DNA of 58,278 nt from Clostridia bacterium. Its GTDB lineage: Bacteria > Bacillota > Clostridia > Christensenellales > UMGS416. Positions within the stretch are counted from its first letter, which is position 1. Each line of letters starts with the position of its first letter. The position numbers and the translations under genes are program-made. Where the stretch lies: contig DAOWFX010000015.1 of the NCBI GenBank assembly GCA_030637745.1, forward strand, positions 1 through 58,278, written 5' to 3'. Below the pieces are notes generated by a model. It was not told where the DNA came from. It did not search any database and worked only from the letters and a program-made list of their open reading frames with translations. Positions 1 to 58,278 of the stretch are shown in pieces.

Positions 1-560
1 CACACCTTAAGTGCAAAGTCCATCTCTGTGCCTGTGAAGCTCTCAGGGGAAAATTCAAATCGAATATCCGTGTCTACATCTTTTGCAAGTGCACAGACTA
101 ATTGCGCACTGTTTACTGCCATATCAATCATCTCTTGCTTACTCTTTTTGAAGACTACTTTGCGTTGCGCTGTCGATGTTGATAGATAGAAATGCATGAT
201 AGCCTTCTTGTAGCCTTCCAACGCTTCATAGGTTTTGCGAATCAAGTGCTCTCGCGACTGTGTGAGTACTTGCACTGTTATATCATTATTCACCATACCA
301 CTATCAAGTAGTGTACGCATGAAGTTAAAGTCTGTTTCAGAAGCTGATGGAAAAGCTGTTTCTATTTCCTTAAACCCCATATCGGAAAGCAGCTTGAAGT
401 ATGCAAGCTTCTTCTTTGTACCCATGGGTGTTGGCAGTGCTTGATTGCCATCTCTTAAGTCTACAGAGCACCACATCGGTGCTTTTGTAATGGTTTTTGA
501 TGGCCACACTCTATTGGGCAGATCTATTGTCTTATAGGGTTGATATTTTTTGTAATCCAT
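1..560 (-). CDS. leuA: 2-isopropylmalate synthase (yeast/mycobacterial-type LeuA); N-terminal part, runs off the window start
   Basis: Manual translation from ATG at 560 (GGAGG RBS): MDYKKYQPYKTIDLPNRVWPSKTITKAPMWCSVDLRDGNQALPTPM; also FEFSPESF; Leu T-box upstream. Confidence 0.95.
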   Translation of the reverse strand, partial: MDYKKYQPYKTIDLPNRVWPSKTITKAPMWCSVDLRDGNQALPTPMGTKKKLAYFKLLSDMGFKEIETAFPSASETDFNFMRTLLDSGMVNNDITVQVLTQSREHLIRKTYEALEGYKKAIMHFYLSTSTAQRKVVFKKSKQEMIDMAVNSAQLVCALAKDVDTDIRFEFSPESFTGTEMDFALKV

Positions 561-689
561 ACTTGTACCTCCAAAAAGTTTTGTGCAAAAACTTAGCTAG
601 TTTGAGCAGTGGGAGTGCTTTGTGGCAACAATAATGTAGAAAGTTTTAGCTTTCTTATTCATTGTGCCCTGTGGTTTTTTAAACCATAT

Positions 690-1090
690 AAAAAGTCCCT
701 TCATCAAATCAGATAATAAAATTATCTCATAGAGACGAAGGGACTTAACTCCGCGGTACCACTCTGGTTCGTTCATCATCCTAAGCTGTAAGACTTAACA
801 TACTCAAACTATATAGTCTGATTAAAACGCACTTTGGTAGATATCGATGCAATGATATTAAAAAACTTCTATCATTAAGACAGAAGTTGCTTCTTACCAC
901 TTAAAAATTATACGGGCATTGTTGCCGATATCTTGCCCGTGTAACGTTGGGCCTGACGTTATCTCCTATCATTGCTTTCAGAGATACGACTCATGAACGA
1001 GTTCTGCTTCCATTTCCACACTGCCTTGCACCATCCGGCAGCTCTCTTGGTGGTATGAGATGCATAATACTTTCAATCAAAGTCTTTTGA
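690..1090 (-). promoter_or_regulatory. T-box riboswitch, Leu (CUC) specifier, with intrinsic terminator
   Basis: Minus strand: AGAGAGC..GGTGCAA stem I motifs, GAA-CTC specifier (CTC at 999-1001), T-box ACCAGAGTGGTACCGCGG (~751-768), terminator AGTCCCTTC...GAAGGGACT-TTTT (~691-746). Confidence 0.92.
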
Positions 1091-1178
1091 TATTGTTTGC
1101 ATTTTATAATAGTATCGGTTTTTTGTCAAGGAAGGTTGAGTATCAAAGAATCTTTCTTTACATAGGATTCCGTTCATC

Positions 1179-3053
1179 CTACTTTTTTCTCTTCCCTCTC
1201 TTTTGATAGTTTCTTGGATTGCTTTTGCGCGTCTTGGCTTCTAAAAAGTCTTTTTCCTTCTTCTTTTCTTCCTTTTTCTCATCCGGTACGAGGCATTTGG
1301 GCCCATATCCAATGAGGTCTTCTCTGCCTGCTTGGGTCAGTGCTTTTCTGACTAAAGCATGATTCTTCCTCATGCGATACTGCAGCAATGCGCGTTGCAT
1401 TCTTTTCTCTTCGCCCTTGGGTACGTAGATGGGTTTCATGTTTCTTGGATCAATACCGGTGAAATACATACAGGTTGAAATGGTGCCGGGTGTCGGGTAG
1501 AAATCCTGCACTTGCTCTGGTGCTATCTTCATATCGCGCATGGTGCATGCAAGCTCTATAGCAGCATTTAAATCGCTCCCCGGATGTGATGAAATAAAGT
1601 AAGGCACTAAATACTGTTCTTTTTTCATCTTTCGGTTACTATCATCAAAGCTTTTTGTAAACTTTTTGAATGTTTCAAAAGATGGCTTTCCCATAGCAGA
1701 CAATACCTTGCGACTCACATGCTCAGGGGCTACCTTCAACTGTCCACTGATGTGATGCTTGCTTAGTTGATTCAGGAATTCTTTACCGTTTCTATCCTCC
1801 AACAGATAGTCATAGCGCAGTCCTGAACGCACAAAGACTTTCTTCACTTCAGGTAACATGCGAATCAGCTTGAGTAACTTTAGATAATCGCTATGGTCTG
1901 CTTCAATTTCGCTACAAACATTAGGATGCATGCACTGTCGGTTTGAACAGGTACCTTGTGTCAATTGTTTTTCACATGAGGGCTTTCTGAAATTGGCTGT
2001 AGGTCCTCCAACATCGTGTATGATGCCTTTAAACTTGGGTTGCTTTATTAGTAAATCAACTTCGCGCATTATAGATTCGTGACTCCGTGCGACAACCACT
2101 CTGCCTTGATGAAAATGGAGTGCGCAAAATGAACATCCACCAAAGCAACCTCGTGCGCTGGTGATGGAAAACTCAACCTCGTTGAGTGCAGGTACGCCCC
2201 CTTGCTTTTCATACATAGGATGATAGGTGCGCATATATGGCAATTCGTAGATGGCATCCAACTGTTTTGTAGTCATCTGCTTTTGTGGCGGGTTTTGTAC
2301 GACATATTTTCGGTGTTGCATTTGCACAATAGGTTTTCCATAGATGGCATCTTGCTGTGCATGATACCTTATAAATGATGACGCAAATGCCCTGCCACCC
2401 TTTTTAACATCGTTGAATGAATCTAAGAACACACTATCCTTTGCAGGTGCTTCAATGAAATTGCATGTGCCTCGAATTCCTTTAATAGATGAAAGCGGTA
2501 CTCCACGATCCAGTAACTTTGCAACCTGCACGATGGCCAGCTCTCCCATACCATATACCAACAAATCAGCGCCGGAGTCTTCCAAGATGGCATGATGTAC
2601 TTTGTCGGTGATGTAATCATAATGTGCAAAACGCCGAAGTGATGCTTCCACTCCACCGATGATTATGGGTGTGTTTTTGTATGCTTGTTTGATGAGATTA
2701 CTATAGACTATGGTGGCGCGATCAGGTCGTAGCCCCATCTTCCCACCGGGTGCATAGGCGTCTTTTTTGCGTCTTTTTTTGTTAACGGTGAAGTGGTTGA
2801 CCATGGAATCCATATTCCCTGAAGATACTAAAAAGCCAAAGCGCGGCGCGCCGAAGACCTTAACACTCTCTACGTTCTTATAATCGGGAAGTGCAATTAT
2901 TGCAACCTTATATCCTGCATCTTCAAGCACTCTTGTTATAATGGCATGTCCAAAACTGGGGTGGTCTACATAGGCTTCGCCTGATACAAAAATAAAGTCA
3001 GGTCTATCCCAGCCTAGTGCGTTCATTTCTTTTATTGTGGTTGGTAAAAACAT
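1179..3053 (-). CDS. YgiQ family radical SAM protein (UPF0313)
   Basis: MFLPTT..GEAYVDHPSFG N-terminus; CFGGCSFC radical SAM motif; QVQDFYPTP. Confidence 0.93.
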   Translation of the reverse strand: MFLPTTIKEMNALGWDRPDFIFVSGEAYVDHPSFGHAIITRVLEDAGYKVAIIALPDYKNVESVKVFGAPRFGFLVSSGNMDSMVNHFTVNKKRRKKDAYAPGGKMGLRPDRATIVYSNLIKQAYKNTPIIIGGVEASLRRFAHYDYITDKVHHAILEDSGADLLVYGMGELAIVQVAKLLDRGVPLSSIKGIRGTCNFIEAPAKDSVFLDSFNDVKKGGRAFASSFIRYHAQQDAIYGKPIVQMQHRKYVVQNPPQKQMTTKQLDAIYELPYMRTYHPMYEKQGGVPALNEVEFSITSARGCFGGCSFCALHFHQGRVVVARSHESIMREVDLLIKQPKFKGIIHDVGGPTANFRKPSCEKQLTQGTCSNRQCMHPNVCSEIEADHSDYLKLLKLIRMLPEVKKVFVRSGLRYDYLLEDRNGKEFLNQLSKHHISGQLKVAPEHVSRKVLSAMGKPSFETFKKFTKSFDDSNRKMKKEQYLVPYFISSHPGSDLNAAIELACTMRDMKIAPEQVQDFYPTPGTISTCMYFTGIDPRNMKPIYVPKGEEKRMQRALLQYRMRKNHALVRKALTQAGREDLIGYGPKCLVPDEKKEEKKKEKDFLEAKTRKSNPRNYQKRGKRKK

Positions 3054-3154
3054 GAGGCTTATTATACATGATAATTTGCTGAATGTATATTGAACAAAGT
3101 GTGTACTACTGTGTCACAGGAAATAACAGTTTTAATCAATATAAGTATATTTCA

Positions 3155-4072
3155 CTACGCTTTTTTTGTATTGGCTTTTCTTATTACAGGAAGTCCCTTT
3201 TGTGAGAATATATCATAGACTTCTGCCATGTATTCTTTTGTTGGAACATCAAATGTGGTGCCTTTTGCATCCTTGCCCATGGACTCTAGTTTGCCTGCAC
3301 CCAAGCTATGATATGCAAGCGGTTCAACTGCCTGTATATTGTCAAGTTTTAATAGGAAATCTGCAGTCATGTAGAAGTTTTCTATATTATCATTTACACT
3401 TGGTATGACAGGGACTCTTATCAGAATGGGAATGCCTTCTTTGTCTAGTTTCTTTAGATTGCTAAGAATTCTTTTATTGTCTGCGCCTGTGTGCTTTTTG
3501 TGTGCTATGGGATCCATAATCTTTAAGTCATATAAAAATAGGTCTGTATAGGGGATTACTTCTTCAAATGATGTATACGCAACATTGCCTGCTGTGTCAA
3601 CTGCTGTGTGGATTTCATCTTCTTTACATTTGCGCAACACTGAAGCTGTAAATTTACTCTGAAGTAGCGGCTCTCCACCGGAGATCGTAACGCCGCCGTT
3701 TGAATTTTTGTAAAACGCCTTGTCTCTCATGATTTCTTCAAATACTTCATCTACAGTCGTTTTATTGCCTGTAATAATCAAGGCTCCTGAATAACATTCA
3801 TCTGTACAAGTCCCGCATCCGATGCATACACTTCTATCGTAGACTCTTTTGCCATCAACTATAGTGTGAGCATTTTGAGGGCATACATCAAAGCAGCGTC
3901 CGCATCCGATGCATTTTATGAAATGGGTTTGCACTTGTCTTTTTTTTGAGATTGATTCAGGATTATGACACCAAGAACAAGAAAGCGAGCACCCTTTTAG
4001 AAAAACAGTGGTTCTGATTCCCGGACCATCGTAGATTGAAAACTTCTGTATATCAAAAACTACCCCGTTCAC
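3155..4072 (-). CDS. Glycyl-radical enzyme activating enzyme with ferredoxin-like insert
   Basis: DGPGIRTTVFLKGCSLSCSWCHNPES; two CxxCxxCxxxC motifs; GGVTISGGEP; abuts the GRE gene. Confidence 0.95.
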   Translation of the reverse strand: MNGVVFDIQKFSIYDGPGIRTTVFLKGCSLSCSWCHNPESISKKRQVQTHFIKCIGCGRCFDVCPQNAHTIVDGKRVYDRSVCIGCGTCTDECYSGALIITGNKTTVDEVFEEIMRDKAFYKNSNGGVTISGGEPLLQSKFTASVLRKCKEDEIHTAVDTAGNVAYTSFEEVIPYTDLFLYDLKIMDPIAHKKHTGADNKRILSNLKKLDKEGIPILIRVPVIPSVNDNIENFYMTADFLLKLDNIQAVEPLAYHSLGAGKLESMGKDAKGTTFDVPTKEYMAEVYDIFSQKGLPVIRKANTKKA

Positions 4073-6259
4073 TTACAGGCCTTCTACAATTCTATCGACA
4101 ACCAATTGCCTAAAATCAGTTGAAAGACTGGCGAAGTACGCACTAAAACCAGTAACTCTAACGATAAGATTTGGATACTTTGCAGGATCCTTATGTGCTG
4201 CTAGTATCTTTTCCTTGTTAATGATATTGATATTCAATAATGTACCGCCCATATCCATGAAAGTGGATATGAAGGAAGAAACCAAACCAACACCGCCTTC
4301 ATCGATTCCAAAATGCGGATCAAATTCAAGCTGAAGTGGTGCTGTGTTTCCGTAGCCACATTGAACGGATGCTACGGCATTTGCAAGGCCTGTTGGTGTA
4401 TCTGCTTTTGAAAATCCAGGATGCGGATTGGCACCATGGTTAATCGGCCTTCCTGCTTTTCTTCCATCAGGGCTTGCACCGACAACTTTACCCATGGGAA
4501 TTGTATTAGCCCACGAGAACAAGCCGGGCATCAAATTCCTGCCATTGGGTGTGGGTTTTGCTTTGACTAGGGAAGAAAATGTTTCTGATAGCCTGACTGC
4601 GTATTCATCCGACTTTGATCCACCGGAACCATACTTTGCAACACTATGAAGCATCAACCGTTCTCTTTCTGCGCCTTCATAATCAGTCTCCAATAACTTC
4701 ATCATCTCGTTCCATGAAAACTCTTTACCATCTCCAACCATCGCATCGATCGCGCCAAGAGAATCTGCTACTGTCGCAATTCCCGCACCATCAACACACA
4801 TATTGTAGTGCTCTACACTTCCATGACTAATATCAATGCCTTTTTCAATCGGTCCATGGCACAAGAGGTTGAGTACAAGCTCCGGGAAAACTTTGTGCAT
4901 GTGTTCTATATGAAAATCAATGCCTTCTGCAATTGTTGCGATTGCAATCTCTAAATGTTTGCTATAATTCTCATATAAACCTTCTGCAGATGGGTTTTGT
5001 GGTAGATTTTCATAGTACTCTTTTAGCGCAACATCAAAAACTGCAAGGAAATTTACCTTGACGATATCATTCAATGTATATTCAGTCCCCGGAAGTGCAC
5101 ACCAGTGACATCCTGTTTTGGTTCGCATGCGTGCCATTTCCAGAGAATATCCGTTTTTCATAAAGCCTTCATTCATGGACTCGTCACCCAGATATGCAGG
5201 CGTTCCCAACTGATCTTCAAATAGGTACTTGACCGATAGTTTCATTATTTCTGGATTAATATTCTTATGTGTCCGCAAGCAAATGCTTGTTGGGATTTTA
5301 ATTCTATGGGCAGCTTCTATCATAAAGAAAGAAATGTCATTGGTTCTATCATTCCCATCAAGATCCGTACCACAAATCTGATAATATTGATTGTCTTTAA
5401 CTAACAAACATGCAATATGGAAAATGGCTTCCTCATCGTCAATACGCCCTAATTTTTTATCTTTTAGATAGTATGGGTACAAATAATCATCAATCGCACC
5501 GCCTGCACCACTATAGTTATACATTACAGCAGCCATGAGAAACCATGCTATCCACTGAACCGCTTCAAGAAAGGTCTCCGGAGGCTTGCTAACAATATTT
5601 TCATTGGCTATCGCCATTTTCAAAAGACTTTCCTTGATCTCAGGTCTATCTTCCTTTGCTGCCATCTCATAGGCTGCGTCTGCATGCCTTTGGATCCAGT
5701 TTTGAATGCCAAGGAATACGTCTCTTTCAGCATTGTAAAAATCCGATTTGCTCTCATCGTGAATTTCTTGATATTTATCTATTTTCTTTAACAGGCCACC
5801 AAAACCAAGTTCTAATCCCATATCAAAGTCTATATTGAAATGCTGCATTCCGCCGATACCGGATACGATATCATATCTCTTTTGGCGTTCATGTAGGTGG
5901 GAATAGTCAAATTGAGGATCCCACAGAGGTCTTTTGATGTCAAAAAAACTATGCATCCAACCGCCTGCAAGCGAACTCATAGGATCAATATAAATAGGAT
6001 GTGTGTCAAGCAGTTTCCTGTAATTCTTCCCGCAGAGGTAATTCCCCATGAATCGTCCCTCTGGTGTGTTTGTTTCCGGCTCAAAAATAAAATCGGCAGG
6101 AGGTGTAATCAGCCCTTTGTCATCCATGTCCCAGTAACCATCGGTGCCATCTCTTTTCTGTTTTTCAAGCGTATGGATACCCTTAAGCTTGTTGATTGCA
6201 TCCATTCTATCTTGATATGTTAGTCTCTTACTCAAAACCATTTCCTCCGCCGTAGACAT
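4073..6259 (-). CDS. Glycyl-radical enzyme (PFL superfamily), substrate unknown
   Basis: C-terminal LIVRVTGFSAYF Gly loop; VGASPDGRKAG; Cys loop TGCHWC; start may be TTG at ~6235 (GGAGG RBS). Confidence 0.93.
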   Translation of the reverse strand: MSTAEEMVLSKRLTYQDRMDAINKLKGIHTLEKQKRDGTDGYWDMDDKGLITPPADFIFEPETNTPEGRFMGNYLCGKNYRKLLDTHPIYIDPMSSLAGGWMHSFFDIKRPLWDPQFDYSHLHERQKRYDIVSGIGGMQHFNIDFDMGLELGFGGLLKKIDKYQEIHDESKSDFYNAERDVFLGIQNWIQRHADAAYEMAAKEDRPEIKESLLKMAIANENIVSKPPETFLEAVQWIAWFLMAAVMYNYSGAGGAIDDYLYPYYLKDKKLGRIDDEEAIFHIACLLVKDNQYYQICGTDLDGNDRTNDISFFMIEAAHRIKIPTSICLRTHKNINPEIMKLSVKYLFEDQLGTPAYLGDESMNEGFMKNGYSLEMARMRTKTGCHWCALPGTEYTLNDIVKVNFLAVFDVALKEYYENLPQNPSAEGLYENYSKHLEIAIATIAEGIDFHIEHMHKVFPELVLNLLCHGPIEKGIDISHGSVEHYNMCVDGAGIATVADSLGAIDAMVGDGKEFSWNEMMKLLETDYEGAERERLMLHSVAKYGSGGSKSDEYAVRLSETFSSLVKAKPTPNGRNLMPGLFSWANTIPMGKVVGASPDGRKAGRPINHGANPHPGFSKADTPTGLANAVASVQCGYGNTAPLQLEFDPHFGIDEGGVGLVSSFISTFMDMGGTLLNINIINKEKILAAHKDPAKYPNLIVRVTGFSAYFASLSTDFRQLVVDRIVEGL

Positions 6260-6319
6260 CTATTTTATTTTATTTACTTGATGCTACATGCAACACGCAG
6301 GTATATTTTCGCTATATAT

Positions 6320-7006
6320 CTATTTATCGAACTTTTTGTACTCATTGCATAGTGGGTGAATAATTGCTTCATCTTCGTCGATTTCAGAAAAACGTCCCAT
6401 CTCTAGTGCAAAGTGATTGTCCACATTGTCATCATTGACTGATGATACTTCGCCAACGACCAAATCGCCTGCGCCTTTTTTGGCCCAGAACAAGTGATAC
6501 ATCCGTGGTGTGAGTGAAATACTGTTGCCGTTGGTGACTTCTACCACTTCGCCTGCCTTGACAGTGTGCTGGATGCCATCCATGTAAACTATAACATCAC
6601 TATCATAATCCACTGTGTTATCATCGTGTGCATTGTATAATTGAAGCGCTAAGATGCCACCGGATCTATTAATGATATCTTCTGTTTTTGAATAATGAAA
6701 ATGCAACGGAAGGCTCTGCCCATCGTGCAATAATATTAGCTTTTCTGCATATGGTGTTCCAATAGATGAATCCTGTTGGTCACCGTTTCTGACGGTAAAT
6801 AATACGCCACCGAGTTCATCGTATTTGTCCATGTGATAGTCTGTAATATCCCAACCCAGCATGGTTTTTGTGATGGATTGTGTGCCGGCGAGGCACTTTT
6901 GCCATTCTGTTTTCTTAAAATGTGCAAACACCGGAAGGTTGATATTGTGTTTGGCAACTAAGTTTTTTGCCCACTCAATTTCTCTGTTGATTAATGATCT
7001 TTTCAT
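6320..7006 (-). CDS. D-lyxose/D-mannose family sugar isomerase (cupin)
   Basis: MKRS.IN, GWDITD, YAEK, PLHFHYSKTEDIINR and GEVSSVNDD motifs. Confidence 0.88.
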   Translation of the reverse strand: MKRSLINREIEWAKNLVAKHNINLPVFAHFKKTEWQKCLAGTQSITKTMLGWDITDYHMDKYDELGGVLFTVRNGDQQDSSIGTPYAEKLILLHDGQSLPLHFHYSKTEDIINRSGGILALQLYNAHDDNTVDYDSDVIVYMDGIQHTVKAGEVVEVTNGNSISLTPRMYHLFWAKKGAGDLVVGEVSSVNDDNVDNHFALEMGRFSEIDEDEAIIHPLCNEYKKFDK

Positions 7007-7126
7007 GTTATCTCCTTTAAAAGAAAACGTTCGTGCTTATTTGTGGTTTATTTTATCAATAGTTGTGTTTTTTTTCAATACAAATATACGCTTCAAGTGG
7101 TATAATAATGTTATAAAAAATTGTAG

Positions 7127-8176
7127 GTGGACAATATGCAAAAAACAATGAAAGCACTTGTAAAAAAATACCCCAAACAAGGACTGTGGCTTGAAGAAGT
7201 ACCCGTTCCTGAAATCGGGATGCACGATGTGCTGGTGAAGGTAATGAAGACTTCTATCTGTGGCACGGATGTACATATATATAATTGGGATGAATGGTCT
7301 CAAAAGACCATCCCTGTACCCATGACTATCGGGCATGAGTTCGTAGGCAGGATTGTTGCCTTGGGAAGCGATGTACATGACTTTGAAATCGGTGATATCG
7401 TATCAGCAGAAGGACACTTGGTATGTGGAAAATGCAGAAACTGCCTTGCAGGTAGGCGACATTTATGTCACTTAACAAAAGGCATTGGTGTGAATCGCTC
7501 AGGCGCTTATGCAGAGTTTATAAGTGTACCGGTCACGAACATTTGGCTATGTGCACCTGATATTGACACAGACATCATCAGCTGTTTTGACCCTCTGGGA
7601 AATGCAGTGCATACAGCCCTTGCATTTGATGTACTGGGAGAGGATGTCCTCATCACCGGGGCAGGCCCTATCGGCATCATGGCCATGGCTATTGCAAAAC
7701 ATGCCGGCGCGCGCTATGTGGTAATCACAGATATCAATCCATATCGCTTAGAGCTTGCTGAAAAGATGGGTGCCACCTTGACTGTGGATGTACGGACTGC
7801 ATCCATCGGAGATGCAATGCAAAAACTAGGAATGAAGGAAGGCTTTGATGTGGGCATGGAGATGTCGGGGAATCCAAAGGCATTTTCTGATATGTTAGAT
7901 AGCATGTGCCACGGTGGGAAAATCTCATTGTTGGGCATACATCCACCTGCAACACATATTGATTGGACCAAAGTAGTCTTCAACGGTATCACCATCATGG
8001 GCATCTACGGTCGTGAAATGTATGAAACATGGTACAAGATGACAGCATTTTTGCAGTCGGGATTGGATATTTCCCCAGTCATTACCCATCGGTACCACTA
8101 CGCTGATTTTCAAAAAGGGTTTGATGTGATGCGTAGCGGCAACTCCGGCAAAGTCATACTCAACTGGGAGGAATAA
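7127..8176 (+). CDS. tdh: L-threonine 3-dehydrogenase (start probably 7136 or 7148)
   Basis: [20 protein letters not shown], Cys4 structural Zn site, [17 protein letters not shown]; adjacent to kbl. Confidence 0.97.
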
Positions 8177-8177
8177 T

Positions 8178-9359
8178 ATGAAGAGTGCATATTCAATATT
8201 TAAAAATATCAACCAATCCATCAAGGATGATGGCATGTGGAAGAGCGAACGTATTATCACTACACCCCAAGAAGCCAAGATCGATGTCGTAGGTCAAGAG
8301 GGCTTGCTGAACATGTGCGCCAACAATTACTTGGGGCTTGCAAACAATCAAGAGATCATCCAAGCTGCCAAAGACAGCTATGACATATATGGCTATGGAC
8401 TATCGTCTGTGCGCTTCATCTGCGGTACGCAAAGTGTACACAAAGAGTTAGAGGCGAAGATGAGCGAATTTCTCGGCATGGAAGACACCATACTATACTC
8501 ATCTTGCTTTGATGCAAACACAGGGCTTTTTGAGACACTGTTGGGTGAAGCCGATGCAATCATATCAGATCAATTAAACCATGCCAGTATCATCGACGGT
8601 GTACGCTTGTGCAAAGCTCGACGTTTTCGGTACTTAAACAATGATATGGATGATTTGGAGCAAAAGCTCATCGAGGCAAGAGATTGCAGGATAAAACTCA
8701 TCTGCACCGATGGTGTGTTCTCCATGGATGGAACCATTGCAGATCTTAAGGGCATCTGCGACTTGGCAGAAAAATATGATGCAATAGTGATGGTGGATGA
8801 CAGCCACGCAGTGGGTTTTGTCGGTAAAAATGGAAAAGGCACACCTGAGCACTGCGATGTCATAGGTCGTGTGGATATCATTACCGGCACACTGGGAAAA
8901 GCCTTAGGCGGTGCAAGCGGCGGCTATACATCTGCATCAAAGGTTGTTGTGGATCTTTTGCGCCAACGCTCCCGGCCCTATTTGTTTTCCAATACACTCG
9001 CACCTTCCATCGCAGCTTCTGCGTGCAAGGTGATTGATATGCTATCATCAAGCACTATACTTCGTGACAGGTTAGAAGAAAACACCATGTACTTTAGAGA
9101 CAAGATCAAGAATGCGGGGTTTGACATTAAGGATGGCACCCATCCCATCGTCCCCATCATGCTGTATGATGCACGCATTGCACAGGAAATGGCACAGAAG
9201 ATGCTTCAAAAAGGCGTGTATGTAATTGGATTCTTCTTCCCCGTCGTACCCAAGGGTTTGGCGCGGATTCGTACGCAGATATCGGCTGCTCATAGCAAGG
9301 CGGACTTGGATTTTGCAATTAACGCATTCGTTGAATGTAAAAGTGAAATGGAAATATGA
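8178..9359 (+). CDS. kbl: Glycine C-acetyltransferase (2-amino-3-ketobutyrate CoA ligase)
   Basis: [34 protein letters not shown] (PLP Lys), [11 protein letters not shown]. Confidence 0.97.
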
Positions 9360-9408
9360 TTCGATCAAAATGAAGTGAATTTTGATCGAGGTCTTGAAAA
9401 TGTGTTAC
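9360..9408 (+). repeat. Dispersed hairpin repeat, copy A (inverted partner at 28703-28754)
   Basis: TTCGATCAAAATGAAGTGAATTTTGATCGAGGTCTTGAAAATGTGTTAC aligns with the reverse complement of 28703-28754. Confidence 0.8.
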
Positions 9409-9479
9409 TTCCCTATTGTGTATATTACTATTTTTTATATGCTATAATGACAATGTAATCATATTTTAAGGAGGCTGTT

Positions 9480-9752
9480 ATGACATATGACGTTAAATGC
9501 ATGAAAGACGTTCTTACAAACCTCGACTTTTTGATTGGCTTTACTAATGAAAACTCACTAAAACTACACACACATACAGTAAAAGATATTTGTATCAATT
9601 TAGATAATTACTCAATTAAAGATGTAAAGTACTCATTACTTAAACTAGCAGAAGCAGGATTCATAGAGCTCCATGACCCTAACAATGATATCAATACAGC
9701 TGAGGTTATAAGAATGACCTATGAAGGTCACTGCTTTTTAATCAACGAATAA
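9480..9752 (+). CDS. DUF2513/YjcQ-like small winged-helix protein
   Basis: AAGGAGG RBS; YSLLKLAEAGFI and RMTYEGHCFL patterns; GGAGCT..AGCTCC terminator downstream. Confidence 0.7.
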   Translation: MTYDVKCMKDVLTNLDFLIGFTNENSLKLHTHTVKDICINLDNYSIKDVKYSLLKLAEAGFIELHDPNNDINTAEVIRMTYEGHCFLINE

Positions 9753-9955
9753 GACTAACTGTATAAGGAGCTTTTGGTTATAGCCCAGTAGCTCCTTTTA
9801 ACAAAACATTTTTCGTTTCTCTTGATAATTTCCTAGCTATAGTAAATATTATACCTCTAAGCTTTTCTTTCTAATTTATTAATCAAACGTTTTTCTAATG
9901 CAAGATAATAAAATGGAGCTACCTTGGCAAGATAGCTCCCATTTACTCTCATGTT

Positions 9956-10741
9956 TTATAGTAAATCGTATTTTTTCATAAACATATCTTGGTGTGTTTT
10001 GCTTTCTTCTTGATATTTCAATATTTCAGATTTAAAGTCTAACCTCTCGTCAGAGTTCATTTTATTCATTAGGTCAGCTAATAAAGAAGTGTTTGTAATA
10101 AGCAAAAGCTCAATATCAAATTCATTTCCTGTAGTTAAAACTATCTTATTATCAATGAATTTCGGTTTATTAATAATCTCACTGGTATTTGAGTGAACAC
10201 TATTGCATAGGTCAGAATATGCTGTGTTATATAATCCTTCAAGTTTAGCCAATTTAGCAATTCTTCTATTATCATATTCAGATTTCTTTTTTTTACCTGT
10301 CACTGGTATAACATATTCTTCTACAGATTTTTTTTGAGAATCAGTCAAGTATCTTTTTGCTGCTATTAAATTTTTTTGTTGTTTAATCTCTTCATACTTT
10401 TGTTGTTCTAGGTAATAATTATAATATTTATCATCATTATTTATAGCATAGAATTTAAAATATGCTTCCATTAACACTCTGCTAATTGACCTTGCATCTG
10501 AGTAAAGACCCTTTGTACATAAAATAATAGTCGACTGAAATGACTCTATAATTTTATGGTAAAATGATATTAGTATAATCTTTTTTTTATCATTTATTTG
10601 TACTCTTAGTTTTGAAAGTATTGTTAGCGCTAATGAATTTACTTTAGTTGCTAATACTAAAATATCATCGTATTTCTCAACTGTTATTTTTCTGTAAGCT
10701 TTTTGTGTTTCTTCAAATAGATCATCGATAACAAACGGCAT
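9956..10741 (-). CDS. Hypothetical protein, DUF5677-like (HEPN-related), very AT-rich
   Basis: 261-aa ORF with AGGAG RBS; SRVLMEA and YSDLCNSVHSN motifs. Confidence 0.6.
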   Translation of the reverse strand: MPFVIDDLFEETQKAYRKITVEKYDDILVLATKVNSLALTILSKLRVQINDKKKIILISFYHKIIESFQSTIILCTKGLYSDARSISRVLMEAYFKFYAINNDDKYYNYYLEQQKYEEIKQQKNLIAAKRYLTDSQKKSVEEYVIPVTGKKKKSEYDNRRIAKLAKLEGLYNTAYSDLCNSVHSNTSEIINKPKFIDNKIVLTTGNEFDIELLLITNTSLLADLMNKMNSDERLDFKSEILKYQEESKTHQDMFMKKYDLL

Positions 10742-10835
10742 AAAAGTTCTCCTTAATCAGACTAATTAACCTATGCTCATTTAATCACTTTATTTCTTAA
10801 ATTTCAAATTCCTCTTAAAATGGTGGTCGACAACA

Positions 10836-11240
10836 TTATATTATTACGCCTGCCTGATGTTTCATTAAATATACATGTTCTTCTTTGAGCAGTTTCTTAA
10901 TCTCCCCAATATCATCCGCTGTAATATCCGGTATTTCAAGTGCACTCGTCCCACAATGGTATTTGACTTTGCCATCGGGAAGTATGTATGTATACACATG
11001 CGTATTCGCTTAACCTGCGCAAAAAGCACAATCATCATCTATACAACGTGCAATGCGCATAGGATATTTAACAATAGCTGCACGAATAATGTCGGTAAAC
11101 CTTTGCGAATACTCTCTACAAGCAGAAAACCGCAGAGCGAAGAACGGAAGATGTTCTTTGTTTCTCTTAAAACCGATTATCGCGATTTGCTTATTATGCT
11201 GGTCATGCTTAAATACTATATTGGACCTTTGTTTTTTCTC
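10836..11240 (-). pseudogene. 5'-truncated, nonsense-mutated paralog of the gene at 13228-13746
   Basis: Co-linear nucleotide similarity to 13228-13630; in-frame GAA>TAA at 11010-11012; no cognate start. Confidence 0.9.
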
Positions 11241-11334
11241 CCAGTGATACCAAGATCGGTTTTATGGGAGCGCCACAATCGGGACACATCTCTCTGCCCG
11301 GAGGCGCATCTTTGCTGCAATTTGGACAGCTCAT
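11209..11334 (-). CDS. 41-aa zinc-ribbon ORF, probably the remnant 5' end of a longer gene
   Basis: AAGGAAGTGA RBS then MSCPNCSKDAPPGREMCPDCGAPIKPILVSLGEKTKVQYSI*; CxxC..CxxC; below the ORF-track cutoff. Confidence 0.7.
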   Translation of the reverse strand: MSCPNCSKDAPPGREMCPDCGAPIKPILVSLGEKTKVQYSI

Positions 11335-11349
11335 ATGTGATCACTTCCT

Positions 11350-12099
11350 TTATAGAATTAGATCCAACTCATGTGCAACACCGTCGAATTTCTTGTATTC
11401 GTGAGGAATATTCAATGAATCTAAATATAAATGTATAATTTCATTGTCGCAAAATAATACATCAGATGTTCCAACATGAATACTAATTTGTAAGTTACCA
11501 CGTATTTTGTCTGCGTTTTGCCTTATGAAATATAAAACATTATTTTTCTCTAAGTATCTTTCTTCTCTTATCATATTTTCATACAATTCGGTAGCTTTTT
11601 CTGGTGCCACCCCCACAGTGTGGGAATCTTTGTGAAAAAAATGGTGGAATGTGCCTGCATATGCGGTTACCGAAGCAAACAGTTCGGGATGTTTAACGAA
11701 GCAATAAAATGCCATTGCACCGCCCATTGAGAAACCTGAAATCTCTCTGTTTTTACCGCGTGGAATTGTCCTGTACTTTTCGTCTATGTATGGTATTAAT
11801 TCGCCAATGAGCATTTTTTCAACAGGTAAACTATCAATATCATCAATAACAGGTGAACTGTTTGGAAAAACGGTAATAGCCCGTCTGTTTTCATATGCTT
11901 TCTCCATTGGCCATACTTCGGACGATTCGTTGCCTCTCCAACCATGAAGATGATACGCAACTGGATATTTATCGTTGTTTTCTTCATAACCAGGAGGCAG
12001 ATAAATACTATAGCCGATTTCGTGATTATATAATTGGCTAAAAAATGTTTTATGGGTAACATTTTGAGGTGATTTTTTCGGTGGATTAATAAAATTCAT
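11350..12099 (-). CDS. Putative esterase (alpha/beta hydrolase, Fes/XynZ-like)
   Basis: YLPPGY..YPVAYHLHG, GFSMGG nucleophile elbow, VGTSD, C-terminal His. Confidence 0.88.
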   Translation of the reverse strand: MNFINPPKKSPQNVTHKTFFSQLYNHEIGYSIYLPPGYEENNDKYPVAYHLHGWRGNESSEVWPMEKAYENRRAITVFPNSSPVIDDIDSLPVEKMLIGELIPYIDEKYRTIPRGKNREISGFSMGGAMAFYCFVKHPELFASVTAYAGTFHHFFHKDSHTVGVAPEKATELYENMIREERYLEKNNVLYFIRQNADKIRGNLQISIHVGTSDVLFCDNEIIHLYLDSLNIPHEYKKFDGVAHELDLIL

Positions 12100-12169
12100 T
12101 TTTCTTGCTCCTCATTTAACTAGTTCTTCAATTAAGTGTAAGGCTCTCAAGTTAAGCCGTATTTTTTCG

Positions 12170-12225
12170 TCACCTATGCAACCTTCAACGATGGCAATAC
12201 CAGCACTTACTCCGACTTCTGTCGT
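12170..12225 (-). repeat. Degenerate duplicate of the deoC 3' end (att-like direct repeat)
   Basis: 18-nt exact match ACCTTCAACGATGGCAAT at 12181-12198 and 14492-14509; copy reads [18 protein letters not shown] vs Deo[19 protein letters not shown]. Confidence 0.85.
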
Positions 12226-12268
12226 CTCCACTGCAAACTGTACCTAAAACAAATCAAGTAAGACGCTT

Positions 12269-12691
12269 CTATTTACCATTAAGGAAACATACAATATTGC
12301 CATCCAAATCCCGAAAATGCATTGAACGTGCACCCCAAGGGTATGTCGTCGGAACGGCAACAAACGTAATATCCATGTTTAAGGATTTTAGCCTATCATA
12401 CTCAGCATCAACATCTTCTACGAGAAAACTGAATGTGCTCATTCCTGTCCCATGATATTTGCTGAAATCAAACCCCATATCGCGTTCAGCAGCGGATTTT
12501 GAATAAATTGCTATACCACCACCATCTACTGTTATCTCAACATGAACATCATTAATATCGGTTTTAGTTTGCAAAACTTTTTGATAAAATTCTGTAAGCT
12601 TTGGAACATCTTCCGTAATCAAGCCAATACACTTCATGAATTCCATTACATTTCCTCCTGTTTTAATATGCCTAAATTCCACGTTTAACAA
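12269..12691 (-). CDS. VOC/glyoxalase family protein (real start likely MEFMK, ~12646)
   Basis: FYQKVL, FLVEDVDAEYDRL, PWGARSMHFRDLDGN. Confidence 0.88.
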   Translation of the reverse strand: MLNVEFRHIKTGGNVMEFMKCIGLITEDVPKLTEFYQKVLQTKTDINDVHVEITVDGGGIAIYSKSAAERDMGFDFSKYHGTGMSTFSFLVEDVDAEYDRLKSLNMDITFVAVPTTYPWGARSMHFRDLDGNIVCFLNGK

Positions 12692-12710
12692 ACTATTTCA
12701 AAAAATATTT

Positions 12711-13081
12711 TTATACTGAAATCCACCATGTTACACCAAATTTATCAATCACAGAAGCACAATAAGAACTCCACGGTACTGCTCCTATTGGTTCTTTGAC
12801 AGTTCCGCTTTTACTTAACATATTAAATGCTTCAAGCACCTCGGCTTCATTATCAAAATTAACACCAAAAGAAATGATTTGCTTTTTTGCATCAAATCAT
12901 GTATCAAGCCAACTACACCAAAAACCACTTCGCCATCTTTTTTTAATTCTGCGTGCTGATATGTTCCATCAGGGAATTTTTCATAAAAACCCAGTTCCAG
13001 TCCAAATACTTTCTTGTAAAACGCCACAGCTTCTACATTGTTTTTAATAGCGATCCCAACTCCAAATTTTCTCATTCCCAT
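12711..13081 (-). pseudogene. Frameshifted PhnB-like VOC protein, paralog of 13773-14159
   Basis: N-half MGMRKFGVGIAIK..; after a 1-nt loss near 12895 another frame continues DAKKQIISFGVNFDNE..PWSSYCASVIDKFGVTWWISV*. Confidence 0.85.
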
Positions 13082-13208
13082 GATGAACTCTCCACTTATT
13101 AATATTCATTACTATGATACTCTAACTTGTCTTGTTTATTCTATATTCCATGTCTAGCCAATTATTTCATGAAACAGAATATAGAATGATTTATTAAAAC
13201 ATAGCAAG
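13074..13208 (-). repeat. Duplicated upstream leader (partner 14152-14265; core also at 12673-12703)
   Basis: Shared ATATTCATTACT.TGATA, TGTCTTG.TTAT, ATTCCA.GTCTAGCCAATTATTTCATGAAA and AAACATAGCAAG blocks. Confidence 0.88.
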
Positions 13209-13227
13209 GTGATAAAATCATATAGTG

Positions 13228-13746
13228 TTATATAATTATACCTGCCTGATGTTTCATCAAATATACATGTTCTTCTTTGATCAGTTTCTTGATCTCCTCA
13301 ATATCATCTGCAGTAATGTACGGTATTTCAAGTGCGGATGCACCGCAATGGTATTTGACCTTACCATCGGAAGGTATGTATGTATACACATGCGTATCCG
13401 CTTCACCTGCGCAATAAGCACAATCATCATCTATACAACGTGCTACGCGAGTAGGATACTTAACAATAGCTGCACTAATAATATCAGTAAACCTTTTCGA
13501 ATACCCTCTGCAAGCAGAAAACCTCAAGGCGAAGAATGGAAGATGTTCTTTGTTTCTCCTGAAGCCGATTTTTGAGATTTGCTTGTTATGCTGGTCGTGT
13601 TTAAATATGATATTTGACCTTTGCTTTTGTGGATTATAACCGAGGTCAGACAAATGCATGATGATATCTTGATATAACGGTCTGATTTCATCATCAAGCA
13701 TTGATAAAAATGAATTGACCAATTCCTCTTGTTTTTTTGTATTCAT
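13228..13746 (-). CDS. Conserved hypothetical protein with Cys cluster (CIDDDCAYC..HC), possibly metal-binding
   Basis: ORF track 13228-13791, likely start MNTKK at 13746; the diverged paralog at 10836-11240 supports coding status. Confidence 0.75.
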   Translation of the reverse strand: MNTKKQEELVNSFLSMLDDEIRPLYQDIIMHLSDLGYNPQKQRSNIIFKHDQHNKQISKIGFRRNKEHLPFFALRFSACRGYSKRFTDIISAAIVKYPTRVARCIDDDCAYCAGEADTHVYTYIPSDGKVKYHCGASALEIPYITADDIEEIKKLIKEEHVYLMKHQAGIII

Positions 13747-13772
13747 CGTAGATAAGTATCCTTTTAAAATTA

Positions 13773-14159
13773 TTAGACTGCAATCCACCAAAACACACCA
13801 TACTTATCAATTAAGTTGGAACAGTATTCATTCCAGGGACATGGGCAGGGACCATCAAATACATGTCCTCCTTCACTTAAAATATCATATGCCTTTTTTA
13901 CTGCTTCTTTGCTTCCTAAACACATATTCATCGCCATGGTTTGCCATTTGTCCTTGTTGCCAAAAAAAGTGTCAATTGGCGCTTCTGCAATCGCCATGAA
14001 TTGTTCTCCATCAATAAACAATACGCAATGCGCGTACGATTTATTATCTTTATCTAATATTTTTTGGCTTATTTCTGCACCAAAAGCTTTGCAATACATA
14101 TCTACCGCTTTAAAACTATCTTTTACATAGAGATTAACCCCAAATATTCTAAATCCCAT
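13773..14159 (-). CDS. PhnB-like VOC family protein
   Basis: AVDMYCKAFGA, YAHCVL, PWNEYCSNLIDKYGVFWWI; GGAGG RBS. Confidence 0.88.
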   Translation of the reverse strand: MGFRIFGVNLYVKDSFKAVDMYCKAFGAEISQKILDKDNKSYAHCVLFIDGEQFMAIAEAPIDTFFGNKDKWQTMAMNMCLGSKEAVKKAYDILSEGGHVFDGPCPCPWNEYCSNLIDKYGVFWWIAV

Positions 14160-14401
14160 GATTGACCCTCCTCTTGTTGATATTCATTACTGTGATATTT
14201 TATATGTCTTGCTTATACTTAAATTCCACGTCTAGCCAATTATTTCATGAAATAAACATAGCAAGATTATATCATCTTTTTACCATTTATCAAATAATAT
14301 GGAAGGTTGTTTAAGATTAATACTCTAGGTTTACTGAAAATATCATGACGCGTGTGCTGTGAATTCTATCAAACAATTAAATTATGCCTAAACATATCCA
14401 C

Positions 14402-14434
14402 AAAAAAAGTAGTCTTTGAAAAAAGACTACTTTA
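14402..14434. terminator. Intrinsic terminator downstream of deoC
   Basis: AAAGTAGTCTTT-GAA-AAAAGACTACTTT hairpin with an A7 flank (U-tract on minus strand). Confidence 0.8.
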
Positions 14435-14467
14435 TTATAATACAATAATTTTGTGATCTAAATCCGT

Positions 14468-15145
14468 TTAGTAACTATCCGCCCCTACGCCACCTTCAAC
14501 GATGGCAATGCCTGCACTTGCGCCGATGCGTGTTGCACCTGCTGTGATCATGGCGGCAGCCGTTGCGTAGTCGCGCACACCACCGGAGGCTTTGACACCC
14601 ATATCGGGACCTACCGTTTTGCGCATCAGTGCGATATCATCGGTCGTTGCACCACCGGTAGAAAAGCCTGTTGATGTCTTGACAAAGTCTGCACCCACCT
14701 TTTTGGAAAGTTCACATGCTTTGACCTTCTCATCATCGGTCAGCAAACACGTTTCGATAATGACTTTCACAATGGCTCTACCGGCTGCTACTTTGACAAC
14801 TCCTTTTATATCCTTTTCAACCAATGTCCAATTGCCAGTCTTTGCAGCACCGATATTAATCACCATATCCACTTCCTGTGCGCCCAATGAAATGACAGCA
14901 TTGGTTTCTGCTGCCTTCATAGCTGTGGTGTTTGCACCTAGTGGAAATCCAACTACGACACATGTCTTGACTTCTGTACCGTTGAGTTCATCTGCAACCA
15001 ATGCTGTATGTGTGGGATTGATGCATACACTGGCAAAACCGTATTGCTTGGCTTCATTGCATAGGGCAACAACCTGATCTATTGTGGCATTGGGCTTTAG
15101 TATGGTATGGTCTATATACTTTGCGATATTTTCTATTGTATTCAT
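14468..15145 (-). CDS. deoC: Deoxyribose-phosphate aldolase
   Basis: [45 protein letters not shown]; start taken as MNTIE at 15145. Confidence 0.97.
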
Positions 15146-15219
15146 ATTATGATCCTTAAAGTTTATTTCAATTCTATTATACCTTATTTTCATTGATATG
15201 CTAATCATATAATTTATTG

Positions 15220-15282
15220 TTGACAAATGAATATATGCAGACTATAATTACGTTATGCGATATGTCGCTTGCCGATATGTCG
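15220..15282 (+). promoter_or_regulatory. Consensus sigma-A promoter plus probable PadR operator
   Basis: TTGACA (15220-25), 17 nt, TATAAT (15243-48); tandem CGATATGTCG at 15258-67 and 15273-82. Confidence 0.8.
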
Positions 15283-15306
15283 TCAAGCAGAAAGAGAGAA
15301 CAGGAC

Positions 15307-15642
15307 ATGGTTAATTTTAAAGGAAGTACACTAACGGAGACTACGCTATATATCCTTACGGCGTTGAATGTTCCATTACATGGGTATGGTATTATAAAGG
15401 TAGTTTCGGATATGACAAAAGAACGTGTCACACTGGGTCCTGGTACACTATACGGCGCACTACAAACACTGGAGACTACTGGTGCAATCAAGACAGTTGG
15501 CAATGTTGAAGGGGGCAGAAAAAGAAAGACCTATAAGATTACTGCCTATGGAAAAAGTTTATTGGAAAAAGAACTCTTAAGACTCAGAGAATTGGTAGAA
15601 AACATTCAAATATCCATCAAGGAGAATAACAATGAACGATAA
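15307..15642 (+). CDS. PadR family transcriptional regulator
   Basis: LTETTLYIL..PLHGYGI..GPGTLYGAL..RKTYKITAYG; start placed downstream of the promoter. Confidence 0.92.
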   Translation: MVNFKGSTLTETTLYILTALNVPLHGYGIIKVVSDMTKERVTLGPGTLYGALQTLETTGAIKTVGNVEGGRKRKTYKITAYGKSLLEKELLRLRELVENIQISIKENNNER

Positions 15643-16189
15643 TATTATAACAAAAACAAGATTTCTTCCACTTTGGAAAGAGGAGAAAGAATTAAACTGG
15701 CTTGCAGGAATGTCCAAGGATGGATGGCACCTTGTAAAAAAAGGTTTTATCACCTATCACTTCCAAAAAGGAGATAGTAAGGAATATATCTATCAGTATG
15801 ATTATAAAGCACCTTCTGATAAAGATTTTGATGAGTATAAACAGCTCTATCACGATAGTGGATGGGAATATATCGATGGCTATAGCGGGTGGCATTACTT
15901 CAAGACGACACCAAACAATAAAACATCTTCGCTCTACACAGACCTTGAGTCAAAGCAAAGACACTTGAAGAAACTTCTTGCAATGATGGTCATGATCGGT
16001 GGATCTAATGCTGCGATTATCTCCACGAACATTGTTGTGTTTTCCACCATCGTGAGTGATTTTAAATCCATACCCTTGGTACTGCTTATAATGTGGGGTG
16101 TGTCCATACTGGTTGTCATAATGCTTGCATATACATCTATCAGAATCGGGCTGCAGCTCCGAAAGCTCAGAAAAAGTGTCACTGAATAA
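15632..16189 (+). CDS. DUF2812 family membrane protein
   Basis: E..WLAGMSKDGWHL, YQYDY, SGWEY, LYTD, two C-terminal TMs; usual PadR partner. Confidence 0.85.
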   Translation: MNDNIITKTRFLPLWKEEKELNWLAGMSKDGWHLVKKGFITYHFQKGDSKEYIYQYDYKAPSDKDFDEYKQLYHDSGWEYIDGYSGWHYFKTTPNNKTSSLYTDLESKQRHLKKLLAMMVMIGGSNAAIISTNIVVFSTIVSDFKSIPLVLLIMWGVSILVVIMLAYTSIRIGLQLRKLRKSVTE

Positions 16190-16260
16190 TCATTTCACAG
16201 ACATGATCATACATAATAAAAGGAGTCCAGATCGGATTCCTTTTTCTCTTTGCATATTCT

Positions 16261-16788
16261 TTAGAATTCGATTCCCTTTCTCGCCTTGACACCTTTATCA
16301 AAATAGTGCTTAACATCATTGATCTCACTTACTAGATCCGCACGGTCTATGAGTTCCTGTGGTGCATCGCGTCCTGTCATGATTACTTCAACTGTGTCTG
16401 GACGTATTGTAAGCAATGCTTGGATATCTTCAAGTGATACAATCTCATACTTGATTGCAGCCATGACTTCGTCGAGTATGATGATATCGGCTAAATCCTC
16501 TTTGAACCATTTTCGGATGTTTTGTAGCATATGCTGAGACTTTTCTTGCATATCCTTTTTCTCCTGTGCATTGAGATTCCAGATATACTTATCTGCATCG
16601 GTGACACGAAATAATGATACATTATCGAGTTTTTCTAAGGTTGTTAGCTCTCCTGTAGGACCTCCCTTTAAAAACTGTACGATATGCACTGTAAATCCAT
16701 GCCCGAGTGCACGAATGGTAAGTCCCAGTGTTGCTGTTGTTTTGCCTTTACCGTTTCCGGTGTAAATTTGAACATAGCCTTTTTTCAT
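16261..16788 (-). CDS. cobO: Cob(I)alamin adenosyltransferase, CobO/BtuR family
   Basis: YTGNGKGKTTA, QFLKG, ILDE, TGRDAP, ARKGIEF. Confidence 0.9.
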   Translation of the reverse strand: MKKGYVQIYTGNGKGKTTATLGLTIRALGHGFTVHIVQFLKGGPTGELTTLEKLDNVSLFRVTDADKYIWNLNAQEKKDMQEKSQHMLQNIRKWFKEDLADIIILDEVMAAIKYEIVSLEDIQALLTIRPDTVEVIMTGRDAPQELIDRADLVSEINDVKHYFDKGVKARKGIEF

Positions 16789-16809
16789 TATGAATCCTTC
16801 ATGCGGTGA

Positions 16810-17853
16810 TTATGATCGATATGCAATCATTCCACCTTTTAATATTTCCACATGGGAGAACCCTGCAGTAATGAGTATCTGCGCTGCTGTGGTTGCGCGC
16901 GCCCCCGATCTGCAGACGGTGACGATTTCGCGATCATTGTACTTTTGCAGTTCATCCAGTCTGTGCGTAAGTTCGCCAATGGGAATATTAATGATACCAT
17001 CAATATATCCAAGTTGGTCAATAAGCTCGCTTTTTTCACGGACATCAATGAGGATAGGACTTTCTTTTTCTTTCATCTCTTGGATGCTAATATAATGTAC
17101 TTCGATATTGGCAGTATTAGGATTGAGCGTTCCCTTGATTTCACAAGCGGGAACATCTACAGGAATCCATACAGCATTGGGGTCTGTTGCGCAGCGATAG
17201 TTTGCCTTCAAGACATCCTTCATCCAATCTGCAGGTCCAAGCTTCAGGTCGTTGATATACGATGTAAACTTTTGTTTGCTCATGTCTTTTAGGTGTGGGT
17301 TTTTGGCACGTTGATTGTCCAAAGATGATGGCGTACGCTCTCTATATTCATGCGCAGGATAGACAATAATATTGCCATCAAAGTTCTTTACCTTTTGCAA
17401 ACTGTTCCAGTGTGATTCTGCACTACCACCAGGCAGGTCATCGCGCCCTGCACCGGCATCTTCCAAGAAAAGAAAGTCACCTGTTAAGAATTTATCTTCA
17501 AATAATAATGATATGGAGTCCTTGGTGTGTCCCGGCGTCTCAATGACCTTTGCTTTTTGTCCTGCAAGAATGAGTTCATCCCCATCTTGCACGCGAATCG
17601 TCACACACTTTGCTGGTGCTATCTCGTGCATAATATACTCACAATCAGTGGCATCACGCATGGATGGTCCTGCGGAAATATGGTCTGCATGGGTATGTGT
17701 ATCCACCACATGTGTAAGCTTTAGATTGCGTTCCTTGAGCAATTTCAAATAATCACTGACATGATCAATAACTGGATCAACCAGTACAGCTTCTTTGCTA
17801 TCTGAAAGTAAATAGGTGCGACATGCAGCTGGGTTTAATTGTTCAAAACTCAT
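16810..17853 (-). CDS. MBL-fold persulfide dioxygenase-like domain fused to rhodanese
   Basis: THTHADH, TPGHT, TGD, GRDD, YPAHEY; C-terminal IDVRE..VCRSGAR. Confidence 0.88.
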   Translation of the reverse strand: MSFEQLNPAACRTYLLSDSKEAVLVDPVIDHVSDYLKLLKERNLKLTHVVDTHTHADHISAGPSMRDATDCEYIMHEIAPAKCVTIRVQDGDELILAGQKAKVIETPGHTKDSISLLFEDKFLTGDFLFLEDAGAGRDDLPGGSAESHWNSLQKVKNFDGNIIVYPAHEYRERTPSSLDNQRAKNPHLKDMSKQKFTSYINDLKLGPADWMKDVLKANYRCATDPNAVWIPVDVPACEIKGTLNPNTANIEVHYISIQEMKEKESPILIDVREKSELIDQLGYIDGIINIPIGELTHRLDELQKYNDREIVTVCRSGARATTAAQILITAGFSHVEILKGGMIAYRS

Positions 17854-17885
17854 TGTATTCTCCTATAGCTAAAATATATAATTAT

Positions 17886-18695
17886 CTATCCTAATCCGAC
17901 GTCCAACATCATCATGACTAAAAAGCCGATAACAACACCCATGGTGGCAATGTCTGAATGCCCTGAATGCGCTTCGGGAATCAACTCCTCTGCAACAACA
18001 AATATCATCGCGCCTGCTGCAAATGCCAATGCATATGGAAGTAGTGGTTGAAATATGATTACGGCGAGAGCGCCCAAGACGCCTGCAACCGGCTCAACCA
18101 TACCTGATAGTTGTCCCCAGAAAAAGCTCCTAGAACGCGACAATCCCTGTCGCCTTAACGGCACTGAGACTGCTGCACCTTCTGGAAAGTTTTGAATACC
18201 GATACCCACAGCCAATGCAATAGCTCCTGCAAGTGTTGCCCCTTCAAAATTGACTGCGACTGCACCAAAGGCTACGCCCACTGCCAAACCTTCAGGAATA
18301 TTGTGCAATGTGATAGCGCTGACTAAGAGCACACTCTTTCTCCAATTGGTGGGTATGCCCTCTTTGTGTTCTCCATCTTTGGAGATGTGCATATGTGGCA
18401 ATATTTTATCAGCTGCAAACAAAAATAGACACCCTGCACCAAAGCCAATACCAACAATCAGCCATGCAGGTTTGCCGGATGCATCTGCCATTTCAACCGC
18501 TGGTGCCAATAATGAAAAGAAACTGGCTGCAATCATTACACCACTTGCAAAGCCCAGCATGCCATCTAATACTTTTCTATTGATTTTCTTGAAAAAGAAC
18601 ACCACAGCAGCACCGAGGGCGGTCATTCCCCATGTAAATAATGTGCCAACAAGCGCCTGTATTATAGGCGATAATCCTACAAAAAAATCTACCAT
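17886..18695 (-). CDS. ZIP (GufA-like) metal transporter
   Basis: ITLHNIPEGLAVG, IQNFPEG, EELIPE. Confidence 0.93.
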   Translation of the reverse strand: MVDFFVGLSPIIQALVGTLFTWGMTALGAAVVFFFKKINRKVLDGMLGFASGVMIAASFFSLLAPAVEMADASGKPAWLIVGIGFGAGCLFLFAADKILPHMHISKDGEHKEGIPTNWRKSVLLVSAITLHNIPEGLAVGVAFGAVAVNFEGATLAGAIALAVGIGIQNFPEGAAVSVPLRRQGLSRSRSFFWGQLSGMVEPVAGVLGALAVIIFQPLLPYALAFAAGAMIFVVAEELIPEAHSGHSDIATMGVVIGFLVMMMLDVGLG

Positions 18696-18756
18696 TTTAT
18701 TCCCCTATTATTCTAGACAAATGGATGCCTATGTGACATCCATTTGTTGTCTTTAT

Positions 18757-19029
18757 TTATCTGTTTTCCCAATAGGCTTCTGCTTCTTCTTCCATCTTCT
18801 CAAGCCGAATATAGTAATCCGGAAATTCATTGAGATGTGCAAGTGCAATTTTCATAGTAATGACAGGATCATCATTGGATACGTTGGTGGATTCATCCAC
18901 TAGACCGTGCTCCAACTCAACATTCATTCCATCTGCAAGTTGTATTGCATCAAACTGTTTCCACGAAAGACCAAAATCATCGCCCATTTTCTTTGCAATA
19001 TCGGGAGTGTATACTCTCTTTTCACTCAT
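18757..19029 (-). CDS. DUF5661-like protein
   Basis: GMNVELEHG..KIALAHLNEFPDYYIRL. Confidence 0.75.
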   Translation of the reverse strand: MSEKRVYTPDIAKKMGDDFGLSWKQFDAIQLADGMNVELEHGLVDESTNVSNDDPVITMKIALAHLNEFPDYYIRLEKMEEEAEAYWENR

Positions 19030-19079
19030 TATATCCCTCCTTGGAAGTTTGCTTGAGTGTTCAATAATGTTACGTTATC

Positions 19080-19415
19080 CTACCACTTGCCTTTGCCTAC
19101 ATGTCCTGCAAGCTCTGCCTTTGAACGCTGCTTTATGACCCACGCTTCATCTTTTGCATTATTAAAGACGCCAACACATGGAGGATCCAAGTTGATCTCA
19201 ATGCCTTCTTCTGCAAGTTTCTGAATTTTGGTTGCAAGATTGATCAATTCCATATGAATGTCATTGGTTCTATCAGCTGTATAAACCTTATTGGTAGCTT
19301 CTTCATCCAACTGATTAAACTTCTCTTTTGGAGCACCGCATTTGGGGCACTTATCGGGTGCATCTTCGCCTTCGTGGACATAGCCACATGCTGAGCATTT
19401 AAACAATTTCTTCAT
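19080..19415 (-). CDS. Rubredoxin-like domain protein
   Basis: CSACGY..PDKCPKCGA; C-terminal LDPPC..HVGKGKW. Confidence 0.85.
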   Translation of the reverse strand: MKKLFKCSACGYVHEGEDAPDKCPKCGAPKEKFNQLDEEATNKVYTADRTNDIHMELINLATKIQKLAEEGIEINLDPPCVGVFNNAKDEAWVIKQRSKAELAGHVGKGKW

Positions 19416-19487
19416 GTTTTCTCTCCTTTAAATATACTTTATTTTCTATGTTAAATTATACCACCGTTGACATGGTTCAACAAGCCT

Positions 19488-20102
19488 TTACTCACTTTCA
19501 ATGAGGGAAATAAATTTTCCATATCCTTCTTGTTCCATTTCATCTAGATGTATAAATAGTATAGATGAGCTATTGATGCAATAACGCAATCCGCCTCTGT
19601 CCTGTGGTCCATCAGGGAATACATGCCCTAAGTGCGAGTCTGCAACACGGCTTCTAACCTCTATGCGTACCATTCCAAAGCTTTCATCCTTGACTTCTAC
19701 GACAACATCGGGATCGATTGGCTTTACAAAGCTAGGCCATCCGCAACCGGAATCATACTTATCAGTGGATGTAAACAATGGTTCACCCGACACCACATCA
19801 ACATACAATCCTGGTTCATGGTTATCATCGTATTCATTGGAGAAGGCTCTATCCGTTTTGTTCATTTGCGTTACTTGATACTGTGCGTCTGTTAACTTTT
19901 CTTTGAGCTCAGCATCCGATGGTTTGCTGTAGTATGCAGGATTTACTCTTATTACACCTTCTTCTTCTACTAGACCTAGGTCGATATGACAGTACCCATT
20001 GGGATTCTTGTACAGATAATCTTGATGGTATTCTTCTGCAAGATAGTAATGTTCAAGCGTCGTGACTTCTGTCAAGATGGGATCATCATGTTTCTTTTTC
20101 AT
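19488..20102 (-). CDS. msrB: Peptide-methionine (R)-S-oxide reductase MsrB carrying only a C-terminal remnant of MsrA
   Basis: [25 protein letters not shown]; N-terminal [13 protein letters not shown]; no GCFWG. Confidence 0.9.
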
Positions 20103-20129
20103 AATAATCACTCCTTGTGATATGTTTTG

Positions 20130-20762
20130 TTATTGCATTTGTGACAATACATCATTCACCACATCATTGGAAACATGTCCAACCTTGGCTTCAAATATAT
20201 CGCCGTTGCTGTCGATAAATACTGATGTAGGGAAACCACGAATACCATATTCACGCATAGCTGATCCGCCTTCATCCAGGAGTACTGCAAAGTCCAGTCC
20301 TTGTCCTCTAAACCATTCCTCAAACTTGTCACTGGGCATTTCCCCACTTGACTTTGGTGCAACCATGGTGAGAATAACGACATCTTCATCATCAGCGTAG
20401 GCTTGGTCTAATTCTGAGAACTCACTCATACCAGCTAAGCATATTGAGCACCATGAAGCCCAGAACTTAACATATACTTTCTTACCTGTATAATCTGAGA
20501 CTTTGTGCGTGTTGCCATCTAGATCCATCAGTTCAAAATTGAATGCATCTCCCATAAATTCCATTGTCTCCTCGCTGTTTATTGTATCATCTTTAGTATC
20601 GTTCTTCATGTCGTCTTTGGTATCATATTTAGTTTCATCTGCCTTTTGTGTTGGCTCAATTATTTTCTCTATTGCTTTCTTTTCAGCAGGTGTACAAGCG
20701 CTAAACACGAGTACGAATACTACGATGAGTATTGCGATTGAAAGTATGTTTTTCTTTTTCAT
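20130..20762 (-). CDS. TlpA-family thiol-disulfide reductase lipoprotein
   Basis: Lipobox VFSAC; FWASWCSIC; GFPTS cis-Pro loop. Confidence 0.9.
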   Translation of the reverse strand: MKKKNILSIAILIVVFVLVFSACTPAEKKAIEKIIEPTQKADETKYDTKDDMKNDTKDDTINSEETMEFMGDAFNFELMDLDGNTHKVSDYTGKKVYVKFWASWCSICLAGMSEFSELDQAYADDEDVVILTMVAPKSSGEMPSDKFEEWFRGQGLDFAVLLDEGGSAMREYGIRGFPTSVFIDSNGDIFEAKVGHVSNDVVNDVLSQMQ

Positions 20763-20781
20763 TGTTCTATCCTCCTATAGG

Positions 20782-21513
20782 TTATGATATGGTTGGAGTT
20801 GGTGTGAACCATCCCGTAATTACATTTAGTTGATCGGTGAGTAGCAAAATTCCCATGATGATAATCAGGATTCCGCCGATTATTTGAATCTTCCTCATAT
20901 GCTTGTTGAGCTTTCTGAGTCGTTCTAAGAAGAAACCTGCAAACAGTGATATAAGTATGAATGGAATAGCCAATCCCAGTGAGTACAAAAACATTAGAAA
21001 TGCTGCATACACTGCAAGTCCTTGACTTCCTGCAATCCCTAAGACTGTTGCAAGTACTGGCCCAACACAGGGTGTCCACCCAAGTGAGAATGTCAATCCA
21101 AGTAAATATGCGCCAATCAAGCCACCACGTTTGCTTCCCTTGACCTCTACCTTTTTTTGTCTTTCTAAAAGCTTAATATTGAATAATCCGATTTGGTGCA
21201 GTCCTAAGATAATAACGATTGCACCACTGATATATAAAATAAGTCTACTGTTGATTACTTTGCCTAATGCGCCTGCACCAAAACCTAACAACACAAATGC
21301 TGTGGATAGTCCCAATGCAAAGATTAGTGTTTGGATAACCAGTCGTGGATTCACAAGACGTTTCTTCTTGCCTTCTTGATTGCTGATATCCTCTCCTGCA
21401 CTCTTGGACAAATATCCAACATATACAGGAAGTAGTGGGACAATACATGGTGCGAAGAACGACAATACGCCTGCGCCAAACACTATTAGTGGCAAAAATG
21501 CATTTTGATCCAT
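20782..21513 (-). CDS. ccdA: CcdA (DsbD-like) transmembrane electron carrier
   Basis: SFFAPCIVPL and WTPCVGP motifs; about six TMs. Confidence 0.93.
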   Translation of the reverse strand: MDQNAFLPLIVFGAGVLSFFAPCIVPLLPVYVGYLSKSAGEDISNQEGKKKRLVNPRLVIQTLIFALGLSTAFVLLGFGAGALGKVINSRLILYISGAIVIILGLHQIGLFNIKLLERQKKVEVKGSKRGGLIGAYLLGLTFSLGWTPCVGPVLATVLGIAGSQGLAVYAAFLMFLYSLGLAIPFILISLFAGFFLERLRKLNKHMRKIQIIGGILIIIMGILLLTDQLNVITGWFTPTPTIS

Positions 21514-21549
21514 GGTTTTCTCCTCCCTTGGTTTCTTATGTTTTTATTA

Positions 21550-21566
21550 TTGACCTTTTTGGTCAA
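21550..21566. promoter_or_regulatory. Inverted-repeat operator candidate upstream of ccdA
   Basis: TTGACC-N5-GGTCAA. Confidence 0.5.
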
Positions 21567-21705
21567 GTATGCAAGACTATCTTGAAATATTCATATTTAT
21601 TTAAAAAATACTCCATATTTCTGATAGATTGATTCGTGAATCCAATTATTTTATTACAAAACTAATAAGTATTCATTAAAATTAATATTTAGTACCTGAG
21701 ATGCC

Positions 21706-21734
21706 TTGACATTGGTATCAATAAATCCTAAAAT
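21706..21734 (+). promoter_or_regulatory. Sigma-A promoter of the symporter operon
   Basis: TTGACA, 17 nt, TAAAAT. Confidence 0.75.
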
Positions 21735-21754
21735 ATAATCAATATAACTAAAAA

Positions 21755-21846
21755 TTAGATGAGTATGGTAGAATGGTAGTTAGAGGGAGAATAGTTGAGT
21801 CAAGGGAGAATTATCCTCAAACAGTGCATTCTGTTTGGGGTTTTTA
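21755..21846 (+). promoter_or_regulatory. Attenuator leader: NAG-repeat tract followed by an intrinsic terminator
   Basis: About 10 (T/G/A)AG triplets in 21756-21808; hairpin CCTCAAACAG-TGCATT-CTGTTTGGGG-TTTTT before the first RBS. Confidence 0.65.
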
Positions 21847-21880
21847 TTATTTATATATAAATTGAAAGGGGGAGAACTAT

Positions 21881-22060
21881 ATGTTAGGAATACCGGACGC
21901 AGGTATCTGGCTTGCATATTTATTATGCATTGCATCAACTATACTATGTGTAGTCTATGGCATTATTAATTGGAATAAAGGCGAAGATACCAATGAAGTT
22001 TCCGTTCAAAAAGACATTGAGTGGGAAAACAAAGAAAAAGAAATCGACAGCAAGCTATAA
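21881..22060 (+). CDS. Symporter small accessory protein, 59 aa (missed by ORF track)
   Basis: GGGGGAG RBS; MLGIPDAGIWLAYLLCIASTILCVVYGIINWNKG..; directly precedes the SSS gene. Confidence 0.85.
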   Translation: MLGIPDAGIWLAYLLCIASTILCVVYGIINWNKGEDTNEVSVQKDIEWENKEKEIDSKL

Positions 22061-22088
22061 TATATCATTTTAAAGGAGAAATGAAATT

Positions 22089-23696
22089 ATGTTACTAAAG
22101 ATAATTATCACAATCGTATATCTTGCAATTGTCGCCTTCTTAGGTGTCATTGGATACAAGAATACGAAAAACACAAAAGACTTTTTACTAGGTGGACGTA
22201 ATATCCATCCCGCAATTATGGCGCTCTCTTATGGCGCAACATTTATATCAACTTCCGCTATCGTCGGCTTTGGCGGAACTGCAGGAGTTTTTGGATTTAG
22301 CCTATTATGGCTAACTTTCCTTAACATCTTCCTCGGTGTATTCATCGCATTTACTGTGTTTGGAAAACGTACACGTAAAATGGGTCACAACATTCAAGCC
22401 CATACATTTCCAGAATTTATGGGTAAAAGATATGAATCCAAGCTTGTACAGAAATTCTCAGGTGGTATGATATTTATCTTCATGCCGGTTTATACTGCAG
22501 CGGTCATGATCGGTGCATCCAAATTCTTGGAAACAGGATTTAATATGGACTACAATGTTGCATTGCTTGTATTTGCGGCAATTGTTGCAGCATACGTATT
22601 CTTTGGTGGTATCAAAGGTGTTATGTATTCAGATGCATTCCAAGGAACCATTATGTTAGTGGGTATGACTATACTATTGGTTACTGTATACTCAAAACTC
22701 GGCGGTGTCACAGAAGCACATACAAAATTAACAGACCTTATGAAGAATGCAGCCGTCATGGAACAGACTGCAGGCCTTGCAAAAGGTGGCTTCACAGGAT
22801 GGACTTCCATGCCTGAATTCTTCTCTAAATATTGGTGGATAGTAGTATCCTCAATCACACTCGGTGTTGGCATTGGCGTTCTAGCCCAACCACAACTCGC
22901 TGTGCGCTTCATGACTGTTAAAAGCGACAAAGAACTCAACCGCGCAATCCCAATCGGCGGAATATTTATACTTCTTATGACAGGTGTTGCTTTCCTAGTT
23001 GGATCAATGAGTAATATATTCTTCTTTGAGAAAACTGGCAAAATCGCAGTCGCAGCGTCCGGTGGAACAGATGGAATTATCCCCAACTTCTTGGACAGCT
23101 TTATGCCAGAATGGTTTGTTGCAATATTCCTCATCGTCCTGCTCGCTGCCGGTATGTCAACCATCTCATCACAATTGCATACTGTAGGTACTGCTGTGAG
23201 TCGCGATCTGTTTAATACTGAAAAAATGGAAGAAAAGAAATCAATGTTGATTTCAAGACTGGGCGTTTTGGTAGCCATCGTTATGACAATCGTCTTGGCA
23301 TATGTGCTTCCAACAGTTTGGGATGGTGCTATCGCAATCAGTACGGGACTGTTCTTTGGATTATGCGGGGCATCCTTCTTACCCATGTATGTCGGCGCAC
23401 TCTACTTCCCAAAACTTTCAAAAACTGCGGCGCTTTCGGGTATGTTCTCAGGCTTTGGCGCAAGCTTATTATGGATGATGTTCTTCCACTCCAAAGAGTC
23501 TGTAGTACTTAAAGCATGTCAAGCCATCTTCGGTAAGCCCACACTTGCACCGGAAGGTACAATGATTCAATTTGTCGATCCTATCGTTATTGCATTGACA
23601 CTTTCAATCCTGGTGACTGTTATTGTAGGTCTTGCAACTAAATCTAAATACGAGCAAAAACATATTGACGAGTGCTTCGAAGGCATTGGAAAATAA
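22089..23696 (+). CDS. Sodium:solute symporter (PutP/PanF-like)
   Basis: DFLLGGR, SYGATFISTSAIVG, YVFFGG..DAFQG, AAGMST; about 13 TMs. Confidence 0.93.
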   Translation: MLLKIIITIVYLAIVAFLGVIGYKNTKNTKDFLLGGRNIHPAIMALSYGATFISTSAIVGFGGTAGVFGFSLLWLTFLNIFLGVFIAFTVFGKRTRKMGHNIQAHTFPEFMGKRYESKLVQKFSGGMIFIFMPVYTAAVMIGASKFLETGFNMDYNVALLVFAAIVAAYVFFGGIKGVMYSDAFQGTIMLVGMTILLVTVYSKLGGVTEAHTKLTDLMKNAAVMEQTAGLAKGGFTGWTSMPEFFSKYWWIVVSSITLGVGIGVLAQPQLAVRFMTVKSDKELNRAIPIGGIFILLMTGVAFLVGSMSNIFFFEKTGKIAVAASGGTDGIIPNFLDSFMPEWFVAIFLIVLLAAGMSTISSQLHTVGTAVSRDLFNTEKMEEKKSMLISRLGVLVAIVMTIVLAYVLPTVWDGAIAISTGLFFGLCGASFLPMYVGALYFPKLSKTAALSGMFSGFGASLLWMMFFHSKESVVLKACQAIFGKPTLAPEGTMIQFVDPIVIALTLSILVTVIVGLATKSKYEQKHIDECFEGIGK

Positions 23697-23754
23697 TAGT
23701 TTAAAATCTTTCTTATATTTTTGTTTCGAGGCTGCCAATTGGTAGCCTATTTTT

Positions 23755-24165
23755 TTAGTTCATTAGGTCATTTAGTGCGGTTTTTGCTTTTCCAAAGCTC
23801 AGTCCGTTTACCGTTGCCACATCTTTTATGAGTTGGCTCTCGTCATCATATTCGCCAAGGACACCTATTATTTGCTCTTGGCTTAACCCCATGTCGAGTG
23901 CGTTCTTTATCGTGAATGAGCCGGTAACTTCAGTTGTGCTTCCGTGCACTTTGACATCTTCTGTGTTTTCTATAACATCACGGTCGTCAGAGGCTATGTT
24001 TTTGCCCTCATCCACATGAGATTCAGATTCGCTCTTTTCTGACTCGTGACCTCGTCCACCCCCTGAGTTTTTAGTTTGCCACCATCCAAGATTCTGGCTT
24101 AGTGCCACACTTCCGAATACTACAACAAGTATACTAACTGCAACTACAATTCTATTTATTTTCAT
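23755..24165 (-). CDS. Membrane-anchored hypothetical protein
   Basis: N-terminal TM, GWWQTK, GGGRG linker; overlaps the upstream 4Fe-4S gene. Confidence 0.7.
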   Translation of the reverse strand: MKINRIVVAVSILVVVFGSVALSQNLGWWQTKNSGGGRGHESEKSESESHVDEGKNIASDDRDVIENTEDVKVHGSTTEVTGSFTIKNALDMGLSQEQIIGVLGEYDDESQLIKDVATVNGLSFGKAKTALNDLMN

Positions 24166-25036
24166 CTTTTGCCTCCTTTACTTTTCCAAACTTAAAAGAC
24201 AAAGAGTTTGGCTTGCAAATGCCGTCATCTGTACATTTTAGGCATTTATTACACAATCCATCATAAACCACTTTTTTATTTTGAATATCAATATTCATCG
24301 GGCAATTTATGTTGCACAGGGAGCAACTTGTGCAGGTATCAGTATTTCTTTTAATCTTGAAGATTGAAATCTTACCGACAAGTCCTAGGAAAGCTCCATA
24401 TGGGCAAGCGTATTTGCACCAAGGACGCTCTACAAAAAGAGAACCTATAAGAGTTGCTCCCAAAACGACTAGACTTCCTATTGTTACTTCATCGGTAAAG
24501 AAGTGATACATCGCGTAATAGGGGTCTACTTCTAGGAATATTAAAGATGCTGCGTTGTAGGTTAGAACTACTACCGCAATCAAAGACACATATCTGAAAT
24601 ACTTTAAAACATTGTGAACTTTCTGTGGAATAAAGGTGTTATATCTCTTCTTGAATATCTTTTTGCCAATCTTTCCAATCCATTCTTGTATCGAGCCCAG
24701 AGGGCAGATAAACGAGCAGAAAACGGCACCAAAGATAAGCGTCAAAATGATAATGATTCCCGTCATTACAAGTGTCGATAGTTGAAGTTGTCTAACTAAT
24801 GTGCCTGCAGAAAGTAAGCTAAGCACGCTTTCGATTCCCCCAAATGGACAAATAGCATGCAATGAAACATTGGGCAAAAATGTAAATGGCGCAATTCCTT
24901 CTTCGCCTATGACATGATTTATAGCAAACATGCCAATAAGGACAAAAAAGAAAATCTGCATTACGTATCTTACCCATTTTGTTTTGATCTTCATGAATAA
25001 TTCTCCTTTAAATGATGTGGTTAATAGCCTACACAA
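24152..25036 (-). CDS. NapH/YccM-like membrane 4Fe-4S binding protein (start likely MKIKT ~24994)
   Basis: HAICPFG, FCSFICPLG, WCKYACPYG, CTSCSLCNINCPM. Confidence 0.88.
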   Translation of the reverse strand: MCRLLTTSFKGELFMKIKTKWVRYVMQIFFFVLIGMFAINHVIGEEGIAPFTFLPNVSLHAICPFGGIESVLSLLSAGTLVRQLQLSTLVMTGIIIILTLIFGAVFCSFICPLGSIQEWIGKIGKKIFKKRYNTFIPQKVHNVLKYFRYVSLIAVVVLTYNAASLIFLEVDPYYAMYHFFTDEVTIGSLVVLGATLIGSLFVERPWCKYACPYGAFLGLVGKISIFKIKRNTDTCTSCSLCNINCPMNIDIQNKKVVYDGLCNKCLKCTDDGICKPNSLSFKFGKVKEAKDENK

Positions 25037-25061
25037 TCAATGTAATAACAATTTGTTGAAT

Positions 25062-25898
25062 TTATTTCCGAATTGTGAACTTTTGCTCTATTGCAGATGT
25101 GGGACAAACATGCCTACAATCTCCGCAACGTATGCATGATGTGCAGTTCGGTGACTCTGATGTGTAGATGTCTAGCTTACATACATCTTCACATTTTCTG
25201 CAATGTATGCACTTATCTTGATCCACTGACATCCTTAGTAGTGATATTTTATTGAACAGTCCATAGATAGCACCAAGTGGGCACAAAAATCTACAGAAGA
25301 AACGATATATGAATATGGACATCACGAGGATTACGACTGCAAGCGATACTTTCCAGAAAAACAACAAACCGATAGACTGCTGTAGTCCTGCGTTTAAGGT
25401 CACCAGTGGTATGCCTGCAAATATCGTACCGGATGGGCAGATATACTTGCAAAACCATGGGTCGCCCAAACCAAAGCTATTCACTGCCAATAGTGGTAAT
25501 GCAATTACGAAAACGATGAGCACTACATATTTAAAATGAGTAAGCCACTTCAATTTCTTTGCAATCTTTAATTTCTTGCTAGGAATTTTGTGTAAAAGAT
25601 CTTGTGTCCAACCGAATGGGCACAGCCATCCGCAAATCCATTTGCCTGCGATGGTGCCAAAGAGCACAAGGAGCCCTGTCACATAAAATGAAAACTTATA
25701 TTTGTAGTCGCCAATTACCGATTGCAATGCTCCGATTGGGCACGAGCCGATAGCCGATGGACATGAATAGCAATTAAGTCCCGGTACACAGATGTATTTG
25801 GCGTTGCCTTGATAGATCCTGCCTTTAAAAATATTGCCTACAATTGGATTTGCAGCAAGAGATGCAAACAATTGTACAATCCAACGCTTTATCCGCAT
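25062..25898 (-). CDS. Membrane 4Fe-4S binding protein
   Basis: CVPGLNCYSCP, CGWLCPFG, FCKYICP, FCRFLCP, two ferredoxin motifs; start coupled to the upstream stop (TGATG). Confidence 0.9.
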   Translation of the reverse strand: MRIKRWIVQLFASLAANPIVGNIFKGRIYQGNAKYICVPGLNCYSCPSAIGSCPIGALQSVIGDYKYKFSFYVTGLLVLFGTIAGKWICGWLCPFGWTQDLLHKIPSKKLKIAKKLKWLTHFKYVVLIVFVIALPLLAVNSFGLGDPWFCKYICPSGTIFAGIPLVTLNAGLQQSIGLLFFWKVSLAVVILVMSIFIYRFFCRFLCPLGAIYGLFNKISLLRMSVDQDKCIHCRKCEDVCKLDIYTSESPNCTSCIRCGDCRHVCPTSAIEQKFTIRK

Positions 25899-26038
25899 CA
25901 GCCGATACCTATGCACTCAAGGCAGATGTAGATTGCCTTATTGAGTACAGTCAACACCTCGTCGCGAAAGATGCCGATGATGATGAAGGACACGGCTACA
26001 ATGAGCAAGGTGATTCGCATGGACATACGCTTTTTCAT
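25898..26038 (-). CDS. CD1871A-family small CXXC membrane protein, 46 aa (missed by ORF track)
   Basis: MKKRMSMRITLLIVAVSFIIIGIFRDEVLTVLNKAIYICLECIGIG*. Confidence 0.85.
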   Translation of the reverse strand: MKKRMSMRITLLIVAVSFIIIGIFRDEVLTVLNKAIYICLECIGIG

Positions 26039-26121
26039 GTGATTATTATAGCATAGAATTTATGATATTAATTAATAAAAAAGCATCCGAAGATGCTTTT
26101 TATACCATGTCATTCTACTAT

Positions 26122-26994
26122 TTATTTTATCGGGAGCCAAATCTCCGACTTATAATCCATTACATTATTGACATACCCTTCAGTATAGTATTCAATATCA
26201 GGTACAGCTCTATTTATTTCATAATCATTGGAGGGTAACCATGATGCTGATATTTCATCCCATAGTTTTTGTATTGCAACAGGCATAGGACCAATACATT
26301 CAAAAATTGCCCATTTTGATTTAGGAAATGTGAACACCTTTAATCCATCATTATTTGAATTATAATCAACAGCTATTGCATACTCAAATGTTGACTCACC
26401 TTCTTTGCATGGATAACATATTCCATACTTTCTGCCACCCTCATCTTTTTGACCACTCATTTTGCACATTGTATCAATGGTTTTGTTTTTATAAAGCTTA
26501 TCCCAAAATTCTGGAAGCTCCTTATAGTTCTTTTGGTCGTCAATGGTTGTTATTATAGAATGACCCATAAGTTTAAACTCGTCTTTTTCAACAATCTTGT
26601 AATTCATTTTTGCATCTCCAATTATTTTTATTTGAAAGAGGAGTTTTGCATATGAAATGAATTCATGATCGCTATTTTTCACATACGATGGTGATATTCC
26701 ATGAAAATCTTTAAATGCTCTGGAAAAACTTTCAGATGAGGAATATCCATAATCGATCGCAACATCAATGACTTTTTTGCCTATTTGAAGATCGGATACT
26801 GCTAATGTCATTTTTCTGCTTTTAATGTAGTTTGCTAATGATATTCCACTTGCCGCTTCAAACATACGATAAAAGTATAATCGTGATAAACAAGATATTG
26901 TGCACAAAATATCCATATCAATAGTTTCTCTTATGTTCTCTTCAATATAGGTAATACAATCATTTAGCCGATTTATCCACTTCATACATCTCAC
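26122..26994 (-). CDS. AraC family regulator with GyrI-like effector domain
   Basis: YIEENI..YGYSSSESFSRAFK..HGISP; C-terminal WAIFECIG, EIWLPI. Confidence 0.92.
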   Translation of the reverse strand: MRCMKWINRLNDCITYIEENIRETIDMDILCTISCLSRLYFYRMFEAASGISLANYIKSRKMTLAVSDLQIGKKVIDVAIDYGYSSSESFSRAFKDFHGISPSYVKNSDHEFISYAKLLFQIKIIGDAKMNYKIVEKDEFKLMGHSIITTIDDQKNYKELPEFWDKLYKNKTIDTMCKMSGQKDEGGRKYGICYPCKEGESTFEYAIAVDYNSNNDGLKVFTFPKSKWAIFECIGPMPVAIQKLWDEISASWLPSNDYEINRAVPDIEYYTEGYVNNVMDYKSEIWLPIK

Positions 26995-27288
26995 CTCTCT
27001 TTCAATAAAATACTAACATCCGTGAAATTCTATTGCATGATAATAGCTGTCTTCATATATCATATAACAATAGCCTTATTGATAACCATTTTAAATCATC
27101 AATGCTATGTAAGACAAGATTGAAATGAATGAATCAAACATAGTTCATAAACTCTATCATCCAATTATGCAAACTGCTTAAATAATTTTCATATATGATT
27201 TCAGAAATATATTGCTAAAAAGGACTCTCGTAAATTAAAAGTCCTTTTTGCTTCTTAAATTAGTTTACTGTTATTTGTTTTCTGTCAT

Positions 27289-28380
27289 TTAGTTTCTTGC
27301 ATCAATCATATTCTTTGCAATTCTTGCTTCTTTAACACAAAATTCTATAATCTCGAGAAAGCGCTTCTTTGCTTCTTCAGTTTTTGCTTTTCTCAAGTCA
27401 TCCAAGCATCTAAACGTCCAATGAAGAGCAATCGTAATCGTATAGCCCAGATATATATCATCAGGAACTCCTTGCCAACCTGTATCGCTAAGCCCCTTTA
27501 TGTAGTATATAAGTTGTATTTCTTTAATGTCTTGTGCGTTACCAATGGGCAGTGTTTCTTTATAAACAAGGGCTTCAAGGGTAAAGTCTGCAATATCTTC
27601 ACCTAACACACCAATGCCTGTTGTATCCCAGTCGATTACCACCACTTGTTCGTTACCCTTATCATCTTCATTAATAAAGATATTTTCGTAGTTATAGTCC
27701 CTATGGCATAATGTGAAGGGTAGTTTAGCCAATGTTTGCATGAATAGGTCGATATAGCTCCATACTTCCAATACTGATTGCTTGAATTCTTTTGAAAGAT
27801 AAGCTGCTTTTTCATCACACAATAGCCAGTCCACACTCCAAGTTCCCCATGAGGTAGCATAGACTATAGGTACGTGACGTGAGCTTAACCATACTTCTTG
27901 TGGAATATTACGGAGGCTTCCATGAAATAATCCTAGTTGGTAGGCAGGTACATTAAAATCTTCTTTCATGAAGGTATCTCCGTTTTTACCATTTATCAAC
28001 TCCAGCCAAAGAACTATTTCATCATTGGATATCTCATCGATTAAGTAGCACTTTGGTACTCTAAAATTATCGGGTAAGCTATTAAATACTCCACTCTTAT
28101 ACATCATTGATTCACGATTCCATGACATGGGATCACCATATCGTTGAAATCTTTTCACTTTTTTGTATACCAGTTCAAAACTGCTTTGATTATTATCTGA
28201 ACCTATCCCTGCACCATATATTTTGTATACATCACCGATTGAGCCATCTGCCATCTTTTCAAAATTAATAGTTGTAATTTGAAAAATGTCATCTTCTTTT
28301 AATATCCGTATAACTTCCAGCACTTTTTTCTCTTCTACACTTATTGTGTCGGTCAAATTTCTCATGTTTTCATTATTCAT
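27289..28380 (-). CDS. Aminoglycoside phosphotransferase/choline kinase-like protein
   Basis: LCHRDYNYENI (Brenner motif), VIDWD, GEDIA. Confidence 0.8.
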   Translation of the reverse strand: MNNENMRNLTDTISVEEKKVLEVIRILKEDDIFQITTINFEKMADGSIGDVYKIYGAGIGSDNNQSSFELVYKKVKRFQRYGDPMSWNRESMMYKSGVFNSLPDNFRVPKCYLIDEISNDEIVLWLELINGKNGDTFMKEDFNVPAYQLGLFHGSLRNIPQEVWLSSRHVPIVYATSWGTWSVDWLLCDEKAAYLSKEFKQSVLEVWSYIDLFMQTLAKLPFTLCHRDYNYENIFINEDDKGNEQVVVIDWDTTGIGVLGEDIADFTLEALVYKETLPIGNAQDIKEIQLIYYIKGLSDTGWQGVPDDIYLGYTITIALHWTFRCLDDLRKAKTEEAKKRFLEIIEFCVKEARIAKNMIDARN

Positions 28381-28537
28381 ATATGTGTTATTCTCCTTAT
28401 GGTCGAAAGTTTAAGCATCAAAAAAATCGCAAAGCAATTTGCGATTGATATTATAAGCAATGTACAAAATGCACATGCTTAATCTATTAACGAAAAAACT
28501 TCTTATGGTTGCAGAAAAATTTTCTGCAAATATTCAA

Positions 28538-28576
28538 TTATGGTAGAGAATCCTCTATTCGTATGAGCCGATGCAT
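28538..28576 (-). CDS. Putative leader peptide MHRLIRIEDSLP
   Basis: Strong GAGGGGAG RBS; lies in the ~230-nt leader of the phosphotransferase gene, upstream of a terminator hairpin at ~28420-28447. Confidence 0.5.
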   Translation of the reverse strand: MHRLIRIEDSLP

Positions 28577-28654
28577 CTCACTCACTCCCCTCACATATAG
28601 TGAAGCTATTATATAATAAATTATTCTATATTACAAAATATGATTAATAACAAA

Positions 28655-28686
28655 AGACTTCCACCGACATGTGCGGAGGAAGTCCT
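28655..28686. repeat. Palindromic REP/terminator-like repeat (partner 48238-48266)
   Basis: CTTCCACCGACATGTGCGG(A/G)GGAAGTCCT occurs twice with one mismatch. Confidence 0.85.
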
Positions 28687-28702
28687 TATGATATGTTTTA
28701 GA

Positions 28703-28754
28703 GTACACACAATTTTCAAGACCCTCGATTCAAATTCACTTTATTTGAATCGAA
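28703..28754 (-). repeat. Dispersed hairpin repeat, copy B
   Basis: Minus strand TTCGATTCAAATAAAGTGAATTTGAATCGAGGGTCTTGAAAATTGTGTGTAC; matches 9360-9408. Confidence 0.8.
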
Positions 28755-28764
28755 AGCGGAAGCG

Positions 28765-30648
28765 TTAACTTGCGCGCCCCGTCAAATCCGCACCGGTAAA
28801 CTGAGAGTTATAAAGGTCTGCATAGAAACCGTTTTTGTCCATGAGATACTGGTGATTGCCTTGTTCGATGACTTCTCCGTCGTTCATAACTAAAATTGTT
28901 GATGCATCGCGAATGGTTGAGAGCCTGTGGGCGATGACAAAATTAGTTCTACCCTTCATCAGCTCTATCATTCCATTTTGGATATATGCTTCAGTCCGCG
29001 TATCAACAGAACTTGTTGCTTCATCAAGTATGAGTATCGTAGGATCTGCCAATAGCGCACGTGCGATCGTTAGAAGCTGTTTCTGTCCTTGTGAGATATT
29101 GGTTGCTTCCTCGTTCAGTACTGTATCATATCCATCGGGGAGTGTTCTGATGAAATGGTCTGCATGTGCAATTTTCGCAGCTGCGGTAATTTCTTCGTCG
29201 GTAGCATCGTCCACGCCATATGCGATGTTTTCCTTTATGGTGCCGTTGTAGAGCCATGTATCTTGTAATACCATACCGAACATGCTGCGTAAATCGTGGC
29301 GTGTCATATCACGTATATCAACGCCATCGACGCGAATAGTACCACTATCCACTTCATAAAAACGCATTAGTAAGTTGACGAGGGTGGTTTTTCCTGCACC
29401 TGTGGGACCTACGATAGCGATAACTTCACCGGGCCGCACATTCAGGTTCATGTCCTTAATGATAGTGACGCCTTCATCGTAACCAAAGGATACACCGTCA
29501 AACTGAACTGCTCCCTTTGGCATTTCGATGACTGTTGGGTTCTTCGTATCTTCTATCATCTCCGCTTCATCTAAGACTTCAAACACACGCTCTGCTGCTG
29601 CTACTGCTGATTGCATGACATTTGCGATTTGCGCTGTTTGCGCAATGGGCTGTGTGAAGCTTCTTGAATACTGTATAAAGGCTTGTACGTCACCGATTGC
29701 CAGTCTACCGTTGATGACCAAGATGCCACCGACAACGCTAACTACAACATAACTGAAATTATTTACTACATTCATTAGTGGCATCATAATTCCACTCATA
29801 AACTGTGCTTTCCAACCGACATTATAAAGACGCTCATTGATTTCATCAAACTGCTCAATGGTCTTTTCCTCTTTGGAGAACGCCTTAACAATACTATGTC
29901 CTGAGTACATCTCCTCGACATGTCCATTTATCTTTCCGATTTCCTTTTGCTGTCCTTTGAAATATTTCTGAGAACGTTTAATGACGCCTTGTGCAATAAC
30001 CATAACCATTGGAAGCACGATTAGCGTTACCAATGTCATAATCCATGAGATTGTAAACATCATAATGGTAACACCGATAATGGTGGTGAATGCTGTAATG
30101 ACTTGTGTAAGACTCTGCTGGAGCGTATTGGATATCGTATCAATATCATTGGTCACGCGACTTAAGATCTCACCATGTGTCTTTGTATCAAAATACTTTA
30201 GTGGCAATCGTGAGAGTTTGTTTTTGACTTCATTTCTCATATCATAAACAATGTTTTGAGAGACGCCTGCCATGACATACTGTTGAATATATCCTAAGAA
30301 TGCACTTATTAAATACAGTCCTAGTACAATGAGTATGATTTGTCCGATGCCTGCAAAGTCTATTGCAGCACCTGGTATGCCCATCATCTTACCCTGTAGG
30401 CCTTCAAATATCTTAGTGGTGGCTTTACCCAACATCTTAGGTCCCACAATGGCAAAGACAGCACTGCCTGCAGCCATAAAAAAGACAAAGAGAATGGGTC
30501 CTCTTTTCTTACTTAAATATCTTACAAGTCGTTTGAATGATTCTTTAAAATTCTTGGCTTTTTCTATAGGTCCACCACCGTGCATACCGCCAGGACCGCG
30601 ACCACCACGTACAGAAGGTCTGCTACTTTTACTTTGTTGATTACTCAT
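28765..30648 (-). CDS. Heterodimeric ABC exporter subunit (TM288-like, consensus site)
   Basis: TMD plus GPTGAGKTT, ISQGQKQ, LDEATS, IAHRL. Confidence 0.95.
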   Translation of the reverse strand: MSNQQSKSSRPSVRGGRGPGGMHGGGPIEKAKNFKESFKRLVRYLSKKRGPILFVFFMAAGSAVFAIVGPKMLGKATTKIFEGLQGKMMGIPGAAIDFAGIGQIILIVLGLYLISAFLGYIQQYVMAGVSQNIVYDMRNEVKNKLSRLPLKYFDTKTHGEILSRVTNDIDTISNTLQQSLTQVITAFTTIIGVTIMMFTISWIMTLVTLIVLPMVMVIAQGVIKRSQKYFKGQQKEIGKINGHVEEMYSGHSIVKAFSKEEKTIEQFDEINERLYNVGWKAQFMSGIMMPLMNVVNNFSYVVVSVVGGILVINGRLAIGDVQAFIQYSRSFTQPIAQTAQIANVMQSAVAAAERVFEVLDEAEMIEDTKNPTVIEMPKGAVQFDGVSFGYDEGVTIIKDMNLNVRPGEVIAIVGPTGAGKTTLVNLLMRFYEVDSGTIRVDGVDIRDMTRHDLRSMFGMVLQDTWLYNGTIKENIAYGVDDATDEEITAAAKIAHADHFIRTLPDGYDTVLNEEATNISQGQKQLLTIARALLADPTILILDEATSSVDTRTEAYIQNGMIELMKGRTNFVIAHRLSTIRDASTILVMNDGEVIEQGNHQYLMDKNGFYADLYNSQFTGADLTGRAS

Positions 30649-32372
30649 GCGAGTTCCTCCTCTGACAACTGTGAGGAAACAATCTCACGGTATATTTCGC
30701 AACTATCCAATAGCTTGCTGTGTGTACCTTGTCCTACAATCATTCCATTATCCAAGACAATGATATTGTTTGCATTCATTACTGTGGACACACGTTGTGC
30801 TACAATCAACACAGTGGAATCCTGTATCTCATTGGTTAGTGCCATTCTAAGTCTTGCGTCCGTCTTGAAGTCCAACGCTGAGAAACTATCATCAAAAATA
30901 TAGATCTCCGGTCTGCGAATTATTGCGCGTGCAATTGATAACCTTTGCTTTTGTCCTCCAGAGAAGTTGGTGCCACCTTGGGATACTTCTGCATTGCTGC
31001 CTTCATCGATATCGTCAACAAACTCTTTGGCCTGTGCTGTTTCTAGGGCAATGTTAATTTCTTCTTGGTTGGCATCCTCTTTTCCAAAGCGCACGTTGTC
31101 TTCTATCGTGCCCTGGAAGAGGTTTATCTTCTGTGGTACCAACCCTATCTTATCTCGAAGTGTCTTCATATCCATATCTTTAACATCAACACCATCAACT
31201 AAAACCTTACCTGATGCAACGTCATAAAAGCGGGGGATGAGATTGATCAAGGTTGACTTACCGGAGCCGGTACCACCGATAATTGCGGTAGTCTCTCCTG
31301 GCTTTGCGCTAAATGATATGTTGCACAAAACCGGCTCTTGTGCACCTTGATACTTAAAGCTGACATCTTGAAAGTCTATATACCCTTTTTTGTCAGTTGC
31401 ATCTATGGGATTTTTGGGATTGGTGACGGAAAGCTCCATGTCCAATATTTCATTTACACGCACTGCAGATGCTTGCGCTCTGGGAAGCATAACAAACATC
31501 ATGGTTGCCATAATCAAAGAGAACATGATTTGCATTGCATATTGTTGAAATGCCATTAAGTCTCCTACCATCATTGCACCTGCATCAATACGCTTTGCGC
31601 CAAACCATATGATCGCAATTAATGTGACATTCATCAGTAGCATAATCGCAGGCATCGCAACGCTCATAATCCTATATACTTTAATTGCATTATTGGTAAG
31701 GTCTTTGTTGGCAACATCAAATCTACCTTTTTCATATTCTGTTTTGTTAAATGCGCGAATAACGCGCATACCGGTAAGACCTTCTCTCAGAACTAAGTTT
31801 ACGCTATCGAGCTTTTTCTGCATCACCTTAAATAAGGGAATACCATTTTTTAAGATGAAGAGCACGAGAATACCTAAAATAACAACAACACCGACGAGAA
31901 TAAGAGTAAGTGGTCCATCCTTTTGCAGTGACATAATCACACCACCAACAAACATTATAGGTGCCATCAATAACATGTTGAGTATCATGACCATGACATT
32001 TTGAATCTGCGTTACGTCATTGGTGGAACGCGTAATCAGCGATGCAGTACCGATTTTATCAAACTCATTGAGTGAGTAATTTTCAACCGATACAAAAATT
32101 GAGCGACGCAAGTCTTTTGCAAAGCCTACGCCCACTTTTGCTGAAAAAAACCGTGCAACAATGGTACAGATGCTAACGAGTATAGTAAACCCTAACATGA
32201 TAGCACCAGTCTCCAAAATGAAGCCGACATCTTCACCAACCACACCTTTGTCGATGATATCACTCATTAGATTGGGAAGATACAATTGACTGATTGCCTG
32301 AACAAACGTCAATGCTGTGATGAGTATCACTTGCCATTTGTATGGCGCAAGATACCTGAATAGCTTTTTCAT
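30645..32372 (-). CDS. Heterodimeric ABC exporter subunit (TM287-like, degenerate site)
   Basis: GGTGSGKST, FSGGQKQ, FDDSFS, VAQR. Confidence 0.95.
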   Translation of the reverse strand: MKKLFRYLAPYKWQVILITALTFVQAISQLYLPNLMSDIIDKGVVGEDVGFILETGAIMLGFTILVSICTIVARFFSAKVGVGFAKDLRRSIFVSVENYSLNEFDKIGTASLITRSTNDVTQIQNVMVMILNMLLMAPIMFVGGVIMSLQKDGPLTLILVGVVVILGILVLFILKNGIPLFKVMQKKLDSVNLVLREGLTGMRVIRAFNKTEYEKGRFDVANKDLTNNAIKVYRIMSVAMPAIMLLMNVTLIAIIWFGAKRIDAGAMMVGDLMAFQQYAMQIMFSLIMATMMFVMLPRAQASAVRVNEILDMELSVTNPKNPIDATDKKGYIDFQDVSFKYQGAQEPVLCNISFSAKPGETTAIIGGTGSGKSTLINLIPRFYDVASGKVLVDGVDVKDMDMKTLRDKIGLVPQKINLFQGTIEDNVRFGKEDANQEEINIALETAQAKEFVDDIDEGSNAEVSQGGTNFSGGQKQRLSIARAIIRRPEIYIFDDSFSALDFKTDARLRMALTNEIQDSTVLIVAQRVSTVMNANNIIVLDNGMIVGQGTHSKLLDSCEIYREIVSSQLSEEELA

Positions 32373-32399
32373 AAATTCTTTCCTTTGGTTAATATTTAT

Positions 32400-32975
32400 T
32401 TACATCAAGATTGTGTCAATGACCTTGTTTACAAGCCATATCAAATCATCTTCTTCATTGGTACCACCATGGTGGTGTCTTATGATATAATTTCGCAATG
32501 CAAATCCGTTGATATTGGTCATAAAAAATACCATCAGCTTATGTGGATCATCCTTGATAATCCCCTTTTCCTTAAGGCTTATAAAATACTTCCGCACTGC
32601 ATTCAAATCAGCACTTTCCTTTTTCTGTGTATGTTTTGATGTTTCTGAATTAAAGATAGCATCCTTAATCATCATTCGTACAAGATCACTGTTTTTCTTA
32701 TATCCTAATATAATTTTGTCTGCCATAAACAGTAGGTCTTTCCTTGCATCATATGTTGCCTCATTATTGATAAAAGAGACAAGATCAAAGGAGTGCATCT
32801 GTTCTTTGATAATCGTTTTAAATAAATTGCGTTTGTTTTCAAAATGACGAAATAAGGTCACTTCACTGACTCCTGCTTTTTTTGCGATTTCTTTTGTCGT
32901 AATCGCAGCATATCCATTACGTGAAAACAACTCTCTGGCAGCTTCCATAATTCGAGTTCTTGCATCTTTTGACAA
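32400..32975 (-). CDS. TetR/AcrR family regulator
   Basis: IMEAARELFSRNGY..IAKKAGVSEVTLFRHF; GGAGG RBS, TTG start. Confidence 0.93.
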   Translation of the reverse strand: MSKDARTRIMEAARELFSRNGYAAITTKEIAKKAGVSEVTLFRHFENKRNLFKTIIKEQMHSFDLVSFINNEATYDARKDLLFMADKIILGYKKNSDLVRMMIKDAIFNSETSKHTQKKESADLNAVRKYFISLKEKGIIKDDPHKLMVFFMTNINGFALRNYIIRHHHGGTNEEDDLIWLVNKVIDTILM

Positions 32976-32991
32976 GAAAAGCCCTCCCTTG

Positions 32992-33015
32992 ATGTATGTA
33001 AGTACTTACTAACAT
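32992..33015. promoter_or_regulatory. Palindromic TetR operator candidate
   Basis: GTAAGTACTTAC (32998-33009) flanked by ATGT..ACAT, just downstream of a minus-strand TATAAT. Confidence 0.7.
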
Positions 33016-33104
33016 ATTATACAAAAAAAAGGTTTTGTCAATATATCGATTATTAATAATTTGTGAATCGTCAGATGACTAATATGATTTTACGATTGAT
33101 ATCA

Positions 33105-33866
33105 CTACTTTGTGTGCTCTGAGATAAATGTGCGAATATTTTCAATCAATACATCGAACTCAGGCTGTACGGTGCACAAATGCTTCGACTCTTCCAAATA
33201 GAAAATGCGCTTATCCTTAACGTTGATGCTTTTGTCATAGATCAATTGTGCAGCACGAACTGGTACGACTCTATCCTTTTTGCTATGAATAATTAACAAT
33301 GGACAGGTAATATCTTCGATGCCATTGTTTGCCAGTTTCTGTAGTTTCAATAAATCCGGAACTTTCCCGACAGGTGTACATGTATAGCCTATTTCATATG
33401 GGTGTGAATCCTTATCCCGTATTCCAGATCCCTTATAGCGAATGAAATGCTTCATAAAAAATGCAAACTTTGCAAATGGATCTGTAATATCCACAGCAGA
33501 TGCAATAGATATGGCGCCATTAACACTATATTCCTTAGCTAGAATCAATGTTAGCAATCCACCCATGGACAGCCCGCAAACGATGACCTTATCACACTTT
33601 TTCTGCAATTGCGTTAAACCTTCTCGTGCAGCTTCAAGCCATTGCTTCCAGTCTGCTTTTTCCATATCAGTAATGTGCGTTCCATGCCCCGGAAGACAGA
33701 TGCCTGAAACTGTGTAGCCATCGCCTGAAAGTGTTTCACCTATCTTCTTCATGGTCCCGGGAGAACCTGTAAAACCATGTATTAATAATACCCCTGTTGT
33801 ACCACCTTCAAAGAAAAAAGCTTTGGTGTGTGGATTGTCGTCAATTCTTTCAAATGTTCTTGCCAT
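33105..33866 (-). CDS. Carboxylesterase/monoacylglycerol lipase-like alpha/beta hydrolase
   Basis: LLIHGFTGS, LPGHG, GLSMGG, D..V, H. Confidence 0.9.
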   Translation of the reverse strand: MARTFERIDDNPHTKAFFFEGGTTGVLLIHGFTGSPGTMKKIGETLSGDGYTVSGICLPGHGTHITDMEKADWKQWLEAAREGLTQLQKKCDKVIVCGLSMGGLLTLILAKEYSVNGAISIASAVDITDPFAKFAFFMKHFIRYKGSGIRDKDSHPYEIGYTCTPVGKVPDLLKLQKLANNGIEDITCPLLIIHSKKDRVVPVRAAQLIYDKSINVKDKRIFYLEESKHLCTVQPEFDVLIENIRTFISEHTK

Positions 33867-33928
33867 AATAGTCCCTTACAATACAACAAACGCCATTGAT
33901 TCAATAACGTTTGAAGTCTCCTAATAAA

Positions 33929-34582
33929 TTATTCTGCTCTTTTTTCAAGCTTCCTTATATCCTCATTGGCACCGATAACAACTAGTGTATCTCCACTTTC
34001 AATGATATCTTCTCCGCGGGGTGAAATATTAATAATACCGCCATGCTTAATTGCCATTACATTGACACCGAACTTTACACGCATATCCAAATCCTTTAAG
34101 CTGCTTCCAGTCCAAGCATCATGTACACTGATTTCAACCAATGAATGGTCATTGGAAAGCTCTATAAAGTCCAGCACATTCGAGGACACAAGATTGTGCG
34201 CCAATCGCATACCCATATCTCGTTCGGGAAATACAACGCGGTCTACTCCGATCTTTCGAAGTACCCGTGCATGTAATTCGTTTTGTGCCTTTGCAATAAC
34301 CGTCTTAATACCCATTTCCTTGCACAATAAGCACACCAAAATAGATGCTTGAATATCGCCACCTATGGTGACCACTGCAACATCAAAATTTCTCACGCCC
34401 AATGCGATCAGAGTTTGCTCGTCGGTTGCATCTGCAATAACTGCATGTGTAACATACTCGCTGATTTCTTCAATGCTTTCTTCTTGAGCATCAATAACAA
34501 GCACATCATGACCCAATGAAAATAATGTTCGTGCAATGGATGCACCAAAGCGTCCAATTCCTATAATTGCAAATTGTTTCAT
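33929..34582 (-). CDS. ktrA: KtrA/TrkA potassium uptake RCK protein
   Basis: IGIGRFG, AKAQ, VFPERDMG, TrkA_C domain. Confidence 0.9.
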   Translation of the reverse strand: MKQFAIIGIGRFGASIARTLFSLGHDVLVIDAQEESIEEISEYVTHAVIADATDEQTLIALGVRNFDVAVVTIGGDIQASILVCLLCKEMGIKTVIAKAQNELHARVLRKIGVDRVVFPERDMGMRLAHNLVSSNVLDFIELSNDHSLVEISVHDAWTGSSLKDLDMRVKFGVNVMAIKHGGIINISPRGEDIIESGDTLVVIGANEDIRKLEKRAE

Positions 34583-34597
34583 ATCATTATTCCTTTA

Positions 34598-35887
34598 CTA
34601 TTGTATATTGAGTACACGTTTTGGATTATCATATAGAATTAGTTTTGCAACATCAATTGCCTTTTGTGGTGTGATAATCTCTTGATCGACTACGATGGAT
34701 AGTGCTCTTGCGATATTGATACGTGCAATCTCTAACTGTCCATAGATAATATCCGGATGCTCTGCATTGCCACCAAATCCTAATATTTTGTTGGCAGGGA
34801 CTGCACCGATTGCTTCTAAGACACACTGAACTGCGCTCTGTGGGCTCAAACTATGAACCCATGCAAGATCTAATGTGACATTGGAAAACTTCTTACAAAG
34901 TGCCACGACTTCATTCCACCATGGCCATCCTGAATGAATGAGGTCAAATTTAACATTTTCAAATCGCAGTATAGTATTGTCAAGCAGCATGGGACGTGCA
35001 TCCTTTAGTAGCCCTTCATCTCCCTGTTGTAGTCCTGTATGAATCTGCACTGTGATGTCGCGACCGCGAAATGAGCTAAATATCTGACCCATGATATAGT
35101 CCTGTAAGTCTTTTGAAAACTCAAAATGATCACGTACGCCACGCCCATCTTGACTCCAGACTTCCATGACCTTGTCAAACTCTTTTTTGGCTTGTTTGTA
35201 AGGTATCTTACGAAAGCGAATAGAGCGACAACATGCAAGATCAACCATCACCACTTTGATGCCTTGATACAAGACTTCGCTAAGCTCTTCTTGAAATGCA
35301 GCCATCCAATCATCCAACGTCTTGATAGGATGATAGTGGGCTTCAAGCCACTGTACGAACTTGCCTGCAACCGGTATTGGATTGACATACTTCTCAGGAC
35401 GCCATACTCTTGAAAATACGCGTTTGTCACAGTCAAATCGATTGACATCATCTTTGACATCAATCATCACATGCTCTATTGAACAGCGGTTGACGATGGT
35501 GTTGTAGGTATAATCTTTTTGGCTGGTAGCTTCATTGAATGAATCATTCAAAATGTGAATAGTCTCTTTTGTAATCTCTTCAACTCCATGTAACCCCGAC
35601 GCAGCAGCAGCCACAGCGCGTCCTTGTCCCATCATTTTGCACATATCAAAATAAGGCTCAATAATGGCAAAGCGTTCATGTAAATCAAAGCTATCATCCA
35701 TCGCTTCTTGATATAATCGTTCTGTAAGACCTGCTGAAATTAAATCCATATGGATATGATTCCCGAAATAAGTCTGGATGCAGTCCTTAGGGATATGCAT
35801 TTTGCTTTTCTCTACAGGAATATGTTCGTGCGTATCGATAACCGGCAATGTATAGATTGCCGATATGATTTGTTTGTATGATGACAC
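34598..35887 (-). CDS. Amidohydrolase family protein (uronate isomerase-like)
   Basis: IDTHEH, QIHTG, LIHSGWPW, DLAW, NKILGFGG. Confidence 0.8.
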   Translation of the reverse strand: MSSYKQIISAIYTLPVIDTHEHIPVEKSKMHIPKDCIQTYFGNHIHMDLISAGLTERLYQEAMDDSFDLHERFAIIEPYFDMCKMMGQGRAVAAAASGLHGVEEITKETIHILNDSFNEATSQKDYTYNTIVNRCSIEHVMIDVKDDVNRFDCDKRVFSRVWRPEKYVNPIPVAGKFVQWLEAHYHPIKTLDDWMAAFQEELSEVLYQGIKVVMVDLACCRSIRFRKIPYKQAKKEFDKVMEVWSQDGRGVRDHFEFSKDLQDYIMGQIFSSFRGRDITVQIHTGLQQGDEGLLKDARPMLLDNTILRFENVKFDLIHSGWPWWNEVVALCKKFSNVTLDLAWVHSLSPQSAVQCVLEAIGAVPANKILGFGGNAEHPDIIYGQLEIARINIARALSIVVDQEIITPQKAIDVAKLILYDNPKRVLNIQ

Positions 35888-35975
35888 TGTGGTCTCCTTT
35901 GTTTGTTTTATACTCCATTATACCAAAAATTACGCATTTTGTGTGCGTTATCTTGTAATGATGGTGGTAAGGTCG

Positions 35976-37076
35976 CTACGATTTGTGTAGTTTTCCATTT
36001 TCGATGATACGAATATCAACGTCGTTTCTGTCGTGAAGTAGCTTCTTATCAATATCCACACAAGTGATGAATGTTTGGACATTGCCGATATAATTTAGCA
36101 GCCATGTCCTTCTTGAATTGTCCAGCTCAGAAAATACATCATCTAACAATAGCAATGGATACTCCCCTGTAATCTTTTTCATGATATCCACTTCTGCAAG
36201 CTTCATGGATAGTGCACAAGTTCGTTGCTGCCCTTGAGAGCCGAAAGCACGTACATCGATACCATTGACACTCATAATGATATCATCTCGATGTGGTCCT
36301 GCTGTAGTTGTTGTACGCTTAATGTCATTGTCTCGATGCTTTTTAAAATGTGCAACCAACTTTTCTTCTAATTCTTCTTCATTATCTGTCTGGAAAGATG
36401 CTTGATACTTCACCTCAAGCTTTTCCTTGTTTCCTGTAAGCTCACTATGGATTTTGGAGCACTTAGTGTCCAGAGACTTTACAAACTTCGCACGGCGAAC
36501 GCTTAAGTAAGCACCATACTTCGCAAGCTGTGCATCCCAAATATCCAATGTATCTACGTTCTTGGTAACTGCAATTGCTTTTAATAGTGAATTTCTTTGA
36601 TCCAAAGCTTTGATGTATCTTTGTAGATTATAGAAATAGGTACTCGACATCTGAGATAGTGCAATATCAACAAACCGTCGCCTTAAGGATGGACCGCTTT
36701 TGATTAATTGTAGATCTTCTGGTGAAAACATGACAGCATTCATATGCCCCATCAACTGTCCTAATCTTCGTGCAGGAGAATTGTTGATTCTAACCGCTTT
36801 TTTGTTGGTAGATGATAGCTTGATTTCAATACGATGCGTGCCATCATTTTGCATACAGGTTGCATCGATGAACGCAGATGGGCTGCCAAACTTGATCAAT
36901 TCCTTATCTCTTGATGTCCTGTGGCTTCTTCCGGTGCAACAAATGTGAATGGCTTCCAACATATTGGTCTTACCTTGTGCATTCTCCCCGCTGAGTAGTG
37001 TAATCTGATCATGCGGCTCAAAGGTCATGGTGTCAAGATTTCTAAAGTTGCTATATGTTATTTTCTTTAACTTCAC
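35976..37076 (-). CDS. recF: DNA replication/repair protein RecF
   Basis: NFRN, GENAQGKTN, RRRFVD, GPHRDD, GSQGQQR, LLLDDVFSELD. Confidence 0.97.
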   Translation of the reverse strand: MKLKKITYSNFRNLDTMTFEPHDQITLLSGENAQGKTNMLEAIHICCTGRSHRTSRDKELIKFGSPSAFIDATCMQNDGTHRIEIKLSSTNKKAVRINNSPARRLGQLMGHMNAVMFSPEDLQLIKSGPSLRRRFVDIALSQMSSTYFYNLQRYIKALDQRNSLLKAIAVTKNVDTLDIWDAQLAKYGAYLSVRRAKFVKSLDTKCSKIHSELTGNKEKLEVKYQASFQTDNEEELEEKLVAHFKKHRDNDIKRTTTTAGPHRDDIIMSVNGIDVRAFGSQGQQRTCALSMKLAEVDIMKKITGEYPLLLLDDVFSELDNSRRTWLLNYIGNVQTFITCVDIDKKLLHDRNDVDIRIIENGKLHKS

Positions 37077-39331
37077 GTTGCTTCGCCATCGTCTATATCT
37101 TTTTTAGTAGACTCTTCCTCGTCTTCTGATGATGTGAAATTTGGAAGACCTCCAAGGATTTCGCTAGGCATCAGATACGTTCTTGGATTTTCATCTTCTA
37201 AATTCTTCTTTTTGTCTATAGGTGGTTCCTGATTGCCTGCTCTTTCACTTCTTTTATTATAGGGTTCATAGACTGTGAAGTAATCATCTTCATTGGCTAT
37301 AGATTCATGCTGATCCACTAGATGCTCCATGAAAGAAATATCCTTATCAAGCTCACTTTGATTTTCTTCATCTGTGTTAGTATCTAAGGTATCTTGTGAT
37401 GCATTACTTTCATCTTTCTGCAAAGACTCATCTTCATCATCTGCATACATCATCGATATAATATCGTCACTTTGGGTGATGATTTTCTCACCCTCATCTT
37501 TGAAAACCTCTTTTTTTAACTCCTCTATATCCTCATTTGGATCATTGAACTGGAACATATCATCATAAAAGCGACCGTATGACTTCTTGTCCTCACTATC
37601 TTCTTCAAGGTCATCGCTGGGAAGGTCTTCAATATCACTGGGTCGATCTTCTATGTCACTGGGACGTTCTTCAATATCACTAGGAAGATCTATAAAATCA
37701 TCTTCCTCAGGCTCAATACTTTCTTGAACTTTCTCCAGTGGTTGAATAACAGTTTCATAGGTATCTGGTTCTTGTGTAATATCTGTTATTTCAACTGATG
37801 CTTTTTGAATCTCACTATCTGACTGTACATACAAGTCATCATCAATGCCTAAAACATCATTGATATCTGAGAGTAATTCTGCTTGATCCTCTTTGTCCTC
37901 TACTGGCGGCACTTGCATTATGTGAGTTTCATCTTCTACTCTATCGATGATTTCTTCTTGCTTACTAGGTGGCATTTCTCTTACGCCATCATTTTTCTCA
38001 TCAATGAGCCGCAGTGCCCAATCCAGTGTTTCAAAACTGTCTGCTTTTTTTGCTTTAGAATGTGAATTTCTATTTAGTGATATTGCTGCTTGATGTAAAG
38101 GAGATGTGTATTGGTCTTCCCATTCTTTTACGTTTTCTATGAATGCACCATCTGGTGCTGATTGTGACGATGGGACTGCCTCTATTTTGGCAGCAAGTTG
38201 CGGTGAAGCATCATAGTCCTCTTCAATCTGTGCTTGGACTTCGTAGACTACAACATTTCCCGGATGAATATTCTTCTTGGCGGCAATAGCTGCTGCAACT
38301 CCCGCTGCCTTACCTGTTGCAAGATGCAGTGCAATTCCATTAATCAACTCAACAACGTTCATATGCATGCCGATATTCTTACCACATAATAAAAGATTAT
38401 GATAGATAGATGAAACAAGCGCATCATATGGAATTGAAAAATGAGTGGTATTGTTCTCGTCTGTTTGTGTTACGACATAATTGTCAAATTCTTTTTGGGA
38501 AACGATGTCATCATAAGACAGTAGATACTTTGCCTTTGAAGTATGGTTCACGTCGTAGAATACATTTTTTGTTGTTCCGATAATGGAAGCGTTTTCAAAC
38601 CCAAAGCCAAATGCCTGTAAGAACTTCATCGCCTTTTGAGTCTGTATCCGCATAACCTTTCCCATATCTTTATCAACATCCTTATCACTAACTACCAGCA
38701 ATGCAATATCGCCGCGCACTGTAGGAAGAATGTTTATGCCAATATCGTAATCCAATTCACCTTTTTTCTTTGCACTAGTGACATTGTCCTGTAGCAACTG
38801 CTGTGCTTCTTTGCTATAGCATCTGCCACCAATGGTTTCCACCTTTCCGATGAAGGCGGTCATATAGCATTTCTTTTCTCCTGTAAAATCATTTTGACCC
38901 GTTAAGTGTTCAACGATGGAAATACCAGACGCATCAATAAACACTTTTGCAGAAACCAGCTTCTTTCCACTGGGAGTTAGACACATCACAGATGCAATCG
39001 CATTCTCTTTTACATCTATTGATATCACTTCATGGTCACATAGTACCTGTGTGCCACTTTTTTCAAGTAATGAATAGTAGCGATCAATGAGTTCTTCCGG
39101 GTGAAATATATTTTGATTCCATGCTTTTTTGATAATACCATCTAAAAAGATACGAGAAGATGCATCAATATGTCCTTTGATCGTATGAATTTGTGCTTTG
39201 AGTGCACTTCCGCCAATCACTGAGTCCTTTTCAATGAGTACAGTTTGTACGCCATTTTGTGCAGCGTACATCGCAGCTGCGATCCCAGATGGACCTGCAC
39301 CGATTATTGCAACATCAAAAACATGACTCAT
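37073..39331 (-). CDS. FAD-dependent oxidoreductase-like domain fused to a ~370-aa acidic low-complexity tail
   Basis: IIGAGPSG..LIEK..GG, FIDASG, IPYDAL..NLLLCGK, GKAAGVAAA; D/E-rich C-terminal half. Confidence 0.75.
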   Translation of the reverse strand: MSHVFDVAIIGAGPSGIAAAMYAAQNGVQTVLIEKDSVIGGSALKAQIHTIKGHIDASSRIFLDGIIKKAWNQNIFHPEELIDRYYSLLEKSGTQVLCDHEVISIDVKENAIASVMCLTPSGKKLVSAKVFIDASGISIVEHLTGQNDFTGEKKCYMTAFIGKVETIGGRCYSKEAQQLLQDNVTSAKKKGELDYDIGINILPTVRGDIALLVVSDKDVDKDMGKVMRIQTQKAMKFLQAFGFGFENASIIGTTKNVFYDVNHTSKAKYLLSYDDIVSQKEFDNYVVTQTDENNTTHFSIPYDALVSSIYHNLLLCGKNIGMHMNVVELINGIALHLATGKAAGVAAAIAAKKNIHPGNVVVYEVQAQIEEDYDASPQLAAKIEAVPSSQSAPDGAFIENVKEWEDQYTSPLHQAAISLNRNSHSKAKKADSFETLDWALRLIDEKNDGVREMPPSKQEEIIDRVEDETHIMQVPPVEDKEDQAELLSDINDVLGIDDDLYVQSDSEIQKASVEITDITQEPDTYETVIQPLEKVQESIEPEEDDFIDLPSDIEERPSDIEDRPSDIEDLPSDDLEEDSEDKKSYGRFYDDMFQFNDPNEDIEELKKEVFKDEGEKIITQSDDIISMMYADDEDESLQKDESNASQDTLDTNTDEENQSELDKDISFMEHLVDQHESIANEDDYFTVYEPYNKRSERAGNQEPPIDKKKNLEDENPRTYLMPSEILGGLPNFTSSEDEEESTKKDIDDGEAT
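37602..37692 (-). repeat. Intragenic ~21-nt tandem repeat, four units
   Basis: Encodes LPSDIEE-RPSDIED-RPSDIED-LPSDDLEE. Confidence 0.85.
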
Positions 39332-39420
39332 TGGATACTCCTAAAAAATACTTATTGTATTATTATATCACTAATTAGAGGAAAGTTTAACTATCAAATA
39401 AGACAAGATGTAGTTTGTGG

Positions 39421-40215
39421 CTAGATTATAATAGCATCTCCAGGACCAAACTGAGGCGCGACATAAATATTTACGTCCTTGCCTGCCACTGCACCCAAAG
39501 TCAGAGCTGCTGCACTTGCACTATCGTATGCAGCTTCTGGTGTATTATTGTCTTGAGATAAGTGTGTGAGAGAAAAATTCTTGCATCCGCTGTTGATAAT
39601 CTGCATCAGTGCTTGAGCTGCATCATGATTGGAAAGATGCCCTTTTTTGCTTAGGATGCGATTCTTGAGTCGCACCGGATAAGGACCATTTTCGACCATA
39701 TGTACATCATGATTGGATTCCATAAGACATGCATCAGCACCTAACATGCGATTGAGTACTGTTTTGGATAAATAGCCTGTATCACTGATAACTACTGCTT
39801 TTTTGTTTTCATTGAATATGGAATAGCCCACAGGATCTGCTGCATCATGAGATACCTTAATGGGGCTAATTGCTAGAGATCCAATATAAAAATCACCATC
39901 AAACCGAACTCTGTTTTTAAAAGGGATACTGCCTAAAGAATTCATAGTAAGCATGGCTTTCCATGTATCCTCATTGGCATAAATGGGAATGTCATTTTTG
40001 CGTGAGAGCATACCGACTGCACGAATATGATCTACATGTTCGTGGGTTACAAGGATACCTTTGATAATATCAAGGCTTGCATTAATATCTCCAAGTGCGC
40101 GATCTATGTTGGCTCTTGCAACTCCTGCATCGACAAGTATTGCTGTATCATCTGATGCGACAAAAGTACTATTTCCCTTTGAACCCGAAAAAAGCGGGCA
40201 CAAAAACATTGGCAT
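39421..40215 (-). CDS. YycJ/WalJ-like MBL-fold metallohydrolase
   Basis: SGSKGN, THEHVDH, SHDAADP, DTG, ESNHD, GHLSN, HLSQDNN. Confidence 0.9.
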   Translation of the reverse strand: MPMFLCPLFSGSKGNSTFVASDDTAILVDAGVARANIDRALGDINASLDIIKGILVTHEHVDHIRAVGMLSRKNDIPIYANEDTWKAMLTMNSLGSIPFKNRVRFDGDFYIGSLAISPIKVSHDAADPVGYSIFNENKKAVVISDTGYLSKTVLNRMLGADACLMESNHDVHMVENGPYPVRLKNRILSKKGHLSNHDAAQALMQIINSGCKNFSLTHLSQDNNTPEAAYDSASAAALTLGAVAGKDVNIYVAPQFGPGDAIII

Positions 40216-40239
40216 GTATTTCTCCTAAAAAACTTTGAT

Positions 40240-41331
40240 TTATTCGCTTACGGCGACACGTGCGCCAGAAAGCCATGAAGATGAAGGCTCAAATCCCCAG
40301 CCCGGCTCCTCCGGTACGCGGACATAGCCATCCTTAATTTCCGGTTGTGCTTTAAGTACCTTTTCTGCCCAAGGCTCGCTCTCGATGACATGCTCCATTG
40401 CACGCCATGGTTTGTCCACTACTGCCATCAAATGAATTGAAAATGGAAAGAGCATGGTATTGGTTGAACAATGCGGTGTAGTAAATATCCCTTCATTGGC
40501 AGCGAGGCGTGAGGCTGCATATGCTCTTGAAAAACCACCAATGCAACAAATGTCCGGCTGGAATACATCAATCGCTTGCTCCTTGATGAGCCTTTTAATA
40601 CGACTGAACATATACTCTTGCTCTCCTGCTGCAATAAGTACACCCTTACCTGCAAAAGCGTTTTTGATCTCTTTGGTCTTATCAATCTCCCAATAAGGAC
40701 ATGGTTCCTCTAAAAACTTCACATTGTTTTTCTCTAATATCTCAAGCAACTGCTGACTTCGCTCAACTGAAAAACCACCGTTTGCATCTACATAGAGCTC
40801 CACATGTGGTCCTAGTTCTTTGTGGCATTGTTGGATTAAGTCTTCTGTATGACCTGGCCAGTTTTCCATATCGTTTCCATTGACCATGCCACCACGTAGC
40901 TTGAATGCTCCATATCCACGTTCGTTTCTGAGCTTTTGCATACGTGCTATTTCCTGTGCTACCGGGATCTCTCTTTGCTTGGATGATCCATAGAGCATAA
41001 TGCGCTCTCGTTTTTTGCCTATGATGCTTGCGACACTACGCTTTTCGCGTCTTCCCTTTAAGTCCCACAAGGCGGTGTCGATACCTGAAACTGCGCGTGC
41101 TATGTATGACCCTGTAAACTTATATTCTTTTAAAATGACTTTGTCTGCTATGGAAAAGTCGCCATCATCTTGCCCTAGTACGTGCGGACATACCTGTTTG
41201 TGCAGGATAAGCTGTGTGATGTCAGCATTTTTGGGCGCACACTGTCCAAAGCCAAAGGCACCATCTTCTGATGTAACCTTGACGACACAGACTTTGTCAC
41301 TATAAAAACTTTGTATTTTCTTAATTTTCAA
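40240..41331 (-). CDS. Mandelate racemase/muconate lactonizing enzyme family protein
   Basis: SGIDTALWDL, VDANG, LEEP, AGEQE, QPD, PH, PGWG. Confidence 0.9.
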   Translation of the reverse strand: MKIKKIQSFYSDKVCVVKVTSEDGAFGFGQCAPKNADITQLILHKQVCPHVLGQDDGDFSIADKVILKEYKFTGSYIARAVSGIDTALWDLKGRREKRSVASIIGKKRERIMLYGSSKQREIPVAQEIARMQKLRNERGYGAFKLRGGMVNGNDMENWPGHTEDLIQQCHKELGPHVELYVDANGGFSVERSQQLLEILEKNNVKFLEEPCPYWEIDKTKEIKNAFAGKGVLIAAGEQEYMFSRIKRLIKEQAIDVFQPDICCIGGFSRAYAASRLAANEGIFTTPHCSTNTMLFPFSIHLMAVVDKPWRAMEHVIESEPWAEKVLKAQPEIKDGYVRVPEEPGWGFEPSSSWLSGARVAVSE

Positions 41332-41564
41332 ATTGATCCCCCCAAAACAATACGTCGATGGATAGCTGGTAATTTCGTCGCTTTTGCTTTGTTATTGCTA
41401 TAATATTTTTCGTTTTATTAATATGGTAATAATATCACAAGTATGCCTATATTGTATACACCTCTGTTCATTTCACTAAATGTAGTGGCTTGTGGAAATG
41501 GTTGTCATAATTGTTTACAAATATGTTAGTTTATTATTGGCTGTTTATACTATATACTTGAAAT

Positions 41565-42404
41565 ATGGATATCAACGAGTTACTGCAAAAAATCAAAAAA
41601 GCTGATAGTTGGCCCGCTGCTTTTACAAAGGGTGCGCCATTGTGGAATGATGACTATATTTCTTTGCATATGTTAAATGCGCATCTGGATGATAGCCATG
41701 ATAAAGCTTCCTATAACAGCATCCTTCGCATGCAAGTAGTAGAAGAGATCCTCTCACAGTGTCACCTTAAAGAAAACAGCACTATACTTGACTTGGGATG
41801 TGGCCCCGGACTCTATGCACAGGAATTTGCTAAACAAGGAATCGATTATACAGGAATCGATATCTCCAATCAGTCATTGGGCTATGCATTGATGCACAAA
41901 GGAAAATATCAGGATAATATTCACTACATACATGATGACTACAGTACTTATGAATTTCAGAAGCAATATGATTGTATAAGTATGATCTGGTGTGATTTTG
42001 GTGCACTGTCTCCAACGGTTCGTGACTCAATGCTAAAAAACATCAACAAAACACTTAAAAAAGATGGCATTTTTTGCTTTGATGTGTTTATGGCGCAGTC
42101 TCCCTTTCACGAACAACACAACTCATGGAAAGTGGAACGAGATGGTTTCTGGCAAAAAGGACTTGCTGCTGTATTGGAGCGCAACAAGTACTACGAAACG
42201 GTAGGCACAGCACTCCATATGAGTGTTGTTGCGTCCGAAACAGGAGTTAAGACATATTACATTTGGGACAAGCGATATAGTGAAAAAGAACTCAGCAAAG
42301 TGCTCATCGATGCAAGCTTTGAAGTGCTCTACGTCAAGGAAGGCGGGCTATCTCAAAAACAACCTGAAGTGCTAGGCGTTTACTGCAAATCAAAGCACAA
42401 GTGA
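41565..42404 (+). CDS. Class I SAM-dependent methyltransferase
   Basis: LWNDDYIS..AHL, LDLGCGPGLY, GIDIS, CDFGAL. Confidence 0.9.
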   Translation: MDINELLQKIKKADSWPAAFTKGAPLWNDDYISLHMLNAHLDDSHDKASYNSILRMQVVEEILSQCHLKENSTILDLGCGPGLYAQEFAKQGIDYTGIDISNQSLGYALMHKGKYQDNIHYIHDDYSTYEFQKQYDCISMIWCDFGALSPTVRDSMLKNINKTLKKDGIFCFDVFMAQSPFHEQHNSWKVERDGFWQKGLAAVLERNKYYETVGTALHMSVVASETGVKTYYIWDKRYSEKELSKVLIDASFEVLYVKEGGLSQKQPEVLGVYCKSKHK

Positions 42405-42476
42405 ATTGACTATTTTAATAGAATAAATTATGATATAAGCAAGTAATTATGTAATAAATCTGAAAGGATTGAGTAT

Positions 42477-43679
42477 ATGGCATCTGAATTTGATTTTCTA
42501 AGGGTAAAATGGCCAAAGCTTGCAGCTATGGCTGCTGATGCAACCCGCTTGGCGGATGTAAGCCCCTCTTCATCATTGTTATCATTGAGAACATATTGCG
42601 AATGGGCTTGTGACATCGCATTGGACTTTTATGAACTCCAAGTCGCAGGGGGCGCATCTCAAATAGAGAAACTAGAATCGCTACAAGCATCCGGTATGGT
42701 ACCCAGTGAGATCTTGCAAAAGTTTCATAACGTCAGAAGTGCAGGAAACCGCGCTTCTATCAAAGAAGCAGATAGCGCAAGCATATTGGTTCATGGATGC
42801 ATTGCAGACTGTCACGACATCGGTCAGTGGCTATTTCGCGAAGCAGAAAAAGAAGGATGGCCACATGTAGATGGCTACACACAGTCCTATGGTGCAATCC
42901 CAATGACGGGACTAAGCAGCTCAGAAGGCGGCGGATATGACGTCGGCGGCGGAGACTACAACAGTAAGTTTTCACTGAAGCGATTCATGCGAAAATATGG
43001 CTCTATCGTGATATTGTTGGTAACCTTGACTGTGTTAGCTGCGATTATCCTCGGTATCACCTATGGACTCAAAAGCTGTAATGAAGAAACTGCACCACCT
43101 CAAAACTCATTTGAAGCAACTGCCGCACCCACTCCGGAAGTAACAAGTATCATCCCAATCACACCTTCTCCAGAACCCACGCCTGAAGTAGAACCGTTTG
43201 ACTTTATTGATGATTTGGCTCTTTCATTGCATTATGATACATTATTCAACAAGGGACATTGGAACTTCAATGATAATACTGATCCGTATGTTATAGGAGG
43301 CAAAACTGTTGACAAAGGGTTGGGAATGTTTATATCAAGCCCTACAATCACAGGGGACAGAGGATCAAAAACAGCAGCATGGAACCTGGGTGGTAATTAC
43401 TATAAGCTGGAGTTTGATATGGGCTGTGAACAATCATTTGGATATGATATTGAAGAAAAGTTTGGAAAATATAAAATCATTATCAATGCAGATGGTGAAC
43501 AAGTTTGGGATAGTGGGTATCATGATTATAAATATTTTGTTGAAGGTTTTGAAGTCACTATTCCTCCTGATACATCACGCTTAGAAATCAAACTAGTTCA
43601 ATACAAGGGAACAAACGGCACACTCAATGTCGTAATGGGTAACTTTAAACTGTTCAAAAACCCTGTAGAAGAAGAATAA
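42477..43679 (+). CDS. Membrane protein: DUF4145 (HsdR N-terminal/HEPN-like) domain + TM + Pro/Thr linker + NPCBM/NEW2-like domain
   Basis: SEFDFL..LRTYCE..FHNVRSAGNRA; TM ~177-198; PTPE repeats; IGGKTVDKGLGM..ADGEQVWDSG. Confidence 0.6.
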   Translation: MASEFDFLRVKWPKLAAMAADATRLADVSPSSSLLSLRTYCEWACDIALDFYELQVAGGASQIEKLESLQASGMVPSEILQKFHNVRSAGNRASIKEADSASILVHGCIADCHDIGQWLFREAEKEGWPHVDGYTQSYGAIPMTGLSSSEGGGYDVGGGDYNSKFSLKRFMRKYGSIVILLVTLTVLAAIILGITYGLKSCNEETAPPQNSFEATAAPTPEVTSIIPITPSPEPTPEVEPFDFIDDLALSLHYDTLFNKGHWNFNDNTDPYVIGGKTVDKGLGMFISSPTITGDRGSKTAAWNLGGNYYKLEFDMGCEQSFGYDIEEKFGKYKIIINADGEQVWDSGYHDYKYFVEGFEVTIPPDTSRLEIKLVQYKGTNGTLNVVMGNFKLFKNPVEEE

Positions 43680-43774
43680 TCATCAATAAATGAAGCATCG
43701 CATAAGTAAATATGCGATGCTTTTTATATATCTTATACTATTGAAAGGCCAATAGATTCAAGGTATACTAGAAA

Positions 43775-45124
43775 GTGCAAATTACGAATAAAAGGAATCA
43801 TATAATGAGTAACCTTCATGAACTAAAAACTAAAGTGGACAATAAAACTGCTGTCGTTGCAGTCGTAGGCTTAGGCTATGTGGGACTGCCTCTTGCTGCT
43901 GCATTTGCAGCGAAGTATGACACCATCGGTTTTGATATTAATCAAAAGAAAGTGGAGATGTACAAAAAGGGCATTGATGTTACTCATGAAATCGGAGACA
44001 AGAAGCTTCAAAGTGTTCAGATGCACTTAACGTATAACCCTGAGGATCTATCGCGCGCAGATATTATCATTGTGGCAGTACCCACTCCAATTGACGATGC
44101 AAAGACGCCAGACTTTACACCTCTTGTGAAATCATCTGAAACAGTAGGCAAACATATGAAAAAGGGATGTATCGTCGTATATGAATCCACTGTATATCCG
44201 GGTGCTACAGAGGAAATCTGTGTTCCGATACTTGAAGAATACTCAAATTTGCGATACAAAAATGACTTTACTGTAGGATACTCCCCTGAGCGTATTAATC
44301 CTGCGGACAAAGTACATCGTCTTGAAACTATTATTAAGGTGGTATCCGGAAGTGATGCTGAAACATTAGATACACTTGATGCACTGTATTCTTCCATAAT
44401 TGATGCTGGAATTCACAGAGCATCAACCATCAAGGTTGCAGAAGCTGCAAAGGTTATTGAAAATGCACAACGCGACATCAATATCGCATTCATCAATGAA
44501 ATCGCTATGATATTCAACGGGCTTAATATAGATACGACAGAAGTACTGGCAGCTGCCGGAACCAAGTGGAACTTCCTAGATTATAAGCCGGGGTTAGTCG
44601 GTGGTCACTGCATTGGTGTTGATCCGTATTACTTAGCATACAAAGCACAAAAAGAAGGCTACTATCCACAAATGATCCTTGCAGGGCGCAGAATCAATGA
44701 CGAGATGGGGGCATATGTTGCATCTCAAGCGGTCAAAAAACTCATCGCAGAAGGCAACGCAGTACGTGGTGCAAAAGCATTAATCTTAGGCTTTACATTC
44801 AAAGAAAATGTAGGCGATGTGCGTAATACAAAAGTAATTGACATCGTGAATGAACTGGAATCGTATGGTATGGATATTATGGTAAGCGACTGCTATGCAA
44901 ACAAACAAGAATGCATGAATGAATACGGCATAATGCTTGCAGAAATCGACAAATGCTTACCTGTAGATATCGTTATCTGCGCAGTAGGTCACGATGAATA
45001 TAAAGCAATTGCCTTAGCGGATATGAAAAAATGGTTTACAAATGCCGGCGTGTTGATTGATGTAAAAGGAATCTACAGTCCAAAAGAAGCAGCCAAACAA
45101 TCCATATCCTATTGGCGACTATAG
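43775..45124 (+). CDS. Nucleotide-sugar dehydrogenase (TviB/WbpO-like UDP-HexNAc dehydrogenase)
   Basis: GLGYVG, VPTP, ESTVYPG, SPERINP, GGHCIGVDP, FKENV.D.RN. Confidence 0.93.
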   Translation: MQITNKRNHIMSNLHELKTKVDNKTAVVAVVGLGYVGLPLAAAFAAKYDTIGFDINQKKVEMYKKGIDVTHEIGDKKLQSVQMHLTYNPEDLSRADIIIVAVPTPIDDAKTPDFTPLVKSSETVGKHMKKGCIVVYESTVYPGATEEICVPILEEYSNLRYKNDFTVGYSPERINPADKVHRLETIIKVVSGSDAETLDTLDALYSSIIDAGIHRASTIKVAEAAKVIENAQRDINIAFINEIAMIFNGLNIDTTEVLAAAGTKWNFLDYKPGLVGGHCIGVDPYYLAYKAQKEGYYPQMILAGRRINDEMGAYVASQAVKKLIAEGNAVRGAKALILGFTFKENVGDVRNTKVIDIVNELESYGMDIMVSDCYANKQECMNEYGIMLAEIDKCLPVDIVICAVGHDEYKAIALADMKKWFTNAGVLIDVKGIYSPKEAAKQSISYWRL

Positions 45125-45804
45125 CAGTGAAACCCAAACAAATTGTCAAAAGGATAATCGTGATTTTTACTATAATCATCATATTGATAGCCCTCACTAT
45201 CGGTGCAATTAATGTCTATATCCTACAAAAAGGCGCAAAATACTTTACAACCCTAGATAAAATAGAAGGCACGTATGATTGCGCGATTGTTCCGGGAGCA
45301 AAAGTATTTGAAAACCAAATCAGCTTCATGCTACAAGATCGGTTGAACTGTGCATACACACTCTTTATAGGGGGGCATGTAAAAAAGATATTGGTATCCG
45401 GTGATCATGGTGAAAATGACTATGATGAAGCCAATGCTATGAGAAACTATCTATTGGATAAAGGAGTTCCTATCGAAGATATCTTTATGGATCATGCAGG
45501 ATTTGACACATATGCAACAATGACCCGTGCAAAAGAAATATTTCAAGTAGAAAGTGCTGTTATTTGCACACAAAAATATCACTTGTATCGAGCAAGCTAC
45601 ATTGCACAGAAAAAGGGGATTGAAATCCAAGCCATTCCTTGTGATGTATATATCTCTGTGAAACTTCCGTATTTCAAATTACGAGAGGTCGCAGCGCGGG
45701 TTAAGGCATTTTGGGAAGTGGAAATATCAAACCCCAAACCCATGCTTGGAGATGCAATACCAATATCCGGTGATGGAAGAGCAACCGAAGATGGAAAGAG
45801 CTAG
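45112..45804 (+). CDS. SanA/ElyC (DUF218) family protein
   Basis: N-terminal TM, LQDRL, VSGD, DHAGFDTY, TQKYHLYRA, RE. Confidence 0.9.
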   Translation: MATIAVKPKQIVKRIIVIFTIIIILIALTIGAINVYILQKGAKYFTTLDKIEGTYDCAIVPGAKVFENQISFMLQDRLNCAYTLFIGGHVKKILVSGDHGENDYDEANAMRNYLLDKGVPIEDIFMDHAGFDTYATMTRAKEIFQVESAVICTQKYHLYRASYIAQKKGIEIQAIPCDVYISVKLPYFKLREVAARVKAFWEVEISNPKPMLGDAIPISGDGRATEDGKS

Positions 45805-45807
45805 ATT

Positions 45808-46368
45808 TTGATTGTTCTAACTACACTATCGCTAGCAACAGCCCTTGCAATGGATGCCTTTGCAGCATCCTTATCTCTAGGTGCATGCATACGCGACAAA
45901 AAGACGCAGAGAAGGATTGCACTGTACTGTGCAGTGTTCTTTGGCTTTTTCCAGTTTGCAATGGTCGCTATCGGATGGCTATTGGCAGGAACCTTTGCCT
46001 CTGCTATTTCTTCATTTGATCACTATATCGCATTTGGACTATTGCTATTTATCGGAGGTAGGATGCTCTATGAAGCCATCAAAGGTGAGGGCAACATGCC
46101 ACTTTATAGCATCAAAGCAATACTCATTTTAGCACTTGCAACATCGATTGATGCCATGGCAGCAGGGATCTCTCAACGTGCAATAGGTGAACCGCTCCTT
46201 ATATTGGCAATACTCACCGGAGTCATCACATTTGCATTCTCGGGTTTAGGTGTATTGATCGCCTGCAAACTCAGTAGTGAAAAATACGCCAGAATATTCG
46301 ATGCCATTGGTGGCGTTGTACTCATAGCATTGGGTATAAAAATACTAATTGAACATCTGGCACAATAG
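45808..46368 (+). CDS. mntP: Manganese efflux pump MntP family
   Basis: LAMDAFA, FGFFQ, DHYIAF, ATSIDA, KILIEHL. Confidence 0.9.
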   Translation: MIVLTTLSLATALAMDAFAASLSLGACIRDKKTQRRIALYCAVFFGFFQFAMVAIGWLLAGTFASAISSFDHYIAFGLLLFIGGRMLYEAIKGEGNMPLYSIKAILILALATSIDAMAAGISQRAIGEPLLILAILTGVITFAFSGLGVLIACKLSSEKYARIFDAIGGVVLIALGIKILIEHLAQ

Positions 46369-46380
46369 AAAGAAGAGATT

Positions 46381-47676
46381 ATGAAATATCCCAAAAAAAT
46401 AGAAGAGTATCAGCAACGTATCAACAGCTTTGCAAAGCTTAAGACTGAAATGGGTGCACAAGGTGTTGACGAGAAACTTGATGAAGTGAGAGAATTTCTT
46501 GCGCTAAAGCTTCAAGAAATTGCAGACCTAAAAGAAGCACCGGAAAGAGCCAATGAGCCCAACATGCTTAAGGAGATTGAAACAGCTTCTCCAAAAGAAA
46601 AAACTATCATTCAAAAAAAACTCTCTGATAAAGAATATTTATGTAAACTAAAAGGCGCCATGATTGGACGTTTTGCTGGATGTGCACTGGGTGCACCGGT
46701 TGAAGGATATTCACTTGCACAAATTGAGAAACTTGCACAAACCCTTGAGATGGATTTCCCACCGACTGATTACTGGAAAGATGCATTTGATCCATACTCA
46801 CAACGTTACAAGGTCAGTAAGGCAAAAGATTTTACATTAGGTCACATGCATGCATTGCCACCGGATGATGACATTGCCTATACCTTTTTGTCATTATTGG
46901 TCTTGGAGACCTACGGCAAAGACTTCACAACAGCAGACGTTGGTGAAGCGTGGATGAAATATCTAACCATTGACTGTACGTATACTGCAGAACGCATTGC
47001 GTTGAAAAACCTGATGGTTGGGATTCCTGCGGAGACTGCAGGCGAGGTGTTAAACCATGGAATAGAGCTCATCGGTGCCAGCATTCGCTGTGATGGATTT
47101 GCTTATGTCAATCCACTAAACCCAAAGCGCGCAAGTGAATTTGCATATCGCGATGCGTATTTGTCACACAGAAGAAGTGGTGTGTATTCTGCGATGTATT
47201 TTGCTACGGTGATTGCTGCTGCTTTTGGTACAGGGTCTATTATGGATGCTTTGCAGATTGGATTGGAGTATATTCCAGAGGATTGTGAGTTCTCTCGACA
47301 AATAAGATGGGCGCTAACGATATCTTCTGATGTAAAAGACTACCGCACAGCACATAAATTAGTATCAGAAAGATTTGCAGGAATGGACCTTGTTCACGCC
47401 ATCAACAATGCGTGCTTGACCGCTTGGGGCGCACTGCTTGGGGAACGTGACTTTGCCGTCGGAATATCTCAAACTGTTGCAATGGGATATGATAATGATT
47501 GTACAGCAGCGACCGTTGGGAGCATATTGGGTGCGTTCTTGGGAATTGACGCTATCGATGAGAAATGGTACTCACCATGGAACAATACTGCAATATCCTA
47601 CTTAAACGGAATTGATCGTTTTGATATTAACGATATTATCAATCGATTTTATAATATCAGAAAGAGTTTTAAATAA
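46381..47676 (+). CDS. ADP-ribosylglycohydrolase family protein with N-terminal helical extension
   Basis: GCALGAPVEG, DDDIAYT, YTAE, IGASIRCD, GYDNDCTAATVGS. Confidence 0.88.
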   Translation: MKYPKKIEEYQQRINSFAKLKTEMGAQGVDEKLDEVREFLALKLQEIADLKEAPERANEPNMLKEIETASPKEKTIIQKKLSDKEYLCKLKGAMIGRFAGCALGAPVEGYSLAQIEKLAQTLEMDFPPTDYWKDAFDPYSQRYKVSKAKDFTLGHMHALPPDDDIAYTFLSLLVLETYGKDFTTADVGEAWMKYLTIDCTYTAERIALKNLMVGIPAETAGEVLNHGIELIGASIRCDGFAYVNPLNPKRASEFAYRDAYLSHRRSGVYSAMYFATVIAAAFGTGSIMDALQIGLEYIPEDCEFSRQIRWALTISSDVKDYRTAHKLVSERFAGMDLVHAINNACLTAWGALLGERDFAVGISQTVAMGYDNDCTAATVGSILGAFLGIDAIDEKWYSPWNNTAISYLNGIDRFDINDIINRFYNIRKSFK

Positions 47677-47694
47677 TATACAAGGGAGAATAAC

Positions 47695-48213
47695 ATGAAA
47701 AAAATCAACGCAATTGAATATTCTGCTGAAATCCTAGAAGGGTTTAAGGCAGGTGGTGTTTTCTTGAACAGCAAGCTAGGAGATAAAATCAATACCATGA
47801 CCATGGGCTGGGGCTCACTGTCTGTCTACTGGGGCATGCCCATACTCATCGCACCGGTGAGGATATCACGTCACAGCCATCATATGATTGATGAAAGTGG
47901 TGTGTTCACAGTGAGCATCCCTGCAAAAGGCATGCTTAAAAAAGAATTGAGTGTATGTGGCTCTCAATCGGGGCGAGATATTGGTAAGTTTGATACATAC
48001 AATATCACAGCACAGCAAGGACAAGTCGTGAATTGCCCTGTGGTGGGAGAAGCACGTATACAAATCGAGTGTAAGGTAGTTGCTAAAACACAGCTTCCTG
48101 CAAAAAAAATGACGCAGTCCATCATCGATAAATGGTATGATGGCACCATGCAGGACGGGGATTATCATACATTGTTTTTTGGCGAAATTGTGGATGCATA
48201 CATTATCGATTAA
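47695..48213 (+). CDS. Flavin reductase-like (flavoredoxin) protein
   Basis: NTMTMGWG, VRISRHS, CGSQSGRD, YHTLFFGEI. Confidence 0.88.
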   Translation: MKKINAIEYSAEILEGFKAGGVFLNSKLGDKINTMTMGWGSLSVYWGMPILIAPVRISRHSHHMIDESGVFTVSIPAKGMLKKELSVCGSQSGRDIGKFDTYNITAQQGQVVNCPVVGEARIQIECKVVAKTQLPAKKMTQSIIDKWYDGTMQDGDYHTLFFGEIVDAYIID

Positions 48214-48237
48214 TATAAATAACAGATAAAATCAAGT

Positions 48238-48266
48238 CTTCCACCGACATGTGCGGGGGAAGTCCT
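48238..48266. repeat. Second copy of the palindromic repeat, between convergent genes
   Basis: CTTCCACCGACATGTGCGGGGGAAGTCCT. Confidence 0.85.
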
Positions 48267-48317
48267 AATATAGTATTTTCATTCACTAACAAACGTGCGT
48301 TTCGAAATCGAAATTGT

Positions 48318-49433
48318 TTATTTTAGATTCTCCGAGTTCAAACACTTCAATTCATCCAATACAAATAATCCATCTTTTCTGATGAGTACATCATCAAAGT
48401 AAATCTCCCCACCGCCATATTCGGGGGTTTGGATAAGGATTAGGTCCCAATGGATTGCGGAGTTGTTGCCGTTATCGGCTTCGTCGTAACAATTCCCGGG
48501 CGTCAAGTGGATAGAGCCTGCAATTTTTTCATCAAACAAAATATCCTTCATAGGCTTTGTGATGAAGGGATTGACGCCAAATGCGAACTCGCCAATATAA
48601 CGTGCACCTTCATCGGTGTCTAAAACTTTGTTGATAGCCTCCGGTAGGTTGGAATCCGCTTTGATAATCTTCCCATCCTTAAACTCAAATGAAATATTTT
48701 CATAGGTCACCCCTTGATAGAGTGCTGGAGTATTGTATGAAAGTGTACCATTGATAGAGTCTTTTACGGGTGCTGTGAACACTTCGCCATCGGGGATGTT
48801 GATAGTTCCTGCACAAGCAACAGACGCGATACCTTTGATTGAAAAAGTTAAATCGGTACCTGGACCTTTGATATGCACTTTGTCTGTTTTATCCATGAGT
48901 GATGTGAGAGATTGCATTGCTTTTCCCATCTTTGAGTAATCCAAACAACATACATCAAAATAGTAGTCCTCAAAAGTCTCTGTAGACATGTTAGCCATCT
49001 GAGCCATGGAAGCAGAAGGATAGCGTAGCACCACCCATTTGGTGTCTGGAATGCGTGCACCCCAGTGTACTTTTTTGCCGTATATGGACATATATTGTTC
49101 CATCTTGTCTGCGGGAACATCCGATAGCTCTGCAGAATTAGCACCGCCACGTATTCCGATATAGGCATCCATCTTTTGCATCAACTGAAAATCCACATCT
49201 GCCATGATTTCAAGATTTTGCTTGTTTGCACCTTTAAGCAATGCACGCATCACATTGCTGTTTCGCATGTGTACAAATGGATTAGCATCTGCTGCATATG
49301 CTTCATTGACCAATTGAGATGCCATCTCGTAGTGATCTCCAAAGACTTCAATGAGTACATTCTCGCCTTTTTTCAGTCTGCAAGAATAGTTGATGAGGTT
49401 GTATGAAAGTGTTTTAATTCTTGGATCGAGCAT
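48318..49433 (-). CDS. Aminopeptidase, M29 (AmpS/AmpT-like)
   Basis: NIPDGEVFTAP, GEFAFG, LFDEKI..H, IHWD. Confidence 0.93.
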   Translation of the reverse strand: MLDPRIKTLSYNLINYSCRLKKGENVLIEVFGDHYEMASQLVNEAYAADANPFVHMRNSNVMRALLKGANKQNLEIMADVDFQLMQKMDAYIGIRGGANSAELSDVPADKMEQYMSIYGKKVHWGARIPDTKWVVLRYPSASMAQMANMSTETFEDYYFDVCCLDYSKMGKAMQSLTSLMDKTDKVHIKGPGTDLTFSIKGIASVACAGTINIPDGEVFTAPVKDSINGTLSYNTPALYQGVTYENISFEFKDGKIIKADSNLPEAINKVLDTDEGARYIGEFAFGVNPFITKPMKDILFDEKIAGSIHLTPGNCYDEADNGNNSAIHWDLILIQTPEYGGGEIYFDDVLIRKDGLFVLDELKCLNSENLK

Positions 49434-49594
49434 GGTATTCTCCTTAATATGATTATAGATTTAAGTATATAATGAATAAGATGTCATAGCAAGAAATCAT
49501 AGTTATATTAAAAATACATGAAACTTCTGTAAATAGGCTTTCACTGCTTTATTGTTACCACTTTTTTATGATATAATACAAATCTATTAATTTT

Positions 49595-51265
49595 GTGTTT
49601 AGGAATTATATGCCACGTAGAAGTGATGATGACAAAACAAGTAGTAATCGCAGACGTAGTGAGGGCACCCGCACTACAACTTCACGGCGCTCATTACAGA
49701 AAAATAGTGAAGCAAAAAGGCCTATAAGTAAGCCAACTTCGAAAGAAAAGGTAACCACTGCTAGCGACAAGCCTAAACTATCGTTTGAAGAGAAGTATTT
49801 GGGTAAGTCTGAAGCAAATAAAAAACCTGCTCGCACAAAAAAACCAATTGAAGAAAAAAGAATATCACAGAAAAAGCATTCAAAATCATTGTGGAAATCA
49901 AAACCCACACCAAAAAAAGATATTTCTTCAAAAACTGTTAAAAAAGATGAAGCTAAACCGCTTCGATCTCTTATAGATAAAACCTTAGAGTCAGATGCTC
50001 GCTCAAAAAATAGAAAGCATAAGGTAGATGCAGAGATGCGCAAGAGCTTCATCAAACTCATTGTTATGGTGGCAGTCGGTATCGGTGTTATCATTGGCAT
50101 ATACTATGGGGTACAGTCAATACTTGCAAAGCAAAGCGGATTTGTCGACATTGAAAAAACAGAGCCCCCTAGCGCAGTAAGTACTCAAGTGCCCAAAGAT
50201 AGAAATCAAGCAAATAACACAGCAGAAGGAGAGAGTACCATTACTCCGAATCCTGCTGTGGTGCGCGACATCAGCTATGGTGCTCGTGATATTCAATTTA
50301 AGGAACGACATATCAACATTCCCGGAATATATGATAATGAGTTGTTGTTTTCAGCAGGTTCAGGCAGCCTTTATGTGGGAAGTAATGTTCTTAAAAAGCT
50401 TTATCTTTATAACCTTGATTCAGGTGATGAAACTCTTATAGCAGAAAGCGCTATTGATGGCGGCGTATTTTATGAAACCTTAGTGAATCATAATTGGTTG
50501 GTGTGGCTAGAAACCGATCGTGGCACCAAAAACTACATCATGACCATGAACCGCGCAACAGGTGAGATTAGTAAAATCCAATCTTTCAAAGAAAGCCAAC
50601 CAAAATTGCAGATGTATGGCGATCTATTAGTGTGGATGGAGCAAGTGTCTCCAACTGAGGATAGACTAAGCATGTCAGACCTTAATAACCAAGAATACTT
50701 ACCGATATTTACTTTCACAGATAAAGCTACATATGGAGTATCTTCTCCATGTGTTTATGAGGATACAATAGTATGGGCAGGCCCTGATCCTACACAAAGC
50801 GATGAAGATAAACTGGTTGAAGAACACTCTGCAGTATATTACCTTGAACTTGTAGCAGATGAAACCGGTGCACTAGGTGATGCTGAATACTTTTCTCCCA
50901 ATACATATGTACATGAACCTTTATACAACGGTGATGTATTTGTATGGCTAGATGGTAACAAGTCACCTAACTCCAACCTCTATGTGGGAAGACCGGACGA
51001 GGAAGCAAAACTGATTGCCAATGGTGTCACGACATATTCTGTCGGCGATGGTATCGTTGTCTACGGGAAAGACCAGGCAGTTTGGGTATATATCACTGCA
51101 ACAGACGAACTATGCAGGCTCACCTCTCCCAACGAAAAAGGCATGTTACCTGCTGTGACAAAGCGAACTGTAGTATGGTATAATTTATCAGTAGAATCAG
51201 ATAAAAACGTCTTGCGATTTAAGGTGTTGACAGATGATGAACTGTATCCCGGAGGAATGGACTAA
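49595..51265 (+). CDS. Single-pass membrane protein: basic disordered N-terminus, likely extracellular beta-propeller
   Basis: K/R/S-rich first ~150 aa, TM ~152-172, repeated LVW/IVW/VVW blades; stop overlaps the radA start. Confidence 0.65.
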   Translation: MFRNYMPRRSDDDKTSSNRRRSEGTRTTTSRRSLQKNSEAKRPISKPTSKEKVTTASDKPKLSFEEKYLGKSEANKKPARTKKPIEEKRISQKKHSKSLWKSKPTPKKDISSKTVKKDEAKPLRSLIDKTLESDARSKNRKHKVDAEMRKSFIKLIVMVAVGIGVIIGIYYGVQSILAKQSGFVDIEKTEPPSAVSTQVPKDRNQANNTAEGESTITPNPAVVRDISYGARDIQFKERHINIPGIYDNELLFSAGSGSLYVGSNVLKKLYLYNLDSGDETLIAESAIDGGVFYETLVNHNWLVWLETDRGTKNYIMTMNRATGEISKIQSFKESQPKLQMYGDLLVWMEQVSPTEDRLSMSDLNNQEYLPIFTFTDKATYGVSSPCVYEDTIVWAGPDPTQSDEDKLVEEHSAVYYLELVADETGALGDAEYFSPNTYVHEPLYNGDVFVWLDGNKSPNSNLYVGRPDEEAKLIANGVTTYSVGDGIVVYGKDQAVWVYITATDELCRLTSPNEKGMLPAVTKRTVVWYNLSVESDKNVLRFKVLTDDELYPGGMD

Positions 51266-52620
51266 TGGCAGTCAGCAAAACACTATTTTACTGTAGTGAA
51301 TGTGGCAATGAATCACGCAAATGGGTAGGCAAATGCCCTGCATGCGATAGTTGGAACACATTAGTTGAGCAACCTGCTCCCAGTAAAAAAGCAGCAAAAG
51401 CGTCCCACTTCACGCAATCTACTCCCATACGTTTCAAGGATATATCTAAACAAGAAACAATGCGCAAAAAAACTGCTATTGATGAATTCGATAGAACATT
51501 AGGTGGCGGATTGGTAGAAGGATCTTTGGTACTCATCGGTGGCGATCCCGGAATCGGGAAATCAACCCTGCTATTGCAGGCAATTGATAAACTCGCTTTA
51601 GTTGATAATAAAGCACTCTATGTGTCCGGAGAAGAATCTGTAAAGCAGATTGCCATGCGTGCAGAACGTATTGGTGTGAACAATGACAATATCTTAGTTT
51701 TGTGTGAAACAGATATTGACTCTGTGGTAGAGCATATCCACAAAGTGCAGCCTTCAGTTGTTGTTGTAGACTCTATTCAAACTATGTACCAAAGCGACAT
51801 GAGCTCAGCGCCGGGAAGTGTATCCCAAGTTCGCGCCTGCGCCGCAATATTGATGCAAGTTGCAAAAACGACTGGTTACCCTATATTCCTCGTGGGACAT
51901 GTGACCAAATCGGGTGCTATTGCAGGACCCATGGTCTTGGAGCATATGGTAGATACTGTGCTCTACTTTGAAGGGGATGCAAACCATGCATACCGCATGC
52001 TACGCACACAAAAAAACAGGTTTGGCTCTACCAATGAAATCGGAATGTTTACTATGCTCGAAACAGGTATGGAGCAAGTAAAAAACCCCAGCATGATGCT
52101 GCTTGAAACTAGAAGCTATGATACCATCGGTTCCTGTGTGGGTATATCTATGGAGGGCACGCGCCCTGTATTGGTAGAAATCCAAGCATTGCTATCAAAG
52201 ACTGCATTTGCAGCACCTAGAAGGCAAGCAAGTGGAATTGACTACAACAAGATGGTACTATTGCTTGCTGTACTTGAAAAAAAGATCGGCATGCAAATAT
52301 ATGATCAAGATGTGTATGTCAATGTGGCAGGTGGGCTAAAGGTTATTGAACCCGCAATTGACCTCGCTTTGATGCTATCTGTAGCATCAAGCATTAAAAA
52401 CCGTGCATTAAGCATTGACGCGGCAGTGTTTGGTGAGGTAGGATTAACGGGGGAAGTGCGTCCTGTAGGCCGTGCAGACCTCAGAGTCAACGAAGCCATA
52501 CGGTGTGGATTTAAAAAAATCATCATGCCAAAGAGAAATGTAAAGGATATTAAGGTATCATCTGAAGTCAAATTGATTGGTGTGGATACACTAAACCAGG
52601 CCTTGGAGAATGCTTTTTAA
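51265..52620 (+). CDS. radA: DNA repair protein RadA/Sms
   Basis: C4 zinc finger, GDPGIGKST, KNRFG, Lon-like C-terminal domain. Confidence 0.98.
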   Translation: MAVSKTLFYCSECGNESRKWVGKCPACDSWNTLVEQPAPSKKAAKASHFTQSTPIRFKDISKQETMRKKTAIDEFDRTLGGGLVEGSLVLIGGDPGIGKSTLLLQAIDKLALVDNKALYVSGEESVKQIAMRAERIGVNNDNILVLCETDIDSVVEHIHKVQPSVVVVDSIQTMYQSDMSSAPGSVSQVRACAAILMQVAKTTGYPIFLVGHVTKSGAIAGPMVLEHMVDTVLYFEGDANHAYRMLRTQKNRFGSTNEIGMFTMLETGMEQVKNPSMMLLETRSYDTIGSCVGISMEGTRPVLVEIQALLSKTAFAAPRRQASGIDYNKMVLLLAVLEKKIGMQIYDQDVYVNVAGGLKVIEPAIDLALMLSVASSIKNRALSIDAAVFGEVGLTGEVRPVGRADLRVNEAIRCGFKKIIMPKRNVKDIKVSSEVKLIGVDTLNQALENAF

Positions 52621-52681
52621 GAAGATACTAAACTAATAATCGAAAGGTGAATGATTCATTCGCCGCAAAAGGAGGTACTAT

Positions 52682-53767
52682 GTGAAAAGATTTAGGATTG
52701 TTATTCGTATTGCAATGACAGTAATTGGGGTAGGTGCAGGACCGGGACTCTATTTCCTCGTTGCAAAAGTTTTAGAAACAGCTGGGTTTGAGAACTTCAC
52801 ACAGTTATTGACGGACTGGGCCAATCTAGTAATTATGATTGTACTCGCTATTATTTTCGGACTTATTTTTAATTTTTTATCCCCGTCACTGGCGAATTGG
52901 TTACAAAGAAAAGAAAAACAGCTAAAGAGCTTACCCACTATTGATATGATATCAGGTGTTGCAGGGCTTATTATTGGTATGTTCATTGCATACTTGCTCT
53001 CAAGACTACTGCAAGTACTACCAACCCAAATGGATTGGTTTGTCCTACTTGTTTCTGTATTTGCATATATTGTATTGGGATACATGGGCATCTCAATTGG
53101 TGTGACCAAAAGAGATGATATCAAGTCCTTATTCAACATTCGACGCAACAAACAAGACGAAGAAGAAACTTTTGGTAGTAAAAAGAAGCTACTGGATACC
53201 AGTGCTATCATCGATGGCAGAATCTACGATATTGCATTGTCGGGGTTTTTGGAAGGAACGTTATGTGTTCCTGCATTTGTACTGACTGAGCTTCGACATA
53301 TAGCAGACTCTGAAGATGACTTGAAACGTGGACGCGGTCGTCGTGGATTGGATATACTTCAAAAAATTCAACAACTTAAAGAAGTAGAAGTTGAAATCCT
53401 CAACCAAGATGTTCCCAAACTTCACGAAGTAGACGCAAAGCTCATCAAACTTGCTCAAATGCTAGATGCATCTGTAGTCACCAATGACTATAACCTCAAC
53501 AAGGTTGCAGGTGTGCAAGGCGTGCAGGTACTCAATGTAAATGAACTTGCAAATGCAGTTAAACCTGTTGCTCTGCCCGGTGAGCGCATGTTTGTGAAGA
53601 TCGTTAAAGAAGGAAAAGAGCAGATGCAAGGCGTAGCATTCATGCCTGATGGCACAATGATTGTGGTGCAAGATGCTCGCAATTTAATTGGTAAGGATTT
53701 GGAAGTAGAAGTCACAAGCTCTCTGCAAACTTCTGCAGGACGTATGATATTTGCGCGAATTGTGTAA
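52682..53767 (+). CDS. yacL: PIN/TRAM domain membrane protein (YacL)
   Basis: Four TMs, LDTSAIIDGR, RGRRGLD, TNDYNLNKV, LQTSAGRMIF. Confidence 0.93.
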   Translation: MKRFRIVIRIAMTVIGVGAGPGLYFLVAKVLETAGFENFTQLLTDWANLVIMIVLAIIFGLIFNFLSPSLANWLQRKEKQLKSLPTIDMISGVAGLIIGMFIAYLLSRLLQVLPTQMDWFVLLVSVFAYIVLGYMGISIGVTKRDDIKSLFNIRRNKQDEEETFGSKKKLLDTSAIIDGRIYDIALSGFLEGTLCVPAFVLTELRHIADSEDDLKRGRGRRGLDILQKIQQLKEVEVEILNQDVPKLHEVDAKLIKLAQMLDASVVTNDYNLNKVAGVQGVQVLNVNELANAVKPVALPGERMFVKIVKEGKEQMQGVAFMPDGTMIVVQDARNLIGKDLEVEVTSSLQTSAGRMIFARIV

Positions 53768-53774
53768 TCTTATA

Positions 53775-54254
53775 TCAAATAGTCCTTTCATCAATTAATA
53801 CAAAAGGCCTCGATTGATATGCCGAATAAATCGGATAATCCAGGCCTTTTAAATAGTTATTATACCGGTAAGCATATGTTGGATGCTCAATAAGATTTAG
53901 AACTTTGTTTTTTGCAACCCACTTACCTTCACTTGTTTCATTGGATGGTTTGAATTCTCCATCAATATATTCACAAGTAAAATCCATCATCACCTTTGTT
54001 GGAACATGCGTCTTCCCATCATGTCCTACATGCTCTTTAATATTGGAGTATATACCTATTAGTTTTTTAGCATTCACATTAATATTACTTTCTTCCAAGA
54101 TTTCGCGTTTCAATGCTTCTATTAGGCTTTCTCCTGTTTCCACTTGGCCACCTGGGAATTCCCATCCACGCCAAAAAGATTTTACTAATAATATTTCTTC
54201 TTTTTTGTTGACAACAATCCCACCGACTGCAACGATATGTGTAGGGTACGACAT
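53775..54254 (-). CDS. NUDIX hydrolase
   Basis: GGQVETGESLIEALKREILEES Nudix box. Confidence 0.93.
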   Translation of the reverse strand: MSYPTHIVAVGGIVVNKKEEILLVKSFWRGWEFPGGQVETGESLIEALKREILEESNINVNAKKLIGIYSNIKEHVGHDGKTHVPTKVMMDFTCEYIDGEFKPSNETSEGKWVAKNKVLNLIEHPTYAYRYNNYLKGLDYPIYSAYQSRPFVLIDERTI

Positions 54255-54278
54255 GTTATTCCTCCAAAAACATTATTA

Positions 54279-54758
54279 TTAGTCGGGGTATACTTTCCAA
54301 TTATCTTCTTCATTTAGAAAGTTCTGCAGCTCATCATTATCTAAAGACATCTTCATATACCGTCCTTCAGCTGCGACTGCTACAACGCCATCGGGTGTGT
54401 AGATCTCTCCTGTGCCTTCAAACATCATACGACTATCTCGCGTAATCCTGCATACTGCTCTAAGCTCAGTATGAAGTGGTAGTGGCTTTCGGTATTTAAT
54501 CTTCAGATCTGTTGTTATTCCCCATTCATTCGGTGACTTTATCTGCAATGCGCGCCCGATTGCTTCATCGAGTATGGATGCTGCAATCCCGCCATGCATC
54601 CTGAATGGGTAGCTTTGATGACTATCTCCAGGAGTGAAATATGCTTCTAATTCCCCATTTTCCATTTCATAAAACTTTGCTTTGATTCCAAAAGTATTTT
54701 GCACACCACAGACAAAGCAATGTTTCGCATTGGGTTGCTTTTTTGTTTTAACAGACAT
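54279..54758 (-). CDS. PaaI family (hotdog-fold) thioesterase
   Basis: CFVCG..N..G, HGGIAASILDE. Confidence 0.88.
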   Translation of the reverse strand: MSVKTKKQPNAKHCFVCGVQNTFGIKAKFYEMENGELEAYFTPGDSHQSYPFRMHGGIAASILDEAIGRALQIKSPNEWGITTDLKIKYRKPLPLHTELRAVCRITRDSRMMFEGTGEIYTPDGVVAVAAEGRYMKMSLDNDELQNFLNEEDNWKVYPD

Positions 54759-54829
54759 TTAATCTCCTTTTAATCTTTTTATTCCTATAATATGTTATAA
54801 TCATTGTATACTTATTTAGGAGGCACTTT

Positions 54830-55162
54830 ATGAATAAAACACCTACATGGCTCACCTATATATTGGGTTGGGTTACCGGATTAATCTTCTTAGGAACTGA
54901 AAAGAACGATGCAGAAATTAGATGGCATGCAGCAAACTCAACCGCAGTATTTGGTGCTGCAACAGTAGTCACCGTCGTATTGAATATATTGTCTAGAATC
55001 CCGTTTCTGGGAGTTCTCTTTGGAATCGTTGGATGGCTAGTTGGCGTAGTAACATTTATCCTTTGGATCGTACTAATGATCAATGCAGGAAACGGTTCAC
55101 GCTTCAGAGTCCCATTCCTTACAGATTTTGCAGAGAAAAACCTACTCAATCTGTTCAAATAA
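54830..55162 (+). CDS. DUF4870-like small membrane protein
   Basis: LTYILGWVTGLIF..EK..RWHA; three TMs; GGAGG RBS. Confidence 0.8.
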   Translation: MNKTPTWLTYILGWVTGLIFLGTEKNDAEIRWHAANSTAVFGAATVVTVVLNILSRIPFLGVLFGIVGWLVGVVTFILWIVLMINAGNGSRFRVPFLTDFAEKNLLNLFK

Positions 55163-55166
55163 GAAG

Positions 55167-56948
55167 TTAACTAAGTGTTGCGCGGATCCTTCTGACTCCT
55201 GCAGATGAAGATTGCTCTTTCTTGATTTTGAAAGTGCCTAGTTCTCCTGTGCTTTTGGCATGCGGTCCGCCACATATTTCTTTTGAAAATTCACCTGCTG
55301 TGTATACTTTTACCACATCTTGATATTTGGATGTGAAGATACCAACAGCACCACTGCTTCTGGCTTCATCTACTGACATCTCTTCCATTGTAATGGGTGC
55401 ATCAGCTTTTATTGCGTTATTTACCCACACTTCAAGATCATCACACTCTTCACGTGTCACTTTTCTATCAAAATTAAAATCAAACCTTGCACGCTCTGCC
55501 GTGATGTTTGATCCTCTTTGGTTTACATCATCACCAAACTTAGCTCGCAATGCAGCAAGCAATAAATGCGTTGCTGTATGTAGCTTTGCAGTTTGCTCAC
55601 CTGAGTCTGCAAGACCACCTTTAAACTTTTGATCCGCCCCTTGAGATGATATCTTCTGGTGTGCTGTAAATGCGTTGTTAAAACCATCTACATCGACTTT
55701 TAAATTGCGCTCTTTTGCCAATTCGCAGGTAATCTCAATTGGGAACCCAAAGGTATCATAGAGCCTGAAGGCTGCCTTGCCGTCGATAGTGTCACCCTGT
55801 TGCATGGTGTTTGTTAACTTATCGAGTTCGCGTAATCCACGACCTAACGTCTTTGCAAACTTTGCTTCTTCTTTGTTAAGTTCATCGTGAATGCGTGTTT
55901 TGTTGTCTATGAGCTCAGGGTATACTTCACCATAGATTTCAAGGACAATCTTTGCTATTTGCCATGTGAACTGTGCAGGAAGCTCTAAAGAACGTCCATA
56001 GCGTACAGCACGCCGGACAACTCTACGAAGTATATAGCCTTGGTCTAGATTGGATGGCGTGACACCACGTTCATCTCCAAGAATGAATACTGCAGTACGA
56101 CAATGGTCTGCGACAATGCGCATAGCATATGTAATTTCTTCGTCTTTATTATATTTCTTATTTGATAGTTCCTCTATTTTAGCTATAATCGGTGCAAATA
56201 AATCCGTTTCATACACCGAAGACTTGCCTTGCAGTACAGCGATGGTGCGATCTAGCCCCATGCCGGTATCGACATTCTTCTTTTCCAGTGGTAGATATTT
56301 CCTATCTGCTGTTTTGTTGTATTGCATAAATACATTGTTCCATATCTCTAAGTACTTCCCACAATCACATGCAGGGGAACAATCATCAGAACAGGGGTCA
56401 TCATCGGATATATAAAATATTTCGGTATCAGGACCACAAGGACCTGCCGTACCTGCAATCCACCAATTGTTTTCTGCAGGCAGATAGAAAATTCTCTCCT
56501 TTGCAATACCGCATTCTTCCCAAAGTTGCGCAGATACTTCATCACGAGGAGCATTTTCGTCACCTTCAAAAACTGATATTGCAATTCTTTTGGGGTCAAT
56601 AGCAAGCCATTTTTCAGAGGTTAAAAATTCATAACTCCATGCGATGGATTCATCTTTGAAATAATCACCCAAAGACCAGTTACCAAGCATCTCAAAAAAA
56701 GTAAGATGGGATGCATCGCCTACTTCATCGATATCGATAGTGCGTATACACTTTTGCACATTACACAGCCTGTTTCCTGATGGATGCGGTTCCCCTAACA
56801 AATACGGTACCAAAGGATGCATTCCTGCAGGTGTGAATAAAACCGTAGGATCGTTTTCCGGTATCAATGATGCTGATGGGATTATTTTGTGTCCCTTTTC
56901 TTCAAAAAAGTTAAGATATTTCTTCCTTAGTTCTGCCGCTGTAGTCAT
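55167..56948 (-). CDS. alaS: Alanine--tRNA ligase, short form lacking C-Ala
   Basis: DPTVLF, HLTFFEMLGNWS, LEIWNNVF, DTGMG, LYDTFGFP, HTATH, CGGPH, GVRRIRA. Confidence 0.96.
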   Translation of the reverse strand: MTTAAELRKKYLNFFEEKGHKIIPSASLIPENDPTVLFTPAGMHPLVPYLLGEPHPSGNRLCNVQKCIRTIDIDEVGDASHLTFFEMLGNWSLGDYFKDESIAWSYEFLTSEKWLAIDPKRIAISVFEGDENAPRDEVSAQLWEECGIAKERIFYLPAENNWWIAGTAGPCGPDTEIFYISDDDPCSDDCSPACDCGKYLEIWNNVFMQYNKTADRKYLPLEKKNVDTGMGLDRTIAVLQGKSSVYETDLFAPIIAKIEELSNKKYNKDEEITYAMRIVADHCRTAVFILGDERGVTPSNLDQGYILRRVVRRAVRYGRSLELPAQFTWQIAKIVLEIYGEVYPELIDNKTRIHDELNKEEAKFAKTLGRGLRELDKLTNTMQQGDTIDGKAAFRLYDTFGFPIEITCELAKERNLKVDVDGFNNAFTAHQKISSQGADQKFKGGLADSGEQTAKLHTATHLLLAALRAKFGDDVNQRGSNITAERARFDFNFDRKVTREECDDLEVWVNNAIKADAPITMEEMSVDEARSSGAVGIFTSKYQDVVKVYTAGEFSKEICGGPHAKSTGELGTFKIKKEQSSSAGVRRIRATLS

Positions 56949-57060
56949 TTAGTACTCCTTCTATTGAGACCTATATACGTGGGTTTTGGTATTAGTTTAT
57001 GTATCTTACAATATTATAGGTTGATATTTTACTTGTCAAGAAATGAAAATTGGTAAATCG

Positions 57061-57945
57061 CTATTCCCTTAGCCTTCCATCTGTATTGCGTTTTTTTCGT
57101 GTTCTTCGTGATGTTAAGCTTTTTAGATGTCGATTATACTTTTTGATGTCAAAGCTCATGTCCATTACATTAAACTTTTCAACCAATTCTCCGACATGAC
57201 GCACTTTGCACGTGGACACAGGAAGCAATACATCGCACCGTGCATCGAAGTCGTCCGTGGACAGGTCAACATCCCACAATTCATAGTATTTGGACGTGTA
57301 CTCCTTTAGGACACCTGTCACCTTGATGACCTCATCTGCATAGGTGACCTCAGCTACTACAACATTGCCAATGTACTTTTCTAAGATCGGATCATATGAT
57401 GCGTCCAGTGTACCTACCAGTTCTTGATTTACCTTCTTTGAGTACGCTGTGGATTGGTTCACCGCAGCACTTCCACCACTAATGGTAGTAAGCTTTCCTG
57501 AAAGCTGAGTAAAGATATCCATCATGGCATCTTTGATCGTGCGAAAGAAGTTGTTGATACTTCTTCCTAGACGTCGAAGTAAGTTGGGATGATATGCGCG
57601 TTTCATCTTTGTTGCACGTTGTTTTTGATTCTTCTGGTTCATATCCTTTGCATAGCGCGCAATGAATGCGATGTTTTTGTATTCTGCTTTATAGATAATA
57701 TAAGACATTTCTTTTGTATGTTTTTGTGTATCAGTTACTCTATATAGAAGTTCTATTCCCGTATTTGCAACATTTAGCTTTCCTATGCTTTCTGTTTTGT
57801 CGTGCATGAATATATTCACATAATCATCTTTAAATCCTTTTAAGGATTTATCGATGTGCACTCTTCTAATGAATGCAATGATTAAAGTGGATGCAACAAT
57901 TAATACGATAGTGAGCAAAAATGTATCTTCAAATATCGCTGTCAT
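57061..57945 (-). CDS. Hypothetical membrane-anchored protein
   Basis: AAGGAGG RBS before ATG at 57945; N-terminal TM; basic C-terminal tail. Confidence 0.7.
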   Translation of the reverse strand: MTAIFEDTFLLTIVLIVASTLIIAFIRRVHIDKSLKGFKDDYVNIFMHDKTESIGKLNVANTGIELLYRVTDTQKHTKEMSYIIYKAEYKNIAFIARYAKDMNQKNQKQRATKMKRAYHPNLLRRLGRSINNFFRTIKDAMMDIFTQLSGKLTTISGGSAAVNQSTAYSKKVNQELVGTLDASYDPILEKYIGNVVVAEVTYADEVIKVTGVLKEYTSKYYELWDVDLSTDDFDARCDVLLPVSTCKVRHVGELVEKFNVMDMSFDIKKYNRHLKSLTSRRTRKKRNTDGRLRE

Positions 57946-58278
57946 CTTTCCTCCTTGAAACAAGTATATAGTATCCTGCATCCTTCTTGATAGTTTCACA
58001 ATTGCAGAAAGTTTCTTGCATTAATTTTTTGATGCTGGAAGCGCCTTGCTTTTTCTGAACGACTAACCAAAGTTCTCCACCTTCATTAAGGTAGTCTTTT
58101 GCATTTTCAATCCATGGATAGTATGCTTTCTTTCCTGCACGAATCGGTGGGTTGGTGATGATAATGTCAAACGTTCCATCAATTTGTGTGTATCCATCCG
58201 ATGCGATGATGTCTGCTTTAGCATTATTTGCTTTAGCATTATTTTCTGCCAAGGATACTGCTCTTTGATTGATATCTG
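57929..58278 (-). CDS. RsmC/YbxB-like small methyltransferase; N-terminus lies beyond the window end
   Basis: DINQRA, TNPPIRAGK, VQKKQGASS. Confidence 0.88.
   Translation of the reverse strand, partial: DINQRAVSLAENNAKANNAKADIIASDGYTQIDGTFDIIITNPPIRAGKKAYYPWIENAKDYLNEGGELWLVVQKKQGASSIKKLMQETFCNCETIKKDAGYYILVSRRKDDSDI

Follow-up and report, generated by a model that had tools for sequence, protein, structure and literature searches.

According to a June 2026 review, PflD and YbiW are the only characterised glycyl radical enzymes (GREs) that act on sugars; they keep the CXE motif, and its Glu is hydrogen-bonded to the C2-OH of the substrate. The same review reports that CXE is kept in all C-O, C-N and C-S eliminases and in the three GRE isomerases, that the six C-O eliminases all retain its Glu, and that two Cys are confined to pyruvate formate-lyase (PFL) and TdcE, where both are needed. 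It also sets out the roles of His164, Cys433 and Glu435 of glycerol dehydratase.

The window analysed here is the whole 58,278-nt stretch of a contig from a Clostridia bacterium. At 3155-7006 it holds an isomerase, a GRE and an activase, all on the minus strand and flanked by tdh-kbl and YgiQ (NCBIfam). The ORF list and translations agree with a first-pass annotation made from the sequence, which had described three co-oriented genes with a 60-nt gap and then an abutting pair. The features are as follows.

7050-7078, minus strand: promoter-like site TTGAAA-17-TAAAAT with TG, upstream of the isomerase (10/12 consensus matches)
6320-7006, minus strand: D-lyxose/D-mannose-type cupin aldose-ketose isomerase, 228 aa (Pfam)
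6260-6319, minus strand: isomerase-GRE spacer, 60 nt
4073-6259, minus strand: PFL-like GRE, ORF of 728 aa (Pfam, NCBIfam)
5078-5113, minus strand: Cys loop of the GRE, GCHWCALPGTEY, residues G383-C384-H385-W386-C387-A388-L389-P390-G391-T392-E393-Y394 (direct translation)
4145-4162, minus strand: Gly loop of the GRE, V-R-V-T-G704-F, glycyl radical site (direct translation)
3155-4072, minus strand: GRE-activating radical-SAM enzyme, 305 aa, GTG start (NCBIfam, Pfam)

The GTG start of the activase adjoins the GRE stop, and a scan of the spacer found no terminator-like hairpin and, on the coding strand, no promoter-like site. With no terminator in the spacer, the isomerase and the GRE-activase pair probably share one transcript, in which the isomerase is probably promoter-proximal. 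The site at 7050-7078 is a candidate promoter for all three genes, although by itself it is weak evidence, as the consensus scan returned 14 sites where shuffling predicts 13.0. Logan contigs from run X1 cover 2018-4856 and 4829-7866 with 0 differences; this run is possibly the source sample and hence not independent, and the contig junctions are not the artefact of one assembler. Another study (X3) contributes a 266-nt contig that runs, with 2 differences, from the 3' end of the isomerase through the spacer to 20 nt inside the GRE ORF, which hints that the isomerase-GRE junction is present in a second sample. No RNA run holding this stretch was found.

The GRE length of 728 aa given at first pass stands for the longest ORF but probably not for the product. 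An identical protein in the database (P0005) is called at 720 aa from the second ATG (6238), with GGAGG ahead of it, and this ATG is probably the true start. Pfam assigns the protein to PFL-like (1.4e-91) and Gly_radical (4.5e-12, residues 608-709). It falls far below the cut-off of every NCBIfam equivalog, including the PFL2-3 subfamily (TIGR01774; score 288 against a cut-off of 678), sulfopropanediol dehydratase (225 against 1000), HypD (197 against 1100), CutC (182 against 1050) and PFL (TIGR01255; 68 against 994). The AlphaFold2 model (mean pLDDT 91.4) aligns in Foldseek to the solved GREs listed with TM 0.74-0.82 at 18-24% identity, and with TM of about 0.8 at 21-24% identity to glycerol dehydratase, propanediol dehydratase and PflD. 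The top Foldseek match is the B12-independent glycerol dehydratase of Clostridium butyricum (1r8w; E 7.8e-40, TM 0.80), which HMMER also aligns in one piece over the full length; E. coli PflD ranks with the top matches (TM 0.81) and is the top solved relative by sequence (8yjo, 194.4 bits). These comparisons bear out the earlier description of a non-canonical, uncharacterised GRE and place it in a clade distinct from the characterised enzymes.

Could the protein nevertheless be the organism's PFL, or a standard diol/glycerol dehydratase, mis-scored through divergence? It shares its superfamily, fold and Gly-radical domain with PFL and TdcE, no other PFL-like gene was found in the window's genome (87% complete), and public records name homologs 'formate acetyltransferase'. 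However, it matches TIGR01255 in the C-terminal part only, and it has neither the adjacent Cys-Cys pair of PFL and TdcE nor the CXE Glu. Its distribution is also patchy: it was found in 0/3 same-genus genomes and in 5/40 relatives overall, yet one related genome holds up to four paralogs. We consider this explanation highly improbable.

Both catalytic loops had been read correctly from the sequence. RVTGF or a close variant occurs in 118 of 121 close homologs by pattern search, and in the model G704 lies at a hairpin tip between strands 699-702 and 705-708, while C384 lies at a tip between strands 380-381 and 387-388. The putative thiyl-radical residue is C384: in the alignment it stands opposite the thiyl Cys of PflD (GCVELSIPG) and of glycerol dehydratase (GCVEPQKPG), and W386 occupies the position of the CXE Glu. 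Across the 121 homologs the Cys and the Trp are present in all, the Glu nine residues after the Cys in 120, the His in 113 and the second Cys in 68. Homologs without the His carry Asn or Ser at 385, with Asn in the more distant paralogs. A catalytic second Cys in GCHWC, as had been suggested, fits poorly with its presence in little more than half of the homologs. The invariant Trp had not been singled out, and the neighbouring His is the better conserved of the two residues beside it. We regard the Trp in place of the CXE Glu as a truly invariant feature of the clade, and E393 as its clade-specific acidic residue.

The clade to which we assign the GRE is large and uncharacterised, with the signature G-C-(H/N)-W-x-x-(I/L)-P-G-x-E-(Y/F) and hosts in Clostridia, Actinomycetota, Chloroflexota and Spirochaetales. 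In a representative library of 1.84 billion proteins, with Cys loops located by pattern, all full-length representatives with at least 39% identity and a located loop read GC[HN]W...PGxE[YF] (the loop was not located in P0129 and P0134). Paralogs at 39-54% identity have GCNW, the next identity tier (27-32%) has mostly GC[QFGH]W, and GCVE-type loops appear from 31% downward.

In the alignment with PflD and YbiW, the window GRE shares the thiyl Cys, the Gly loop, the PG after the Cys loop and an Asp at C+14, and in both cases the activase has a ferredoxin insert. The window GRE is, however, about 50-100 residues shorter, and its clade has C-(H/N)-W where PflD and YbiW have CXE. The PflD/YbiW reaction takes 1,5-anhydromannitol-6-phosphate and 1,5-anhydroglucitol-6-phosphate to 1-deoxyfructose-6-phosphate; these 6-phosphate substrates arise via PTS uptake, and aldolases follow. 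Against glycerol dehydratase, with residues counted manually on the alignment, H140 stands opposite His164, D398 opposite Asp447 and C384 opposite Cys433, and Y292 is opposite Tyr339. A 45-sequence alignment shows no variation at H140, D398, E393 or W386. The differences are that Glu435 becomes Trp386, Tyr640 becomes Phe581, and the window GRE has no aligned counterpart of the His281-Ser282 loop. We take Asp447, Tyr339 and Tyr640 to have functional roles in glycerol dehydratase. No microcompartment shell genes appeared in the Pfam scans of homolog neighbours.

Between 3779 and 3991 (minus strand), the activase carries the SAM-cluster motif CSLSCSWC (CX3CX2C; C28, C32, C35) and two CX2CX2CX3C motifs (C54-C64, C83-C93) that make up a ferredoxin-like insert. 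Pfam returns Radical_SAM and Fer4, with Fer4-family matches at residues 51-98, and the protein exceeds the cut-off of TIGR02494 (345.8 against 174.35), which agrees with its earlier annotation as the ferredoxin-insert type. All substrate-specific activase equivalogs of NCBIfam were under cut-off. In contrast, PFL-AE is without the insert, and its chains align to the activase from residue 102 onward only. A natural activase-GRE fusion (P0132, 1052 aa) occurs in the clade.

The isomerase matches Pfam PF07385 (Lyx_isomer) over its full length (1.1e-85), and its residues 1-226 align to the solved E. coli D-lyxose isomerase (O157 Z5688; 3kmh/3mpb) with 193.7 bits, an end-to-end match. It is below the cut-off of the NCBIfam equivalog LyManIsomGneg (235.5 against 350), so that a preference for lyxose, mannose or another sugar is putative. 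Two same-genus genomes, G003 and G001, have orthologs (75% and 73% identity, respectively) next to tdh-kbl, and downstream of the isomerase come 4HBT, DUF4870 and an AlaRS-like gene; in related genomes the isomerase and tdh-kbl are arranged divergently, with no GRE nearby. Homologs of 4HBT and the AlaRS-like gene are located at 54-57 kb of the window, and YgiQ was not found near the isomerase in the congeners. As both same-genus genomes keep isomerase-tdh-kbl in the arrangement of the window and have no GRE, we take the isomerase to have a GRE-independent role and to predate the GRE, which makes the GRE-activase pair the newcomer. We read the isomerase as the resident gene at this site. In the tree, seven GREs form the sister group of the window GRE (support 0.999), and six of them have GHL6-PGA_cap immediately upstream.

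Gene neighbourhoods were counted at 86 non-redundant homolog loci, 75 of them flanked by 2 kb or more on at least one side. An activase is near the GRE at 48 loci (adjacent at 44). The commonest non-activase neighbour is a URO-D-like gene (25 loci, 22 within 300 nt), followed by sugar-type solute-binding proteins (19), ABC permeases (17), GFO/IDH/MocA (13), GHL6 (7), PGA_cap (6) and class I mannose-6-phosphate isomerase (PMI; 4). Pfam neighbours also include GH38, GH2, GH130, DUF1861, GH99, GH20, GH123, GH127, GH89, GH116 and DUF2961, together with sulfatases, enolase-superfamily sugar-acid dehydratases, xylose-isomerase-like TIM barrels, and PfkB and GHMP kinases (one locus each). For six scored families, 27 of 71 tree tips are 'none', partly due to short contigs. 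The neighbourhoods are heterogeneous and no one sugar stands out. A carbohydrate link of the GRE, as proposed at first pass, is supported by this context.

That proposal went further: the isomerase would convert D-mannose or D-lyxose to a ketose (D-fructose or D-xylulose) that the GRE, in a dedicated operon, then cleaves or transforms, for example by radical C-C cleavage. The gene arrangement, the promoter-like site and the junction in the X3 contig are as such an operon would have them. PMI, likewise an isomerase between mannose and fructose, lies within 3 kb of the closest GRE relatives at its four loci, and mannoside-active GH38, GH130, GH99 and DUF1861 recur near more distant homologs. Against this, a PF07385-like gene was found at 0/86 homolog loci and, by tblastn, at 0/16 genome loci, and the same-genus genomes have the isomerase where there is no GRE. 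C-C cleavage finds no specific pointer in the sequence, with the PFL Cys-Cys pair absent and the second Cys variable. We find the ketose operon quite unlikely, and the isomerase, judged by gene order, is not a conserved partner of the GRE or its conserved substrate supplier. A functional link here, by way of mannose/fructose or lyxose/xylulose interconversion, is an unsupported possibility. The shared strand, 60-nt spacing and missing terminator make coupling of the two genes in this organism possible.

The URO-D-like neighbours suggest another substrate logic, in which the clade cleaves a sugar modification and not the skeleton, for example by radical cleavage of ethers (O-methyl groups, anhydro bridges) or removal of another substituent, with a URO-D-like partner distantly related to MtaA/CmuA. 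The window GRE would then act without such a partner or with an unlinked gene of its genome, which has 11 URO-D-like ORFs elsewhere (best C16:3907-5037, 248 bits). The URO-D-like neighbours score weakly against MtaA/CmuA methyltransferase models, about 11 of 15 retain H-x-C-G by manual reading of the alignment, and DUF2961, which we take to be linked to anhydro-sugar chemistry, lies beside two homologs. However, the set is very divergent (only five near-invariant columns), such genes are abundant in the genome irrespective of its single GRE, and the subclade of the window GRE has PGA_cap/GHL6 partners instead. In the scanned neighbours Pfam gave no corrinoid-protein assignment; an MTTB-family methyltransferase appeared once (L113). 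On balance we hold this reading to be unlikely.

An equally low probability attaches to a non-carbohydrate substrate, such as a small organic acid, an amine or an amino-acid- or peptide-derived compound, with the sugar genes as bystanders of accessory-gene regions. In the closest relatives the GRE is adjoined by TetR, alpha/beta-hydrolase and PGA_cap-family genes, the last with peptide epimerase MslH as its sole NCBIfam match (67 bits, far below the cut-off of 700). Aldehyde dehydrogenase, ETF, aminotransferase or peptidase genes lie near some homologs, and tdh-kbl and YgiQ flank the region in the window. Yet sugar-type ABC transporter components lie within 3 kb at 16 loci, more than 10 glycoside hydrolase families recur across phyla, and the PGA_cap subclade has a GHL6/GlmA-like glycosidase as the next gene, with an MFS_2 sugar transporter and PMI nearby.

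We favour, at somewhat better than even confidence, a region composed of a resident isomerase and an acquired GRE-activase cassette, in which the GRE would use an unphosphorylated sugar or sugar derivative that comes from glycans, in a C-O-cleaving elimination or isomerisation. From family membership, the activase, with its SAM cluster and two auxiliary ferredoxin-type clusters, would abstract H from Gly704; by alignment to solved GREs, the radical would pass to Cys384 as a thiyl radical that abstracts H from the substrate. With the invariant Trp in the place of the CXE Glu, H140 and D398 kept, and E393 and His/Asn 385 flanking the Cys, the active site suggests such a C-O-cleaving elimination or isomerisation, acting through a base that is not the CXE Glu and possibly with Trp386 stacked on a sugar ring. 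Loss of the CXE Glu could instead mean chemistry unrelated to elimination, and the TetR, alpha/beta-hydrolase and PGA_cap genes near the closest relatives are compatible with a non-sugar substrate. The substrate class, a sugar or sugar derivative, is suggested by homolog neighbourhoods, where ABC or MFS transporters and the rarity of kinases point to an unphosphorylated compound. The GRE-activase pair is a good lead for enzyme discovery, in a clade without a characterised member.

Three minus-strand open reading frames are given by the ORF listing for positions 3155-7006 of the window:

6320-7006, minus strand: D-lyxose/D-mannose-type cupin isomerase, 228 aa, PF07385
6260-6319 (between 6320 and 6259), minus strand: isomerase-GRE spacer, 60 nt
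4073-6259, minus strand: glycyl radical enzyme (GRE) ORF, 728 aa, PFL-like and Gly_radical domains
3155-4072, minus strand: activase, GTG start immediately following the GRE stop codon

The first-pass annotation had described this arrangement and its motifs, and both are borne out by the ORFs and by direct translation (GCHWCALPGTEY at 5078-5113, minus strand, for the Cys loop; VRVTGF at 4145-4162, minus strand, fitting RVxG[FYW], for the Gly loop). The length of 728 aa given there for the GRE differs from the database call. Candidate starts lie at 6259 and 6238, GGAGG precedes the second ATG (6238), public gene calls take 6238, and the identical database protein (P0005) has 720 aa, beginning eight residues later than the 728-aa ORF.

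The three genes probably share one transcript, since a scan of the 60-nt spacer found no terminator-like hairpin and no coding-strand promoter-like site, and a promoter-like site is present upstream of the isomerase (7078-7050). Logan contigs of sequencing run X1 span YgiQ (the gene after the activase), activase and GRE (2018-4856) and GRE, isomerase and tdh (4829-7866) with 0 differences each, an agreement that is not independent because X1 may be the source sample. A 266-nt contig of run X3, from another study, aligns to 6240-6504 with two differences; it runs from the isomerase end through the spacer into 20 nt of the GRE ORF, too short a GRE part for a firm bridge of the junction. The 113-aa ORF between isomerase and tdh (7037-7378, minus strand) is probably no gene, as it matches no family and runs into the start of tdh.

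The GRE matches PF02901, the PFL-like barrel domain (1.4e-91, 308.5 bits, cut-off 24.3), and PF01228, the glycyl radical domain (46.9 bits, cut-off 22.2). Its AlphaFold2 model (pLDDT 91.4, pTM 0.91) places G704 at a hairpin tip. Foldseek aligned this model with glycerol dehydratase, propanediol dehydratase, PflD, CutC, HypD and others at TM 0.74-0.82 and 18-24% identity, so that the GRE is about equally far from all of these; by sequence the best solved relative is E. coli PflD (194 bits, HMMER). The NCBIfam GRE models all score far below their cut-offs.

Scores of the window GRE against NCBIfam GRE models
PFL2-3 subfamily, TIGR01774: 288, cut-off 678
Sulfopropanediol dehydratases, NF048009: 225, cut-off 1000
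HypD, NF043068: 197, cut-off 1100
CutC, TIGR04394: 182, cut-off 1050
Indoleacetate decarboxylase: 127, cut-off 1100
PFL, TIGR01255: 68, cut-off 994

On the strength of these scores, of identities of only 18-24% and of the motif tiers seen in a representative search, the GRE and its clade are placed outside every characterised family, and the earlier view of a non-canonical, uncharacterised GRE stands. ESM Atlas clusters carry only the generic names 'pyruvate-formate lyase / formate acetyltransferase'. A June 2026 GRE review describes whole clades as unannotated and lacking any experimental function (PMC13450708). No account of this clade was found in the searchable literature, which leaves subscription journals and supplements uncovered, so a published characterisation is possible.

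The activase scores 345.8 against TIGR02494 (cut-off 174.35). By translation and Pfam it has the SAM-cluster motif CX3CX2C and, ahead of the barrel, two CX2CX2CX3C auxiliary-cluster motifs, and the alignment of PFL-AE structures to the activase starts only at residue 102, in agreement with the ferredoxin-type insert noticed earlier. In the representative library, P0132 (1052 aa) joins an activase (Radical_SAM and Fer4, residues 16-227) to a clade GRE with GCNW; it could be a read-through gene call instead of a natural fusion. It is the only fusion seen, and the finding of no fused forms of 1275-3640 aa at E <=1e-100 is weak evidence. The superfamily and its activation logic are known already; the catalytic loop, the clade and the gene context are not, as far as the searchable literature shows.

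The distinctive feature of the GRE is its Cys loop. In HMMER alignments, G-C-V-E-L-S-I-P-G of PflD and G-C-V-E-P-Q-K-P-G of glycerol dehydratase align with G-C-H-W-C-A-L-P-G of the GRE. Cys384, which the model puts at the tip of a hairpin, aligns with their thiyl Cys and is the putative thiyl Cys of the GRE, and Trp386 occupies the place of the catalytic Glu of the Cys-x-Glu (CXE) loop. The GRE therefore reads C-H-W, not the CXE of GD, PD, HpfG, HypD, CutC, IslA/IseG, HpsG, HplG, PflD and YbiW, which sets it apart from a plain diol dehydratase. According to the review, all six C-O eliminases and three isomerases keep CXE, which section 5.6.2 likewise describes for CutC; two Cys on the loop are found in PFL and TdcE only, and the sugar-acting GREs are PflD and YbiW only (PMC13450708). 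A plain PFL is improbable: PFL and TdcE have two adjacent catalytic Cys, whereas the GRE has G-C-H-W-C, the residue after the Cys being His, Asn or Ser among its homologs, and TIGR01255 gives 68 against a cut-off of 994.

Of 8000 candidates scored in a word-indexed search, at least 1293 proteins reached E <=0.001. The top 120 of the 1293 are 50-100% identical to the window GRE, have 714-765 aa and come from Clostridia, Vallitaleaceae, Actinobacteria, Chloroflexi and Anaerolineae MAGs; those with a public name are called no more than 'formate acetyltransferase' or 'pyruvate formate lyase family'. Loop conservation was counted over the window GRE and these 120 homologs.

Residues of the Cys loop (n = 121; positions relative to Cys384)
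Cys-1: G 121
Cys 0: C 121
Cys+1: H 113, N 5, S 3
Cys+2: W 121
Cys+3: C 68, S 17, Y 14, F 11, L 8, T 2, N 1
Cys+6: P 120
Cys+7: G 121
Cys+9: E 120
Cys+10: Y 118, F 3

The second Cys of GCHWC, which had been put forward as a possible catalyst, appears not to be catalytic, since its position is variable and holds Cys in only 68/121. Sequence conservation instead marks the Trp (+2) and the downstream Glu (+9) as the hallmarks of the clade.

Paralogs of 39-54% identity carry a GCNW loop. An exhaustive representative search gave 4635 proteins at E <=0.001 and 946 cluster representatives at <=1e-30, other GREs included; the full-length representatives at >=39% identity amount to about a dozen 50%-identity clusters. 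In a first tier (full-length representatives, 39-46% identity) the loop is GC[HN]W...PGxE[YF] wherever the pattern located it, and the pattern located none in P0129 and P0134. A second tier, 27-32% identical, has related GC[QFGH]W loops, with P0158 as one exception among nine, and a third tier has GCVE-type loops from 31% identity downward. Trp at C+2 may thus mark a wider uncharacterised superclade. Short GREs of 26-32% identity with such loops (GCQW, GCFWY, GCGWY) are P0150, P0151, P0155, P0157, P0164, P0168, P0171, P0174, P0194 and P0222.

The first-pass annotation had proposed a radical sugar pathway in which the isomerase feeds the GRE. The isomerase itself is well assigned: it matches PF07385 over profile positions 1-222 of 222 (1.1e-85, 286.8 bits, cut-off 20.8) and the solved E. 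coli D-lyxose isomerase 3kmh end to end (193.7 bits, residues 1-226). It falls below the equivalog cut-off of NF051472, D-lyxose/D-mannose isomerase (235.5 vs 350), a model whose name suggests that it was built on Gram-negative members. The probable shared transcript is what an isomerase-fed pathway would have in its favour; the distribution of the genes argues against it. By tblastn the isomerase has no match in 16 genome loci with GRE homologs. We pooled these with 9 loci from related genomes and 80 from a single metagenome scan (542 GRE relatives), and the resulting 105 loci collapsed at 90% GRE identity to 86 non-redundant loci, of which 75 are flanked by >=2 kb on at least one side, and 47 on each side. 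A PF07385-like ORF was found in 0/86 (phmmer, E <=1e-3). In locus L051 the gene directly after the GRE homolog encodes a Cupin_2 protein, likewise of 228 aa, but it was set aside because BLASTP detects no relationship to the window's isomerase (E 0.92). The searchable literature has no paper joining glycyl radical enzyme with lyxose isomerase.

Related genomes point the same way. The isomerase is present in 16/41 genomes searched (the window's own counted) and in 3/3 same-genus genomes; the GRE is present in 0/3 same-genus genomes and 5/40 relatives overall, one of which has as many as four paralogs. In the same-genus genomes G003 and G001 the isomerase (75% and 73% identical) is divergent from 82%-identical tdh and kbl, as in the window, and is followed downstream (L038/L039) by a 4HBT thioesterase, a DUF4870 gene and a 593-aa AlaRS-like gene (tRNA-synt_2c and tRNA_SAD). 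The window homologs of the 4HBT and AlaRS-like genes lie at 54279-56948 (minus strand), ~47 kb from the isomerase, which indicates a large rearrangement, one of whose breakpoints coincides exactly with the isomerase-GRE junction. In G001 and G003, YgiQ and the isomerase are >=74 kb apart, and none of the three congeners has an activase or HMGL-like homolog within 1.5 kb of the isomerase. With isomerase-tdh-kbl conserved in GRE-less G001 and G003 and the downstream genes displaced, the GRE-activase pair appears by synteny to sit at a breakpoint beside an already-resident isomerase. The isomerase is probably not a GRE partner, and the isomerase-GRE operon is probably a local accident of rearrangement, so the substrate is better sought among the clade's conserved neighbours.

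In a FastTree of 72 GREs the window GRE and a group of seven GREs of 75-78% identity are sisters (support 0.999). A GHL6/GlmA-like glycosidase gene and a PGA_cap-family gene lie immediately upstream in 6/7, and PMI within 3 kb in four; the seventh (L003) has only 874 nt of upstream sequence. In the window's genome, which is 87% complete, neither GHL6 nor PGA_cap has a clear ortholog (best local-HMM scores 23 and 53 bits). The related genome G021 has four GRE paralogs (54, 46, 45 and 39% identity; L040, L042, L043, L048), each in a different sugar locus, and G020 has copies at L041 and L047; the 39%-identity copies of both genomes are flanked by a serine recombinase gene.

Neighbours were counted over the 86 loci by local HMMs built on Pfam-annotated neighbours, and the counts are lower bounds because the HMMs were built from subsets. 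Further neighbours were identified by Pfam and NCBIfam scans.

Neighbours of GRE homologs in 86 non-redundant loci
Activase: at least 48 loci, 44 within 300 nt
URO-D-like: at least 25 loci, 22 within 300 nt
Solute-binding protein: at least 19 loci
ABC permease: at least 17 loci
GFO/IDH/MocA oxidoreductase: at least 13 loci
GHL6: at least 7 loci
PGA_cap: at least 6 loci, all adjacent
PMI: at least 4 loci

Further neighbours from Pfam and NCBIfam scans
GH38 alpha-mannosidase: L040, L041, L047
GH2: L040, L041
GH130: L007, L115
DUF1861: L042, L058
GH99: L007
GH20: L008, L085
GH123: L053
GH127: L062
GH89 C-domain: L071
GH116: L085
DUF2961: L047, L098
Sulfatases: L080, L112
Heparinase II/III-like gene with MFS_2: L004, L005
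Enolase-superfamily dehydratases: L090 (above the galactonate dehydratase cut-off), L105, L113, L118
Xylose-isomerase-like TIM barrels: L101, L112
PfkB: L063
GHMP kinase: L108
Aldehyde dehydrogenases: L057, L082
LacI/GntR-type regulators: among the scanned neighbours

The expected linkage of the homologs to sugar genes is thus present, in ABC sugar transport, GFO/IDH/MocA oxidoreductases and many GH families. Gene content places the clade in a context of carbohydrate catabolism in what are, by record titles, Clostridia, Actinomycetota, Anaerolineae, Spirochaetales and a 'Cytophagia' MAG. We consider a carbohydrate-derived substrate reasonably probable. A substrate other than a sugar is the less favoured alternative; no single sugar stands out among the neighbours of the 86 loci, and their glycosidases and sugar transporters speak for a carbohydrate. 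Transport in the homolog loci is via ABC or MFS, not PTS, and kinases are rare, which suggests that the substrate is unphosphorylated. A search joining glycyl radical enzyme with mannosidase found, in the accessible text, only a citation of SSN work.

In the window, ~30 kb from the GRE, lie a 752-aa PF12831 FAD-dependent oxidoreductase (37073-39331, minus strand; family adjoining homologs at L042, L091 and L126) and an enolase-superfamily (MR_MLE) gene (40240-41331, minus strand; family adjoining homologs at L090, L105, L113 and L118). Window ORFs of 187-556 aa without a Pfam match at E <=1e-6 are 42477-43679 (plus), 49595-51265 (plus), 57061-57999 (minus), 10875-11438 (plus) and 13228-13791 (minus).

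Residues invariant in a 45-sequence alignment include H140, D144, Y292, R379, C384, W386, E393, D398, F581-S582-W583 and G704. By hand count on the HMMER alignment, His164 of glycerol dehydratase aligns with H140, Asp447 with D398 and Tyr339 with Y292; Tyr640 is replaced by F581, and the His281-Ser282 loop is deleted. Asp447, Tyr339 and Tyr640 are residues whose functional roles we presume. The general-acid His is matched by H140 in 45/45, a feature that alone does not define membership. With H140, D398 and Y292 matched, Tyr640 replaced and the His281-Ser282 loop gone, the GRE active site resembles one half of a dehydratase site in which another residue would serve as base. The review describes what His164, Glu435 and Cys433 do in glycerol dehydratase (PMC13450708).

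From family knowledge, the activase would generate Gly704• and Cys384 would relay the radical to the substrate. We propose that a C-O-cleaving elimination or isomerisation of a sugar-derived molecule would follow, with the His140 and Asp398 half of the dehydratase site kept, Glu393 or His/Asn385 standing in as base for the CXE Glu, and Trp386 possibly stacking on a pyranose ring. This chemistry we hold tentatively, as just short of an even call.

Alternatively, a sugar modification could be removed together with the URO-D-like protein, which is the most frequent neighbour after the activase. The GRE-associated URO-D-like proteins are remote relatives of MtaA/CmuA methyltransferases, very divergent among themselves, and their alignment has no clear catalytic signature. 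An HMM of the GRE-associated set found 11 URO-D-like ORFs in the window's genome, none next to its single GRE. They lie at 3907-5037 of contig C16, on C93, at 36062-40413 of C102 (four in tandem) and on C133. Nothing relevant joining glycyl radical enzyme with uroporphyrinogen decarboxylase was found in the literature text accessible.

A broader reading, which we regard as speculative and on balance unlikely, is that C-(H/N)-W GREs form an eighth mechanistic GRE class. In anoxic sediments and guts they would act directly on unphosphorylated sugars derived from glycans, breaking a C-O bond (ring, glycosidic or ether) by radical chemistry without the CXE Glu, with the invariant Trp stacking the sugar and with an unrecognised URO-D-like partner in many lineages. 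If true, this would be a second, widespread radical route of anaerobic carbohydrate catabolism beside the 'anhydroglycolysis' of PflD and YbiW.

The operon logic first proposed for this locus, with the isomerase as supplier, is to be dropped. The clade is large, spans several phyla, is embedded in glycan-utilisation loci and breaks the CXE rule for characterised eliminases and isomerases in a conserved manner, which makes it a well-defined and widely distributed target in the search for new enzymes. Identifying the reaction would probably uncover new radical carbohydrate chemistry, and could explain many 'uroporphyrinogen decarboxylase family' genes in sugar loci.
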